Below, piece after piece: positions 1 through 64,000 of a stretch of DNA of 64,000 nucleotides (positions within the stretch are counted from its first letter, which is position 1; each line of letters begins with the position of its first letter). Under the pieces are notes generated by a model. That model had not been told where the DNA came from. It did no database searches and saw nothing but the letters and a program-made list of their open reading frames with translations. Made by a program: the position numbers and the translations under genes. Origin of the DNA: Naegleria gruberi (taxonomy: Eukaryota); NCBI GenBank assembly GCA_000004985.1, contig GG738859.1; one strand, written 5' to 3'.

Positions 1-3000
1 AAAGCTACATTAGAATCTCCACCATCAACTCCCTCTTCACCAGCAGAAGAAGAAGAAAAGAATGCTGTGGAAGAAACTGCCAACAACAAACCATCCAATG
101 TAATTATTCATGTAAAAAGAGAGGCAACACTGATTGACAATTATCCGAAAGAGAAGAAGAAGAAATCGTCTAATCAGTCTTCCGAGCAGCATCAACAACA
201 TTTTCAGGAGGATTCTTTTCTGGGTGGCTCAGATTTGACACCACTGAGCTTGCAATTTTTCACATTTCCAAATGATATTATTGCACAATTAATTGCATGC
301 AAAAAGTCAAATGACAGTCCCCTGTTAGAAGATCAAGACAATAATAATGAGAATAGTCAGGAAAATACTTCTTCACCATTAGAATTCGAGTTAAAGTGTA
401 TCGATGCTAGGAAACATACACTGCTGAAAGACATATTTTCTGGAGAGGAACAACTTGAATCATTGGAAAATAACAATTCCAATGATCAGGAAGAGGATCA
501 AGAGGAGGACTATGAAAATTTCATTGAACAGTCCAAAATTCACCCTCCAGCTCGATCCTATCACACTTTTATCAATACGGATGCATATGGATTTAAATAT
601 TATGGATTTTGTTATACTAAATTTTTCACATACCGAGTGTGTAATGTGACAAGAGATGGAAAACCAATCCATAATGATAATGTAGAGTTTTTCATTAGAT
701 ATCCATCATGTATTTGTATCCTTTCTAGATATGCCTTCCATTCTACCTTTTTAAAATTCTACTCTTTCCTAGATCAATATTTGTTCGAAAATAATGATGG
801 ATTCTTTTGTAGCGATTGTGGATATTTCACTTTCAATGAGGAATTATTGAAATACATGTACGATTTTTTCAATAATACTGATCCGAATGCTACGCCTGCC
901 ACTCCCTCTGGTTTGGACATGAATTTGTCACTGCCAGCTCTTTATGATAAGCTAGTTGTACATTTCCCTTCTATGGCTATCACATCTCCTTCTGACTATG
1001 TATTCACATCAAAAACCTCCACAGATCCTTCCAGTAATTGTATTAATGAAGTGAAAGTTGAATTTGACAAGATGCTCTTTGTGGGCACAAAAGAAGAACA
1101 CTTCAAAGAGGCAAGCCCAATCGATAAACATCACCATCAACCTTCCTCCCCTAATAGTAATTCCCCTAGTGATCCTTTTGATGATGCCTCCAAATCAACC
1201 GAAAAAGCTCCCAATTTTCCAATGTGTGACTTTGATTACTCAATTCTGACAACATGTTTGAGTATTGACAATATTATAACAATTGTAAATTACCTTTCCC
1301 TAGAAAAATCCTTAATCTTCCACAGCGTTAATTTATACAGAATGGTAATGGTAATGGAGAGTTTGAGACATTTAATTTATCCTTTCAGAATGACCTCAAT
1401 CTACATTCCAATTGCCCACGAAAAAATCATCAACTTTTTAGAAGCACCTTTCCCCTATATGGTTGGAACACATAGTGAAGTCATGTGGAACCATTTTAGA
1501 ATTGGATTCGAGAAGAAATCATCACCATTCAGAAGAACTCTCTGTTCACAATTTGAGGCACCCTCCTCTTCACATAAAGTGAACGTTCTCAATCTGAATG
1601 AAACCAAATTTTCAAACAAGGACAATATGGACTATGAAATGATTAATATTCCAGAAGGAGTTTGTATTGTAAACTTGGATGAAGATGTTATCAGATTTGT
1701 TGGAGAAGAGAGTGATGTATTATCATCAAAGAGTCAGTGGAAATGGTCTAGCGCTCTAATGCAGTACATTAAAGACGCAGTTGAAAAGAGTAGATCTAAT
1801 TTTGAAAAGAGCAATAGTGAATATATGAATCAAATCATCAAGAAGAGAGACGCTCAAATTCCCTCCCTCACCAGGAGAGGCAGTAGCTTCTTCTTCAAGG
1901 GCAGAAAGAAGGGTTCCTCAACTTTTATCAAAAATTCACCCTCAGTGAAGAATATTCTCGAGTCGTCTGAGGAAGTTGAAGTGACTGGAAAGGATCCACT
2001 CTCGAGTGGCTTATTTTCTCCATCAGCAAATAGCAATGATCATTATTTGAACCCTTCTCAAACTAGAAAAAGATCTGCAGCAGTTAGACCACTTGCAAAC
2101 CTCACTCAGAAAGAGCCACCACCAACCTCCACCCTTACCACTCCAAGACTTTCAATTTCAAACTCTCAAGCAATCATTTCTAAAAGGAAAAAGTCAGTAA
2201 TGGCTGTTGCTCAGGAAAATCAAGTGAGTCCACTTCTTACAGTTCACCCAATTAGAGAAATATTCTTGAATGTATTTATTAGATTACTTACTTGTTATGA
2301 AATATTTATTCAATTTGACAAGTTTGATCCAAAGAATGATATGAATATGACTGACATTTTTAATATTGACAAGTTTTTGAGTCTTGATAATTATGGAGGT
2401 TTTACTCCAGGATCTTCCCAAGTATCTCAAAATTTTAACCCATTCCAATTGAAGGACAAGACCATCAATAAGAAATTATTGATGGCTCTAACTCATTATG
2501 GAAATTATGGTGGTCATGTAGATTCTGTATTTCTCCGAGAATTCTTTAAAACTCAAATATTCCACTACTTTATCCAAAAGAAATGCGAGCTCTTTTGGAA
2601 TATTAGTAATTCCTTCAAGTCAAACACCCCAGAGGGAAATATGCCAATGAAGAGAACAGACTTTGCACAATCACTTCCTGATCTATTCGTTCAACATGAC
2701 AATATGCTCGAGCAAAACAAGCAATTGTCAGAGCATGTTCTTGCTTCAACAGTGACCAATACTTTCTACAAACTCTTTGATTACAAGATGCAACAATCTA
2801 CTGAAAGATTTTCACTCAATCTCTCCCTGATGCAAACCTCATACAGAAGATCATTCCTCTATAAACGAGGACGTTTCAGAAAGTCATGGAAGAAGAGATT
2901 CTTTGTTTTGAGAGATGACAATACAATGCTTTACTATGAAGGAGCAGAAGAAACTCAACTCAAAGGTTCAATCAAGTTGACTACCGATGGATTGACAAAG

Positions 3001-3690
3001 GTTTTCTCTGTCAAGGTCAATGAAAAGCGCATCTTTGAAAAGAATAGTGAATCTGAAGATGATTCATACTTTACATGGACAAAGAGCCAACAACTCGAAC
3101 TTGCTAGTTTATTGAAATTTGCTAGAGCCATGAATCAATCAGAGGATTCTGGAAGTGCTACCAATAATAATGAGGAAGAGGGAGTTCCTTCCACCTCTGA
3201 ACAATTCCCAACACCTTATGTTTTTGTGGTATTTGTGCCGGGTGGTAGATTGCTCTACTGTTGTGCTGAAAGTGAAAAAGCCAGAGAAGAATGGATCAAA
3301 GTTTTGAGAGCCAAGGTTATGCAATCAAATGTTACTTCCTCACTTCAGGATTATCTCAACAGATTGAAATGGCAACAAAGCAAGAAGAATTTCAACAAGA
3401 AGATTATTATCAATAGTGTTGGACATATAATCAACCATCAACCAAGTACTTCATCTATTTCCCATATCCAATCATCTCCCAATTTAGTGAATTCACCAAC
3501 ATCACCAGTCACTGCTATTCATCAACAACCTCTTGTTTTACACAAAATATTTGATTTTGTACCAATTGCTTTTAGAAATTCCAGCGAGCGTTACAAGGAA
3601 AGAAATGCAGACCTTGACATTCAAAGTATCAGTACAAGAATGCCTCTAGAGGAGTTCACACTAAGATCTTGTCTTGAAGTTATAAATTAA
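1..3690 (+). CDS. DENN-domain protein with a C-terminal PH domain. It is 5'-partial: frame 1 is open from position 1 and the ORF track begins at an internal GTG at 67.
   Basis: uDENN-like region (SYHTFINTDAYGFKYYGFCYTKFF) and core DENN region (IVNYLSLEKSLIFHSVNLYRMVMVMESLRHLIYPFRMTSIYIPIAHEKIINFLEAPFPYMVG). PH-like segment RGRFRKSWKKRFFVLRDDNTMLYYEG...WIKVLRAK. Continuous 1207-aa ORF. Confidence 0.6.
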   Translation, partial: KATLESPPSTPSSPAEEEEKNAVEETANNKPSNVIIHVKREATLIDNYPKEKKKKSSNQSSEQHQQHFQEDSFLGGSDLTPLSLQFFTFPNDIIAQLIACKKSNDSPLLEDQDNNNENSQENTSSPLEFELKCIDARKHTLLKDIFSGEEQLESLENNNSNDQEEDQEEDYENFIEQSKIHPPARSYHTFINTDAYGFKYYGFCYTKFFTYRVCNVTRDGKPIHNDNVEFFIRYPSCICILSRYAFHSTFLKFYSFLDQYLFENNDGFFCSDCGYFTFNEELLKYMYDFFNNTDPNATPATPSGLDMNLSLPALYDKLVVHFPSMAITSPSDYVFTSKTSTDPSSNCINEVKVEFDKMLFVGTKEEHFKEASPIDKHHHQPSSPNSNSPSDPFDDASKSTEKAPNFPMCDFDYSILTTCLSIDNIITIVNYLSLEKSLIFHSVNLYRMVMVMESLRHLIYPFRMTSIYIPIAHEKIINFLEAPFPYMVGTHSEVMWNHFRIGFEKKSSPFRRTLCSQFEAPSSSHKVNVLNLNETKFSNKDNMDYEMINIPEGVCIVNLDEDVIRFVGEESDVLSSKSQWKWSSALMQYIKDAVEKSRSNFEKSNSEYMNQIIKKRDAQIPSLTRRGSSFFFKGRKKGSSTFIKNSPSVKNILESSEEVEVTGKDPLSSGLFSPSANSNDHYLNPSQTRKRSAAVRPLANLTQKEPPPTSTLTTPRLSISNSQAIISKRKKSVMAVAQENQVSPLLTVHPIREIFLNVFIRLLTCYEIFIQFDKFDPKNDMNMTDIFNIDKFLSLDNYGGFTPGSSQVSQNFNPFQLKDKTINKKLLMALTHYGNYGGHVDSVFLREFFKTQIFHYFIQKKCELFWNISNSFKSNTPEGNMPMKRTDFAQSLPDLFVQHDNMLEQNKQLSEHVLASTVTNTFYKLFDYKMQQSTERFSLNLSLMQTSYRRSFLYKRGRFRKSWKKRFFVLRDDNTMLYYEGAEETQLKGSIKLTTDGLTKVFSVKVNEKRIFEKNSESEDDSYFTWTKSQQLELASLLKFARAMNQSEDSGSATNNNEEEGVPSTSEQFPTPYVFVVFVPGGRLLYCCAESEKAREEWIKVLRAKVMQSNVTSSLQDYLNRLKWQQSKKNFNKKIIINSVGHIINHQPSTSSISHIQSSPNLVNSPTSPVTAIHQQPLVLHKIFDFVPIAFRNSSERYKERNADLDIQSISTRMPLEEFTLRSCLEVIN

Positions 3691-3731
3691 TTTATTCTCT
3701 ATTTAAAATTTAATTTTGAATGAATTTAAGG

Positions 3732-6130
3732 TTAAAGCTCACAAGTTTGATTATCACAAAATCTTTCTGGTGAAGGTTCTTGTTTGATTCTATGTTCAGA
3801 AAGTGGTGATGTTGTTTTCAGTTTTGATCTCATTTCATTGTAAACTTCCTCCGTAATGCTCTCGTATGGCATTTGAGGATAAGGTGATGTATCTTGATCC
3901 ATCATTGGTAAAAAGCTAACTCCTTTGAGTTGATATTGGAAATAGTCAAGAGCATATTGAATCTGTTTACCTTCTGTTTGAGGATTGAAAGTAATAGTTG
4001 CACTGACCTGATTATCAGACCAATACTTTTGTAAAAAGGAAGCCAAAGATAATTGTTCCCACATTGAGAGCTCCTTTGCTGTTCTTATACCCTCTCCACA
4101 ATCTATTGGGAATTCAATAATGGTGGTATTTGGATCAGAGACTGCTGGTTCAGTTTTAAAACCTGCCTCTCTCAATGTTTCTACGAGTGGAGAATTATTA
4201 GCCAATCTCAATCGTCTAATGTAGAATCTCGAAATTGGATAATGCATTCCAGGTGTTGCTCCAGCAAGTAAACTCACAGTACCACTTGGCTTGATAGAGG
4301 TTGTTTTGATGGATCTTGGAATGGCCAACCAATCACTGAATTTCTTATCAAAATCTTGAATACTTTCATAACCCACCGAAGCCCATTTCTTCAATTCATC
4401 AATTCCTCTCTTGGTAATAAATTGTGCGATACCACTCATTGAACAACCAATTCTTCTATTTCTGAGCATTACTCTATTCACATCAGGCCAATGAGTCTTT
4501 CCCAAAGTTACAGTCTTGGCGAATAGGAAGGCATACTTGAGAGTTCTCTGGAAATCTTCCAATGACTCATGATTAGTTGGGAATGTCTCAACAAGACAAC
4601 ATAATTCATAACTTTCCAAAGTTTGTTCCAAACATGGATTACCTCCAGTAGCTCTGAAATCCTTGTTATCCTCAATTCCATTCATTCTAGAGAATTTTCT
4701 CATATTCTCCAAAAAGGCAATACCTGGTTCTCCATTAATTTCCATTCTCTTGGAAACCTTGGTATAATCCATGCCAATATTAGCAAATATAGAGTTGTTT
4801 GAGGTCCAGCCATATGACATTCTATGTGGATTCTTTTCATAATTTTTCAAATCAATAAATTCCTCATCATTAGCTTCACCAAAAGCAATTTCTGCTGATC
4901 TTCTAATATTTCCAGAAACTACACATTTTCCAATATAATTCATCAAATCCACAATATTTGTCACTGTAATTGGTTGTCCAGAACTCTTATCCAAAATAGA
5001 TTTGATATTTTCATGCAATTCTTTAAGAGATTCAGGTCCACTACTAACACCTCCAAATCCTCTAATAATTGCACCAGCTGGTCTAATCTTGCTGTAATCG
5101 AAAACTTGTGGTGCATTTCCGTTGAAATACGAATCTAACAACACTTTTACACTTTCAACCCATCCTTCTCTTGAATCGGCAATTATATTCATTGTTGGTT
5201 GTTTGGAATTGTCAATTCCCTTAATGACTGATATGTTAAATAAATTGAGTTAACAATATTGTTAAATATCAAAAAATAAACATATGAGCAGATTTCAAAA
5301 AACAACTTACCAAAACTTCCAGCTCCCTTTGTATCAAATCCAACTCCTACACCCAACATACTCATATCCATCAAAAAGACAAATGGCTTCAGAGGATCTT
5401 CTTTCATTGATTCTGTACTGACAAATGCACAATTATTAAGAGCTGCATAGAGACCTCTCTGTTCAGTCAATGGTGTTCCCATTCCCCAGAGACCTCTTCC
5501 AGATGGTAAGAATTTCATATTGAAAATTCTGTCATACATTTCCTGAGCAGATCTTTGAGCTTTTCTAGGATTCCAACCCAATTTATGATGCTCAATCCAA
5601 TTCCTTTGCATATTATAAGTACCATTCACAACTCTCTCCACAGTTTCATACCATTCTTCATTTCTATTCTCTTCCTCAATGACTCTTGAATAGGTTCTTT
5701 TATAAACCACTTCTCCGAGTCCATTAAAACCAAATGGTGGAGGTATATTCTTGTACTTTTCCACGAAAGCCTTACTCAACTTGAATCGATGCATATTTGA
5801 ATCATTGGTTACAGTTGTATCAATGGTCATACTGGTAGTTTCCAAATTACGTAGTTTTTTATATAATGTACTAATGTCAGCAGCCACTGATGATGATGTA
5901 TTACCTCCCATCACATCATTCATTAATTGAATATTTGTATGATAATTAAATCCCGAACAAGTCTTTATATTATTCAACATTAGAAATTCGTCATGATTTG
6001 ATTTCCTCCTCAACACAACTCCACCTTGTTTCCTACCAACACTACCCAACAAATATGTTGTTGAAGAGGTAGTAGTTGAGGAAACAACAGATCGTAAAAC
6101 AGTCTTTTGGCACGGTGATGATTTAAACAT
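3732..6130 (-). CDS. rtpR: Class II (adenosylcobalamin-dependent) monomeric ribonucleoside-triphosphate reductase, Lactobacillus leichmannii RTPR type. Two exons: complement(join(3732..5227,5311..6130)), with an 83-nt intron at 5228..5310.
   Basis: Strong similarity to L. leichmannii RTPR recalled from memory: LGEVVYKRTYSR...NEEWYETVERVVNGTY, LNNCAFV, PFVFLMDMSMLGVGVGF, DSREGWVESVKVLLDSYF, IRPAGAIIRGFGGVSSGP, GNIRRSAEIAFG...WTSNNS and a C-terminal CDNQTCEL redox tail. The donor is G|GTAAGT in the minus strand and the acceptor is TATCAG|TC; splicing joins GAGSF-V-IKGIDNSK in frame. The start codon is uncertain. The first in-frame ATG is at 6130; later Met codons such as MHRFKLSKAF lie closer to the bacterial N-terminus. 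Confidence 0.8.
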
Positions 6131-6391
6131 TTTTTCAAAAAGTTTGATAATTGGTTTTAAATACAAAGAGATTGAATTTTGATTAGGAAGAGATTTTAAA
6201 AGAAAGAGGTATTCTTTTTTGATTCGCATAGATCACACAGAGTATTTTGATTGAGCAGAGAGAGGGACTGGAATATTTGTGTGAGATTCTCAATTTTGAT
6301 TGGATTCAACAAGAGTTGAACCTTAATGAATAGTTTGGATAATATTGAGTGAATTGTTCTAATTGATTGAGGCAAAGAAGAAAAGAATAAT

Positions 6392-7708
6392 TTATTGAAT
6401 TTTAGCACCTTTTGCTTGACCTCTTTTCTTTTGATTCGGATTTAATAAACTCTTTGGTGCCTTTCGTTTTGGAGCTGAATTCTTTCGTTCCTGATCACTG
6501 GATGAGCTACCATCATCTGCAGCTGCACCAAGTCCTCCCAAATCGTGAGCTCCACTCGTAGTTGAAGGTTGATAGAGAATTAAACGATCTTGAGCTTGCC
6601 TCAATTTTTGACGTGTCTCTTGGAGCTCATTCCTCAGATCTGAGATGAGTTTGGCATCTTTGAGGGCACGAATTTCACTCAGTGCATTTCCATGACAAAC
6701 CAAATCCAAGAGTAATTGTTGCAATTTTTGTGTGAAATCACTAATGTGTCTGATGGCATATAACTCGAAAAGGAATTTGAGACGAATATTGAGGAGGGCA
6801 CTACTACCAGCTGTATTACTGGAAGAGGAATGTTGTGAATTGTCTTGTTGCTGATCTGAAGAAGAAGATTGTGGAATGGATTTGAGTGGTGAATAAATTA
6901 CAAGTTGGAGAACATCCTTTGATTCCTTATTTTCCTCATCAAATTGAAGAACAATATCACTCTCAGAAGGATCATCCATTCCAACACTCTTCTCACCTCT
7001 CTTATAAATAAACAATCCGTTTCTCAAGTATTGTAAATAATTGGCCCAAGAGATGTGATTCATACTAATCTTTTTACGATGTTGCTGCAAATCGTCAAAT
7101 CCCAAATCAGCTTCATAATATTCATCACCTCCATTAGTACAGGTCAGTAACAATCTCAATGCCTGTTGCTTAATTCTATCATTGAGTCGATCCAGATTCT
7201 TCAATTGTTGAACATCATTGGCCAGTGATTGTGTAAAACTTCCAACAACTGAAGCTGCTCCATTATTAGCTCTCCCTCCGTCAGTAGCCAAAACACAACT
7301 ATTAGAAATATCACCTCCTGCATAGTACTGTTCACTCGGAGCTCCAGCAAAATTATTCAATAATGAAATGGTCGTCTGATTTGGTAATTGATGATCGTGA
7401 GGATGATTGGCCTGTTGTTTTTGTGGATGATTCAATAGAGCACAATGATTTGATGTTGTCACACAGTGTTCCTCACTTGTGATGGCATTCCTAAATGGCC
7501 GAATAACTCTCATACTCACCACGAAGGGAACTCTATCTAGGTAGACAATCTTGTGAGTGGATTCCAATTTGGAGAGTTGTGTAATATAATCAATAAAATC
7601 CAATTTATCAACTTCATGTTCTTCTAAATCTTCCAATTGTTCTTCTCTTGTTGTTGATTGCAAGGAAGCTGATGATGATCCCGATAGAGAAGAGGATGTC
7701 GATTTCAT
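6392..7708 (-). CDS. Hypothetical protein with coiled-coil and Ser-rich regions. No function assigned.
   Basis: Continuous 438-aa ORF with codon usage similar to its neighbours. The C-terminal region is heptad-like (LQQLLLDLVCHGNALSEIRALKDAKLISDLRNELQETRQKLRQAQDRL). I recognise no domain with confidence. Confidence 0.45.
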   Translation of the reverse strand: MKSTSSSLSGSSSASLQSTTREEQLEDLEEHEVDKLDFIDYITQLSKLESTHKIVYLDRVPFVVSMRVIRPFRNAITSEEHCVTTSNHCALLNHPQKQQANHPHDHQLPNQTTISLLNNFAGAPSEQYYAGGDISNSCVLATDGGRANNGAASVVGSFTQSLANDVQQLKNLDRLNDRIKQQALRLLLTCTNGGDEYYEADLGFDDLQQHRKKISMNHISWANYLQYLRNGLFIYKRGEKSVGMDDPSESDIVLQFDEENKESKDVLQLVIYSPLKSIPQSSSSDQQQDNSQHSSSSNTAGSSALLNIRLKFLFELYAIRHISDFTQKLQQLLLDLVCHGNALSEIRALKDAKLISDLRNELQETRQKLRQAQDRLILYQPSTTSGAHDLGGLGAAADDGSSSSDQERKNSAPKRKAPKSLLNPNQKKRGQAKGAKIQ

Positions 7709-7813
7709 TTTTTTTAATCTTGGAATATTCTAAACGTAAACTATTTCAATCTTTTTCTATTTAATAATAATATTATGATATTTAATATATTTAATATTTA
7801 TAAAGTTTTACAA

Positions 7814-8606
7814 TTATTCTTCATCAACATCTGGCACTTGGAACATTCCTGGAGCATTCTTATCAACCAATCCGAAATACTTTTGAATACAAGTCTTGAA
7901 ACTATTACTACACAAAATGTAAATGAAAAGCATTCCACAATCAGTAAAGTCGGAACCTGGAATGTTTCTGTGAGTGAACATGTGGAAGAGGGAGATTGGT
8001 TCGAATGGTAATTTGGCAACAACTCTTCCATCGAAACTGTTAATTTATTCCGAAATTTAATATGATGATGATTAATTTAAATAATATATATATTCAACAA
8101 GTAGAGTTTTGTTCCAATTATAATTCCGTAACACATCCACAAAGATGACAATGATGACGTAACAAATTAATATATGATATAATTATAAATTAATAATAGT
8201 TAATATAATATGAAAAGTTGTGGATAGTGTTGAGAGAGAAAACATACGTATTATTCAATAAACCAAAAACACCAATCATGATAATACCAACAATAACGGT
8301 ACTCTTCATCTTGAACATGGACAATTCTTGTTGTTTAGCCTTGAGTTGTTCTCTTTCTCTTGTCAACATATCCTTCTTTCTCTTCAAAGACTTTTGATCT
8401 TCCTTTGAATTGTTAATACTTCCTCCTTTATGAATAATAATTGTTTCCTTCTTGGCATTATCAATTCTCTTTTGAATTTGTTCAACACTTTCTTGTAATT
8501 CTTGATATTCACTCTTCCGATAGACGAATACCCACTCGACAAAGGTTGTAAGGACAGATGTGCCCAAAGCAACCAACATTACCAAAACAGCATTTAGCAT
8601 ATTCAT
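7814..8606 (-). CDS. GET1/WRB-like receptor for tail-anchored protein insertion. Two exons: complement(join(7814..8036,8248..8606)), with a 211-nt intron at 8037..8247.
   Basis: TM1 (LNAVLVMLVALGTSVLTTFVEWVF), then a coiled-coil (EYQELQESVEQIQKRIDNAKKE...REREQLKAKQQEL), then TM2/TM3. The minus-strand GTATGT donor follows ...GLLNN-AC. Exon 2 after AACAG continues T-FDGRVVAKLPFEPISLFHMFTHR...CGMLFIYILCS, which parallels the human WRB C-terminus (VPSKWITPLDRLVAFPTRVAGGVGITCWILVCNKV). Exon 2 is not in the ORF track. Confidence 0.6.
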
Positions 8607-8769
8607 TTTTTTTAATTTTCTTAATTGTAAATTAAAAAGTATTAAACTTTTAAATTGAATTTTATGTAATATTTAATAAGTTTAAATTTAAGCATTTCTA
8701 GTATTAAATAATTACATAATATTAAATAATATTTATAATAGTTATTTAATTAAAATTTGATTAAAAAAA

Positions 8770-9816
8770 ATGTCATCATATCTTACCTCTTCGGAATTGT
8801 TTACTATTGGGTTTGTTGGAAATGAAAAGAAGAATAAGCAATTTTTTGAACCATTTGTAAATTACTGTAATACAATCAAGAAGGAAATTTGTAATTGTGT
8901 TGAAATTAAAATTGAAAATTCCGATCAGATGAATGAACAGCCTTGTGTTGATGTTTTGTTTTTCAAAGTTACTGATGATATGGTTATTGAAAGTTTGGAT
9001 ACGAGCGCTCATCAACGATTGGAAAATCTTCGTCAATACATTTCCAGAGAGGACATTTCTAACAAGACAGCAATTGTCGAATCATTGGAAGATACAAATA
9101 GATTTTTGGATCGTACAGTCATTCATAACTTTTTGGAGCAACAATTGCAAGATAATGATTATGTAAAGGTTCCAAAGATGTATTTTATCAATTCAAAGGA
9201 TGAGGATTTATCGAGAGTTGACAGTAAGAGTTTTCCTCTTGTTTGTAAAACTGTGGCTGCCTGTGGAAAGTCTGAAACTCATCATATGGCCATTGTTTTC
9301 AATCAGGATCAATTTGAAAAGGTTGTAAGAGGGGAAAATACTGATTGCAAGTTTAATGTTGCTACTCCACTCGTAGCTCAACAATTTATCAATCATGACA
9401 GTACACTCTATAAGGTGTATGTGATTGGTGAGAGAGTTTTTTATCAAATTAAGCCATCACTGAAAAATTTTGATCTGGAAGCTGAGCAGTCTATCATTAG
9501 CTTTGATAGTCAAAAGCCATTTGAATCAGCTGTTAGTGACTCTACAATAACGGAAAGCAAATTGCAAGAAGTTGACTATTCAAAACTCAATCAAGAAGGA
9601 TTTGACAAAATGTTTAAACAAGTTAGTGATCAATTAAGAAAGGCCCTCAATGTTTCTCTTTTTGGATTTGATTTAGTAAGAGATACTAATAGTAAGGCCT
9701 ATCATGTTGTGGACGTTAATTACTTCCCAAGTTATAAGGGTGTTTCTAGAGAAATTCTTTTCGATTATCTAATTGAACATTTATCTCAAAGAGTGCAAGA
9801 AAAGCGTAGAAATTAA
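8770..9816 (+). CDS. Inositol-tetrakisphosphate 1-kinase / inositol 1,3,4-trisphosphate 5/6-kinase (ITPK1 family, ATP-grasp fold).
   Basis: 348-aa ORF with ATP-grasp ITPK1-like motifs: PLVCKTVAACGKSETHHMAIVFN, QQFINHDSTLYKVYVIGERVFY, FGFDLVRD...YHVVDVNYFPSYKGV. Confidence 0.65.
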   Translation: MSSYLTSSELFTIGFVGNEKKNKQFFEPFVNYCNTIKKEICNCVEIKIENSDQMNEQPCVDVLFFKVTDDMVIESLDTSAHQRLENLRQYISREDISNKTAIVESLEDTNRFLDRTVIHNFLEQQLQDNDYVKVPKMYFINSKDEDLSRVDSKSFPLVCKTVAACGKSETHHMAIVFNQDQFEKVVRGENTDCKFNVATPLVAQQFINHDSTLYKVYVIGERVFYQIKPSLKNFDLEAEQSIISFDSQKPFESAVSDSTITESKLQEVDYSKLNQEGFDKMFKQVSDQLRKALNVSLFGFDLVRDTNSKAYHVVDVNYFPSYKGVSREILFDYLIEHLSQRVQEKRRN

Positions 9817-9926
9817 ATATTGTTATTTATTGATTCATAACGAGTAATAGTGCACTAGTCATGATTGATTGGAGGCTGTACAATGTGGAGAAACTTATTC
9901 AATTCCTCTCATCAGGTGGTTGACGC

Positions 9927-11312
9927 TTATTCACAAGCAATCTTATTATCAAAGGAAGAAATAGCTATCGAGAAGGCTTGAAGGGCAGTAAGTGGATATT
10001 TAAAGTCAATATTGAATCTATCTTCATCAACCTTACCAAATTGGAGGAAAACCTTGTTTGGATTATTTGGTTCAACAAGTTGGAAGTTTTTGACAGAGGC
10101 CATTGTAACTCTACCATTAAAATTCAAAACATAGGCCTTCAATCTTTCATTCCACACAGGGAATTTGTTCTTGAGAACTTTAAGGTGATGCCAGTCACCA
10201 GTTTTGAATTTAGAAATCAGAGAAGTGCCATTATCAGGGAATTGATATTGTTCTCCATCTTCATTAGCATCTGGAACGACGAGAGTGAATTTTCTTGGTC
10301 CCTTACTTCCAAATAAATTGGTTTCATATACAACTGAGGCCAGATTGGTTCTCAAGTGAGCTCCAGGTTTCAACTTTGATGCCTTTTCACCGTTATCAAA
10401 TAATTGGAATTCAGTTCCCAAAAAGTTACTTCTCAATTTTCCGATAAATGAATCGCTGCTTCTACTAATATCCTCCTTGCTTAGGGAGAGACAATAATTT
10501 GATGATTTGTTTGCTTTTCTCTTCTTACCTGAAAGGAGGAAGGTTGATCCTCGTTCTGCGTACAGATAGTATCTTGGGAATACCTTATTCATCTTGGATG
10601 TATCTCTGAGAATGTAGCATCTTACCCATTCGTTGCGATTTGGGGGAGGTTTACTAACAAAACTCTTAATATCCTTAATATTTAAACCTGCTACACTTTC
10701 AAAATCTTCTTCATTTTCTTGTTCGTTAAGAGTTCTGCCAGAGGCAGATTGTGGTCGTTCTTCTTGGATTTTTGGTGGTTTCATTTGTGGTTCAGATAAT
10801 GGATTAAATGTGTGGGTAATGCCTCTATCTCTCAAGTCTCTCTCGAGTGCAGCAGCACTTGTTGGTCTACTTCCTTGTTGTGATGAAGATCTAATTTGTT
10901 GTTGTTGTGGTTGTGCCTTATAACCCTCATCAACATCATCAATTTCATCTTCAAGGGCACGTCCTCCAAAATTTTCACCAGAACCTGTTGATCCTAATGA
11001 AGAGCTGAGAGAACTTGGCGTATTAATTGATTGTTGTCCTGAAACTGGTCTCGACCCTATCGATGAAGAAGTTGTGGTAGATCCAGAACGATAACCACGA
11101 GAACTGATTGGTCTGGATGATTGAATCATATTCATACCTCTACTACCTTGTTTTGTTGTTCTTTCAGCAGCTTGTCTCATAATATCAAATTTTGCCTTCA
11201 TAACCTTATCTTGAGAGTTGTTGCCTAACACTCCAGGAAGAGCATCATCAAAACTGTCAAGAACATCGGCATCAGTTCTTGGCTTATCGTCTCCAATGTA
11301 AAATAAGGACAT
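9927..11312 (-). CDS. Tubby-like protein (TULP). The tubby C-terminal domain is preceded by a Ser-rich low-complexity N-terminal half.
   Basis: The C-terminal sequence ...FQLVEPNNPNKVFLQFGKVDEDRFNIDFKYPLTALQAFSIAISSFDNKIACE and the internal FLLSGKKRK...NYCLSLSKEDISRSSDSFIGKLRSNFLGTEFQLFDNG match the tubby fold signature. Confidence 0.8.
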   Translation of the reverse strand: MSLFYIGDDKPRTDADVLDSFDDALPGVLGNNSQDKVMKAKFDIMRQAAERTTKQGSRGMNMIQSSRPISSRGYRSGSTTTSSSIGSRPVSGQQSINTPSSLSSSLGSTGSGENFGGRALEDEIDDVDEGYKAQPQQQQIRSSSQQGSRPTSAAALERDLRDRGITHTFNPLSEPQMKPPKIQEERPQSASGRTLNEQENEEDFESVAGLNIKDIKSFVSKPPPNRNEWVRCYILRDTSKMNKVFPRYYLYAERGSTFLLSGKKRKANKSSNYCLSLSKEDISRSSDSFIGKLRSNFLGTEFQLFDNGEKASKLKPGAHLRTNLASVVYETNLFGSKGPRKFTLVVPDANEDGEQYQFPDNGTSLISKFKTGDWHHLKVLKNKFPVWNERLKAYVLNFNGRVTMASVKNFQLVEPNNPNKVFLQFGKVDEDRFNIDFKYPLTALQAFSIAISSFDNKIACE

Positions 11313-11781
11313 TGTACTGTAGTGAGTTGGGAAAACTTATCAAAAATAACGACGGGTCTATTGAGGCAAAAGCGAATATATTTATTCCTCAAGAGCAGCA
11401 AGGAATTAGTTTTTGCGTTTTTTTTGAAAGTATTATTTTTGTATAAAACAACTTGGCGCCTACTTGTAACGTTTTGCATAATCATAGTTCGAGCTGTTAG
11501 TTTGCGCGCCATTTCTTAATTGGAAGTGAGGTCCAATCTTTGTTGCCATTGCATATTCCCTTGCATGTATGAAAGGAAATGAGAGATATTACAATTTTTA
11601 CATTTGTTGATGGATAGTTAAAAGCTTGAGATGTAGTCATGCCAATGAAAAAGAAAGATACTAAGCATTATCAGTTTAGCATCTTTTGTAGTTTGGCAAT
11701 AGATTTTTACAATAATCAACGATGAATAAAGAGGTGAGTATTGGCCAACATCTGTTTAATATTTATTTAATATGTTTGCAG

Positions 11782-12384
11782 TTAATGTTGTTTGAAAAGC
11801 AACTTTCTAACAGCACATTGAGTTGGGCAGGCAGTACATGGACAGGACAATAAATTGGTCAAGAATTGATTTTCATTCTTTGTCTTTTCAAAATCTCTTG
11901 ATCTCTTAATTTGTCTGCTGTACATTTCCAAATGTTCTCTAATGGATTGAGTAACAGCATCAGTGTTGGTGGTGGATTTCAATGACATGGCTTGCAACAA
12001 TGGTTGACTCTTTTCTTCAATAACCTTTGAAACCATATTTCTCAATTCAACATGATGTTGAGCACATTCACTAGTTTTACAAGTCCAATCAACTGAATCA
12101 ACAATGGTGTTCAATGTTTGGATTTCATCTCTTTGGTCAATGGTAGATTGCTCAACGGATGCCAAGAAGGCACAACATGGCAAACAGGCAGTGCATGGAG
12201 GACCAGTTGTCTTGACTTTGGATGGGAGGGTAGTATTGCCATGCATGTGGTTGTACATGAGCTTGACCATTGCAGGAGCGAACAAGACGTTATCATTGCA
12301 CATTGGAGGACCACATGCAGCATTGATTTGTTGACAAGCAAGAATACAAACAACAAGACAGATCAAGGAAAGGATTCTCTTCAT
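11782..12384 (-). CDS. Secreted cysteine-rich hypothetical protein, 200 aa, with an N-terminal signal peptide.
   Basis: MKRILSLICLVVCILACQQINA looks like a signal peptide. The mature part has many Cys residues (CGPPMCNDN, PPCTACLPCCAF, CPCTACPTQC). No recognised domain. Confidence 0.4.
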   Translation of the reverse strand: MKRILSLICLVVCILACQQINAACGPPMCNDNVLFAPAMVKLMYNHMHGNTTLPSKVKTTGPPCTACLPCCAFLASVEQSTIDQRDEIQTLNTIVDSVDWTCKTSECAQHHVELRNMVSKVIEEKSQPLLQAMSLKSTTNTDAVTQSIREHLEMYSRQIKRSRDFEKTKNENQFLTNLLSCPCTACPTQCAVRKLLFKQH

Positions 12385-12645
12385 TTTTTTTCGTTATTTA
12401 TCCTCAGATCCCACGCAGTTTGCCCTTTATTTTTCCACCAATCATGTTGAATCTCCTAGGAGTTTCATTACAAAAATATAATCGAATCATTGAGCTGTGG
12501 CATTTACCAATCTTTTTGACAGGTTACTTTTCGAATTGTTTTTGAAGCTATTACAAAAAAATGTCTTCAAAACAAAAAGGTTTGTCTTTTTCACTTGTGG
12601 CAGCTTGATCATGAAGTAGTAGAATTCTCACTCTCCGAAGATGAA

Positions 12646-13752
12646 ATGGATGAGCATTTAAATGAAAATTCCTCTTTAGAACCTCCATCAAAGAAAGTGA
12701 AATTATCTTCATTTCTATCCGAATTTATGGATAAACTGGAAGAAAATAACATATTGCAACGTAAAATTCTCCAAACTCTGCAAGAAAACAATGAATTACA
12801 ATCTAAAATTCTTAACAAACTAACTGTAAAAAAGGTTTCTTCAATTGCAAAAGCAGCTGATTCGTCTGATTCATCTGAAGAAAAGAAGAAACCAAAAACC
12901 ACAAAAAAACCATCCAAACAATCCGATGATGAATTGTGTATAACATACGAAGGAAGCTCCTCTCAATCCATTTTCGTTAGGAAAGATCTTCTCAAAGGTC
13001 CTGTTTTGAAAGCAGCAGTCTCTGGAAATTTCCTGGAAGAATCCACATTCACACTTCCAAGTGAATCTATCAAACTCTCAAATATTAACAAATCCATGAA
13101 ACAATTGAAGAAATTCTTCCACAATGAAAAACTTGACAAGATTAATGAAGAGGTGAAACGTGACATGATTAGCTTGGCAGATTTCCTCGTGTTGCCAGAG
13201 CTTAAATTGGAGCTGTTGAAAATTCAAATTAATGAAATTCCAAATCTCAAATTTGAAACTCCAAAAAAGAGTAACAAGAAGAAGACATGGATTCCATACA
13301 CTGCAGATACTGAAAAGAAAATTAAAAACTTTGCAGAAGTTCAAAGCAAGATCGAAGAAATTTGCAGATCTCTCACATTTATTTTATCAGAAATTGAAAG
13401 TACTGAAATTCTTCAAGTGTTGGAAAGCTTTAGTGAATTTTTAATGAGTGTTGAAGTGTTGCCAGTGATTAGTGAATATGCATGGAAATACACATTCAAA
13501 GTGAGACCTGTCATATTATTGGAAGGTTGTACCTCATTGGATCATTTGAAGAGATATTTCATTGAGGAGTGGATTGATGACGAAGATTGTGAATTGGACA
13601 TGGATAAAATTAAACTGATTGTGGAATCAATGGAGAATGTTGAATTGCAGAACAAAGTTGAATCCATTATCAATGCTTGTATTAAGGAGAATGATACTGA
13701 AGTATCGAATGATGGCAGTGAAAGTGAGGAATTTGATTATGTCAGTGAATAG
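12646..13752 (+). CDS. Hypothetical acidic protein with coiled-coil and Glu/Asp-rich regions.
   Basis: The ORF is open from 12595 but starts on TTG; the first in-frame ATG is at 12646 (MDEHLNEN). An upstream ATG at 12561 is in another frame and no splice restores the frame. No domain recognised. Confidence 0.4.
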   Translation: MDEHLNENSSLEPPSKKVKLSSFLSEFMDKLEENNILQRKILQTLQENNELQSKILNKLTVKKVSSIAKAADSSDSSEEKKKPKTTKKPSKQSDDELCITYEGSSSQSIFVRKDLLKGPVLKAAVSGNFLEESTFTLPSESIKLSNINKSMKQLKKFFHNEKLDKINEEVKRDMISLADFLVLPELKLELLKIQINEIPNLKFETPKKSNKKKTWIPYTADTEKKIKNFAEVQSKIEEICRSLTFILSEIESTEILQVLESFSEFLMSVEVLPVISEYAWKYTFKVRPVILLEGCTSLDHLKRYFIEEWIDDEDCELDMDKIKLIVESMENVELQNKVESIINACIKENDTEVSNDGSESEEFDYVSE

Positions 13753-14813
13753 TAAACATAACAACCTCCTTTAGTTTTTCATCACACAAAATTTCAATTA
13801 CATATTACTCTGAAGAGCTTCCAGAGTTCAAAAATTGCTCCCCACTCCCGTTAGAGAGTGGTAAGCGGGGTAATTGGGACAGTTTGCAATCAGCAATCAC
13901 GTGTTTCACTTTGACGATCAATAACAACGCGAAGTCCCTGGACAAGAACTGTTTTTTCATAAGAAGAGTTCGAACTGAATATATGAAGCTCATTAATAAT
14001 GAAAAATCAATTGTAAATATTATGGGATGAAAAATGATGCACAAATAAAAATATTTGAACATGTAGCATTGGTAAGGCATTGTGAAGAGCAGATAAACTC
14101 CCTTATGATTGAATCATAATCTTGTGGAATGATGCATCATTCTATGTTTTGTTAACATTTCAATTATTTCCAAGAATATGATAAATCCTTTTTTTCGATG
14201 ATTCCTGACAAATTCACTCAAATAGATAGTTGGACCTTTTATTTGGTTGGAACACAAAATGGTCTAATTGCTTCAAGACTTTAACATGAAATATTGTCAT
14301 CTATGCAACATCTTCCCAATATTCATTATCATTTACAAATAATTTCACTGAACATTAAACTTCGAACATGATTCTCACAAGAAGGAAATTCTTGAATGAG
14401 AAGTAAATTTTCAATAGTTTTTCTGTTTACAATCAACACAGGGCAAAAACAACCATAACGCAACTACCACAAATATCACCCATCAATAGTCATCAAACAA
14501 TTTTTGTCAAAATCGACTATCTTTGAGTCCTTCTTTCCATTCGCAACCAACATTCGAATAAGAGTTGTGAAACAACTTTGCATTCTTTCCTAACCATCAG
14601 AAAAATTGTCAAGATAATTGTTACTCTCACTTGTTGTTCCTTACCCAACAGTTTCGTCTTGAAACAATAATTTAGTAGAATCGAATAATACAAGTTAGAT
14701 CTCTCTTCCATAAAATTTTATCGTCGTCATCATTGACAATAATCTAAAGAAAATTGATAACCCAACTTCCTAAATAATTTTCTCTCAGAAACACACTTTG
14801 TTCTAATAACAAA

Positions 14814-16766
14814 ATGTCATCGGTTGAATCTTCGACATCACCTACATCAAGTACTCCAGGCATCACTTCCACCACATCATCATCAACAACAAACACTACC
14901 AATAATAATAATAATACAAATGGAGTTTATAATTTCTATGGAAATAATCAGAATATTAAAATTCAACACTACTTTAACTATTCAACCATCATGAGGGATA
15001 GGGAGGCCTGTAGTTCATTTCTCGACTATTTGACCAATGTTACTCATTGTGATGAGAATTTACTCTTCCTTCTCCACTTGGATAATATTAAATTTATGAA
15101 AACCGTTCCAATTATGATGGAACAGACACAGGTTGTGATAGATACCTATGTGAAATTGGAATCTAGCAAGGAATTGAATATAACAGATAAGATTAGAAGT
15201 TCTGTGATTCAACAATATGAAGAGTTGAAAAGTTTATTTCCCAATGGTGATTTTAAAAGTAATCATGACATGACACAAGAATTTATCCAAGGAAAAATTC
15301 AACAAATTTTCAATGAATTGGTTGTACAAATCAATTTACAGTTGAAACAAGATAGTTTCGAATCATATCTTTCCTCAGAAGTATTCGAAAAGTTTATTAT
15401 TAAAAAGATACGAGACAAGATGCAACATCAACAAGAAAAGGAAAAACATCAAGAAAAACAGAAAAAGAAACGAGCTTCTTCTCTCTTTCCAGCAAGTCCT
15501 AATACTTTTGATATGGATAATTATAGTTTTAGAGATAGTGATGCAGCTGATGGATATAACATGTATGAAGATGCTGATTCAAGTAGTGGACTTGGAGCCA
15601 ATTTAATGAAACGATTTGTAGGTGGACTATTGAAAGGTGGTGCTGCTCTTCAACAGGCTGTCAATAATCATACAAATTCTTCATCTACTTATAATGTGAG
15701 TGCTAGTGGATCTTTTGATGATGTTTCCTCCACTTCCTCAAATTCATTGACCAATTCAACAGATAATTTGAGTTGTAACAGTGCAGTTACAACTTCAACA
15801 ACAACAACAACTAGCTCTACACCAAATAATAATAACTGTTCAGAGAGTGACGATCAACATGTAGGCAATTTTCACATCAAACATCATCGTATAAAATCCC
15901 TCTCCAATCAACAACCTCAGGAAAATGCCAATGATACAGTTGAAATTATGAAGAATATTATTCAGGACTTGTACAAACAACTCATTCAGAAAGATCAGGA
16001 AATTAAGAAACTTCACGATGCAATCAAACAACATACCCAATTGATGGGACTTGGAGGTGAGAGAAAGTCTAAACCTCTCCCAACAGCTCCAATGTCTCCT
16101 CAACCTGGATCTCATTCTCATCACACCAATACATCGACCCTACTGTCTGAACAATTGACATCCCCTAGAAAAGTTCCAAAACCTCTCCCTTCCACCCACA
16201 GTAGAATGTCCCTCAATGCCGAACAATCAAAGGATATTAAGAATATGAATTTTAATCCAACCAACAATAGCTCCGTAGCCACTCCATCTCACGAACATTC
16301 TAAATCCCTACATCAACTCTACTCGAATCCAAGTTCAAATTCTACTGGCAATACTAGTAATGGAAGATTTGTAACAAGTGCTGCTAAGAATCTTACACTC
16401 TCCACGAGTAGTGCAACTCCACAACAGAACAGTGCAGTAAAGAAGGATGTTTCCACTCCAACAAGTACCAATAATAAGGAAGAAACAAGTGGATCTCCAC
16501 TCATTCGTCGTCAAACAACTCAGACACTCATTGTAGGAAATAAGAAACTTGATAGCTCTGATCCCAATACACCATCATCACCATCAAAAACAAAGAAAGT
16601 TCTCGATATTTCCTCTTCGAGTGAAAATCTCAAAGATGACAGCAAGTTACCAATCACACAAAGATTACAATTCTTTGAAAAACTCAATGCTGCCTCTTCA
16701 CCAACAAATAGTCCACCAAAAGATTCTACTATTAAGAGATTTTCTCAAACTGTATCCAATAAGTAA
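14814..16766 (+). CDS. RGS (regulator of G-protein signalling) domain protein with a long Ser/Thr/Asn-rich tail.
   Basis: RGS-box-like block EACSSFLDYLTNVTHCDENLLFLLHLDNIKFMK...IDTYVKLESSKELNI...EFIQGKIQQIFNELVVQINLQLKQDSFESYLSSEVFEKFI. The remaining ~450 aa are low-complexity. Confidence 0.6.
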   Translation: MSSVESSTSPTSSTPGITSTTSSSTTNTTNNNNNTNGVYNFYGNNQNIKIQHYFNYSTIMRDREACSSFLDYLTNVTHCDENLLFLLHLDNIKFMKTVPIMMEQTQVVIDTYVKLESSKELNITDKIRSSVIQQYEELKSLFPNGDFKSNHDMTQEFIQGKIQQIFNELVVQINLQLKQDSFESYLSSEVFEKFIIKKIRDKMQHQQEKEKHQEKQKKKRASSLFPASPNTFDMDNYSFRDSDAADGYNMYEDADSSSGLGANLMKRFVGGLLKGGAALQQAVNNHTNSSSTYNVSASGSFDDVSSTSSNSLTNSTDNLSCNSAVTTSTTTTTSSTPNNNNCSESDDQHVGNFHIKHHRIKSLSNQQPQENANDTVEIMKNIIQDLYKQLIQKDQEIKKLHDAIKQHTQLMGLGGERKSKPLPTAPMSPQPGSHSHHTNTSTLLSEQLTSPRKVPKPLPSTHSRMSLNAEQSKDIKNMNFNPTNNSSVATPSHEHSKSLHQLYSNPSSNSTGNTSNGRFVTSAAKNLTLSTSSATPQQNSAVKKDVSTPTSTNNKEETSGSPLIRRQTTQTLIVGNKKLDSSDPNTPSSPSKTKKVLDISSSSENLKDDSKLPITQRLQFFEKLNAASSPTNSPPKDSTIKRFSQTVSNK

Positions 16767-17062
16767 TACTACTGAAATAACTTCCAATAACTCATTTATT
16801 ATATCGAGAGAAAGATGCATGCCCTACCATGTATGTCAATTATATTGTAAATAATTGTGTGTGCTTAATAAAACAGGTTCACTCTTCATCAATTGCTTAT
16901 TCATATTCTTCACTACCATTTCATCATTAATAATTTTGCAATCATCAAGTAATTCTCTCGAATAATACCCATCATGTTGACCCTAATTTCTTCCTAAATC
17001 ATGAAGAAAAAACTGAATGAAAACAAAATTTAAAAAAATAAAAATTTGAATTTTAAAAAAAA

Positions 17063-18172
17063 ATGTTGTCCAGAACCTTTCAACACACAAGACGTGTTCG
17101 TCCATCTAAAGTCTTGTCCATTCAACAACGCTCCTACAAGACACACCAATTTGAAAATGACGAACTTAACTTGAGTGAAGAAAACCAACATCAACTCACT
17201 AGAGCTTTGAGAACAATGAGAAACGAGGAGAGAAAACTCTACCAAGAAGCCAAGAAGGTTAAAGATACAACAGAACAATATAAAAACGCTAAAGTTGAAT
17301 TAGATGAAAACGGAAAATTCACCATGGAGTTACCAAAGGAAAAGGGAATTACCTTTGATGAGTATATTCAAGTTGTACAAGAAAAATCATCAGGTTATCC
17401 TTGGGTTCTTGGACCAAAAATCCGTCAAGCACTTCACCACGTCGAACAGGGAGCTGCTGAATCTTATACTCCTCTCCTCAAATATCGTCAAGAAGATTTA
17501 CGTGTTTATCAAGTTGCTAAGAAATTGCATACCATGTGGCAAGAAAGCGACTCGGAAAAGCCAATTACATATGATGATATTGAATTTGCCTTCAACTTGT
17601 ACAAAGTACATTGCGAAAATATGAAAATGATGAAGAGTGAATACTCTCTTGAATATACCAAGTTGATGAAGGTTCTCATTAATATTGTTTTGGTAAACAG
17701 AGAATATTGCAAGGTTGCCAAACAAGTTCTCAATGAATCAACAAAGAAATACAAGAAGGATATTTCATCAATTGAATCGGCAATTGAATCTAAATTGAAG
17801 GAATATGAATCAACTCAAAGTAATCAAGACAAACTTTTAATGCTCAGACTCTCCTCATACACCATTCAATCTATTTCTAAATTAGACTCTGATTTGGATG
17901 CTTATGAAAATATGGTTGTCCAATGTGTGAAATTGATGTATCCAGAAAGATGTATTATCTATGATTTGGACCTTTGTAAAAAACTTCTTTACATTTGCCG
18001 TACTACAACAGCTTCTTCCCTTTTGGAAAAGAGAAAGGAAATTATGGATGTTTCCTCAGTTCACTATGATAGAGAAAAACTCTTCCAACAAGCTATTGTC
18101 ATTTGTAAGGAATCTGAACAAGACTCTAAGATTCTTTCTCATCCATACGAATTGGAAAGACCAATTTTATAA
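17063..18172 (+). CDS. Hypothetical protein, 369 aa, with an N-terminal presequence that looks mitochondrial.
   Basis: MLSRTFQHTRRVRPSKVLSIQQRSYKTH is R/K/S-rich and lacks acidic residues. The rest is helical and Lys/Glu-rich. No domain recognised. Confidence 0.4.
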   Translation: MLSRTFQHTRRVRPSKVLSIQQRSYKTHQFENDELNLSEENQHQLTRALRTMRNEERKLYQEAKKVKDTTEQYKNAKVELDENGKFTMELPKEKGITFDEYIQVVQEKSSGYPWVLGPKIRQALHHVEQGAAESYTPLLKYRQEDLRVYQVAKKLHTMWQESDSEKPITYDDIEFAFNLYKVHCENMKMMKSEYSLEYTKLMKVLINIVLVNREYCKVAKQVLNESTKKYKKDISSIESAIESKLKEYESTQSNQDKLLMLRLSSYTIQSISKLDSDLDAYENMVVQCVKLMYPERCIIYDLDLCKKLLYICRTTTASSLLEKRKEIMDVSSVHYDREKLFQQAIVICKESEQDSKILSHPYELERPIL

Positions 18173-18323
18173 TCGATTCATTTTGGAAAATTAAATTAAT
18201 TTGTTTTATTGAATAATAACAGAGACATTTTTGGTTTACTCTTAGTTTTGTTGTTATCTTAGTTGGTTACTGTACACTATATATAAATTAATCGTTGTTG
18301 GGAGAGGGATGGTGGTTATTGAA

Positions 18324-20145
18324 TTACTCAACCTTATTAATTACAATTTCACCAAATGGTTCGCTTTGGCTTACATCAATGAGACCCTTACTCTTAAGGA
18401 CCAAAGTTTCATAAAAACATCTTGCAGCAGTTTGTCTCTTTTTACCCTTCAACATTTCTGTTAAACTCAAAGAATCTGAATCAGCTTGTTTGAAACCTTC
18501 TTCTAACATGGACAAAACCTTAACAGTTCTATCAGTAACACCAGCGGCTGAAGGAGCACCACGTGCTTGTGAAGGTGTTGAAGCTCTTTCTCTCAATTCT
18601 TGCTCAATTCTATTTCTATCTTCAATGATTTGTTTCTTTTGTTGATCAGTGAGAGGAGTGGCACTCTTCTTTTTCTTAGCTGTGGAAATTAACATATCCT
18701 CAATATCTTCATCAATTAAAATATCGGCAGCAATTGGACTCAATTCTCCTGGACCAAGAGTAGTTCTTCCTCTGATACCAGTTGTTGGTTGTTCGAATGG
18801 TTCTGTTGGAGCAATATCCAAATCAGCATCCAAACCACCAATTTCAGTTGGCATTTCCATAGGTGTAATTCCAGGTGTAACAAAGACAACTCCAGGAGTG
18901 GAAGCAGCTTGTTCTCTCAATTGTTCTCTATCTCTTTCTTCTTCAGTGAGTGGCTTCTTATCCTTTGCATTTACTCTATCAATGGCTGTGGAGAAGAAAT
19001 CAATAAATCCAATTGGAAGATCCATTCCAAATGGTGTTTGTTTCCAAATATCCTTAGAAACACCTCTTTGGGCATGTCTTTCAAATTCTTCTCTTGTTGC
19101 TGGAGCATTTCCTCTTTCTGTAATTAATTCTGCTGGAGTTTTCTTCATTCTCTTTGTATAATAACCTTTAGAATAATTTGCAGGTTCATCAAAGATTAGT
19201 TTACCTGGTTTTCTCTTTCTCTTCTTGGTTGGTTGTTCTTCTTCCTCTTCTTCTTCTCCAACAGTTGGAGTTGATATTACAGGTTCTACAAGACCTGGAG
19301 TGGTAATTAGACCTTGATCAAATCCTGTGAAACCAATGTCACCAACATCAATACCACCTAATTCTCCCATTGGAGAACCTGGAACACCAGGTGTTGTGAC
19401 ATCGAATGGTAGAATATCTTGAATATCAACACCACCTTCGAATACTTTATCGGTACCAATAGTTGTGATACCTCCAGATGTGTGAATACCAGTACCACTT
19501 TGAGCAGCTCTTACACCTTCAATAGAGGTTGGTGTAGTTGTTGTTGGTGTTGTAGCAATCATGTCATCAATTTTTCCTTCCAATGAGGTCTAGAAACAAT
19601 TTCATTTAACATTTAGAAACATTACTCCAATAATACTATTAAAATCACACACTTACTGGTTCGAATGATTCTTCAGTGGTCCAAGCAGCAAAATCTATCA
19701 ATGTAATATCTTTAATATTGCTTTGCCAATTATCTCCAAGTTCCAAAGTGATGGCAGCAGCATTAGGAAGAAGAAGCAAATCCAAATCACTAACTTCAGG
19801 AAGTGTAATTTGATTCTTGGTAGCTGTTGTGTGTTGAGCTGGCATGTTAATATTTTCATCGGTAACATCCTTTGTCTTGGCTTGAAGTTTGATCTTGGTA
19901 AGAGTTTCATTACATTCGGCCAAAACATATTTTACTTTTCTAGAGTAAATCTTGACTACACCCAACAACAAGTGACCATTGGTTCTCAAGGCGATAGGAA
20001 TGGTAGGATCAACAATGCTCTTTACCGATTTTTCCAAATTTAAACCAGCAATAGCTTGCTTGTTCAACTTTTTATCCCAATGCGCGGCCAGCCAAACTTT
20101 TGCTAGAGGACCCTTCTTGGTGAGGATAAATTCAGAGTAGAACAT
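18324..20145 (-). CDS. rad21: Cohesin kleisin subunit Rad21/Scc1. Two exons: complement(join(18324..19589,19657..20145)), with a 67-nt intron at 19590..19656.
   Basis: The N-terminal domain is canonical: MFYSEFILTKKGPLAKVWLAAHWDKKLNKQAI...LRTNGHLLLGVVKIYSRKVKYVL. The C-terminal winged-helix domain is ARCFYETLVLKSKGLIDVSQSEPFGEIVI. Donor CCA|GTAAGT and acceptor TTTCTAG|ACC join ...ESFEP|TSLEGKIDDM in phase 0. Confidence 0.75.
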
Positions 20146-20273
20146 TTTTTTTTAACTTTGAAAGATGAGAAATATATTAGTTTTTGGCGGGAAGTTTATT
20201 TTTGCCAGTGTTTTAATGAATAAAATTTTTTGAATGTGTGGAGAGTTTGTATTTATTTACAGTATTTGCAGTA

Positions 20274-23200
20274 CTAAATATCTGTAATATGAAGTTCGTG
20301 TGATGATTCATCAAAACTTTCAGACATTTCTTCAGAATTACTTGTTTGGCTGTCTAAGGAGATAGCAGAGGAAGTTCGTTTTTTAGTGAGGTAGTCTGAG
20401 TTGTTGTTAGGTGAAAGATTCGAGTTGGACAATACATTGGAGTCCTCTGGAGATTGATCGTTGGTTGTTGATACAGCTGTTGTTGCAGTTGAAGAGACTG
20501 CTGCTGAGGAGGTGGTAGAGCTGTCATCTTCATCATATACAATGACTTTCTTCTTCTTTTTCGTTACTTGTGGTGGAACTTCGAGTTTACAACTAATTTC
20601 ATACAATTCGTCCATAGGTCTATAAATGAGATGGTTCAATCTCTGGTGAAGGAGTGGAATAATTTCAATTTGATAGAAACCTTGTTGATAGGTTTGAATT
20701 TGACGAATGAGTTGACCTAAGAGTCTTCTCTTTGAAAAGTTAATGAGATTTCCTTCCTTTGTAAAGTCAGTATTTCCTTCCTCAATGAATAACAAATCCG
20801 TCAAAAACATGCCGATATATGGTAGAACAGTCTTATCTGCATTGTTGGAGAGTGCCTCTCTCATGGCATGATAACTCTTCTTTGGGTTGGTCAATTCGAG
20901 AAGTTCTTGGAATCTAGTCTTCCACTTTTCAGGAATGAGATCCCACGTCTTTTTAAGTCTGTGAATTGGATTTGAATTCAATCCTGCTACAATATCATAC
21001 ATGGTATTGTAATTTCTAATCTTTTCACATTCTGATGCAATCTTGATGAATTGTTTCAAAACATAGGCTCTTTCTTTGACATCTTCATAGGAAAGTATAT
21101 CTGTTGCTACCCACATTCCGATTTCATTGGATCTATTAATCATGGCATAAATATTTGGTGCCTTCTTACTTCTGGTTTCTTTCATCCAGTTTTGATTCAA
21201 AAATTCTTTTGGACGCAATTTTTCAAAGAGTCTATAACTGATCAATGTCAATTGGAGACATAATCTATTATTTCCCAAATGAACTAGTGGTATATTCTTC
21301 AAATTTTCCTCACTATTTCTATTGAGAAGTTTGAATTTCTTGAGTGAGAGAAGTGTTCCACTTCCCTTACTTCCACTAGTCTTCAAATTTTCCTGCAGCT
21401 CGTGTCTGTGTTTGACTTCTTCGAGTTGTTGAACCTTGAAAGTTTCCTTTCTCTTTGAAGATCTTTGGAGGAGATTTCTCAAAGTTTTAGATAGAGTTTT
21501 CATTCCAATTTCATACATTTCATCAATGAAACTGTCCAATTTGAATTTCAACTCGACATCCTCACGGAAATCATAAAAGTGATTCTGAATCCAATTGCTC
21601 AACACTTGGCCAACTCTCAAACGCATAGGCGTAAGAATTTTAGATGAAAAGTTTTGGAAGGTAGCTTCCATTTCTTCCATCTTATTATCCCTTTCCAGTG
21701 ATAAACACTCTTGAGGTGGTGGCGTATTGAATCGGAGAATTAACTTTTCCAATAAATCCATTGGTGTTGTAAAAGATCTGTAGGTCAATAAGAAGAGGTA
21801 CATGTACTCATTCTCAAATTCTTCATTAGAAGTCAGTAACACTATCAACTTATCAAGGGTAGCAGCTCTTACAACATTCGACGTAGGATCTCTCACAATA
21901 TTAGATGGTGATTCCTCCTCATTAAATCCAACATACTTATCCAAATTGTCAGATTTAAACAGTGGCTCCAGACATTTCTCCTTAAGACAAATGAAATAAT
22001 TTTCAAATGGTTGTAATGTTGGTGCCACTGAAGAGGATGGTTGGTTCGAGTCATTTGTGGTATCAGTCTTTGAAATTGTATTATTTCTATTCTTTGAAAT
22101 TCTGGCCTTCTTTGAAAGATCGCTAGCTGTTAGAATGAGTGAAGAAGAGGCAGATTCCAAGTCAAAATCCAAAGTTGCCAATATTTGAGCCTCCTGAAAA
22201 TCATACTTCTCATAAATTGGATCCACATCAGGATATATTCCTTTGAAGAAGAATGATTCAACCTCTTGCAAGCCATACAATTGATTATTTGTAATATCAT
22301 CATAGTCTGACAGTAAATTATTTGATATATCAATGACTTTTGAGTCCACATTTGGGCTGTCAATAAATAATTGATTATTTCTCTTTCTTCTATTAGAAAG
22401 GGTTTTAATATCTTCATCAGTTAATTGAGTAATATCACCAGGTGATGAAACAGATGATGTAGCAGATGAGGATCCTAGCCTTTCTCTCAATCCTCTTGGT
22501 GTTCCTATCAATTCCAATCTTGGTGAACTCAACATGACATCTTCTGCTGCTGTTGTTGTTGTTGTTGATGAAGTACCTTCAGAGAGACTTGATTTTCTAA
22601 AAACTGGTCTCTTTACCTCTTCCGTTGGAGTTGTTGATTGATTATCATTTGTTGTTACTGGACTAGAATCAGCTGTTGGTGCTTTACTCGATTTTCTAAT
22701 TACAATCTTCTTTTTAAAACTCTGCACTCCACTATTGACAAATGGTGATGAGGGAGTTGGAGAATTGGAAGAATGTAAACTAATTGATTGATTAGTACTT
22801 GTTGTTGGAGGAGACAAACTCAATTCAGAGCCTGTATTAGGAATGGTTGAAGGAGATAACAATCTTTCTATCTTTTCATTATCATCGTCATCATAATTAT
22901 CACTCAGTGATTCATAATCTTGTTGTTGCTTATGAATGGTCAATCGTAAAGATTTGATCAATTCGTCCTTCTCCAGCAAGTTTCGTTTAGCTCTGACTAA
23001 CTTTTTATGTAAATCAAGAATGGTATTTCTCAGAGTATCCACATCAGATATATCCTCCACGTCAAATAACAGTAAATCATCATCTAATTGATTACAGGAA
23101 TTTGACTCATCATCGGAATAGGGTGATGAATTTCTTCGATTTTTAATTTGAGAGGCATGAAGATAATGTGATGTTTTTCTTGGTGAGAGGGAGAGTGGAG

Positions 23201-23393
23201 AAAGGGATCTACTATTTTGTTGTTGTACTCGATTGTTATTATTGGATGATGATGGTGATGAATAATTCTTGATATTGATAGTTGGAGTGGGATTTGAGAA
23301 GGTATCTTCATCATAGTATTCATCTTCATTGTAGACTATCTTATCAGAAGTGGAAGGAGAAATTATGATGGGAGTGGTGCTTGTAGTGGTCAT
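20274..23393 (-). CDS. Ras guanine-nucleotide exchange factor with RasGEF N-terminal and CDC25-homology catalytic domains, plus Ser/Asn-rich linkers.
   Basis: 1039-aa ORF. The REM-like region is VVRAATLDKLIVLLTSNEEFENEYMYLFLLTYRSFTTPMDLLEKLILRF. The CDC25 catalytic region is LTLISYRLFEKLRPKEF...NIYAMINRSNEIGMWVATDIL...NYNTMYDIVAGLNSNPIHRLKKTW...PYIGMFLTDLLFIEEGN. Confidence 0.8.
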   Translation of the reverse strand: MTTTSTTPIIISPSTSDKIVYNEDEYYDEDTFSNPTPTINIKNYSSPSSSNNNNRVQQQNSRSLSPLSLSPRKTSHYLHASQIKNRRNSSPYSDDESNSCNQLDDDLLLFDVEDISDVDTLRNTILDLHKKLVRAKRNLLEKDELIKSLRLTIHKQQQDYESLSDNYDDDDNEKIERLLSPSTIPNTGSELSLSPPTTSTNQSISLHSSNSPTPSSPFVNSGVQSFKKKIVIRKSSKAPTADSSPVTTNDNQSTTPTEEVKRPVFRKSSLSEGTSSTTTTTAAEDVMLSSPRLELIGTPRGLRERLGSSSATSSVSSPGDITQLTDEDIKTLSNRRKRNNQLFIDSPNVDSKVIDISNNLLSDYDDITNNQLYGLQEVESFFFKGIYPDVDPIYEKYDFQEAQILATLDFDLESASSSLILTASDLSKKARISKNRNNTISKTDTTNDSNQPSSSVAPTLQPFENYFICLKEKCLEPLFKSDNLDKYVGFNEEESPSNIVRDPTSNVVRAATLDKLIVLLTSNEEFENEYMYLFLLTYRSFTTPMDLLEKLILRFNTPPPQECLSLERDNKMEEMEATFQNFSSKILTPMRLRVGQVLSNWIQNHFYDFREDVELKFKLDSFIDEMYEIGMKTLSKTLRNLLQRSSKRKETFKVQQLEEVKHRHELQENLKTSGSKGSGTLLSLKKFKLLNRNSEENLKNIPLVHLGNNRLCLQLTLISYRLFEKLRPKEFLNQNWMKETRSKKAPNIYAMINRSNEIGMWVATDILSYEDVKERAYVLKQFIKIASECEKIRNYNTMYDIVAGLNSNPIHRLKKTWDLIPEKWKTRFQELLELTNPKKSYHAMREALSNNADKTVLPYIGMFLTDLLFIEEGNTDFTKEGNLINFSKRRLLGQLIRQIQTYQQGFYQIEIIPLLHQRLNHLIYRPMDELYEISCKLEVPPQVTKKKKKVIVYDEDDSSTTSSAAVSSTATTAVSTTNDQSPEDSNVLSNSNLSPNNNSDYLTKKRTSSAISLDSQTSNSEEMSESFDESSHELHITDI

Positions 23394-23704
23394 TTTGTTT
23401 TTTACGTGTTGATTTTGTTGACAGATGTCAAAGCGAGATGTAGGGATGATTATTTCTTGTTTGGAAGTGGTTGTAAATGTATGGCTCTTTGTGTATGATT
23501 GACCTTTTGAGGTTTGCTTGGACGGTCCATTATAGAGAATGATATTCTATATTTCAAGGTGCAAGGAATATTATGAGAAACAATGCTCAAACACTCGGAA
23601 ACCTATCAATTTTTGACAATTCTTTGGCATCTATTCAGAAAAGCCAAATTAAACTGGCTATCTTTAGCTAGGTTGATAAAATTGTAATAAACTGAATTAG
23701 TTTA

Positions 23705-26122
23705 TTACAGTTTGGAATTTCTGAAATTTTTAATCTTAAAGTGTAAATTATTCTTTCCTTGTAATGTCTTGTTCTTTTCTTCTTCCTCTAATGCAATTCG
23801 AATTCTCATTTGTTGAGCCCTGTGTTGCTGTTGTTGTAAAGGAATGAATTGTGGCTCTTCTTTAAGGAAAAATCGTTGAATACCATAACAGAAAAGTTCC
23901 AAATACTCGGTCCAATCAAAGTCGAAATCTAAATTGAAAACACTTGTTTCTCCATATGAATAGTCTCTTTCATTTTGTTCAATCTTGTCATAAGCTTCCA
24001 AGACATGACTATTATCAAAGAACCATTCATTCATTGTAAAATGGTAAAAGTGTTCTCCAAGTGTTTGAGCTCGTTGTTCGACTTTGAGAAGGTCTGCTGC
24101 TAATTTCGAATACCTTGTAGGTATATTTTGTACGGGTGTTGGTGATGATGAATTTGTATCATTGGAAAATATACTCTTAATTAAATTTCCTAAGAGGTCA
24201 TTGTTTCCATTCAACATGGAAACGGAATTTTGATAATGATAAGAAAGTCTATCCAATGCTTTGAACAATTGTGACCATGCAGTATATCTCAAGAAAAATT
24301 GGGTATTATAATTAATTGGATTATCAATCATAAGAATGTTTGGACTCATACTTGGATCAATCTTACGTTTGGATGGACATTTTCTCCAATATTCAGCAAC
24401 TCTGGTAGCTGTTGTTCTCCAAGGAGCTGGATTTGATGTTGAAGTTCCACTGTGATAAATTCGTAAAAGGCCTCTTTCATTACCATCTTTGGAAGTGGTG
24501 ATAGCTCTTTGTCTGGTTTGTCTTTTCACTACATCTACAGGAGACATTAAAAGTGTATTCACTACAAAATCTACAGGTATTTGATCTGAAATAGAGTCGT
24601 ATTTTCCTGGAATTATTCTCAAAACGCAAAGCCCAATAAATAAGTATACAGCTGCACCAGCTGAAACAGCATCAATCCAACCTGGTTGTGGTTCTTTGAG
24701 AGCTGCACCAACAATAGTTGGTCTGACAATGGATATTGGAACTCTTCCATGATATTTTGCAACAAGCTTTTCAGCCAAATGTTTGGTTAATGTGTAAGTG
24801 TTTGGGAATTTGGTATTTTTAAGGACCGTATTGGTGAATTGGGTCATGAAATTTTGGTCTTCCTTATTGTGAACATCTGGTTTGTAAGTATTTGACAATG
24901 GTGACATGTCAAAAAATCTATCAAAAGAAAAGTCAGAGAAAATTCTTTCACAAAATTGTTCAATTTCATCTAATTCTTCCTCAGAACCCTGTGTATATTC
25001 TTGTGTATTGGTATATCCAGTGACAAGTTTTCTAATTCTATGCTTCTTTTGTTTCTCTCCAACAGTTGAGTTCTGTAAATAGAGTGGATAAAATCTCTCG
25101 AAAATTTTTGATCCACTTGGTTGATTAGAATTAACGTAGGCAGTTGAAACATGTGTAAAGCATTGCACATTTGGACAGTGAAGAGCAAAACGTAACATAT
25201 TCAGTGTACCAAATACATTTAAACGTAAAGCATCTGGTAATGGTTCTGTAAATCCAACAGTGGCAGCTACGTGTATCACAATATTGACTTCATTCTTGAT
25301 TTCACAAAGTCTCTTGCAATTTTCCTCTGCCTTTTGTGTATTGTCATAATTTGGAAAGAATAAATCAGTGTCAGTGACATCACCTTCAACACAGATTAAT
25401 TTTGAAAGAGCATACTCTTCGAATTGAGTACGATCTCCCTTAAATCTTTCATCAATGAGTCTATCCATGATTGGTGACCTTATAATCTCGTTTAACATTC
25501 TGTCATATCCCGATATTAATCTTGGTTCAGAGGTTCCTGATGAAGTCTTTCTTTCGACCTTTTTCTTGGATCTGATTAAAAGGTATACCTTGTTTACATT
25601 TGGAAGGCAACGAAGAATCTTTTCGGCAAGTGTTTTTCCAATAAATCCAGTGCAACCTGTACACAATAATGTCTTGCCATCATAAAACTCCTTCATACTA
25701 AACAAATGATTATTATCGAGGGAGGAAGCATTAAAAAGGTCATCATCACCAACATTATTATAATCAGTATTTGGTGGTAATAAATTTGATTTTTCATCCT
25801 CTTGTTTGTTATTCTGTTCGAGAGCAAGGTCATCATTGATTTTTTCAATCGTTATTGTTGTTGAATTATTGTTGTTATTAATATTATTATTTTTTGAATG
25901 TTGTTCTTGTTGTGGCTGTTGTTGTTGATTTGACAGAAGGCTTGATGATGATAGTTGTTGTTGTTGTGGTTGTTTAAAAGGACCAACAATAGGTTGTTGT
26001 TCATTACCAAAGAATGTTCTCTCAATTTTGTCATCAGAATCGACGTGTTGAAAATTTGTCCACGTCGATGAGACAATATTATGTGTCAGGGTCGAATTTG
26101 TTGCTGCCAATGAATGCATCAT
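23705..26122 (-). CDS. Fatty acyl-CoA reductase (alcohol-forming, male-sterility / FAR family) with a Gln/Asn-rich N-terminal extension.
   Basis: Rossmann motif LLCTGCTGFIGKTLAEKIL. The NAD_binding_4-like core is IVIHVAATVGFTEP...TYTLTKHLAEKLV...ISIVRPTIVGAAL. The C-terminal sterile-domain-like region includes FFDNSHVLE. Confidence 0.8.
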   Translation of the reverse strand: MMHSLAATNSTLTHNIVSSTWTNFQHVDSDDKIERTFFGNEQQPIVGPFKQPQQQQLSSSSLLSNQQQQPQQEQHSKNNNINNNNNSTTITIEKINDDLALEQNNKQEDEKSNLLPPNTDYNNVGDDDLFNASSLDNNHLFSMKEFYDGKTLLCTGCTGFIGKTLAEKILRCLPNVNKVYLLIRSKKKVERKTSSGTSEPRLISGYDRMLNEIIRSPIMDRLIDERFKGDRTQFEEYALSKLICVEGDVTDTDLFFPNYDNTQKAEENCKRLCEIKNEVNIVIHVAATVGFTEPLPDALRLNVFGTLNMLRFALHCPNVQCFTHVSTAYVNSNQPSGSKIFERFYPLYLQNSTVGEKQKKHRIRKLVTGYTNTQEYTQGSEEELDEIEQFCERIFSDFSFDRFFDMSPLSNTYKPDVHNKEDQNFMTQFTNTVLKNTKFPNTYTLTKHLAEKLVAKYHGRVPISIVRPTIVGAALKEPQPGWIDAVSAGAAVYLFIGLCVLRIIPGKYDSISDQIPVDFVVNTLLMSPVDVVKRQTRQRAITTSKDGNERGLLRIYHSGTSTSNPAPWRTTATRVAEYWRKCPSKRKIDPSMSPNILMIDNPINYNTQFFLRYTAWSQLFKALDRLSYHYQNSVSMLNGNNDLLGNLIKSIFSNDTNSSSPTPVQNIPTRYSKLAADLLKVEQRAQTLGEHFYHFTMNEWFFDNSHVLEAYDKIEQNERDYSYGETSVFNLDFDFDWTEYLELFCYGIQRFFLKEEPQFIPLQQQQHRAQQMRIRIALEEEEKNKTLQGKNNLHFKIKNFRNSKL

Positions 26123-27041
26123 ATATTTGAATCTATTGTTTTTTCCTCTTCAATCTTTTCCGGAATAATTATTCAGATCGTGTGAATTTGGAAGGCAATC
26201 CTCTTCTCGCCGCGTTTTTTTCTCTTTTTTTCAACTTTTGCAAGGACGTGTTTCAACAAGTATTGAAAGTACAAGAATTTGTTTCATATCTTGTTAATTC
26301 TATTCTGGATTTTAGTCATCAACAACTCTAACCAGCACCAGCAGGAGTGGAATGAGAATGTAATATTATTGATGAGAATTAAAAATCGATTGCCTCGGAT
26401 TATAAATCGGAACTAAATAATGAACGAATCAGATAATACGTCGACGATTGATTATTTACTATGCAGCTCTCTTTAAAATCTTATTACAAATAATTTACAG
26501 CTATCACAGTTTTGCCTTATTTGAAATTGTTGAAGAGGTCAATGAGGAAATTTCCTCTTGAAAAAAATCCTTAAAACTTCAAGATCTTCCACTTATTTTC
26601 CCGTTTCTGTTCAACATGTTACTTCCTCGTGTTAAGGTTTTTTTTGATTGCCAGAATAATGAAGGAGAAAGCAAGTAATATATCTTCAACTTGTTGATTG
26701 AAACTTTGGAAAGAAGAATTCTAATTCTAGCTTCTCGTTGGCGATTTTCAAACAAAAATTCGACAATATTTGAAATCAAGAGTTCACGCAGAACGTTCTT
26801 TGAGAATGAGTTATACTTGGAAACAATCATACATGAGGAAATTGTGTTGATTCTTTATTGGTAAAATATTTCAATGAGCGTAATCCACCAAATACATGAC
26901 ATTTTCCAATTTCAGTGATTTCTTTTAAAAGAAAAATTAAAAAGAAGAGAATTGATCAACTAATTCAACAGGTAAAGTTAGTTATTTAGAACAAACTGCT
27001 ACTCAATTCAAGAGAGAAAAAACAGCAACACCTTCCTCACT

Positions 27042-28253
27042 ATGAGTTTTGATGTTACTAAACAAACTGGTCAACCAAGAAATTCCGGCGAATGGTCCTT
27101 CTCTAATCATGCATTGAATCCAAAGGGTAACGAATTTTCTTTCCTTCCTCCCATACAAGGTTCAATTGATGAAGATTCTATTGAGTCTTCAAAGAATGGA
27201 AGTGCTGATTCGTTCCCAACGATCAATGAGCAAGCAAAAAGCAACACCAATGATCAAGGCGGAAATGGACACAGATTACCATCTATCAAAATGTTGACAG
27301 AATTACCACTTCAACAAACAACATACACTGCAAATTATGTTCCAATTAACTTGGAAGGGCAACAGTCAACAACTCCTCACATTGGTATTCCACCACCATT
27401 GAATAGTCCTTCATGTTTGAATTTAAGTGCCTGGTCCCTTAATTCCCCATCAATGAATGGAGGCATTGCTTATCCATCCAATAATACTGGACCAGATTCG
27501 TACTCAATCTTGGGTGGAGCAGGCACTTCAAGAGTTCATGGTCCTTCAAATTTGTCACCATATGCTTTCAGGCCAATTCCAACAAGTGCTGGTTTGCCAG
27601 GGTTTCCTTCCATGAATAACTCGCACAATTATGTTAGTAGTTCCACCATCTCAACCTTCAATAGCACCACTGCAAACTCTCAATTCAATTCATTTGTAGA
27701 CCAAGCACAACCTTCCAAGAGAAGATCCATTGATGGTTATGAGGCGTTCGAACCATATTCTAGTAGCTCAAGAACAAAGCGATACTCCTTCTCCTCGTAC
27801 AGTCCTCAGATTCAATCAAAAAAAACAAATTCTGATAAGAGAAGCTCTTCAGAGGAGGATGATACAATTATTCAAAGAAGAAGCAGTTTCAAAGAAATTC
27901 CAATTCAATCCATTGTCCAACACTTACATCTCTCACAACGTGATGCTGCAAAAAGTCTTGGTGTTAGTGTCAGTACTCTAAAGAGAAGATTCTACAGTGT
28001 CAGAGATCAGATTGGAATTGAAAAGTGGCCAACAATTACCACAACCACAATTCAAAGTTCTCAGCAATCCCTTTCTAATGTTTTAATCAAATATCCCATC
28101 ATCAATCCAGTCCCAACCACAACCTCAACAACATTAGAAACCTCCCAAACAAATCCTCCTCTAATATTGCAAAATGTAAAGGAAGAGGATTCGTCAAGTT
28201 CCACAAATGGAATTTCTTCCTCTGCTTCGTGTGCACCTTTGCAAAACCAATAA
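27042..28253 (+). CDS. RWP-RK domain protein, a putative transcription factor, Ser/Thr/Pro-rich.
   Basis: The block IPIQSIVQHLHLSQRDAAKSLGVSVSTLKRRFYSVRDQIGIEKWP resembles the RWP-RK motif (LKDAAKxLGVCxTxLKRxCRxxGIxRWP). The rest is low-complexity. Confidence 0.5.
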   Translation: MSFDVTKQTGQPRNSGEWSFSNHALNPKGNEFSFLPPIQGSIDEDSIESSKNGSADSFPTINEQAKSNTNDQGGNGHRLPSIKMLTELPLQQTTYTANYVPINLEGQQSTTPHIGIPPPLNSPSCLNLSAWSLNSPSMNGGIAYPSNNTGPDSYSILGGAGTSRVHGPSNLSPYAFRPIPTSAGLPGFPSMNNSHNYVSSSTISTFNSTTANSQFNSFVDQAQPSKRRSIDGYEAFEPYSSSSRTKRYSFSSYSPQIQSKKTNSDKRSSSEEDDTIIQRRSSFKEIPIQSIVQHLHLSQRDAAKSLGVSVSTLKRRFYSVRDQIGIEKWPTITTTTIQSSQQSLSNVLIKYPIINPVPTTTSTTLETSQTNPPLILQNVKEEDSSSSTNGISSSASCAPLQNQ

Positions 28254-28517
28254 CCATTGAGAATTTATCAACCTCACTAAACAATGAATGTGATATTCCA
28301 TTGTATGGAAATGTCTTGTAAATAAAGAGTGTAAATATTTTGAATAACTTCATTTGAACTGTTAACAAGATGAACATTTTCAAAAACCTGAACATTCTCT
28401 ATATTCATAACATACATCTAATCCTGAATTCCTTATTGACACCTGACAACTTCACAAACAAAGGATTCTTAATTACTTTAACCGTATCCTAAGGGTAAAT
28501 TTCTACTGTTTTAAAAA

Positions 28518-31500
28518 ATGTCAGAAAATGAAGTGGACCTCGATTTCTTCAGGCGTAACTTTCAGCAGTATCAACAACCACAACAACAGCAACAAAAACA
28601 CATTGAAAGCAACACATCAAACATAATCATTACGCTCGGAGTACAAAATAATTCTCATCACGGTGATGGCAATTCAAACAGTTCCAATGAAGATGATGAA
28701 ATTATTTATGGAATTTCGAGTTGCCAGGCCTTCAAGTGGAATTTCATTATGGAGGTGATCTTTTGGTTCGTTTGTATTGCTTCTCTCGGATCACTGCTCT
28801 TATTGTGTAAATGGATTAATTGGTTAAAGTTGTATTTGACTTGTGTGAAGATTTCCACCACTTTTAAACAAGCTGATTTTTTATTGATAGAGTCGAATTG
28901 TAGTATTCATGGAATGGATGGATCATTTGGTAGATATACAGTGGTGCCTATTTGTCGTGATTTGGAACGAGAATTTAATGTGAAATTTATCAAATTTAGA
29001 ACTGTTTCTTTTGTGTATTGTGAAGAGAGGGATGGTTTCATTCCGTGTCGATTTAATATTGGAAATAATTTTAATCAACTTCATGAAAAGATTGATCAAT
29101 TTGTGGAGAATCAAAATCTCTCTAAATTTCACAAGTTACTGAATCAGATTTTTGGAAAGAATATTATTGAAACACCTGTGAAACCAATCTTCTCCTTGTT
29201 GGTTGATGAAGTTTTTCACCCATTCTACATTTTTCAAATTGTCAGTGTTGTGATTTGGTGCATGATTGATTATTGGATTTATGCTCTTGCTATTGCATTT
29301 ATTAGCACATTGAGTTGTTTGATTAATCTTCATTCTACAAGACAATCAATGGTAAAACTGAGAGAAATGACTGGAAATCAAGTTATTCAATTGAATAGAG
29401 TCAAATTATCTCAGGATCAAGCCATCTCTCAACCCAATTCAATTCACAAGTATCACATTGATAAGAGGGAACGTGTCTCGTCGAGTGAGTTGATTCCTGG
29501 TGACTTTGTAGAGATTGAAAATGGAATGAATGTTCCTTGTGATATGATTCTAATGAGCGGGCAGGTCATTGTCAATGAATCCATCATGACTGGTGAAAGT
29601 ACACCTGTTAAAAAGATGCACATTCCAAACAAGTCGAATCATTTTCATCAACATGGCGAGATTTCTAATATTTTCGAGGGACATACACTCTATGCAGGCA
29701 CTAATGTCATCATGATTAAGCATCAAGTGATTGGTATGGTTATTAATACAGGATTTCAAACTATGAAAGGAAAATTAATTATTCCAATCATTTATTCCAA
29801 GCCAAGCAATTTCCAATTATATAGAGATTCATTCAAGTATATGATTATCATGTTTTTCTTTGGATGTGCAGGGGTTGCTGGAACTTTTATCAATTTGTAC
29901 AATATTCACGTGCCAATTCCTAGAATATTTTTGGAATGTTTCGTCTTGATGACTATTGTGATTCCTCCAGCTCTTCCAATTGCAATTGCCACCACTTTGT
30001 CCTTTGCAATTTATAGATTGAGATTTTGGAATATATTTTGCATTGCGCCTCAAAGAATCAGCTTGTCAGGTATTGTGAAAAAGTTAGTTTTTGACAAGAC
30101 CAATACCTTGACTTGTGACCACCTTGAACTACATCATGTGATACAGAGTAATCATTTGGATACCAACTCAGGTGAACTGTTAGAAAATCCAAACTCACCT
30201 GTTGGTGATATAATGCATTGGGCAATGTCAACTTGCCATGAATTGACACTACTTCAAAATGGTCAATTAGTTGGTGATCCACTCGATATCAAAATATTTG
30301 AAGCCACCCCTTTTAAATTCATTGAAGATCACCCAACAAGTGGACATTCACAAGTTCAATCTGAAAATGAGGAAACTAGTTTTGAAATTCTCAAAATTTT
30401 CCCTTTCAAATCTTCACTCCAAAGAATGTCAGTCATTGTGAAACATCAAAGTGGAAAGATTTTCTGTTTTACAAAAGGATCAGGTGAAATGATCAAACAG
30501 CTATGCGATAATTCACAAAGTGTTCCATTCGATTTCTATCAAACTCTGTATAGTAATTCACATAAGGGATATAGAGTAATTGGGGTTGCTTTTAGAGAAT
30601 TATTTATTGATGATTTGGAAATGATTCAAACAATAGATAGAAATCAAGTGGAATGTGATTTAAAATTTATTGGCTTAATATGTTTGGAAAATAAGCTCAA
30701 AAAGGAAACTCCACAAGTCATCAAAAAGTTATTGAAATGCAATCTAGATGTTGTGATAGCCTCTGGAGATAATCCATTCACAGTGACCAGTGTTGCAAGA
30801 CAAATTGGATTAATGACGAGTGAAAAAATTTACCTTGGCGAATTGGATTTGTCAAGAACGAATGAAAATTGGATGAATAGTTTAGTTTGGAGAAATGTAG
30901 ATTCTGAAAAGGACATAATTACCACTGAACAATTAATTGAGGAATCACATTTATATGCCAATTTGGTAGAATTCGCCCTGACTGGACCAGTTTTCAATTA
31001 TATTTTACAACATGCCTCTGATTGCACAATCTCTATCAATAACCAATTGGAATTATCTTTCATCAAGTTTATTCTAATGAATTGTAAAATCTATAGTCGA
31101 TTCTCTCCCCAGGACAAGATGAAATTAGTGGAAATTTTACAAAACGATTTGAAATACTCGTGTCTCATGTGTGGAGATGGTCAAAATGATATCAAAGCTC
31201 TCAAACTAGCTCATGTTGGTGTTTCTCTGAGCAGTGATCAAGAGGCATCTCTTGCTGCACCGTTCACAAGTCTGAAACCTTCCATTGAGTGCGTTCTTTC
31301 AGTACTCAGAGAGGGAAGATGTGCTCTGTGGTCCTCATTCCAAGTATTCAAGTACATGTCTCTCTACTGTCTGATTCAATTCTATACTGTGGTGATTCTA
31401 TTCCAGAAGAATACGAAAATGTCTGATTTTCAATATCTGTTTGTGGACTTGTTTATTGCATTGCCAACTCTCTTGCTCATGACTAGGACCAAGTCAACGA

Positions 31501-32144
31501 ATCAGTTGAAGAGAAAAAAACCACCCACCACACTATTCTCTAAGCAAGTACTCTTGAGTTGGTTTTCTCAGATATTTCTCAGTTTTCTAACAATTTTACT
31601 GGTTTGGATTGAAATTCATTCAGGAAAGTTTAATTGGATTACTCTATTGGACCATCCGAGTGAGGATGTGACTCAGAATTATCTGAGCTATGAATCAACA
31701 ATCATGTTTTTCATGTCCACATTGTGTACAATTAATTGTTGCATCAGTTTTAGTATCAGCAAACCTTATAAGAAATCGTTGTGGAGTTGTAATATTATGT
31801 ACATTTGCTGTTTGGTTGCAATTTACTTGTACACATGTTATGTTATTCTAATTCCAGCCCAAGTGTGGAAATCCATATTTTTACTAGTGAACATGCCAAT
31901 GTTTTACAAGATTCGAATACTAATTTATGGAATGATTCATTTAATCATTAGTTATGGAATTGAGTATATTCTTGTGGCTGATTCTTTCCTCAAGATTTTG
32001 AAAAAGTTAAATCTTGTTAACATTCTCAAAGTTGTGAAGAGTTTTGGATTGGAAAATAATGTAACCATTAATGGATGGATTAAATATCTCAATTCTAGGG
32101 AGAAACCATATAGACAGTATAGAAAATTATTCAAAAGGGAATGA
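28518..32144 (+). CDS. P5B-type P-type ATPase (ATP13A2/Ypk9-like cation transporter).
   Basis: 1208 aa. TGES actuator motif (IMTGESTPV). PPALP in M4 (VIPPALPIAIATT), which is diagnostic for P5B. The phosphorylation motif reads FDKTNTLT. The hinge motif is CGDGQNDIKALKLAHVGVSL. About 10 predicted TM segments and a P5-type N-terminal membrane-dipping segment. Confidence 0.8.
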   Translation: MSENEVDLDFFRRNFQQYQQPQQQQQKHIESNTSNIIITLGVQNNSHHGDGNSNSSNEDDEIIYGISSCQAFKWNFIMEVIFWFVCIASLGSLLLLCKWINWLKLYLTCVKISTTFKQADFLLIESNCSIHGMDGSFGRYTVVPICRDLEREFNVKFIKFRTVSFVYCEERDGFIPCRFNIGNNFNQLHEKIDQFVENQNLSKFHKLLNQIFGKNIIETPVKPIFSLLVDEVFHPFYIFQIVSVVIWCMIDYWIYALAIAFISTLSCLINLHSTRQSMVKLREMTGNQVIQLNRVKLSQDQAISQPNSIHKYHIDKRERVSSSELIPGDFVEIENGMNVPCDMILMSGQVIVNESIMTGESTPVKKMHIPNKSNHFHQHGEISNIFEGHTLYAGTNVIMIKHQVIGMVINTGFQTMKGKLIIPIIYSKPSNFQLYRDSFKYMIIMFFFGCAGVAGTFINLYNIHVPIPRIFLECFVLMTIVIPPALPIAIATTLSFAIYRLRFWNIFCIAPQRISLSGIVKKLVFDKTNTLTCDHLELHHVIQSNHLDTNSGELLENPNSPVGDIMHWAMSTCHELTLLQNGQLVGDPLDIKIFEATPFKFIEDHPTSGHSQVQSENEETSFEILKIFPFKSSLQRMSVIVKHQSGKIFCFTKGSGEMIKQLCDNSQSVPFDFYQTLYSNSHKGYRVIGVAFRELFIDDLEMIQTIDRNQVECDLKFIGLICLENKLKKETPQVIKKLLKCNLDVVIASGDNPFTVTSVARQIGLMTSEKIYLGELDLSRTNENWMNSLVWRNVDSEKDIITTEQLIEESHLYANLVEFALTGPVFNYILQHASDCTISINNQLELSFIKFILMNCKIYSRFSPQDKMKLVEILQNDLKYSCLMCGDGQNDIKALKLAHVGVSLSSDQEASLAAPFTSLKPSIECVLSVLREGRCALWSSFQVFKYMSLYCLIQFYTVVILFQKNTKMSDFQYLFVDLFIALPTLLLMTRTKSTNQLKRKKPPTTLFSKQVLLSWFSQIFLSFLTILLVWIEIHSGKFNWITLLDHPSEDVTQNYLSYESTIMFFMSTLCTINCCISFSISKPYKKSLWSCNIMYICCLVAIYLYTCYVILIPAQVWKSIFLLVNMPMFYKIRILIYGMIHLIISYGIEYILVADSFLKILKKLNLVNILKVVKSFGLENNVTINGWIKYLNSREKPYRQYRKLFKRE

Positions 32145-32523
32145 ATTAAGATAATTGCAAATAGATAACAGGAATTAATCTCCTTTATTTTCACTTATAC
32201 AAACTTACAATTATTCAAAGGGAATAAAAAGATAATAATAAAAGGTTTGATTGAGGCAAGGAAGGAATTGAACCTTCGACCAGGTCCATTCTCAACGATC
32301 CCGCCAGAACATGACGTATCATTAAAAGATGAGAACCTTACTCTCCCTACTGAGTTACTCGCTCCAAGAATTTTCTCAAATTCAAGATTGTTTTTTTTGT
32401 ATTGGATGAAATTCCCTAACATCATTATGGTTTCATTGAATATTCCTGTATTCATCTAGATTATTAAGAGTGATAATAAAAATTCGAAAGTGTTTACTAG
32501 TCTAATAGGGTTTGTTGAGTACT

Positions 32524-33879
32524 TTACTTGGGATAAACCCCATTCACAGCATAAATAGAATCCCCGTTAATGGAAATTAAATAATATTGGTTGTGAAAAG
32601 CTCCAATCAATTGAGTTCGTTCATTAAATTCCACATTCGAATTTTTCAAAGTAATCTCGCCCACAGAGTCTGTCTGTAAAATTATCAATCCATTTGAACA
32701 TGGAATTCCAAAGTACCCATGTTGGAGTGTAGAAATGGAAAGAGAGCATCTTGTTCCTTGTACTACCTTTTGATTGGTGACGTGTATTTCAGAATGAGAT
32801 CCCTCAGTGACAACTTGGAATATTTGAGCTACATAGATAAAGGATCCCTTTGTTGGATATTCTACAGAACACACAATTCCAAACTTATCTGAATTATTGA
32901 ATGCAAAAGCATTGGAACAATTCCTCATACCCTGCTTTTGGAAAGTTAACTTGTAAGAGTCTGTAGAGGTGATGGTTGTAGTCTTCTTATCCATAATTGA
33001 GAATTCCAAGTTATCACCTGTTGTATTTTGGCTTAAAACGATCAAATAATTATCCAGTGATGTCATTCCTAATAATGGAAATGAAATGTGTTGCTTGGAA
33101 AAGTCTACTGATTGAACAATTTGACCATTGATACTGTTAAACTTTACCAAATAATCTCTACTTGTAACGTAACCATCCACAGATCTAAAATCCAATAAAA
33201 ATTGGCTAAACATTTTGAACTGATTAGGTCTATTGATAATCCACTTTACAGATCCAGCATTTGAATCAATTGTGAGTACCACATCATCCAAAGCAATCAA
33301 TAAGGTGTTATCTGAAACGGTCATCAGATCATTGATCACTTGAGATATTCTGAAGATACATAGAATTGATTGTCTACTAATCTTTAAAATACCATATTCC
33401 TTTGTTGCACGGCACTGTCTCACAATAAAATAATTTCCATAATTAGCATCTACTACTGCATTCAAAAAGCCAACAGTTGGTCTCGACCATGACTTGTAAT
33501 CAATAAAACTCTCACTCTCAGAATAGGTTCCATTCTCGTTTCCTATATAAATCAAACGTTGTTGTGTTTCATCTTTCGACCCCAACACTACCATCTCACC
33601 TCTATTAGGATCCATCAATAAAGATTCAATCTCTATCGAATCAAATGTATTCTTGAACTTTCTAGTCCACTCGGCATGATTAGTAAAGTAGTGTGAATGA
33701 CGAGAACGAGCACTGTTTCCGTATCGTTGATTCCAACTATCATCAAGTGCCGATTCAACACCACTCGTAAAATACTTGATCACAATCAGTAATGTTATTG
33801 TTATTATAAGTTTAATTGAACAACAGTGTTGCTTGTTCCTATGATCAGAACCAATAGCAGCTACCGAAGATACCATCAT
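32524..33879 (-). CDS. Hypothetical membrane-anchored or secreted protein, 451 aa, with an N-terminal hydrophobic anchor.
   Basis: The continuous ORF starts MMVSSVAAIG...IKLIITITLLIVIKYF, a TM or signal anchor. The remainder is beta-rich with N-glycosylation sequons. No domain recognised. Confidence 0.4.
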   Translation of the reverse strand: MMVSSVAAIGSDHRNKQHCCSIKLIITITLLIVIKYFTSGVESALDDSWNQRYGNSARSRHSHYFTNHAEWTRKFKNTFDSIEIESLLMDPNRGEMVVLGSKDETQQRLIYIGNENGTYSESESFIDYKSWSRPTVGFLNAVVDANYGNYFIVRQCRATKEYGILKISRQSILCIFRISQVINDLMTVSDNTLLIALDDVVLTIDSNAGSVKWIINRPNQFKMFSQFLLDFRSVDGYVTSRDYLVKFNSINGQIVQSVDFSKQHISFPLLGMTSLDNYLIVLSQNTTGDNLEFSIMDKKTTTITSTDSYKLTFQKQGMRNCSNAFAFNNSDKFGIVCSVEYPTKGSFIYVAQIFQVVTEGSHSEIHVTNQKVVQGTRCSLSISTLQHGYFGIPCSNGLIILQTDSVGEITLKNSNVEFNERTQLIGAFHNQYYLISINGDSIYAVNGVYPK

Positions 33880-34925
33880 ATTATGAAAATCTAGTTCGGA
33901 TATTTTTTTTGATATTGTTTTTCAATAGTTCAAGATTTTTCCCGCCAATATTTTAAAATCTCCAAGTCTTTAATTATCAATGTGGAGAATTAAATAATAA
34001 TTGCTTGATTACTTTTTGAATAGGGATTTGACTTGAGAAAGTAAATTATCCAAAAGTGAAGAGTTGGAAGTTGTAATTCCATTCAATTTGGTGTTATTGT
34101 TAGTTGTTGTGTTTGGGTCCTGAATTGAATAAATAATTTGTTTTCCTCTTGTTCTGTATCTCTCGTAAATTGATAATAATTTACTATCATTATTTCTCTG
34201 TTTTTAATAATATATTAATTCAGATATATTTAAATATTATTAATTCCGAATATTATTCTTTTACATACATGTAATAGAAAAGCAAGTAATCCTCCATAAT
34301 AAATAATTAAAGCAGCCATTCCCAATTTTACATTCCTCAATTTTTCAAATGATTTTAAACTCGATATCACTTGATAGACAAGATGAAGAATTGGCACTGA
34401 AATGTTATCAATAAATGTTTGAGTGAGTGATGATTGTCCCGAAAATACAACAAGATTTGTTTCCTTTTGATTTAAATTTGTTGAAACTAGATTCCGATGA
34501 TTTGTTATTTTCTCATCATGGTGCTGAAAATTGCCATCCGAATGAGCAATTTGTGATTTAATCATTTTTTAAATATTTTCCACCATCTAATAAGCACAGC
34601 ATTTTGGTATTCAAACAATAAATTGACATCTTACTACTGGTAATAGATATGTATGAGGAAACATCATCTTACAAAGAATAACACTAAGCCAACTAACTCC
34701 TCTTGGGATGTGATTGAAGAAAAACTTAATCTTCCTATTTGGAAATGTGAAAAAGTACTTGATAACAAAACAAGTGTCGGTTGTGCTCTAACAAAATGAA
34801 ATAAGCCACAACGCTGTTACTTGAAGCAACCTTCAATAAGAAACTTATCATTCGGGCATGAAAATCATCTCGTCAAGTATTGAGATAGGAAACCAAACTC
34901 ATTAAAAAAAAAAACAATCATTCGA

Positions 34926-36015
34926 ATGTATTCCAAACATTTTCTTTCATTCTGTTGTTTCTTTCTGTTGCTGCTATCTTTCTATCAACAACACCAGTTG
35001 TACTCAGTAACCAATGCTCAATTATCCTCCGTTCAATTCAATCAAGCTGTAGATGCAGCTTTAAGCAAGTTAGTTGCCGACAGTTCCTTTCAAAATTACA
35101 TCTATGATGGTATGTTGTTTGTTATCTTGAATATCATCCATACATATGAACCATGCTGAATGAATTTCTCTAACCATTTTCACAAGCCATTGCTTTCCCT
35201 GTTCCAACATGTGCAACACCAACCTCCTTTCCAACAATTAATCCCATTCCAAGTAATGTTTCAACTATCAAGATGTGTTATGATGGAGCTGGTTATATTT
35301 CTGAACCGTGGCTTTCCATTTACAAATCAGTGGTATGTTTATTTCTTGTTTCATCTCTCATAAAAATTGGAATTGTTGTGTTTAGGGAAATGGAATTGTG
35401 AAATATTTAAATAGTCAATATACAATTCAATTGACAGCATCCTTTGTGATGGTCAATACTGAGAATGGTTATTTCTCCTCAATGAAAAAGGCAGTGGATA
35501 CTGCTGCTTGCGATGTTGCAGTTGCTGACACTACCATTACAACTGAAAGGTCAACCCAAGTCAACTTTGCCAAATGTGCATATGGTTCAACTGCTAATGG
35601 CTTTTTGAGAAATGAATTGGATAATTCCACAATTATGATTTCCACCTTTTCAGATTTGAATAATCCAAATGTTACAGTTGCATTCTATGAAGGAACAATA
35701 TACGAAACTATTGCTAATCAATCACTACCTCTGGCTAAAAAAATTCCTTCAACCTATGATGAACAATTTGATTTACTAACCAAAAACAAGGTTCATGCTA
35801 TAATAGGAGATGGAATTGATTTTTTCCAATTCAAATCTAATAATTTGAAAAGCTGCTCTTCATGTTTTGTCAAGATTTTTGGAGAGAGTGCACCATTTGG
35901 AGTGTTTACTCAAATTACCACTCGTACAAGTGCAAGTGTCAGCTGCCATTTCGAATACTTTTCATTTACTGGACTAGTTTTGATAATTTTATCAACAATG
36001 TTAATGAATTTGTAA
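34926..36015 (+). CDS. Small secreted or GPI-anchored protein with a periplasmic-binding-protein type 2 / ionotropic-glutamate-receptor ligand-binding-like domain. Three exons: join(34926..35109,35187..35332,35386..36015).
   Basis: The ORF track splits this into three pieces. GTATGT donors at 35110 and 35333 and AG acceptors at 35186 and 35385 join them in frame. Signal peptide MYSKHFLSFCCFFLLLLSF. The core AACDVAVADTTITTERSTQVNFAKCAYGS resembles the SBP_bac_3 / iGluR S1 motif (DxAxAxxTITxERxxxVDFSxPY). The hydrophobic C-terminus (FTGLVLIILSTMLMNL) could be a GPI-anchor signal. Confidence 0.45.
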
Positions 36016-36169
36016 AGTCTTGGAAAACTATTAGCAATTAACAACCCTCGTAGAATCGGATAAGTTTAATTTACCCTATCAATCACCTCGTACGCACTTT
36101 CTCATTCAAAATAAATAAAACAAATTTTCAATTTCAGAAAATAATAAAATTAAAAAAAAAACACAAGAA

Positions 36170-37423
36170 ATGAAATACGTTAAATTTGGTAATACTGGCT
36201 TGAAAGTTTCTCAAATTTGCTTTGGTAAGTTGATTACTCATATTAATTATAATAATAATTATTAATTATGATCAATTTGATGATGGCTTAATTTTCTCTC
36301 TCGGAATTTTCAAATGGTGATCGGAATTTGATGATCAACAACAAGGTTGTATGAGTTTTGGATCACCAAAGTGGCAACCATGGGTATTGGATGAAGCTCA
36401 ATCATTGCCAATCTTGAAGAAGGCCTGGGATTTGGGTATTAATTTCTTTGATACTGCTGATATGTACTCAAATGGTGAAAGTGAGAGAATTTTGGGTAAA
36501 TTCATCAAGGAGAATAATATCAAGAGAGAGGAAATTGTTATTGCTACCAAGGTTTTCTTCCCTATCGATAAATCTGGTGAGCAAAAGACTCTGTTTAGAA
36601 ATGGTGTGCAAAATCTCGTTCCAAATACTTATGGTTTGTCGAGAAAGCATATCATGCATGCTGTTGAAGATTCTTTGCAAAGATTGGGAACTGATTGTAT
36701 GTATTTATTAATCATGATAATGTCGAATCATAATTCTAATATAATTTGCTTTGGAATAATTTGGAATAATTTCAAAAAGATATTGATTTGTATATTATTC
36801 ACCGTTGGGACAATAATACCCCAATTGAGGAAACAATGGAAGCTCTTCATGATTTGGTCAAGTCTGGAAAGGTCAGACATATTGGTGCTTCATCTATGTG
36901 GGCATGGCAATTCGCAAAGGCACAACACGTTGCAGAAATGAAGGGCTGGACAAAGTTTGTCTCCATGCAAAATCTCTACAATTTACTCTATAGAGAGGAA
37001 GAAAGAGATATGATTCCATTGTGTAAGGATCAATTGACAACATGCACACCTTGGTCACCAATCTCACGTGGAATTCTTGCCAGAGCTCACGAATTTGCCG
37101 ACTCAACCCAAATTGAAGGATCTTCCACTAGAGCTACCACTGATCCATTTGCAAAGCAATTCGAAAAGGAATTAACAGAGGGTGATAAGGAAACTTTGAG
37201 AAGAGTCTCTGAGATTGCCAAAAAGAAGGACGTCACCCCTGCTCAAATCGCCATTGCTTGGTTGTTGACCAAGCCTTATGTTTCTGCTCCAGTGGTGGGT
37301 GTTACCAAGATTGAAAATGTAGAGTTGAATGTTGCTGCAACAGAAATTGTCTTTACTGAGGAAGAAATTAAGCATTTGGAAGGTGCTTACGTTACTAAGG
37401 CTGTTCAAGGTGCATTGCAATAA
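36170..37423 (+). CDS. Aldo-keto reductase (AKR family, aryl-alcohol dehydrogenase-like). Three exons: join(36170..36224,36346..36696,36780..37423).
   Basis: Exon 1 encodes MKYVKFGNTGLKVSQICFG. Exon 2 continues (G)CMSFGSPKWQ...LQRLGTD. Exon 3 restores the conserved -YIDLYIIHRWD- block. Donors are G|GTAAGT and T|GTATGT; acceptors are ACAAG| and AAAAAG|. Introns are 121 and 83 nt. Confidence 0.8.
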
Positions 37424-37522
37424 ACTCCTTAAATTGTACACATTTTTAGCTTAGTATTTCCTTATTGCATTTTACTAAGGGGTATTTATAATGAAAATGC
37501 CCCGTGCTGAAAGTAAGTTGAT

Positions 37523-39268
37523 TTATTTCTTCACCATTGCTTCAAGGAGCGCCTGCATAAGACTGTGCCTGTCCCCTTCCGAGAGAGTTGTCACAAAGCT
37601 CGCCCACCTATTTTCACTTTGTGGTGATGGACTTCCAATAGAGTCGTTATTTTCTTGAATTGTTGCTTGACTGGAATTATCAGCAAATGAACCTCCACAA
37701 CTACTAGTTGGTGTTGCAAGTCCTGCTGGAGATAAGAGGTCAGTTCCATTTTGACTTACACTAGATGGATGAACTGATATTGAATGAGTCCTTGCTGTTT
37801 TCTTCCTTGATCCTGCACCTGTAGGTGTTCCAGAGAATACAAAGTAATTATTCTTAAACTTGTTATTTTCACACAGTACAGTCTCGTTCTTCAATAAGGG
37901 TCTACTAAATTTTTCATTCTTCTTTTCTGATGCATCACCATTTTGAGGTGTTGATGTTCCATTTGAATTGGTATTATTACTATTAGAATTTGGAGAGATG
38001 GATAGAATAGCTGATGGAGATGTATCAGCATATTGGACATGTTGCTGAGGGACTAATATTGAAATTTCTTGAACATTCTTTTTGGATTTCTTTGTTGGTT
38101 TCTTATTTGTTGAGGGTGCTTTGGTAACTTTTTTAGTTCGTTTCTTTTTTCCTCCCTTTTGTGGTTTATCCTCATCTATCATTTCACTTGTGAATGTTTC
38201 ATTCATCACATTCATGAATGCAGATTTTGAAGTTTCTCCAAGCATTTCCTCTACTGAACCTTGTTGAAGTGTTGAGGTTTCCATCATTGAGTTTGAAGTA
38301 AACGAGTGTGAATGAACTTGTTCATCGTTAGATGCGCACAAATCTACTGGTTTTAGTAAATCTTGCATTTGGTGAGAGGAGGTATTTAAGGCATGTTGAG
38401 GTGAATGTGAAATTAGTGCTGAGAAATCATTCGGATTAATGATAATGGACGCTTGATGATGATGAGGAGATGATGAGAATACATCCGACGATGATGATGT
38501 TGGGTGGTTGTTCATGGATCCAAATACAACTTGTTGTTGTGGGTTTACACTTCCATTAAGCATGATGGGTTGATTTTTCGAGACCATTCTTTGGTTATTA
38601 AGACTAGATTGTAGCAATTGAAGAATTGAAGTTTCAGATAAGTTACTATCTATCATGCCAATATTTACATTGGAGGATGGTTGCTGTGGAATTTGATTTT
38701 GTTGAGAGAACATTTGTAACAGTTGAAGGTTAGTTTGATTGAAATTGTTAGGGGAGGTGTCGGAAGGAGAGGGAATACCATTCATCTTCCATGTAGAGTT
38801 TACAGAGTTTGTATCCATATTGATGGTAACTTGTTGGGTGTGTTGAAGATGAGACTGGTTATTGTTGGAACAGTTCATGTTAGGTGGGAGAGGAGCAACA
38901 ATATTCGATTGATGATTAAGCATTTCAACTTGCTGTAGTAATTTTTCAATGGAAATGTTATTCGTGTCGAGACACATGTTAGAATTCAAGGATTGTTGTG
39001 ATTGTGAATGATTGAGAGTATTTTGATTATTATTTGAATTTTGTTGGAGGAGAGAATTAAGCGAATCTTGAGTATTAGGAGTCATGAATAAACCATGTGG
39101 AGAAATGATACCGTTACCTAAAAGCTCTGACAGCGTCGATGAATTGTTGGTAGCAGTGCCAGCTTGCTGGTGTTGTTGGGAGTGTGTTGGTGAGGATAAT
39201 TGTTGAAAGAGTCCTTCACCAATATTGTTATTATTATTATTGTTATTAGTTTGTTGCAATTGTCTCAT
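37523..39268 (-). CDS. Gln/Asn/Ser-rich hypothetical nuclear protein with a basic KKKRTKK stretch.
   Basis: 581-aa ORF dominated by low-complexity Q/N/S sequence. It has an NLS-like block (KGGKKKRTKKVTKAPSTNKKPTKKSKKN) and the C-terminal end is DRHSLMQALLEAMVKK. Confidence 0.4.
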   Translation of the reverse strand: MRQLQQTNNNNNNNNIGEGLFQQLSSPTHSQQHQQAGTATNNSSTLSELLGNGIISPHGLFMTPNTQDSLNSLLQQNSNNNQNTLNHSQSQQSLNSNMCLDTNNISIEKLLQQVEMLNHQSNIVAPLPPNMNCSNNNQSHLQHTQQVTINMDTNSVNSTWKMNGIPSPSDTSPNNFNQTNLQLLQMFSQQNQIPQQPSSNVNIGMIDSNLSETSILQLLQSSLNNQRMVSKNQPIMLNGSVNPQQQVVFGSMNNHPTSSSSDVFSSSPHHHQASIIINPNDFSALISHSPQHALNTSSHQMQDLLKPVDLCASNDEQVHSHSFTSNSMMETSTLQQGSVEEMLGETSKSAFMNVMNETFTSEMIDEDKPQKGGKKKRTKKVTKAPSTNKKPTKKSKKNVQEISILVPQQHVQYADTSPSAILSISPNSNSNNTNSNGTSTPQNGDASEKKNEKFSRPLLKNETVLCENNKFKNNYFVFSGTPTGAGSRKKTARTHSISVHPSSVSQNGTDLLSPAGLATPTSSCGGSFADNSSQATIQENNDSIGSPSPQSENRWASFVTTLSEGDRHSLMQALLEAMVKK

Positions 39269-40043
39269 TCGTATATATGGTGTTATAATGGTATTGAGAA
39301 ATGACTGGTGGTAGGATGGTTGTTATTAAGTGATGAATTGCTTATATTCTAGGTTTTTAATATTCTTATTCTTTATAATGACTCTTATTGTTGTTGGTAC
39401 GTTCAACTCTTATAAGGGTGCATTCACAAAGGAAGGCTTTCCTCAAATGAATCGTTGTTTAATATTGTTGTTACCTTTTCTTTTGGGCAAAAATGCTCTT
39501 GTTGTTGATCACTGCATCTCCTGTGCATGCTGCGTGAAAGAGGATGATGCTGCTTAAATAATTTTTACAGGACATCTTAAAAAGTATTCAATTTTTCGTT
39601 TACGCGTAAAATCACCGAATAGGTGTTGCTTAAATGGCTTTTGGTTTTTTCTATTGGTGTATTAAGAAATTTTGGTATCGTTCATGGGATGAATAACCGA
39701 CAACGACTGGTCTATTAAGGAGTGAAGCACCAATTTTAATCGAAGAATCTTTATGCTGCTCTTGTTTAGAAATAATGAGTTTGGTTTTCCTAGCCTTCAC
39801 CAAGCATCCCAGTTCAAACAGCCAGTTTTCTTTGTTAGATTCACAACAGAGAGAGCGTGATCTCAATTTGACTCTTCCTCACTGTTCTTTCCACCAACAT
39901 TACAGTACCTGTATTGTCAAGATCTTGCATTTTTCAACTGAAACCCATATTAATCTTGAGAGTTTTTGACAATTCTAATAATCGATAGCTGCTTTTGTCC
40001 TTAGTATCATAAATAACACCTCCCTATTCAACCTTAATAACAA

Positions 40044-40116
40044 GCCGACATAGCTCAGTTGGGAGAGCGTAAGACTGAAGATCTTAAGGTCCCTGGTTCG
40101 ATCCCTGGTGTCGGCA
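40044..40116 (+). tRNA. tRNA-Phe, anticodon GAA, 73 nt, no encoded CCA.
   Basis: GCCGACATAGCTCAGTTGGGAGAGCGTAAGACTGAAGATCTTAAGGTCCCTGGTTCGATCCCTGGTGTCGGCA. The 7-bp acceptor stem GCCGACA pairs with TGTCGGC. D-loop AGCTCAGTTGGGAGAGC. Anticodon loop CTGAAGA. T-loop GGTTCGATCC. Confidence 0.9.
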
Positions 40117-40279
40117 AATTTTGATTTTGTATCTCCATCTTCAAATTTGCATAATAACGTCATTTTCAAAAGCCATTCAAAAAACAAAAGTCTGCATTTC
40201 ATTCCACTTTGCTCCTGGACCCATTTTCTTTACTGTTCGACAATAATATTCAATAATACTGTTCCTTTTTGTCATTTAA

Positions 40280-41680
40280 ATGATGACCACAGATTTTCTG
40301 TGTCCTGAGAATGCTTCCTCCCTCAAACCTCGTCCTCCAACCTCACCGTGTACTTCTTCTTCATCATCGGGAAGAAGACAAGCAAGTGTTCGAAATTTAC
40401 AATTTTCTTCTGTACCCTCTTCTCCCTCATCATCCAAAAGAGCTTCTCCAACCACATCATTAAACAGTTCAAAACCCTTATCATCTTCATCGAATAGTAA
40501 AAGTCCATCACTAACCATAGGAACTGCCACATTATCACCAAGAATAACAACATCATTATCTGCACAACAAGCACCTCCATCACCCTCATCAGCAGCAGCA
40601 AGAAAGATACGTCTCAATATTGATTTGAATCAAATTCAAAAACAAAATGAAACTACCATCGCAATTGGATTAAAAAGATCATCTTCTAAGAGTCATTCAT
40701 TGAACAGCTCCCCAATTAATCATCTCCTCTCACCCAATTCCATCCTTTCAAACAACTTATACTCGAGTAATAGCAATCAATGCACTCCAGCTACAATGAT
40801 AACCGTTACTTCATCCTATCGGAGCACAGTAGAGAAGGATGATTTGATGAAAATTGTACCCTACTCTCCACACATTCCCTCTCCCATAATGAGTAAGGGA
40901 TTGTTTGAGAGTGATGGATGTGAATTCTCTCCACGTGATGCTCACTGGCTGCCCAAACAAAAGAAAACCATCACTAAGGAGAAGAGTTATCAATCGTTGC
41001 CACCCCAGGTTGAGGAGAATGAATTTAATCTGATGAGTCCACGACACATTGTGGAAACTTATTCAACTACAAAGAAAAAGTTTACAGAGATTAAGAATAA
41101 CCCAATATTCGATACTGCACTATTGGAAAATAAGGCTAAAGTTGCTGAATTTAAAAGTGAAAAATTCAAAATTTTGAGAGAATTTTGTGATATGAATTCT
41201 ACATTGGATGTTTGTTATAAGGAATTGGGTTCATTTACAAGTTTGGAAAATCCACAAGATCCACTCAAAGTTGTGGTTGACAAAGCAGCTTTTGAACAAT
41301 CACCAATTCATGAACATGAGGATGCTCTTCATAAACGAAGACAACTCAAAAGAATGATGAAGAATGCCAAAAATCAAAATATTGCCAATGACTATGCAAG
41401 TGACATGGATTTGAAATCTCTCTTACTCATTTGTGAGTTGAGAGAGAAGGAAAAGAAGGAATTTCCGACACCAAGGAAATCACTTCTTAAAAGTCCAAGA
41501 ACTCCCAGAACTCCAGGAAGAAATGCCAAGTTGCCACCTCTCAAATTTTCAGAACAATACAGATTAAGCAAAATAAGACAATCTATGGAAGTAAGTGGCA
41601 CTGATTCCTCTTCTCCAATAAGTAATGGCTCTGTACAACAATCAACTGTGATGCTATCACCTTCATCTCCTAATAATTAA
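40280..41680 (+). CDS. Ser/Pro-rich hypothetical protein, 466 aa.
   Basis: Continuous ORF with an N-terminal S/P/T low-complexity region and a Lys/Glu-rich C-terminal half. No domain recognised. Confidence 0.4.
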   Translation: MMTTDFLCPENASSLKPRPPTSPCTSSSSSGRRQASVRNLQFSSVPSSPSSSKRASPTTSLNSSKPLSSSSNSKSPSLTIGTATLSPRITTSLSAQQAPPSPSSAAARKIRLNIDLNQIQKQNETTIAIGLKRSSSKSHSLNSSPINHLLSPNSILSNNLYSSNSNQCTPATMITVTSSYRSTVEKDDLMKIVPYSPHIPSPIMSKGLFESDGCEFSPRDAHWLPKQKKTITKEKSYQSLPPQVEENEFNLMSPRHIVETYSTTKKKFTEIKNNPIFDTALLENKAKVAEFKSEKFKILREFCDMNSTLDVCYKELGSFTSLENPQDPLKVVVDKAAFEQSPIHEHEDALHKRRQLKRMMKNAKNQNIANDYASDMDLKSLLLICELREKEKKEFPTPRKSLLKSPRTPRTPGRNAKLPPLKFSEQYRLSKIRQSMEVSGTDSSSPISNGSVQQSTVMLSPSSPNN

Positions 41681-41707
41681 TTTATTAGAAAGGTTAACAT
41701 GCGGTTT

Positions 41708-43784
41708 TTATTGACCAATGGATTGCCAAATACCTTCTAATTTATCTTGGTATTCTTCATAATCATTTGCATTTCCTAATTGTTGTAATAATTCGGTAAT
41801 ATCATTATTGCATAGGAATGAGTCATTGCTGTTTGTTTGCTCTATTGCATTAAATTCTTGATATGGCTGCATGGTTGTTTGATTTGAGGTTGGTATCGAA
41901 TAACTGCTATTGGTAGAAGAAGCTTCTCTATCACCATTCATGATGGAAGAATTCAAATTTACCAGAAAATCATTCAAATCTCTCCTTTTTCTCATCAATT
42001 GAGTCATTTCGCTCAAAGTATTTTTCAACACTACGAATTTGGAACTAATAATCACAAGTGAATTGAAATTTTCAATAATCATACTAGAATCATTCACTCT
42101 CAGATTGACCTTAATAAGAATTGGAAAGAAAATTATAATGACAGGAGCAGATTTCCAAAAAGTTGCCCTCGATGCCAATCCACTGGCCATTGTAGCGCAA
42201 TGTAAACCCATCTTTTCCAAGCCACACCTCACCAAAATGTCAGCCCTCAAAGAATAGAGACAGAATCGGTGGACATTCTTTTGAATATCATGTTTCTGGA
42301 ACTTGTCAGATTCAATATACTTTTCCAGAGTTTCCAATTTTCTCAATATCCCAATCAACTCTGTCTGATTATTTGATAAGTATGCAACTCTAGAATACAG
42401 CAAGTAATAAACCAAAGTGGCGGTGAAGGAAATTTCTTCACTTCCCTTAATGAGTGACATTTCACTAATTTTCCTTTCTAATTGTTCAATCTTTCGAGTA
42501 CATTTGGATGATGTGAGATAATTACTTGTCTCCTCCACTATTTTCTGCATATTTTCATCTATTTTCTCAATTTCTTCCAACTTGTTTACTCCCAATTCTG
42601 CCAAAAATTTTGAAATGGAATTTGCAAATGAAAGTGCTGAAAGAGCTTGATAAAATTTGTCATCCTCAACCTGATATGAACATATGCTCGATGACATTTC
42701 CAATGCAATCCTGTTATACATATGACTCTTTACTCTTTCACCTTCTGAACAAGCATACACTCCCATCAAACTCAAAGCACACGAAGCTTCTCTAGAAGGA
42801 TGATCGAATAGATAACTTGCCTGAGATCTAGCTCTATTGAAAAAGTCGACACAATTCTTTCGATCCTCCAATCGTTGAGCTCCCATTGCACAGACGATGT
42901 TGAGCAATAAATGGAAGCCATAAGGATCTGGTGAGTGATTAATTGGGCTCATGAGAGATGAATTGAGGCATTGATCTAACATTGGACCATCTACTAGTGA
43001 GTGGCATGTTACACAACTTGTAATGTTGAGTATGAAATGTCATTATGAATACTTACTCTAAAAATTGATTCATGAGAGTTCTTGTTTGAGTGGTGACATT
43101 AAATTGAAGTCCACTTAATGGACTTGAGTATAAAGAAGTAATGGGGAATGCTTGAGAATGATTCTCATTAAATTGATCGATAGAATTATTTGATTGTTTT
43201 TCATCTACTGCAATTTCATGATTAGTGACATTATCTGAATTTTCTAAATCATCAGATGATGACGATTTTCTCTTCTTTGGGCCTCTTTTCTGAGGTGGTA
43301 GGTAAGCACAACTAATTCCCTTTGATTTACATCTTGTGCATGAATTTGGAGCTTCACCATCGCATTTTTCTATTTTAGGAAAATGCAATAAGAGAAATTG
43401 AATATTTGTAAAGTACTTACTGTGCAGCTTGTTACAATAGACGCATGCAGATTTGTGCTTTCGTTTCTTTTCGGAAGAATTTGAACTGTGTCTAACTGTT
43501 GACAAGGTTTCGGATTCTTGTGGATGGAAAGAGGTTTCGTTTGGTAGTGTTTGGGATTCGTTAACAATTGAAAGGATATTTGATGATGTGGTTGGTGTGA
43601 AATACATGTTGGTTAACTGTTCAAAGAATGGCAAAAGTACTAATTGGAAATTATTCGAAACATTATTGTTGTGCATGACTGGTTGATTAGTTGAAGATGC
43701 TAACTGTCGATTGTTCTGTTGCCACGATGCTTGTTCATTGGATGACATTTTTTTCTTTATTAGTTTCTGATTTCGATAATACAA
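41708..43784 (-). CDS. Zn(II)2Cys6 binuclear-cluster transcription factor with a fungal-type middle homology region. Proposed three exons: complement(join(41708..43016,43058..43369,43421..43784)).
   Basis: A 51-nt GTAAGT...ATAG intron at 43370..43420 splits the zinc cluster. Spliced, it reads ACVYCNKLH-KK-CDGEAPNSCTRCKSKGISCAY, a canonical CX2CX6CX6CX2CX6C. A downstream basic stretch is RGPKKRKS. The second ORF (41708..42982) has a fungal_trans-like region (FHLLLNIVCAMGAQRLED...ALSLMGVYACSEGERVKSHMYNRIALEM). Its frame is open about 20 codons upstream of its ATG and can be joined through a putative 40-nt intron at 43017..43056 (GA|GTAAGT...ACAAG|T). That second junction is the weaker one. Confidence 0.55.
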
Positions 43785-44271
43785 CTTTCGTTTGGTTTCT
43801 TATGACCACAAGACAAACAGCTATTCTCCATTTGTAGAATCTTAATTGCCTTACGGAAAACCTTGCTTCAATTTGGCATGAAATTGAAAACTGTATCTCA
43901 ATACAAAACTCCTTTCCAGATTTTAGATTCCAGTTCTGAAATTTAATAGAATCTCAAAGAGAAAATCCTTTCCCAAACGATGACAATCTTCACTGTCTTA
44001 TTGTCTTCATTCCTTCATTCTTAGTACTTTATTCAAATATCGAATATCGTACCATCACTTGCAAAAAAACCAATCACGAAAATACATGAATGAACTTGCT
44101 CAAATTGTACTTGAGGTTACATCCCTCACCCATCGCCCTCGTCTATTTTGATTTTATATTCGATGATTAACAGCTCTTTTGTGAACAAGCAACAACTCGG
44201 TAAAAATATTCAATATTAAGAAAAAACAACAACTAGTTACCCACCCTACCTTCTTTTTGTATTATATAGAG

Positions 44272-44949
44272 ATGAATCCATATCAACAACCATACGGTTA
44301 TCCACCACAAGGAGGTATGCCACCACAAGGATATGTAAGTTTTATATTACTATATGAATTTGATAGAGTTTTTGTGATTTTTGTGATGTTTTTGTGATCC
44401 ATGGTGATCTTTTGTAAAATTGAAAAAACGTTTAAATTTATTATTTGCTGATGATCATCATATATTTATTGTACAATACAACATACATATTTATAATTAT
44501 ATTTGAAATAACGACAATTTTCATATGAAAATATTTAAATTTGTGGACAACAAATATTTTCGGATTTTGATGACACTTGATAATCACACAAATATTTAAA
44601 TATCATATTGATGATGATTTAGCCAATGCAACCAGGTATGCCAATGCAACCTGGCTATCCAATGCAACCAGGAATGCCAATGCAACCAGGTTATCCTATG
44701 CAACCAGGTATGCCTATGCAACCAATGCCAATGCAACCTGGAATGCCAATGCAACCAATGGGCCAACCTGGATATTATGCTCCACCAACTGGTTATGTTC
44801 AACCACCAGTGAGTTATAATACCACAACTAACTATGCTTATCCACCTACTCATGGTCACGGATATTATCATCATGGAAAGAAGATGAAGTTCGGTAAGAG
44901 AATGAAGTTTGGTAAGAAATTTGGTAAATTCGGAAAGAAGTGGTTCTAA
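44272..44949 (+). CDS. Pro/Gln/Met/Gly-rich repeat protein with a basic Lys/Phe/Gly C-terminal tail. Two exons: join(44272..44334,44623..44949).
   Basis: Exon 1 is MNPYQQPYGYPPQGGMPPQGY, with donor TAT|GTAAGT. After a 288-nt intron the acceptor TTTAG|CCA opens exon 2. Exon 2 encodes PMQPGMPMQPGYPMQPGMPMQPGYPMQPGMPMQPMPMQPGMPMQP..., ending KKMKFGKRMKFGKKFGKFGKKWF. The codon immediately upstream of 44623 is a stop, which fixes the acceptor. Confidence 0.5.
44623..44770 (+). repeat. Imperfect tandem repeat of about 21-27 bp (CCAATGCAACCAGGTATG-like units) encoding (MQPG[MY]P)n.
   Basis: The unit caaccagg(a/t)atgccaatg / caacc(a/t)gg(c/t)tatcc(a/t)atg appears about 6-7 times in a row. Confidence 0.6.
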
Positions 44950-45296
44950 ATTAATTCTAGATGATCTTATTTCTATAAATTATTGATTTATTGTCAATAT
45001 TGAAATAGCTCACTACTTTTTTCTAACTGAACAACAGATGGATTGGTGAATTGCTTACGATATTGGTAATTGAGAGAACCTGTTGTGAAGGTGGTTGTGC
45101 TTGAGGACCACAACATTTTGTGAGTCACCAACAAGCTTTTACATTCGATTACATTCTTGTTGGATTACTGACTTAATCTTCTTAATTACGTGTATCTAGG
45201 AGTTTCTTTCTTCAATTTCAATTTTTCACATCAACTCCGATCTTTTTTGAACAACTCAATTCACCTCGTTACAACTCCATAAAACAATAGAAAAAA

Positions 45297-45830
45297 ATGG
45301 AGGCAATGCAAATTGTTGGATTGGTAGACTCTCTCGAATTATTGGAAGCCATCAAATCAGTTCGGAATCAAGTCTTTGTTCAGGAACAAGAAATTGACTC
45401 TACTCTAGAATTTGATGCCAATGATATTCAATTTAAAGAAGGATTGGAAAATTCATCAACAACCTCTCTTTTAAACAAACTCCGCTATTATTATATTAAA
45501 TTCAATGGTGATGATGGAGAGGTGTGTGGTACATGCCGAGCAAGAAAAACCACTGATTCAACTTGGAAAATTGAAAGAGTGGCCACTTTGAAAAATCATA
45601 GAGGAAAGGGATTGGGACAGAGTTTGATTTCGTTTGTTATTGATGATTTGTCCAAGTTGGATGATTCCAGTAATAGTGAGGAAACAACTTTTTACATTCA
45701 TGCTCAATTGTCTGCTTATCCATTCTGGAGTCGAGGCAATTTCAATAATGGAAAATTTATTAAAGTTGGAGAAGATTTTGAGGAAGCTAGTATTCCACAT
45801 TGTAAAATGATCTACCATCCAAATAAGTAA
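45297..45830 (+). CDS. GNAT-family N-acetyltransferase.
   Basis: 177-aa ORF. The acetyl-CoA binding motif is in IERVATLKNHRGKGLGQSLISFVIDD (R/QxxGxG/A). The N-terminal part has a conserved-looking FVQEQEI block. Confidence 0.6.
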   Translation: MEAMQIVGLVDSLELLEAIKSVRNQVFVQEQEIDSTLEFDANDIQFKEGLENSSTTSLLNKLRYYYIKFNGDDGEVCGTCRARKTTDSTWKIERVATLKNHRGKGLGQSLISFVIDDLSKLDDSSNSEETTFYIHAQLSAYPFWSRGNFNNGKFIKVGEDFEEASIPHCKMIYHPNK

Positions 45831-46408
45831 GAGAATAAAATTGATGATCTTTTAATCTCTCATCACCCTAAAGAATCCACAGATCATCCTATTCCACAAA
45901 TCTTGCTGATAATGATGAAATACTGCACCGGAGTTAAAAGTCCTTACGATTTTTTTGCATTCATCACCAGTAACTCATTTCTCACCCTCAACTATCTTAC
46001 TAGATCGTCATCATCGAAATATCGATCCTCCTGCAATATTCATCGACTCCACTTTCACAACCAAAAAAAACATTTGAAAAAAATATCAAGAGGTGAGTTT
46101 TTGATTTTTTTGCATTTTTTTTAAATCTTGCATTTTGTGTTCGTGATGATTTTTATTATTTTATAATGATGGTGATGAATTATAATTTTGTTGTTGTTTG
46201 GGGATGATGGATGAACTGTGCATGATTGTGGGATGAAATGCAAATTTTTCCATGTAAAAAACTCTTGAAAATTAATGATTTGATATTGATGATGATGAAT
46301 TTATATTTTATCCTATGATATTGAATGTTGAACATTAACAATCTAATAACAATCTAATCTATCATTTTGATATTATCCATGTAAAGAAAGTGAAAAATAT
46401 CAAAAAAA

Positions 46409-48931
46409 ATGGTTTATGTTAACGAGGAAATTGAACAAGCTAAAGAAAAGGTTTTGAATGAATTGGGTTATGCTCCAATGGCCATTGTTCTTGGAAGTGG
46501 TCTTGGTGATTTTCCAAAAGTACTTTTAAATGCTAAAAAGTTATCCTACTCTCAAATTCCACACATGCCACAAACATCAGTTCAAGGTCACTCTGGAGAA
46601 TTGATTCTTGGTGAATTGCCAACCAATGATAATCAAAAGAGACTTATTTACTGTTTTGCTGGAAGAATTCACTCATATGAAGGAGGTCCTTGGGATGAAG
46701 TTACCTTCCAAGTTAAATTGATGGCTTCAATTGGTTGTAAACTTTTTATCATGACAAATGCAAGTGGTGGTCTTTTTGATGAAATGAGTGGAGGTTGTTT
46801 GTGTTTATTGACAGGTCATTTCCGTTTATTAGCAAGAATGGATCCAAACAGTCTTGCACCTGGGGCTAGAGTTTCAAATGGTCAATTATTAGAAACTAGT
46901 TTTGAAAAGAATGAACAAATTTCACAAATTGAAGACAAGTACTCACACTTTGCTCCAGATTATTGGACTTCCAAGTATGTTAATTTGTGTAGAAGTGTTG
47001 CCAAGGAGCAAGGTATTAAATTATTCGAAGGTTCTTATGCTTGGGCTAGTGGTCCTTCATTTGAAACTCCACTCGAAGTTTTGATGGCTAAACAATTGGG
47101 AGGTGCTTGTGTTGGTATGTCAACTGTTCCTGAAATGCTCACATGTAATTATTATGGAATGGAATGTATGGGTATTAGTATGGTTTGTAATTTGGGAGCT
47201 GGTTTGCAAACTGAACCACTCACTCACAAGGAAGTTTTAGAAAATTCCAAGATTGGTACTGAACATATGCAATTGTTGGTTAAGGAAACTCTTTCCAAGA
47301 TTGATTTTGATGAAGCCACTCCACAAACTACCACCACCACTGAATATCTTCCACTCAGAAAGAATGAATCCACTCACAAACTCACAGCTGAATCTATTGC
47401 AAAGGCTGCTGAAATTATTAGAGTAACTTTGGGAGAAATTGACTCGGTTCAAATGAATGTCTATTGTACTCTTCCAGATGCTCCAAATGTTAGTGAACTC
47501 GAAAATAAGGTCGACTTGATGACTCTTCCACAATTCCCATACAGTACTGCCTCTGGTAATTTTGGTTACTTTACCAAGAATTCCAAGAATCAACTCACCT
47601 TGATTACCAATACTCACTCCAGTTTGGACAATACATTGACCACTGAAGAATCTACTTACATTGCTTTGGTTCTCAACTTACTCAACATTCCAAACGTTGC
47701 CTACTTTGTCAAGTGTTCTGATTCAAAGGTTGTTCCAGGTGTCACCCAACAAGAAATTACCAACGTTACCAACTTTGGTTACTATGAACCATTAGAATAC
47801 GTTGAAACAGTTTACAGAACTTCTGAACGTTTCGTTGATACTACCAGCAAAGATACCAAGAAGAATTCCTACATGGCCTTTATGGGTCCTGATTTACCTT
47901 GTGCTATGGAATGTCACACTGCTGAAGAATTGGGTCATGCTGTTTATGGTGTTACCTCTCTTGCTTTGCATAATTCTTTGAAGTATTTGGGTTTCAATGT
48001 CAAGACTTTTGTTGAATTTGTTGGTGCTCCAGAAAAGAATGCTGTTCAAATTGAAAATGTTGCTACTAGAACTGTCAAGCAAGTTGATATTGAACAAAAC
48101 CACAAGCTTCACTATCAAATGCTCAAGATTAGTGAAATTGAAGAAGCCACTCAGTTTGTAAAGGAACAATTGGAACTCACTGATAAGAATATTGAATCTG
48201 TTATTCTCGATTTGAACTTGAATTTGCCATTCACTCAACATGAAAATATCAAGATTATCAAGTCTGTTCCATTCAAGAATATTCCACATCTCCAAACTGA
48301 ATTTGGTCAAACTCTCTCATTGGCCACTATTGGTGATAAGCACATTTTGGTTGTTCACCATATTGATCAATCTGATGAAAGCACTTATTTGCGTAGTAAT
48401 TCATTGATTGAATTGTCATTCATTATCAGAGTTTGTCAACATTTGCACACTGTTAATAATATTTATCTCAATAGTGCTGTTGTCAGTGCTCTCAATTCAA
48501 ACTTTGAACCAATTTATACTCCAAACACATTAGTTCAATACCGTGATCACATTAACTTTACCGGATACAATCCATTGATTGGTAAGAATGAAAACAGATG
48601 GGGTGATAGATTCTTTGATGTTTCAGGATTGTACAGACCACTCAAGACCTCAACTAAGGTTGAAACTACCAATGTCATGTATGCCAATCACATTCTCCAA
48701 CTTGATAATAAGGAATTACGTTCTACTGTCTCTAAATTCAACGTTAACGTCTTGAGTTCTGTTGGTGGATATGAAGCTCTCGTTGCTCACCACGATGTCA
48801 AGCCAAAGGAAGAAAGAGTCAGATGTGTTTCATTGGGATTGGTTATTAATGAAAATTCTGAAAAGTTAATTTGTCCAGAAAAGAAGAAGGAATTAATCAC
48901 CACTCTCTGTAATGATATTTTAGGATTGTAA
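46409..48931 (+). CDS. Purine nucleoside phosphorylase (PNP/MTAP family) with three PNP-like domains in tandem in one 840-aa polypeptide.
   Basis: Domain 1 (about aa 1-290) is canonical: MPQTSVQGHSGELILGEL, GRIHSYEGGPWDEVTFQVKLMASIGCKLFIMTNASGGL, ASGPSFETPLEVLMAKQLGGACVGMSTVPE. Domain 2 (about 300-560) is degenerate: LPQFPYSTASGNFGYF, MAFMGPDLPCAMECHTAEELGHAVYGVTSLA. Domain 3 (about 570-840) is nearer consensus: VQYRDHINFTGYNPLIGKNENRWGDRFFDVSGLYRP and the C-terminal ALVAHHDVK. Confidence 0.75.
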   Translation: MVYVNEEIEQAKEKVLNELGYAPMAIVLGSGLGDFPKVLLNAKKLSYSQIPHMPQTSVQGHSGELILGELPTNDNQKRLIYCFAGRIHSYEGGPWDEVTFQVKLMASIGCKLFIMTNASGGLFDEMSGGCLCLLTGHFRLLARMDPNSLAPGARVSNGQLLETSFEKNEQISQIEDKYSHFAPDYWTSKYVNLCRSVAKEQGIKLFEGSYAWASGPSFETPLEVLMAKQLGGACVGMSTVPEMLTCNYYGMECMGISMVCNLGAGLQTEPLTHKEVLENSKIGTEHMQLLVKETLSKIDFDEATPQTTTTTEYLPLRKNESTHKLTAESIAKAAEIIRVTLGEIDSVQMNVYCTLPDAPNVSELENKVDLMTLPQFPYSTASGNFGYFTKNSKNQLTLITNTHSSLDNTLTTEESTYIALVLNLLNIPNVAYFVKCSDSKVVPGVTQQEITNVTNFGYYEPLEYVETVYRTSERFVDTTSKDTKKNSYMAFMGPDLPCAMECHTAEELGHAVYGVTSLALHNSLKYLGFNVKTFVEFVGAPEKNAVQIENVATRTVKQVDIEQNHKLHYQMLKISEIEEATQFVKEQLELTDKNIESVILDLNLNLPFTQHENIKIIKSVPFKNIPHLQTEFGQTLSLATIGDKHILVVHHIDQSDESTYLRSNSLIELSFIIRVCQHLHTVNNIYLNSAVVSALNSNFEPIYTPNTLVQYRDHINFTGYNPLIGKNENRWGDRFFDVSGLYRPLKTSTKVETTNVMYANHILQLDNKELRSTVSKFNVNVLSSVGGYEALVAHHDVKPKEERVRCVSLGLVINENSEKLICPEKKKELITTLCNDILGL

Positions 48932-49061
48932 ATAGATATTATAAAGTATATTTATTAAGTTGGTTGGTCTCACTAATTTTTCTCACACTAAATCACTAGA
49001 TGGTTGATGAAGAATAATTCATTCTCGAAGAAGATAGGTACAAAATGAATACATGTATCAT

Positions 49062-51288
49062 TTAAAGAGCTTCTCGACGAGTCATGGTCAATAATTGTTG
49101 AGCATAATTCATACAGACCTTTTCACTCTCACTCATCCATTTGCCTTCTCTTCTCTCCTTCAATTTGGTCTGAATAATTTGAGCCCATTGTTGATCACAT
49201 TGAGCAAAGTGTTGCAACATTTTATCAATCACTCTTTGTTCAGTCACTCTAAAGAAGCTGGCAGCAATATTATCACACAAATTATTCTTATCCTTCTCTG
49301 GGAGAATCTTCCAGAAATCAGCAACTTGAGAATACAAATCCTCGAAAGAACCTTCATTTGGAACTTCATACAGACCACAATTTCCAGTAACCTTAAATGG
49401 TGGATCAATGTATTTGGCATTTGGTTTCAAACCTCCAAAGGCACTTCCAGTATAGTGAGGGAAGGAATCATTGATTGGAATGTACATGTTACCACCCAGG
49501 TAATTATTCATTGGTTCAATGCCATGTGGACGATTGACATAGAGTTGCTTAAAGTTTGGACCAATACGATGAATTTGAGTATAATCATAAATTAATAATC
49601 TTCCTTGCAATAGCTATTAACGAAAAACATGTATAAATATTTCAAACTCATGAACAAGTAAACTTACCTTATCAGGACTCAATCCAATTCCAGGAACAAC
49701 AGTAGCAGGAGAGAAGGCCACTTGTTCAACCTCTGTGAAATAATCCACAACATTTCTATTCACCTCCAACGTACCAACCTCAATCAATGGATAATCTGCA
49801 TGTTTCCAAACCTTTGTAGCATCAAATGTCCATGGATGTTTGTAACCTTCCTCCTCTGGCATGACCTGAATCATCATCTTCCAACGAGGGAAATTCTGTT
49901 TCTCAATTGACTGATACAAATCACGAGAAAGGAAATTTGGATCCTCACCTGCTACTAATTTTGCTTCATGTTGATTGAAACCGAAAGCTCCTTGTTGAGA
50001 AACTAAATGGAATTTGACCCAGAAACGTTCTTTGGCAGAGTTGACCAATGAGAAAGTGTGGCAACCATAAGCATTCATGGTTCTGTAGGAAAGAGGAGTT
50101 CCAGTTCGATCTGTGAAGAGCATGGCCATTTGATGGAGTCCTTCTGGGTGGTTGGCAACATAGTCCCAGGTTTGGGTAATGTTCCAGCAACCAGTTCTTG
50201 GATCACGTTTGAAAGCATGGACTTGGTCTGTGTGGTTGAGGAAGAATGTAGAGTTTAGTTGTTGGAAAGGTTTAGTTTGAAAAATTGTTAGTGGAAAGTG
50301 AAATAAACAACTTACCTGGACCTGCTTTGGCATCTCTGACAGCAAAGACAGGAGTGTTGATGCCCAATAAATCCCAGTTACCTTCCTTAGTATAGAATTT
50401 GATAGCGAATCCTCTTGGCTTGGAAATTGAAAAAATGATATTCGAAAGTCAATATTAAACTTAAAAACTTACATCTCTTGTAGTTTCTGGATCTCCAACT
50501 TCAGTAAAGATACCAGAAAATCTAGTAATAAATTGAGTTGACTTTCCAACTTGATTAAACAAATCAGCACAAGTATACTTGGAAATGTCATTTGTCACAG
50601 TAAATGTACCATAAGCACCAGTTCCCAAAGCATGTACATTTCTTGGAGGAATCTTTTCAGTATTGAAATGTTGAAGCTTTTCTAACAAATCCAAATCTTG
50701 AACACAAAGTGGACCTTGACTGCCAGATGTTAAAGAATCCTTGACATGACCAATTGGACAACCTGTTTGTCTTGTAATGATATTTTGTCTGTTAATTTCA
50801 TTTTGTTCAATCACACCTGGAATTTTACCAAATTGCTTACTGACTTCCTTGGAAGTGAATGAGTCTGAACCATATCCAAGCGGACATTTTAATTGTTGTG
50901 ATAATTGACTACTTTCAAGTCCTTGTTCTTGTTGAAGCTTTGGTTGAGTGGATTGAATTCCAGATGGTTGTAATCCAGAAGTTTGCTTTCCATATTGTTG
51001 TTGTTGAAGTTGTGGTTGTTGTTGCAGTTGTTGTGGTTGCTGTTGAAGTTGTGGTTGATTGGGTTGTTGTAAGCCAACCTGTTGTTGTTGTACTCCAGTT
51101 GGTGATTGTTGCATTCCAGTTGGAGATTGTTGTGATTGTTGTGATTGTTGTTGAGTGGAAGATAAATGAGAAGGTCTGAAGGCACCACTAGCATACGTTG
51201 GTGAAAAACCTTGTTGTTGCTGAGTGGGTGATTTCTGTTGTAAACCACCCTGTTGTTGTTGAGGTGATTGTGGTTGGTTTGATTGCAT
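49062..51288 (-). CDS. Catalase with a poly-Q N-terminal extension. Four exons: complement(join(49062..49613,49668..50227,50316..50418,50473..51288)).
   Basis: Catalase motifs span the three pieces the ORF track reports: [77 protein letters not shown] | [34 protein letters not shown] | [13 protein letters not shown]...[48 protein letters not shown] | [21 protein letters not shown]. Introns are 54, 88 and 54 nt, with GTAAGT donors and ..AG acceptors, and every junction is in phase. The first ~130 aa are a Q/S/P-rich tract encoded by CAA/CAG repeats. Confidence 0.85.
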
Positions 51289-51503
51289 TTTGTTTTGGCT
51301 TAATAAACTTTTTACCCTCCAAATGATTCAAGTTTTTAAGTTAATAAGTGGGACGAACTTATTTGGAAAATTGTTGAATGAAGAAATTGCATTAGAAAGT
51401 CAACGAACTAAGCTTTACTTTTGGAGAATTTACAAAAATCCAAAAGTCGATTTACTAAATGTGGGTGGTTCCAAAAGGAGTTTACAGTTATTGTAATAAT
51501 TAT

Positions 51504-53924
51504 TTATTCGTCATCGTCTGAATCTTCTTCGCTGTCTTCTTCGCCTTCCTCAATGTCTTGTTCAAAATCATGTTTTCTCTTCTTGTTGGATTTAATACTT
51601 CCTGATTCTTCGTCATCGTCGTCTTCGTCCTTATTCTTTCTCTTCTTTCCTAGAGCATCCCTAATACCTGCTTCTTCATCATCGAGATCTTCATCAGAAT
51701 CATCTTCCATGTCAAGATCAGTTCCTAAGGCATCAATAAGTCCACCCATTTCATCATCCTCATCATCTTGCTCTTCTTCAGAATCAGATCCCATAATTTC
51801 CTCCTCATCAGAATCATCTTTAATTTCTTCTTCTTCATCTTCATCGACGAGGTCAACCATTTCGTCATCCTTTTCGTCTTCTTCGTCTGCTTCTTCATCA
51901 GCCTTGAATTCATCATCGTCTTCATCTGCTTGGAATGCATTGAGTAAACCAGCATCGATATCACCATCCACTTTCATGTTACCTTCTTCTGGAGGTACTT
52001 CCTCTTCATCATCTGATAAATAAACCTTCTTCTTGCTTGGCTTTTCCTGCACTTCAAGCACTTCAACAACATCAATTTTGGATTTCTTTGAACTTTTCTT
52101 GCTTGGCTTTTCTGTTGTTGCTGTTGCTGTTGCTGTTGTTTCAGCAATTGATTCCTCCTTTACATCAAAGCCAAAGTTTTGCTTAAGTTTTGGTAAACTC
52201 AGATAGAAATTGACTTCATTAAATGGATTGAAGTCTGGCTTCTTATTTTCGTCTTCCTTAGCTAAACTGACAAGTTCAGCACCACCTCTTGACATTCTCG
52301 AAATCATCTTTCTTGCAAAAGAACTTTGAGTATCTGGACTTACACCCATCGAATTGAAACACATTAATATCTTTTCTGTTGTCATTTTAGTGTCTTTTTG
52401 TATAGCAGCAACGAGTTCTTTCCTCATATAGAAATTACACATGAGTAAGGCAGATGCAAGAAGGTGACAAGCAATACGAACTTGTACAGTTTTACAAATA
52501 AATTTGTCAACATTCAAATGTCTCAATTCTCTTGGTCTAGTCTTTTCATCAGTAACAGCAAAACGAAGAAGTAAATCTTGAAGACATTTTGAAGATTTTG
52601 GAAGGAAGAGATATGGGTGTTTCTTCATTGCTTCAACTGGAGCATTTGGGAAAATAGCTTCAACACTTTCAATACCAGTATCCTTCTTTTCTTTCTTTTT
52701 TTCTTCCTTTTCTTCCTTTTCCTTCTTTCCAGCTTTCTTAGTTTGTTTACGATCAAGAATTCCATTTACATAACAAGTTCTAATAATATTTTGAGCATGA
52801 TCCTTGAATCTTTTAGCTTGTGAAATTTGGAAAAGACCCAACATGACCATATAATAATGAGCAATAGCTGGAATGTCACCAGCAACAGTTTGTAAGAATG
52901 TTGAGAAATCCTTTTGATTATCCGTTTCCTCTTGATCAGAATCTTGTTCGTCATCACTAGTAATGAACTTTTTCTTTTTCTTTCTCTGTTCTTTAGAGAC
53001 AGCATTCCAATTCCTATTATCAATTATTGAACCAAAATAGGTTTGTAAGAATTGTGGAAGGTGGGTGAAATCTGATGTTGATTTAATATTCACATTAACA
53101 TCTTCACTCAAAGCACCTGTTTCTTCAGTGGCATCTTCAAGAACTGCCCAAACTTTTTGAAGTGACTTGTTTCTATTGTGTTTTTCCTCAAATTGTTCAA
53201 TGAGTTGTTTCTCTGAAAATAATAAATCCCTCTTTAAATCAAGAACTTCATGTAAATGAGTTGTATGAATATTGAAACTTGGCATGTACTGTTGCATAGT
53301 AGACAAGGCAGAAGCTCTTGTTGTTTTTCCGACCAATGTTTGCAATTCTTGTAATTGAGCCTTTCTCAAATCAGTTGCTGAAGTAGTAGCTCTCTTTTCT
53401 TGAATTTTAGTGTATTTCTTAGAGTTGAAAAGTGTGAGACCATCGTTTTTAACAATGGCACCACCAAGTACTCTCTTTTCAAAGAATTGTTTGTATGTGA
53501 TACCTGGTTGGACAGAATCAATTCCTCCTTGTTCAATTTCCCTCTTTAAAGTTTCCTTTCTTTCAATATTTTGTTTAGAGTCCTCGTTAATAACATAAAA
53601 TTCAGGTACATCAATAATTGTTGGCTTGCTTTTACCTTGTTTTACTACAGCCAATAAATATTTAGACCCTTGATTTGTGTTATTTGATGAAAATTGCATT
53701 GTTTTAGATTCTCCGTATAAGAAAGACTTGGATTCTTCATCTCGCACTAATGTAAAGTGTACATTAGAAATATTAGGAGGTGCAGAGATTGAATTTGAAA
53801 ATTGAACAACACATGGTGTTGTCAAGGATGTTTTTTTGCTCTTTTTAGAGGAGCTTCTTGTCTTCTTTTCATCCTCTGAAGATGATGAAGATGACTCCAC
53901 TGGCTTGTTTTTGTGTTTACCCAT
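51504..53924 (-). CDS. RNA polymerase I subunit RPA49/PAF53-like protein with a ~230-aa acidic C-terminal tail.
   Basis: The N-terminal region (VHFTLVRDEESKSFLYGESKTMQFSS...KYLLAVVKQGKSKPTIIDVPEFYV) and the block AHYYMVMLGLFQ parallel yeast A49 (HGENERLEYEGY...QYVVGLFNPEKKSIQLYKAPV...LYYLSLLLGVY). This is a from-memory comparison. The last ~230 aa are D/E-rich and acidic with KKRK patches. Confidence 0.45.
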   Translation of the reverse strand: MGKHKNKPVESSSSSSEDEKKTRSSSKKSKKTSLTTPCVVQFSNSISAPPNISNVHFTLVRDEESKSFLYGESKTMQFSSNNTNQGSKYLLAVVKQGKSKPTIIDVPEFYVINEDSKQNIERKETLKREIEQGGIDSVQPGITYKQFFEKRVLGGAIVKNDGLTLFNSKKYTKIQEKRATTSATDLRKAQLQELQTLVGKTTRASALSTMQQYMPSFNIHTTHLHEVLDLKRDLLFSEKQLIEQFEEKHNRNKSLQKVWAVLEDATEETGALSEDVNVNIKSTSDFTHLPQFLQTYFGSIIDNRNWNAVSKEQRKKKKKFITSDDEQDSDQEETDNQKDFSTFLQTVAGDIPAIAHYYMVMLGLFQISQAKRFKDHAQNIIRTCYVNGILDRKQTKKAGKKEKEEKEEKKKEKKDTGIESVEAIFPNAPVEAMKKHPYLFLPKSSKCLQDLLLRFAVTDEKTRPRELRHLNVDKFICKTVQVRIACHLLASALLMCNFYMRKELVAAIQKDTKMTTEKILMCFNSMGVSPDTQSSFARKMISRMSRGGAELVSLAKEDENKKPDFNPFNEVNFYLSLPKLKQNFGFDVKEESIAETTATATATTEKPSKKSSKKSKIDVVEVLEVQEKPSKKKVYLSDDEEEVPPEEGNMKVDGDIDAGLLNAFQADEDDDEFKADEEADEEDEKDDEMVDLVDEDEEEEIKDDSDEEEIMGSDSEEEQDDEDDEMGGLIDALGTDLDMEDDSDEDLDDEEAGIRDALGKKRKNKDEDDDDEESGSIKSNKKRKHDFEQDIEEGEEDSEEDSDDDE

Positions 53925-54095
53925 TTTTTTTCAAATTCAAAAAATTATTATTCAAATTATTTTTGAATGTGAAAGCGTTTCTCTTATGTTTGGGTGTTTG
54001 CCAGTGTGGTAACAGTCACACAGATCGGATTTAAGAAAACAAGTTTGTTTATTTTGTTATTATCTTGAATATGTACAATGTGAAGGGAAACATGA

Positions 54096-55211
54096 TTATA
54101 TAATGTTCAGTGTTTCCAAATCCTTTTGAAGCAAGATATTCTTCACATCATTAAAGACCATCTTGATATTATTGGTGTTGGTGGCTGTTGTTACATGGCT
54201 ATAGAGTTGAGTATTCTTAGAGTTAAGTGATTTGAATTTGTTAATGATGAAATCTCGAGCTGATTCATATTGATGTCCTCCATGGTAATCACTAAAGGCC
54301 ACTCTCAGATCTGCATTCTTAATCTTTTCTCTGAACAGATCATCCTTGTTGAATAAGACAATAATTGGAATGGACTTGAAACAATCAAGCTCACAAATTT
54401 CTCTAAAAAGAAGTAAGCTTTCGTGTATTCTATTGGTAGTCTTATCTTCCTCTAAATTCATATCAAAATCATTAAGTGAGCAAATAAACACGACAGCTGT
54501 AGTATCCACAAAGGCATGAATCCACTTTCTTCTCTCCGTCCTTTGACCACCAACATCTGTGAATTTCCATCTGTATCCATCGGCATCAAATTCAACCTCA
54601 GTAATACCTAGGGTGGTTAATCTGGCTTTGATGATGTCTTCCTGGGTGGCTACATAATCTGGTTTGCATATTCTTTCACAATGATCCAGGAAACTGTTGA
54701 ATTACCAATGATGAAAATTAATTAATATATATTAATTAGAACAATCATTTCTTAAATAACATCTTCAAATAACTTACTATTCAATAGTGTCATTGATGGT
54801 AAATTCAGATCTTTTGGCCAAACACTGTTTCATGCCTGGATCTTTCCACAGTTTTGCAATCTTTCCAGCAATATCCTCTCCATAATTCTCGGTTTTTGTT
54901 GTTAGGATTTTTTGAATTTCAATAACAGGCTCCTTAGCAATAGACATTATCATTGAGGCTGTATCTTCATTCTCCTTCATCAACTCAATTCCTAGATCGT
55001 GCATTGCTTTGAGTATTGCCGAACATCCCTCAATCAAATTCTCTCTCACCACATTCGACATGGAAATCTTTTCCTTCTCTGTGAAGGGCTTATTATTAAT
55101 AATTCTCAATTGTTTAAAGAGTGTACTCTTTCCACTTTGAGCCGTACCTAGCAAAATGAGCTTTAACACTCTCTTTGGTTCATCTTCACCTCCACAGTCA
55201 AAGCAGCCCAT
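54096..55211 (-). CDS. Heterotrimeric G-protein alpha subunit. Two exons: complement(join(54096..54693,54778..55211)), with an 84-nt intron.
   Basis: MGCFDCGG... has an N-terminal Gly and Cys for lipidation. The P-loop variant is LLGTAQSGKSTLFKQ. After donor TA|GTAAGT and acceptor AACAG|T, the protein continues TIE-Y-FLDHCERICKPDYVATQEDIIKARLTTLGITE...FTDVGGQRTERRKWIHAFVDTTAVVFICSL (DVGGQR), ...LFNKDDLF (NKxD), ...TTATNT. The ORF track shows only two fragments of this gene. Confidence 0.8.
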
Positions 55212-55670
55212 TTTTTTCTTAATAATTTAATCCTTAAGGATTTTACTTCTTAACGGTCAAAAGAAAAAGACTTGATGAATCGTTCCTTCTTTCCAATGCA
55301 TGAATATATAAAGCAGTGAATTAAAAATGGAACAAAAAATTCAAAATTCCTTAACATTGTTTTTCAATTCAATTGAAGTAATTGACCATGAATGGGTAGT
55401 TTTTTAGTTCTACGGAGTTTCAAACTCCAGCAATCTATCATAATTTTATTAGAAAAAGAACAAGCAATTCTCTTTATGATTTCTAATTTAAAAAAATGAG
55501 AAAACGTTGCTGAGCAACACATAATCATCAATTATTACATTCATTAAAACAATTATTGATCAGTAAAGAGAATTTAAAATCGGATACTATTTACTATTCA
55601 TTTATACATCATCAGCATCATTTAGAAAAATATATATCTTGTTGTTGTTATTACATAAGACAAGGTGAGA

Positions 55671-58600
55671 ATGAGATTACCAATTCCTCAAAATGTAATG
55701 CCGAATAATATGGCAAATAATCATCATCATCCTCCTCATCATCATCAAAATAATAATTACCCTAAACATCATTATCATGCCCATTCACGATTTAATGTTA
55801 ATACTCAACAAAAGCATTTACCACTTTTCAGAAGGGATTTTATTATAGTGGCTGAGTTTTGTGAACAGAAGGGTCCGACACCTCTTCTCGTCTTGCCAAA
55901 TGATCGAGCCTTGGAACGTTTCAATGTTCAAAAGTTTGTAACAAGAGTATTGGCTGGTGATCACACAAGGAAACACGACAAGTTGGGAGATAATTGTACT
56001 TGGATTTGTCCAGAGGATACTCAAGTCTACTTGACAGATTCTGCTCAAGGAGCTTTTGCCTATGTATGTTTCAAAATCAATTCATTATTGGAAATTAATT
56101 TTTACTATCTTTCTCTGTTAACTTTACTGTTTATTTATCTTGTTTGATTATCAATCATCTACACAACAACAGGTACATCACATTACACTTCATGATATCA
56201 ATGCAAGAGGATATGTTAGACCAATGGTCATGTGCTATGTGACCAATGATAAGGATAAAATAATGCACCATTTTGAATACTTGCTAAATACCTTTACACA
56301 AGTTTCACAAACACTCAAGTATGGAAACAATTGTAAATTCTTGAGCGATACTCAACATCAATTATATGGAATTCAGAAAATAGAAATGAAATTACATCCC
56401 AACAGTGGAAATGAACTGTCTTCACCAAGTATTAGTTCCTCACAGGAATTATCAAATGAAGAAAAAATTGAAAAACGTTGGAGAGAAATGTCAGAAGGTT
56501 TATTCTCTCCCAACAATGAGAATGCACTTTCAAAGGATACTTTCGAATTGGTAATGAAAGAATTGAAGGATTTGAGACGAAGATTCATGATACACATGAA
56601 CAAGTCCTCATCCATACTGAAACCAAAAAAGAAGACTCAAAAAAACAAAAAGAATTCCAAATCAGGTCCATTACAAAATCATACATATTTATTTGAAGAA
56701 TCGAGGTCAAGATCTGCGAGTAATAGCTCACAATCTACCTATGGAGCTGGGTCCACAGAGGAAGATAATTCCGATCAGGAAGTTTCTTCGCTAGGAGATC
56801 CTAGTAGTGGTGACTACAAAGTAGTTCAAATTGTACATAATAGCAGCAGTGGAAACAAATTGGAGGAAAATGATTTCAATGAAGAATTGGATGAAGAGTC
56901 TACCGAACTCATCCTCAATAAGATTGCTGATGAGGAAACTCTTGATACGGGGTTAATCGATCATATTTACATGTCGTTTAGTGCTGGAACTTCCTCAGTT
57001 TCATCTCTACATTTACATCCAACATTTGCAGTTAATCCTAAGGCAAATCTGAATGCTGTACCATATAAGAGTTCGCATTTTGTTGGAGGGTTTAGTGGTG
57101 CTAGTGTTGGTGCTCCAACAACAGCCTTCTTGTCCTCTCCTCATCAAGGTTCACATATTCAAAACACATCTCATATGGTGAATGTACTGAATGATATTAG
57201 TGATTCTCCATATTTGAACAGCATTTCCAGTCCAACATTCAATGCAATGAATTCTCTCAAGGTTCAAAATCCTGACTTTGTGGAATTGTATGAGACTGGT
57301 CTTTCTGTGTCCTCTCATAATTTGAAACAATTCATGCCAACCATTTTAAGATGTATCCACAGAAATACTAATTTTGAAACCACCCTGAGAACGTTAGCTC
57401 AAATTGCTGGACAGAAATTTTATGAAACATCGGTTGATTTGATGTTGAATATTATCGAACATTTCTATAGAGATTGTGATGTTATTGATATGGAAAATGC
57501 CGACTTGGATATTATCAATTCGAATGACCTTAACTCAATGCTCTTCATTGGAAGAAACTTTTTATTGGACTTTAATATTGAAAATGGTTATCATTACCCA
57601 CCAACGTTAAGCAATACCACATTTACAAAGAGCTTCCAATACCAATCAGCTCTGAATACTAGTGCTAGCATCAACTCTTCCAATGATGAAGTTTCATGGT
57701 TAGACAATGAAAATACATACAATGATGCTGAAGATGAGGCACTATCAACCATCTCTCATGATGAGCAAGACAATCCACTATTTGGAAGCTTCCCTTCCTC
57801 CTCTCCTGTGATGGCAAACAACTCTATCGAACAAAGCAACTCTCTTTCAACCAACAACAGTGACCGCTTTCAACTGTACAGAAATGGATTCAAGGGCACT
57901 GGTTCCTATGTCAATAGTCTATTCCAAGAATATGACAAGTATGATGAATTATTCCACGAATTGAAAAAGAGAAAACATAATTCCTCCAATTATACTGCAT
58001 CAAATAATAACCAAAATCAATCCCTTCTAACCTCTCTCCTGTTTGAATATAATTATGGTGAGCATAGTTACGGAAAAGGAATATTAAGGTTTTTCAGAGA
58101 ATTTTCATTCACAAAAGATATTGCCTACTCCATCATGATTGGTCGACCTATAGTAATATATGCAGATTCTAATCAAGAACAGTAAGTATTAGATCACCAC
58201 TCTTTTCAAAAATTAATTAATACTTTTATCCAATACAGAATTGTAAGAAGTATTGTCAACTCCCTAGCTTTATTCATACCAGGGTTTATCAATGGAACAT
58301 TTGAAAATACAAAGAATGACTACTTTTCTGTTTGTTATTGGAAGACCACTCCAATCAATGTAAGTTTTTTCAGCAACATTCAATATCAACTCTGAAAAGA
58401 TTCTTGATTTTTCCACAAACAAGATTATTGGGCTGAGTAAGAAAGTTCATTTCCCTACAACATTCGAATCTTGGGTGAGCATTTTGGATTTGGAAAATGA
58501 ACTCTATACTGGACCAAGCTATTATGGAAGATATTTGGATATTATCTTTGATGAGTCAAAGGAGTGGTTTACTGAGGATGCATTCTTGGCCTTTACGCAT

Positions 58601-59083
58601 GCCATCTTTTTAGAAATGGGCATGAAGGCATCACTCTACAATCAATTGTATTCCATTGCAAAAACTAGAGGGCACTTTTACAAGAAATCCCTCCACAAAA
58701 TCTCAACCACTGATCAAGCACCAAAAGATGGAGGAAGATCATCTCTATTTGGACCAATGTTCCCATCCCTACCACCACAAATGATTCACAAACATAATTC
58801 TCAATCCTCAAAGAAATCCAAACAAAAGAAAGCCTCTCAGCATTCACACAGCTACCCTATTGGTTCAGGTGCTCTGGAATCCATGAAAGATTGCAGTAAG
58901 ACCATCCAAAGACAATTAGGACTCAAATCTTGTGACTCTAAAATAGTTGATTATTTGGTAGATTTGATTCACATTCAGGAATCTATGGAATTAATGTTAA
59001 ATCCAGTCCTTCAAAACTCCATTCGTGTTGACACTGAAGTTTCTCTCAAGCATACCAATAAAAGAAGAAAACAAACCAAGTGA
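55671..59083 (+). CDS. Folliculin (FLCN) homolog. Four exons: join(55671..56063,56173..58181,58239..58359,58424..59083).
   Basis: The N-terminal longin-like region matches human FLCN: FRRDFIIVAEFCEQKGPTPLLVLP (cf IVALCHFCELHGPRTLF), and GAFAY|VHHITLHDINARGYVRPMVMCYVTNDKDK (cf [31 protein letters not shown]). GTATGT or GTAAGT donors lie at 56064, 58182 and 58360; acceptors at 56172, 58238 and 58423. All junctions are in frame and they link the three ORF-track pieces plus a 121-nt exon that has no ORF-track entry. The C-terminal DENN-like segment is ...IVRSIVNSLALFIPGF...IIGLSKKVHFPTT...DAFLAFTHAIFLEMGMKASLYNQ. The ATG at 55671 is the first in-frame ATG; the track starts on GTG at 55665. Confidence 0.7.
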
Positions 59084-60104
59084 GATGGACAATCCACTGT
59101 GGTATTCCTGATAATCGAAAAAGTGACTTATTTTATCAAATTTTCAATTGTTTCAATGATTTAAATTCAATCACAAGATAGATGACAATGAAATGAAACG
59201 GAATTGTTGTACAGTTAATTGAAGATGATCCACTTATCATGTGGTTGTAATAATTTACTTTCATTGTGTTCGCTTCACACTTTGGATCATTTATAGAATG
59301 AGAGTAATTAATTGGAATTTCATTTATTCGAAACCATGAATCCCAACTCTCACGATATTTTTATTCGAATTATCCATCAACAGACATTCAAACACTTTTC
59401 GTGATGAAAAAACTGTAAATGTACTTTTCAATGCTTGTTCCATCATCAATACATTTCAAGTTGGTTCTCAGTGAGAGATATTTCTCTTACCATTCATCTT
59501 ATTGAAAAACAAAGCTCTTTGGAAGTGCTCTAACCCTAAACTAAAAGAAAGATCATTTCGTTTACTTTCGTCTTCAGTTTCTGATTTTGACAACAATCTT
59601 GCATAAGATAATCCCACAAGTCAACCAAATCTCAATTATTGCAACTCATTCCAATGATGTGAATCACTTGCCGAGTATTTCACGCTGCAAGCCAAATAAA
59701 ATTCATGCCTTCTTTTTTAATGGTTGTTCGTCAAAATGATGTATGGAGACGTCAGTTGTCTATCAATAAAAAACAACGTAAAAAAAAACACTTTTCATCC
59801 TCTCGCACACTCACTTCATCCAAAACTTCATCAACGAAGCGAAAAGGACAAACTTGAAAACACAACACACTGATTAAAACATTGAAGTGTGTTCCATTGT
59901 TCATTAAAGGCGTTTTCCTCTCTAAAACATTGAAAAAAAAAAGCGGCGCGCTTTATTTACCGTAAATTTTAAAACATAGATAACACACAACGCAGGAAGT
60001 TGCTTTTGTTTTCTCTCTCACTCTCTAGGAATAAGAAGATAACACACATATAATATTTGTAGATTACAAATTACATACAACAATTGATTTAATATAGAAG
60101 AAAA

Positions 60105-61357
60105 ATGGGTATTTGCGCAACTAAACAACCAGGATCAGTCCAAGCACTGAATGAAATTGAAAAGGGAAGACAACAACAAGAAAGAGAAATTAAAGTCTTG
60201 CTTTTGGGAGCAGGTGAATCTGGTAAGAGTAAGTAATCATAACGATAATTGATGGTGGTTGACCATATACAACAATAACAATTTTAATAACTACAAACTA
60301 CTAATGATTGTTTGTTGAATGAACATGTTTAATAATGGTAATGATGATCATATGAAAACCTTTTATCTTTGTTTCTTCAACTTTAACTGATTATAAATTT
60401 ATATATTGATGATTTATAATAGGTACCATTTTCAAGCAAATGAAGATTATCCATCAAAATGGTTACTCTGAAGAAGAAAGAGAATCATACAAGGAAATTA
60501 TCTACGGTAACATATTAAAAGCCATGAAGAATCTGGTCCAAGCGACCTTCTCTTTTAACATTCCTATTGAACAGGAAGAAAACAGAGAACGTGCTGGTAA
60601 GATCAATGAACTCGAACAAGAAGCTCTGCTACACGTACATAAATATTGGACAGCTGAAATTGCTGACGATATTCAATGTTTGTGGTCAGATCCTGGTATT
60701 CAAAAAGTTTTTGAGAAACGTAACGAATTCCAATTGGACGATTCTGCTCCATACTATTTCACTCACCTTGATAGAATTAAACAAGCTGACTATAAGCCAA
60801 CTTTAGAAGACGTTGTCAGATCAAGAGTCAAGACAACTGGTATTGTAGAAATGAGCTTTAAATTAGATGATAGATCTGTAACCTTGATCGACGTTGGTGG
60901 CCAAAGAAACGAACGTAAAAAGTGGATTCACTGCTTTGAAGGTGTCACTGCTATTATCTTTGTTACATCACTGAGTGAGTATGATCAAAGATGTTATGAA
61001 GATGATTCCACCAACCGTATGCATGAATCCTTGCTATTGTTCGACGAAATTTGTAACTCTAGATGGTTCATGGATACATCCATTATCTTGTTCTTGAACA
61101 AGATGGATTTGTTCAAGGAAAAGATCAAGAGAACTGATCTCAGTCAATTCTTCCAAGAATATGAAGGTGGTAGAAACTTTGAAACTGCTGCCAGCTTTAT
61201 TCGTTCTAAATTCGAAGAAAAGAACAGAAATCCAAGACACAAGACCATCTATGCTCACTTTACATGTGCCACAGATACACAACAATTACAACAGGTCTTT
61301 GATGCCATCAAGGATATCATTCTTAACAAGACTTTAAGAGAACAAGGTCTTTTCTAA
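60105..61357 (+). CDS. Canonical heterotrimeric G-protein alpha subunit. Two exons: join(60105..60228,60423..61357), with a 194-nt intron.
   Basis: Exon 1 encodes MGICATKQ...EIKVLLLGAGESGKS. After donor A|GTAAGT and acceptor AATAG|GT it continues -TIFKQMKIIHQNGY. All G boxes are present: RSRVKTTGIVE, LIDVGGQRNERKKWIHCFEGVTAIIFV, LFLNKMDLFKEKI, TCATDTQ. Confidence 0.85.
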
Positions 61358-61575
61358 ATGTCCTCCCACATTGTCATATTACTCTATTATCAACCCAAAA
61401 GAACTTTTCCAATTCTCTTTCCCCACAAACAATCACACATAAAACATCGAATGAAAATAAGTGTTCAATTTTGTAAATAACATAATACTTCAATTCCAAT
61501 TAAATAAAAACACATTAAAAACATTATGAAACAAACGAGTGAGCGAACAAACTCAAATAATGAAAGAACTAAAAA

Positions 61576-62661
61576 ATGGGTGCAAAACAAAGCAGGAATA
61601 GTGCAAAGAAAGTAGACGAAAGCTCATCCACAATACAAGAGAAGAAAATACAAGAAAGAACCGTTATGCTTTTCTCAAAATGCGGAGCAAGTACATTCAG
61701 CAGACAACTCACGAATGATAAATTACATGATAAAAATCAAATTGACTATTGTTGTCATGCTCTGTTATCACGAATGGAAAATTTTGATGAATTTTATTCT
61801 ATGGATGAAGAATTTGCAAGATTAAAGAATTTCAATCAATTTAATAGAATTCCAAGACCTAGGGAAATGCTTACAAGAATTTGGAAACATGACGAAATGA
61901 GACGAATCTTAATGGAAAAGTATCACAATGTTTGGAGATTTGAAAATTTATCTTTATTTATGGAACACTTATTGAATGGAAATTTTGATAATCAATTGGA
62001 AAATCCTTTTACATATGCTTCAACAAAAACAACAGGTGTTATAATTAGTGATTTCATTCATAGTGATCCAATTATTGGTCAACCCATTAAATACAATCTA
62101 GCAGAAATTGGAGGATCTAGAAGTGAATGGAAGAAAGCATTTATCTGTTTTGAAAATGTTTATTTTATATTCTTCTTTTGTGGACTTTCGGATTTTCATG
62201 ATAATCCTAACTATGATTTCGAACATGAATTTGTAAAATTCAATTATGTTTTTACCTGCAATAAGTTTCATGAGATTAATCCAAATTGTAGAATAATATT
62301 CTTATTTACAAAACCAGACATCTTACAATCAAAGCTTAAAAGGGGCAGTATTTATGACATTAAGAAGAATTATGAAATAAGGGAAGAATTGAAACAAATA
62401 TCAAATGAAAATGAAAGAAATGTCATCAATTCCATAGTATGTGATTTTTTTGCAGAGCACGAGACGGAGTATCACATTGTAAATTTACTAAATAAGGAGG
62501 AGGTTAATCAGGTGAGAGATTTGATTTTGAGTGGAGTGAAATCAAGGTTTCCATTCATTTCTAAATGTTTGAGAGATGAAGGAAAATGGAGGCAAGTTCT
62601 TTTCAGAATATTGAAAGATTCTAAACTTGGTGATATTTCAATAATTGCCAGAGGTGAATAA
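61576..62661 (+). CDS. Divergent G-alpha-like protein, a probable pseudo-GTPase paralogue, lying 219 bp downstream of the canonical G-alpha.
   Basis: MGAKQS is an N-myristoylation-type start. The protein is colinear with G-alpha but has degenerate nucleotide-binding motifs: P-loop LFSKCGASTFSRQ (vs GAGESGKST), switch I ASTKTTGV (the Arg is lost), switch II LAEIGGSRSEWKKAFICFENVYFIFFFCGLSDFHDN (DVGGQR becomes EIGGSR), NKxD becomes FLFTKPDIL, and TCAT becomes IVCDFF. The helical-domain and C-terminal regions keep the G-alpha length. Confidence 0.6.
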   Translation: MGAKQSRNSAKKVDESSSTIQEKKIQERTVMLFSKCGASTFSRQLTNDKLHDKNQIDYCCHALLSRMENFDEFYSMDEEFARLKNFNQFNRIPRPREMLTRIWKHDEMRRILMEKYHNVWRFENLSLFMEHLLNGNFDNQLENPFTYASTKTTGVIISDFIHSDPIIGQPIKYNLAEIGGSRSEWKKAFICFENVYFIFFFCGLSDFHDNPNYDFEHEFVKFNYVFTCNKFHEINPNCRIIFLFTKPDILQSKLKRGSIYDIKKNYEIREELKQISNENERNVINSIVCDFFAEHETEYHIVNLLNKEEVNQVRDLILSGVKSRFPFISKCLRDEGKWRQVLFRILKDSKLGDISIIARGE

Positions 62662-62719
62662 ATGTATTTAATTGTATTATTTTGAAATATATAGACAGTA
62701 CTAATAATATGAAGGAGAA

Positions 62720-62792
62720 GCCGACATAGCTCAGTTGGGAGAGCGTAAGACTGAAGATCTTAAGGTCCCTGGTTCGATCCCTGGTGTCGGCA
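62720..62792 (+). tRNA. tRNA-Phe, anticodon GAA, 73 nt. This is the second copy and is identical to the tRNA at 40044..40116.
   Basis: The same 73-nt sequence GCCGACATAGCTCAGTTGGGAGAGCGTAAGACTGAAGATCTTAAGGTCCCTGGTTCGATCCCTGGTGTCGGCA. The 3' flank is similar to copy 1 (CAAATTTTAGATTTTAG vs CAAATTTTGATTTTG). Confidence 0.9.
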
Positions 62793-63018
62793 AATTTTAG
62801 ATTTTAGTGTCTTCCCTTAACTGCACAATAGCCATTTTCATAACGATGCAATCTCAAAATAAATTCATGTTAAAAAAATGTTAGAAAAAAATTAATTCTT
62901 TCATTTTTGGTAGTTTACCATTTTGGTTAATTTATCTTCAATATTTGCTATTATCCTTTTTTGTTTTTTTTACTTTTTGGCTACCTTTTCCAAGTTATCT
63001 TTAAAAAAAACAAGCAAA

Positions 63019-64000
63019 ATGGTAGAATCACCAATTCTTCAAAAAGATCCTAATGAACAGCTGTTGCTACAAAGCCAAAAGCCACTTGGTCAACCACAAC
63101 AGCAACCTTACAATGCCATGCAAATGGAACTCACTCCACAACAGCAAACTCTGGAAAGTGTTGATAGACAAATGACTCAAGCATTTGGTCAACCATTGCC
63201 CCAACAGCAACCCATCCAATTTCAACAGCAACAACCATTAACCAGTAGTAGTGGTACCTTGCCAACTGCTAGCAATTTGGAAAGAAGAGAAGAACCTGAA
63301 AAACTTATTCAACCTTCTGAAGAATTAATGGAAGAGAAACAAGGTGGTAGTGCTCTTGGTGTTAGCAACATTTCTGGTTCTAGTAGTGGAGCTACTCAAC
63401 AAATGTCCATTTCTCCTTCGGTAGAAAAGTCAACCTTGCCACCCTTACCAACTAGTACCTTGCCTCAATCTGAACCATTTAGCCAGGAACAACATATGGT
63501 TAGTCATGATGTGAAAACACCTCACATTCGTGAGTACCCATGTATGAAAGCAGTTGTTACTTGTAACTATCAACAAGATGAACCAGAACACATGCTTGTT
63601 TATGTTGACAAGTATCCAAGACCTATTCGTATGAAATCTGATGAAATTCTTGTCAGAATGAAATGTGCTAGTGTCAATGATTTGGATTACAAAATCTGTC
63701 AAGGTAAAATTCCAGTTGAAATTCAAACTACTCCAATTCATTATCCGCTCATTGTTGGCGCAGATGGATGTGGTATAATTGAGAAATTAGGTGGAGATCC
63801 AACTAATCTCAGAGTAGGTGATTGTGTCTTTGGTTTCACCAATCAATTGGGTACATTTGGTGAGTTTGCTATCTTTAAGGAGAGAGAAGTCATGATGAAA
63901 CCTGACTGGTTGAGTATGGAAATGGCCAGCTGCATTCCATTCAGTGCTCTTGCTGCAATGAATTGTTTCCTTCTTGTTGATAAGAAGAGAAAGAAGAAAC
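63019..64000 (+). CDS. Medium-chain dehydrogenase/reductase, zinc-type alcohol dehydrogenase / quinone-oxidoreductase-like. It is 3'-partial and runs off the window end.
   Basis: The reading frame is open from the ATG at 63019 to position 64000. It is absent from the ORF track because no stop lies within the window. After a Q/S-rich N-terminal region comes an MDR GroES-like fold: ILVRMKCASVNDLDYKICQGKIP...PLIVGADGCGIIEKLG...LRVGDCVFGF. Confidence 0.55.
   Translation, partial: MVESPILQKDPNEQLLLQSQKPLGQPQQQPYNAMQMELTPQQQTLESVDRQMTQAFGQPLPQQQPIQFQQQQPLTSSSGTLPTASNLERREEPEKLIQPSEELMEEKQGGSALGVSNISGSSSGATQQMSISPSVEKSTLPPLPTSTLPQSEPFSQEQHMVSHDVKTPHIREYPCMKAVVTCNYQQDEPEHMLVYVDKYPRPIRMKSDEILVRMKCASVNDLDYKICQGKIPVEIQTTPIHYPLIVGADGCGIIEKLGGDPTNLRVGDCVFGFTNQLGTFGEFAIFKEREVMMKPDWLSMEMASCIPFSALAAMNCFLLVDKKRKKK

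Follow-up and report, generated by a model that had tools for sequence, protein, structure and literature searches.

A predicted catalytically dead Gα-like protein of a divergent vahlkampfiid family, encoded beside a canonical Gα gene in Naegleria gruberi

Gene content of the locus

The window, a 64-kb stretch of Naegleria gruberi DNA, contained exactly three G-alpha homologs (Table 1), and a Pfam PF00503 search and a six-frame HMM scan agreed in placing them where an initial annotation of this DNA had. Three Gα genes this close together would be expected by chance with P ∼0.001 when 44 genes are placed uniformly over ∼41 Mb. The RGS gene (14814-16766) and the RasGEF gene (20274-23393) that had also been proposed are both real, the latter lying on the minus strand. 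The end coordinate of 62792 given earlier for the G-protein neighborhood is the end of a tRNA-Phe gene detected by ARAGORN, not of a G-protein gene. This tRNA gene begins 59 bases beyond the last base of the gene 3 stop codon, stands outside the G-protein story, and was not found at the loci syntenic with this one in N. lovaniensis and N. fowleri. Because the window derives from N. gruberi, the comparison with the Dictyostelium gpaA-L set that had been suggested does not apply.

Table 1. Positions of the genes, spacers, and gene 3 motifs within the 64-kb window
Feature	Position	Strand	Basis
Gene 1, G-alpha; D2VAE3, NAEGRDRAFT_47943	54096..55211	-	Pfam G-alpha on both exons
Gene 1 P-loop GTAQSGKS, unusual but intact (T23-A24-Q25)	55125..55148	-	Spliced model
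Gene 1/SMCR8 head-to-head spacer, 459 bp	55212..55670	.	Gene models
SMCR8 ortholog, 1060 aa	55671..59083	+	Gene model and phmmer
Gene 2, canonical Gαi-like subunit; D2VAE5	60105..61357	+	Pfam G-alpha, spliced model
Gene 2 to gene 3 spacer, 218 bp	61358..61575	.	Gene models
Gene 3, intronless Gα-like pseudo-GTPase candidate, 361 aa; D2VAE6, NAEGRDRAFT_65833	61576..62661	+	ORF, Pfam, AF2
Gene 3 MGAKQS, myristoylation-type N-terminus (Gly2, Ser6, then basic residues)	61576..61593	+	Sequence
Gene 3 G1/P-loop LFSKCGASTFS, degenerate	61669..61701	+	GNAI1 and family alignments
Gene 3 switch I YASTKTTGV	62014..62040	+	GNAI1 alignment
Gene 3 switch II EIGGSRSEWKKAFICFE	62104..62154	+	GNAI1 alignment
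Gene 3 G4 variant FTKPDIL	62305..62325	+	GNAI1 and family alignments
Gene 3 YHIVNLL at G5 (TCAT) site	62470..62490	+	GNAI1 and family alignments
Gene 3 C-terminal extension FISKCL ... LGDISII, family-specific	62554..62646	+	Family alignment
tRNA-Phe (GAA)	62720..62792	+	ARAGORN

The spliced models of genes 1 and 2 were identical to the corresponding annotated N. gruberi proteins. Gene 1 comprises two exons (55211-54778 and 54693-54096) separated by a GT..AG intron (54777-54694); it is the ortholog of N. fowleri Gα1, with which it has the GTAQSGKS P-loop in common, and its C-terminus (LNII) agrees with the N. fowleri Gα1 primer. Gene 2 is the highly conserved ortholog of N. fowleri Gα2, with 95-97% identity of its second exon to N. 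fowleri and N. lovaniensis by tblastn and 88% identity to the Willaertia protein over its whole length. Its exons (60105-60228 and 60423-61357) flank a phase-1 intron located within the Ser codon of GKS, and this intron is missing from a spliced, transcript-like contig. In N. lovaniensis, a different, non-orthologous P-loop-dead Gα (NL3) lies directly after Gα2, in the same position as gene 3.

The gene adjacent to gene 1, formerly assigned to folliculin (FLCN), encodes an SMCR8 ortholog. Its four exons (55671-56063, 56173-58181, 58239-58359, and 58424-59083) are joined across introns of 109, 57, and 64 nt, all GT..AG. In phmmer searches of the PDB, the protein matched human SMCR8 over the longin and DENN parts (E 1.5e-39), whereas no FLCN chain was matched at E≤10, and the FLCN identity was rejected. 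A Pfam Folliculin N-domain on the large exon was weak and under the cut-off (E 0.002), and the SMCR8_C domain (PF27109) is present in the syntenic genes of N. lovaniensis and N. fowleri. SMCR8, the C9orf72 partner, belongs with FLCN in one longin-DENN clade; the N. gruberi protein is like it in its longin and DENN regions and differs in carrying long low-complexity inserts. The motif HHxTLxDxxARGxVRP is kept, including the Arg aligned with human R147, which we take to be the catalytic GAP finger seen in SMCR8-C9orf72 structures. Thus, of the divergent region of about 450 bp that had been described between gene 1 and FLCN, the head-to-head spacer stands but the identity of the neighbor does not, and the argument that had been drawn from FLCN as a Rag GAP is not supported.

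Motifs and predicted fold of gene 3

Gene 3 is one unbroken 361-codon ORF, and no further exon was found 3' of it. The protein matched Pfam G-alpha with 62.3 bits (cut-off 48.8, E 5.8e-17), although the match covers profile positions 83-327 only and leaves the P-loop region unaligned. Motif states were read from alignments to GNAI1. The P-loop GAGESGKST is replaced by F--SKCGASTF, i.e., K46 is changed to Ala and two residues are deleted, the conserved G40 and G42 are absent, and the Walker-A pattern GxxxxGK[ST] is lost. No P-loop-like motif occurs in any frame of 61300-62700; a missed exon is therefore excluded, and the loss holds against the objection that an intron had been overlooked. The Arg finger of switch I is changed (R178 to Ser) while T181 and KTTG are kept, and the switch II sequence DVGGQR has become EIGGSR (D200E and Q204S) with loss of the catalytic Gln. 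Switch II nevertheless agrees with Gαi1 at 10 of the 18 residues from 199 to 216, with Trp211 out of register, and of the 27 positions in the two switches, 14 match Gαi1, compared to ∼24% identity overall. The G5 box TCAT is replaced by VNLL. The initial annotation had listed the P-loop, Arg finger, Gln, NKxD, and TCAT motifs as lost; all of these losses were borne out except that of NKxD, which reads TKPD, with Asn alone changed and Lys and Asp kept.

The AF2 model (pLDDT 77.8, pTM 0.76) predicts a Ras-like domain with a reduced helical domain, smaller than that of Gαi1. When the model was compared with the PDB by Foldseek, the 50 best matches listed were all Gα chains (E ∼1e-11, TM 0.5-0.66, ∼335 columns). 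Helix α5 is shortened to residues 307-318, and an extension (residues 319-361) in which no Pfam domain was found stands where the receptor-coupling α5 tail would be; within it, the FISKCL segment is modeled with pLDDT ∼88 and a terminal helix (336-347) with less confidence. The ∼25 residues before β1 correspond to the αN region, which in Gα proteins helps bind Gβγ, and are short and of low model confidence. These features, including the myristoylation-type start and the predicted Gα fold that had been recognized earlier, point to gene 3 encoding a catalytically dead Gα-fold protein.

Family membership, origin, and maintenance of gene 3

A set of related Gα-like proteins was delimited by exhaustive HMMER search, cluster names, alignment, and a leave-out HMM. 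Against the family HMM from which gene 3 and its close paralogs had been left out, gene 3 scored 171.2 bits (HMM positions 2-350 of 353), compared to 74.0 bits against a canonical-Gα HMM, whereas genes 1 and 2 scored the opposite way. Other family members are encoded at further N. gruberi loci and in the genomes of N. lovaniensis and Willaertia, and all 20 members match PF00503, with the extension covered by no other domain. Full-length members begin with MGxKxS (recurring as MG[STAG]K[QPSN]S), their G4 motif is [T/S]KxD with K and D conserved at 90-100% (K270 at least 90%, D272 invariant), YHIVN with an invariant His substitutes for the TCAT G5 box, and the receptor-coupling tail gives way to a conserved extension (FISPCL ... 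LxDIxI); most members are without the catalytic Gln and Arg. Gene 3 has TKPD, VINSIVCDFF (family xINSIxxE[YF]), YHIVN, FISKCL, and LGDISII at the corresponding sites. By these profile scores and motifs, gene 3 is assigned to a Gα-like family that evolves fast and has so far been recorded only in vahlkampfiids (Naegleria and Willaertia); neighbor-joining did not recover the family as a clade, the tree being too saturated. One paralog (P0003), 70% identical to gene 3, has the same K-less loop (PGSGASTF), and the branch formed by the two appears to have lost the Walker-A Lys and shortened the P-loop by two residues. Nine other members keep GxxxxGK[ST] intact yet are without the catalytic Gln and/or Arg; the family ancestor was therefore probably GTP-bound and GTPase-deficient.

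Gene 3 follows gene 2 on the same strand, 218 bp downstream, with a colinear Gα domain, as initially annotated, and this arrangement had been read as a tandem duplication in which gene 3 would be a young, decaying copy of the adjacent canonical Gα2. NL3, in the equivalent position in N. lovaniensis, does resemble such a degenerated Gα2 copy, being 28% identical to Gα2 (E 4e-39), sharing with it a phase-1 intron that interrupts the Ser codon of GKS, and retaining an intact NKMD. Gene 3, however, shows no significant similarity to NL3 (E 2.1), is without the gene 2 intron, and is only ∼24% identical to gene 2 over 202 BLASTP-aligned residues, about half of the protein (E 3e-9). Its far higher score against the family than against canonical Gα (171 versus 74 bits), its extension, and its G4 and G5 variants are signatures of the divergent family, and among 100 sequences ranked by distance to gene 3, gene 2 is 36th and gene 1 is 41st. 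An origin of gene 3 as a degenerated gene 2 copy is not supported, and these data make it very improbable indeed.

Nearly as improbable is a reading of gene 3 as a pseudogene, untranscribed or without function, whose frame is still open by chance. All of its catalytic motifs are lost, its GC content (∼29-30%) is near intergenic levels, literature and identifier searches on it returned no matches, and no exact-match transcript is on record. Neutral decay would add stops, however, and both gene 3 and its paralog have kept full-length frames at ∼30% amino-acid divergence, with all indels in frame; in neutral simulations, an open frame survived in 0.8% of runs per lineage, or ∼6e-5 for both lineages. 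For the comparison of the two, the 5' half of a metagenome contig (L001) was taken to represent the paralog, and over the 145 most divergent codons only, dN/dS was 0.41 (bootstrap 95% interval 0.22-0.73) and below 1 in 99.7% of bootstraps. Gene 3 also has blocks in common with distant members of the family that are strongly conserved and reach as far as the final 10 residues. These results answer the objection that purifying selection might be missing; gene 3 is maintained by selection, with a dN/dS value that indicates fairly relaxed constraint.

Proposed function and comparison with known systems

Gene 3 combines a catalytically dead Gα fold with a myristoylation-type start and a maintained gene; the suggestion of a "regulator or decoy" is therefore the most reasonable reading, in which the dead but maintained Gα fold is borne out by motifs and selection and the role itself is what we infer. 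On balance, we lean towards gene 3 being a real, maintained family gene whose product acts as a membrane-anchored, nucleotide-independent decoy or adaptor. The protein would be unable to hydrolyze GTP and most likely would not bind it at useful affinity, and an N-myristate together with the basic residues could tether it to membranes. In Gα proteins, RGS proteins, Gβγ, and effectors bind to switch I and to the switch II/α2 helix. Through its kept KTTG and most of its switch II/α2 helix, gene 3 might act without nucleotide, sequestering or positioning RGS-, Gβγ-, or effector-type partners, and it would not be expected to couple to 7TM receptors.

Residual or non-canonical nucleotide binding is possible because several residues that contact nucleotide or Mg are kept (S47 and T48 of the P-loop, T181, the DxxG glycine G203, and K270 and D272 of G4). 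Gene 3 might then be a hydrolysis-dead, permanently "on" Gα-like switch instead of a nucleotide-free decoy, a reading in keeping with the conservation of K270 and D272 across the family and with the nine members that retain a Walker-A motif. We regard it as unlikely, since the Walker-A Lys is Ala in a P-loop shortened by two residues, G40 and G42 are gone, and the G5 box is replaced; such combined losses normally abolish tight nucleotide binding in other GTPases. A further proposal, that Gα1, SMCR8, Gα2, and gene 3 make up a functional unit, co-regulated or interacting (e.g., with SMCR8 acting on a Gα), takes up the co-regulation of Gα and "FLCN" put forward in the initial annotation. The improbable clustering and the conserved SMCR8 Arg are consistent with it, as is synteny: Gα1 and SMCR8 are also head-to-head in N. 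lovaniensis (505 bp apart, despite a rearranged neighborhood), Gα2 is followed by a dead Gα there, and SMCR8 lies near Gα2 in N. fowleri. Retention of the Gα1/SMCR8 pair lends linkage of the two genes modest support, but no conserved sequence block was found between the N. gruberi and N. lovaniensis intergenic regions of this pair, nor any conservation of the gene 2/gene 3 spacer with the 200-bp N. lovaniensis spacer. The order of blocks also varies between species, Willaertia Gα2 has none of the cluster neighbors within 10 kb, and N. gruberi is gene-dense, with local duplication in an expanded family explaining the clustering of Gα genes. The substrates reported for SMCR8-C9orf72 belong, to our knowledge, to the Arf and Rab GTPases and do not include Gα. 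We hold a functional unit to be quite improbable; the cluster is one in which Gα1, SMCR8, and Gα2 are brought together at the level of the genus Naegleria, and any functional link between them is purely conjectural.

The decoy or adaptor reading can be set against known proteins. N. fowleri Gα1-7 are the canonical set studied by Bosch et al. 2022. Like canonical Gα proteins (PF00503), gene 3 has a predicted Ras-like plus helical fold, an N-terminal lipidation motif, and largely kept switch I KTTG and switch II helix; it differs in the loss of G1, the Arg finger, the DxxGQ Gln, and G5, in its altered G4, reduced helical domain, and shortened α5, and in a 40-residue extension in place of the receptor-binding C-terminus. 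A review (PMC8584482) puts the number of N. gruberi Gα proteins at about 44 and states that some Dictyostelium, Naegleria, and plant Gα proteins deviate in catalytic motifs (citing Anantharaman et al. 2011, Gene 475:63), which suggests lost nucleotide-dependent activity. Catalytic-motif-deviant Gα proteins of Naegleria are thus already in the literature, and gene 3 is very probably one of them. Gene 3 also shares with pseudoGTPases in general a predicted GTPase fold, catalysis-incompatible G motifs, and maintenance by selection; of the nucleotide-free and constitutively bound classes of these proteins, it may belong to either. In Arabidopsis, the "decoy" Gα XLG2 is missing the catalytic residues that gene 3 lacks; its affinity for GTPγS is 100-1000 times lower, yet it retains binding to its RGS protein and to Gβγ (bioRxiv 10.1101/795088). 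XLG2 and gene 3 are alike in their Gα fold, absent catalytic Arg and Gln, compromised nucleotide pocket, and coexistence with canonical Gα, and action without nucleotide through RGS and Gβγ binding, proposed or shown for XLG2, may also apply to gene 3; in gene 3, the Walker-A Lys is gone as well. An N-myristoylation motif is absent from the XLGs, which carry a long Cys-rich/NLS extension at the N-terminus, whereas the N-terminus of gene 3 is short and of the myristoylation type, and its extension is C-terminal. Assignment to the plant XLG-type class was rejected on the ∼25 residues that precede β1, and the XLGs of plants and gene 3 of heteroloboseans arose independently and are functional analogs at most.

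The Gα locus and its neighbours

The spliced Gα1 and Gα2 models are exact matches to D2VAE3 and D2VAE5, which share one 530-kb Naegleria gruberi scaffold, and the gene 3 product is 100% identical to the N. gruberi "predicted protein" D2VAE6 (NAEGRDRAFT_65833). These results bear out the three G-alpha genes of the initial annotation. Because the products match N. gruberi proteins, the Dictyostelium gpaA-L set and the dictyostelid synteny proposed there for comparison come from the wrong lineage and are off target. No fourth Gα was detected in a six-frame HMM scan of the 64-kb window. The N. gruberi genome is said in its genome paper to be about 41 Mb. With 44 Gα genes in ~41 Mb, three within 7.5 kb would be expected by chance in ~0.1% of genomes; the figure of 44 Gα proteins comes from the part of a review (PMC8584482) that cites Anantharaman et al. 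2011.

Gα1 carries the rare P-loop GTAQSGKS (T23-A24-Q25), which is conserved across Naegleria species, together with an intact switch I Arg, DVGGQR, and NKDD; its C-terminus, LNII, matches an N. fowleri Gα1 cloning primer. The motifs of Gα2 are fully canonical (GAGESGKST, RVKTTGI, DVGGQR, NKMD, and TCAT), and N. fowleri Gα2 primers (EREIKV..., ...EQGLF*) match this gene. Gα2 is 88% identical to the Willaertia protein over its whole length, and its second exon is 95-97% identical to N. fowleri and N. lovaniensis by tblastn. In a 1333-nt Logan contig, 98% (protein) and 88% (DNA) identical to Gα2, precisely the intron 60229-60422 is missing, which confirms the splice model and indicates that Gα2 is expressed in a related strain.

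The gene divergent from Gα1 had been taken for folliculin (FLCN). Its product instead matched human SMCR8 (E 1.5e-39) through the longin (52-210) and DENN (764-914) regions and matched no FLCN chain, even at E ≤ 10; the N. lovaniensis and N. fowleri genes at the syntenic position both have Pfam SMCR8_C. Since the neighbour is SMCR8, the connection to Rag GTPases drawn through FLCN does not apply. The Arg at the position of human R147 is conserved within HHITLHDINARGYVRP; in the 2020 structure papers R147 is reported as the finger through which the SMCR8-C9orf72 complex acts as an Arf/Rab GAP. Elsewhere in the window, the ORF adjoining Gα1 has low-complexity, very acidic and Lys-rich sequence at its ends. 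Between the RGS and RasGEF genes, the N- and C-terminal Rad21/Rec8 domains fall on two ORFs, which an intron probably separates as parts of a single cohesin kleisin gene.

Coordinates of the features in the window and in the comparison DNA records (L001-L007)
Feature	Record	Position	Strand	Remarks
Gα1	window	55211-54778, 54693-54096	minus	exons; GTAAGT...CAG intron
Gα1 P-loop GTAQSGKS	window	55125-55148	minus	
SMCR8	window	55671-56063, 56173-58181, 58239-58359, 58424-59083	plus	three GT..AG introns, 1060 aa
Gα2	window	60105-60228, 60423-61357	plus	exons
Gene 3	window	61576-62661	plus	
tRNA-Phe (GAA)	window	62720-62792		
ADH_N/MDR-type oxidoreductase-like gene	window	~62990-64000	plus	runs off window end
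ORF adjoining Gα1	window	51504-53924	minus	806 aa
Rad21/Rec8 ORFs	window	18324-20145	minus	
Region matched with L001	window	61571-62695		L001, ENA ERZ929261 metagenome contig, 1226 bp
NL3, Gα gene directly after the Gα2 orthologue	L007, N. lovaniensis PYSW02000026.1	11532-12889		424 aa
C9374_002998	L004, N. lovaniensis PYSW02000017.1	6489-8906		annotated 301 aa, lacking N-terminus
Short ORF upstream of C9374_002998	L004	7770-7958		
Large protein with Gα domain	L002, Willaertia magna JBEGDK010000153.1	1647-4841	minus	single ORF, 1064 residues

Motif states and predicted fold of gene 3

Gene 3 is a single 361-codon ORF without interruption that scored 62.3 bits against Pfam G-alpha (cut-off 48.8 bits), with alignment to profile positions 83-327 only. 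Its motif states were read from an alignment to human Gαi1, Gα1, and Gα2. Of the losses described initially, those in four boxes are correct, and that of NKxD was overstated, the Asn alone being lost. The initial annotation had also allowed for a missed intron that would restore the motifs; this explanation fails because no P-loop-like peptide (GxxxxGK[ST]-like) occurs in any frame of 61300-62700. A missed intron or alternative P-loop exon is likewise ruled out by the single ORF and by the end-to-end alignment of gene 3 with the protein family described below.

Motif states of gene 3 relative to human Gαi1
Box	Gαi1	Gene 3	Change
G1 / P-loop	GAGESGKST	F--SKCGASTF	K46 to A, 2-residue deletion; S47 and T48 kept
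Switch I	RTRVKTTGI	YASTKTTGV	Arg finger to Ser; KTTG kept
Switch II	DVGGQRSERKKWIHCFE	EIGGSRSEWKKAFICFE	D200E, Q204S; 10/18 positions kept
G4	NKKD	TKPD	
G5	TCAT	VNLL	lost

An AlphaFold2 model built from a 20-sequence family alignment (mean pLDDT 77.8, pTM 0.76) has a Gα-like order of elements: β1-α1, helical domain, β2-β3, α2, β4-α3, β5-αG, α4, β6, and a short α5. The best 50 matches listed by Foldseek against the PDB were all Gα chains (E ~1e-11, ~335 aligned columns, TM 0.5-0.66), N. fowleri Gα7 and Entamoeba Gα1 among them. At the N-terminus, MGAKQSRNSAKK, Gly2 and Ser6 are followed by basic residues. Such a combination is typical of N-myristoyltransferase substrates with a basic patch, and the predicted start of gene 3 fits this class.

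An extension-bearing family and the origin of gene 3

Exhaustive HMMER searching of 1.8 billion representatives yielded only one close relative of gene 3, the 70%-identical NAEGRDRAFT_50404 on a different scaffold, followed by a further tail of distant matches (E 3e-22 to ~1e-4). Some 20 of the latter have, like gene 3, several features missing from canonical Gα: SLSEF, [T/S]KPD[IV]L, xINSIxxE[YF], YHIVN in place of TCAT, and a C-terminal extension comprising FISPCL, ~15 residues, and LxDIxI at the protein end. The named members are D2VBI2, D2VVW3, D2VG73, and D2VTR3 of N. gruberi, three N. lovaniensis proteins, and one from Willaertia magna, the remainder deriving from environmental contigs; all are annotated as predicted or hypothetical. 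PF00503 matched 20/20 members, and no other domain covered their extension. A profile search of a word-indexed protein database with the family alignment returned only 4 proteins and was uninformative on taxonomic range. We considered whether the LxDIxI of gene 3 might begin a BTB domain cut by an intron and rejected this idea: nothing BTB-like was found in the three forward-frame translations of 62600-64000, which contain a tRNA followed by an ADH/MDR-type gene, and the C-terminal end point common to all family members in the alignment counts against such a continuation.

In a neighbour-joining tree of 100 Gα proteins the family clade appeared in 0/100 bootstraps, with saturated distances of ~2 substitutions per site and some undefined values; because of this saturation, membership was judged by a leave-out HMM comparison. 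Against a family HMM built without gene 3 and its close paralogues, gene 3 scored 171 bits end to end, versus 74 bits over residues 36-313 only with the canonical-Gα HMM. Gα1 and Gα2 behaved oppositely (148 and 159 bits versus 378 and 467 bits). Given these scores, the shared family features, and the absence of the Gα2 intron from gene 3, the earlier view of gene 3 as a degenerated tandem duplicate of Gα2 finds no support in N. gruberi. By its sequence, gene 3 is best placed in a separate, older divergent family and not as the decay product of the neighbouring gene.

Across the family, hardly any variation occurs at the G4 Lys and Asp or at the YHIVN His. One or two members retain the catalytic Gln and about three the Arg finger, and among members with complete N-termini nine have an intact Walker-A GK[ST]; N. 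gruberi D2VG73 is one member with an intact P-loop. Because Gln and Arg are mostly lost and GK[ST] is often intact, the family appears to have been ancestrally GTPase-deficient and was probably nucleotide-binding. The Walker-A Lys is lost in gene 3 and NAEGRDRAFT_50404 (Ala), in D2VVW3 (Thr), and in one environmental sequence, so that the gene 3 branch, with its K-less P-loop, appears to have gone one step beyond the ancestral state. The annotated model of the N. lovaniensis member C9374_002998 is probably truncated, since a short ORF just upstream weakly matches the Gα HMMs.

Gene order around Gα2
Species	Record	Order
N. gruberi	window	Gα1(-), 459 bp, SMCR8(+), Gα2(+), 218 bp, gene 3(+), tRNA-Phe, ADH-like(+)
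N. lovaniensis	L007	Gα2(+), 200 bp, NL3(+), ADH_N(+), SMCR8(-), 505 bp, Gα1(+)
N. fowleri	L006	Gα2, three minus-strand genes without Pfam match, ADH_N, SMCR8(-)
Willaertia magna	L002	Gα2; no SMCR8, Gα1, or gene-3-like gene within 10 kb

Judged by the order in the three Naegleria species versus Willaertia, the head-to-head Gα1/SMCR8 pair and the Gα1-SMCR8-Gα2-ADH grouping are features of the genus. Phylogenetic footprinting of both intergenic regions against N. lovaniensis gave chance-level matches only and no conserved blocks, with no sign in this comparison of the Gα1/SMCR8 co-regulation suggested initially. In both N. lovaniensis and N. fowleri, an orthologue of the ADH-like gene (~43% identity) comes after the Gα2 region; these orthologues are unusually long (974-1036 aa). 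The tRNA-Phe starts 59 bases past the last base of the gene 3 stop codon; no tRNA was found at the syntenic loci of N. lovaniensis, N. fowleri, and Willaertia. In Willaertia, a gene 5 kb upstream of the Gα2 orthologue encodes a large protein whose Gα domain scored 171 bits with the canonical HMM; this protein may have an "extra-large" Gα architecture.

The N. lovaniensis gene after Gα2, NL3, is P-loop-dead as well: its P-loop is GPSGAGIST (Lys to Ile), its Arg finger is replaced by Gly, and its switch II reads DPNQAG, with NKMD intact and no FISPCL extension. Orthology with gene 3 was not detectable (blastp E 2.1), and the two seem unrelated beyond both being Gα. NL3 scored 59 bits with the family HMM versus 155 bits with the canonical HMM. 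With Gα2 it has 28% identity (E 4e-39) and a phase-1 intron in common, located in the GK-S Ser codon. The degenerated-copy scenario thus fits N. lovaniensis, where NL3 seems to be a decayed tandem copy of Gα2, and not N. gruberi. The position after Gα2 is occupied by non-orthologous dead Gα genes in two species, and no Gα-like ORF follows Gα2 in N. fowleri. This recurrence could be coincidence in an expanding family, or a hint that selection favours a dead partner beside Gα2. We consider it improbable that selection keeps, directly 3' of Gα2, a Gα-like decoy that has a dead P-loop and is expressed together with Gα2; if so, these amoebae would have arrived repeatedly, by convergence, at a regulatory arrangement in which an active Gα is paired with a dead one.

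Constraint on gene 3 and its possible role

Both N. gruberi paralogues retain full-length frames, all indels between them being in frame, and both have the K-less P-loop; the Lys was therefore lost before their duplication, and its loss has been tolerated since. A metagenome scan revealed no relatives, and the first 145 codons of contig L001 served as a proxy for the 5' half only of NAEGRDRAFT_50404. Over these codons, comparison with gene 3 gave dN 0.131, dS 0.321, and ω 0.41 (bootstrap 95% interval 0.22-0.73; 0.3% of replicates reached 1). Stop codons arise from 5.5% of random substitutions in gene 3, and in neutral simulation to 15% amino-acid divergence 0.8% of lineages stayed open (~6e-5 for both). 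The ω value and the rarity of open frames under neutrality argue for purifying selection that is real but relaxed. Direct transcript evidence for gene 3 was not found, nor was any paper naming it in literature searches by gene identifiers and ENA project codes; it is annotated only as a predicted protein. The 5' half of L001 encodes a NAEGRDRAFT_50404-like N-terminus (2 differences in ~140 residues) and has a 5' flank resembling that gene too. After a switch that falls within ~40 nt (codons 126-139), the remaining codons and the 3' flank follow the window sequence at ~99% identity, with 5 differences over ~660 nt. Either two sequences were joined during assembly, making the contig a chimera, or L001 is a genuine allele produced by recombination or gene conversion.

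The model and motif states indicate that gene 3 encodes a Gα fold with dead catalytic machinery and a shortened, Lys-less P-loop. It is selectively maintained, with KTTG and the switch II helix retained, a myristoylation-type start, and a family-specific C-terminal module after the shortened α5. Such a protein would be tethered to the membrane, would not cycle nucleotide, and would have no canonical α5 tail with which to couple to receptors. It may act as a decoy or adaptor that binds partners of the switch surface, namely RGS domains (numbering more than 100 in Naegleria), Gβγ, or effectors. The main rival is a locked-on switch operating through some non-canonical nucleotide binding, a reading favoured by the retention of S47, T48, T181, G203, K270, and D272 and opposed by the loss of the P-loop Lys and the G5 box.

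Deviation from the catalytic motifs in some Dictyostelium, Naegleria, and plant Gα proteins is reported in the part of the review (PMC8584482) that cites Anantharaman et al. 2011, so the general phenomenon is already published, and gene 3 would be an example of a nucleotide-independent or decoy Gα of a known kind. To the literature consulted, our analysis adds the delimitation of the extension-bearing family, its K-less sub-branch, evidence of constraint, the corrected SMCR8 neighbour, and the synteny comparison. The practical gain lies in the corrections to the organism, the neighbour, and the origin of gene 3 in an old divergent family. The Naegleria G-protein repertoire is among the largest known, and G proteins of its pathogenic relative N. 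fowleri are studied as drug targets; the family offers a natural series, from intact to K-less P-loop, for testing a Gα scaffold without nucleotide. The closest worked example for the decoy model is Arabidopsis XLG2, which lacks the catalytic Arg and Gln and binds GTPγS 100-1000 times more weakly, yet still binds AtRGS1 and Gβγ (bioRxiv 10.1101/795088). A Gα-like, membrane-anchored, GTPase-dead family with one P-loop-dead branch would be, after the plant XLGs, a second and independent case of a Gα turned nucleotide-independent regulator.
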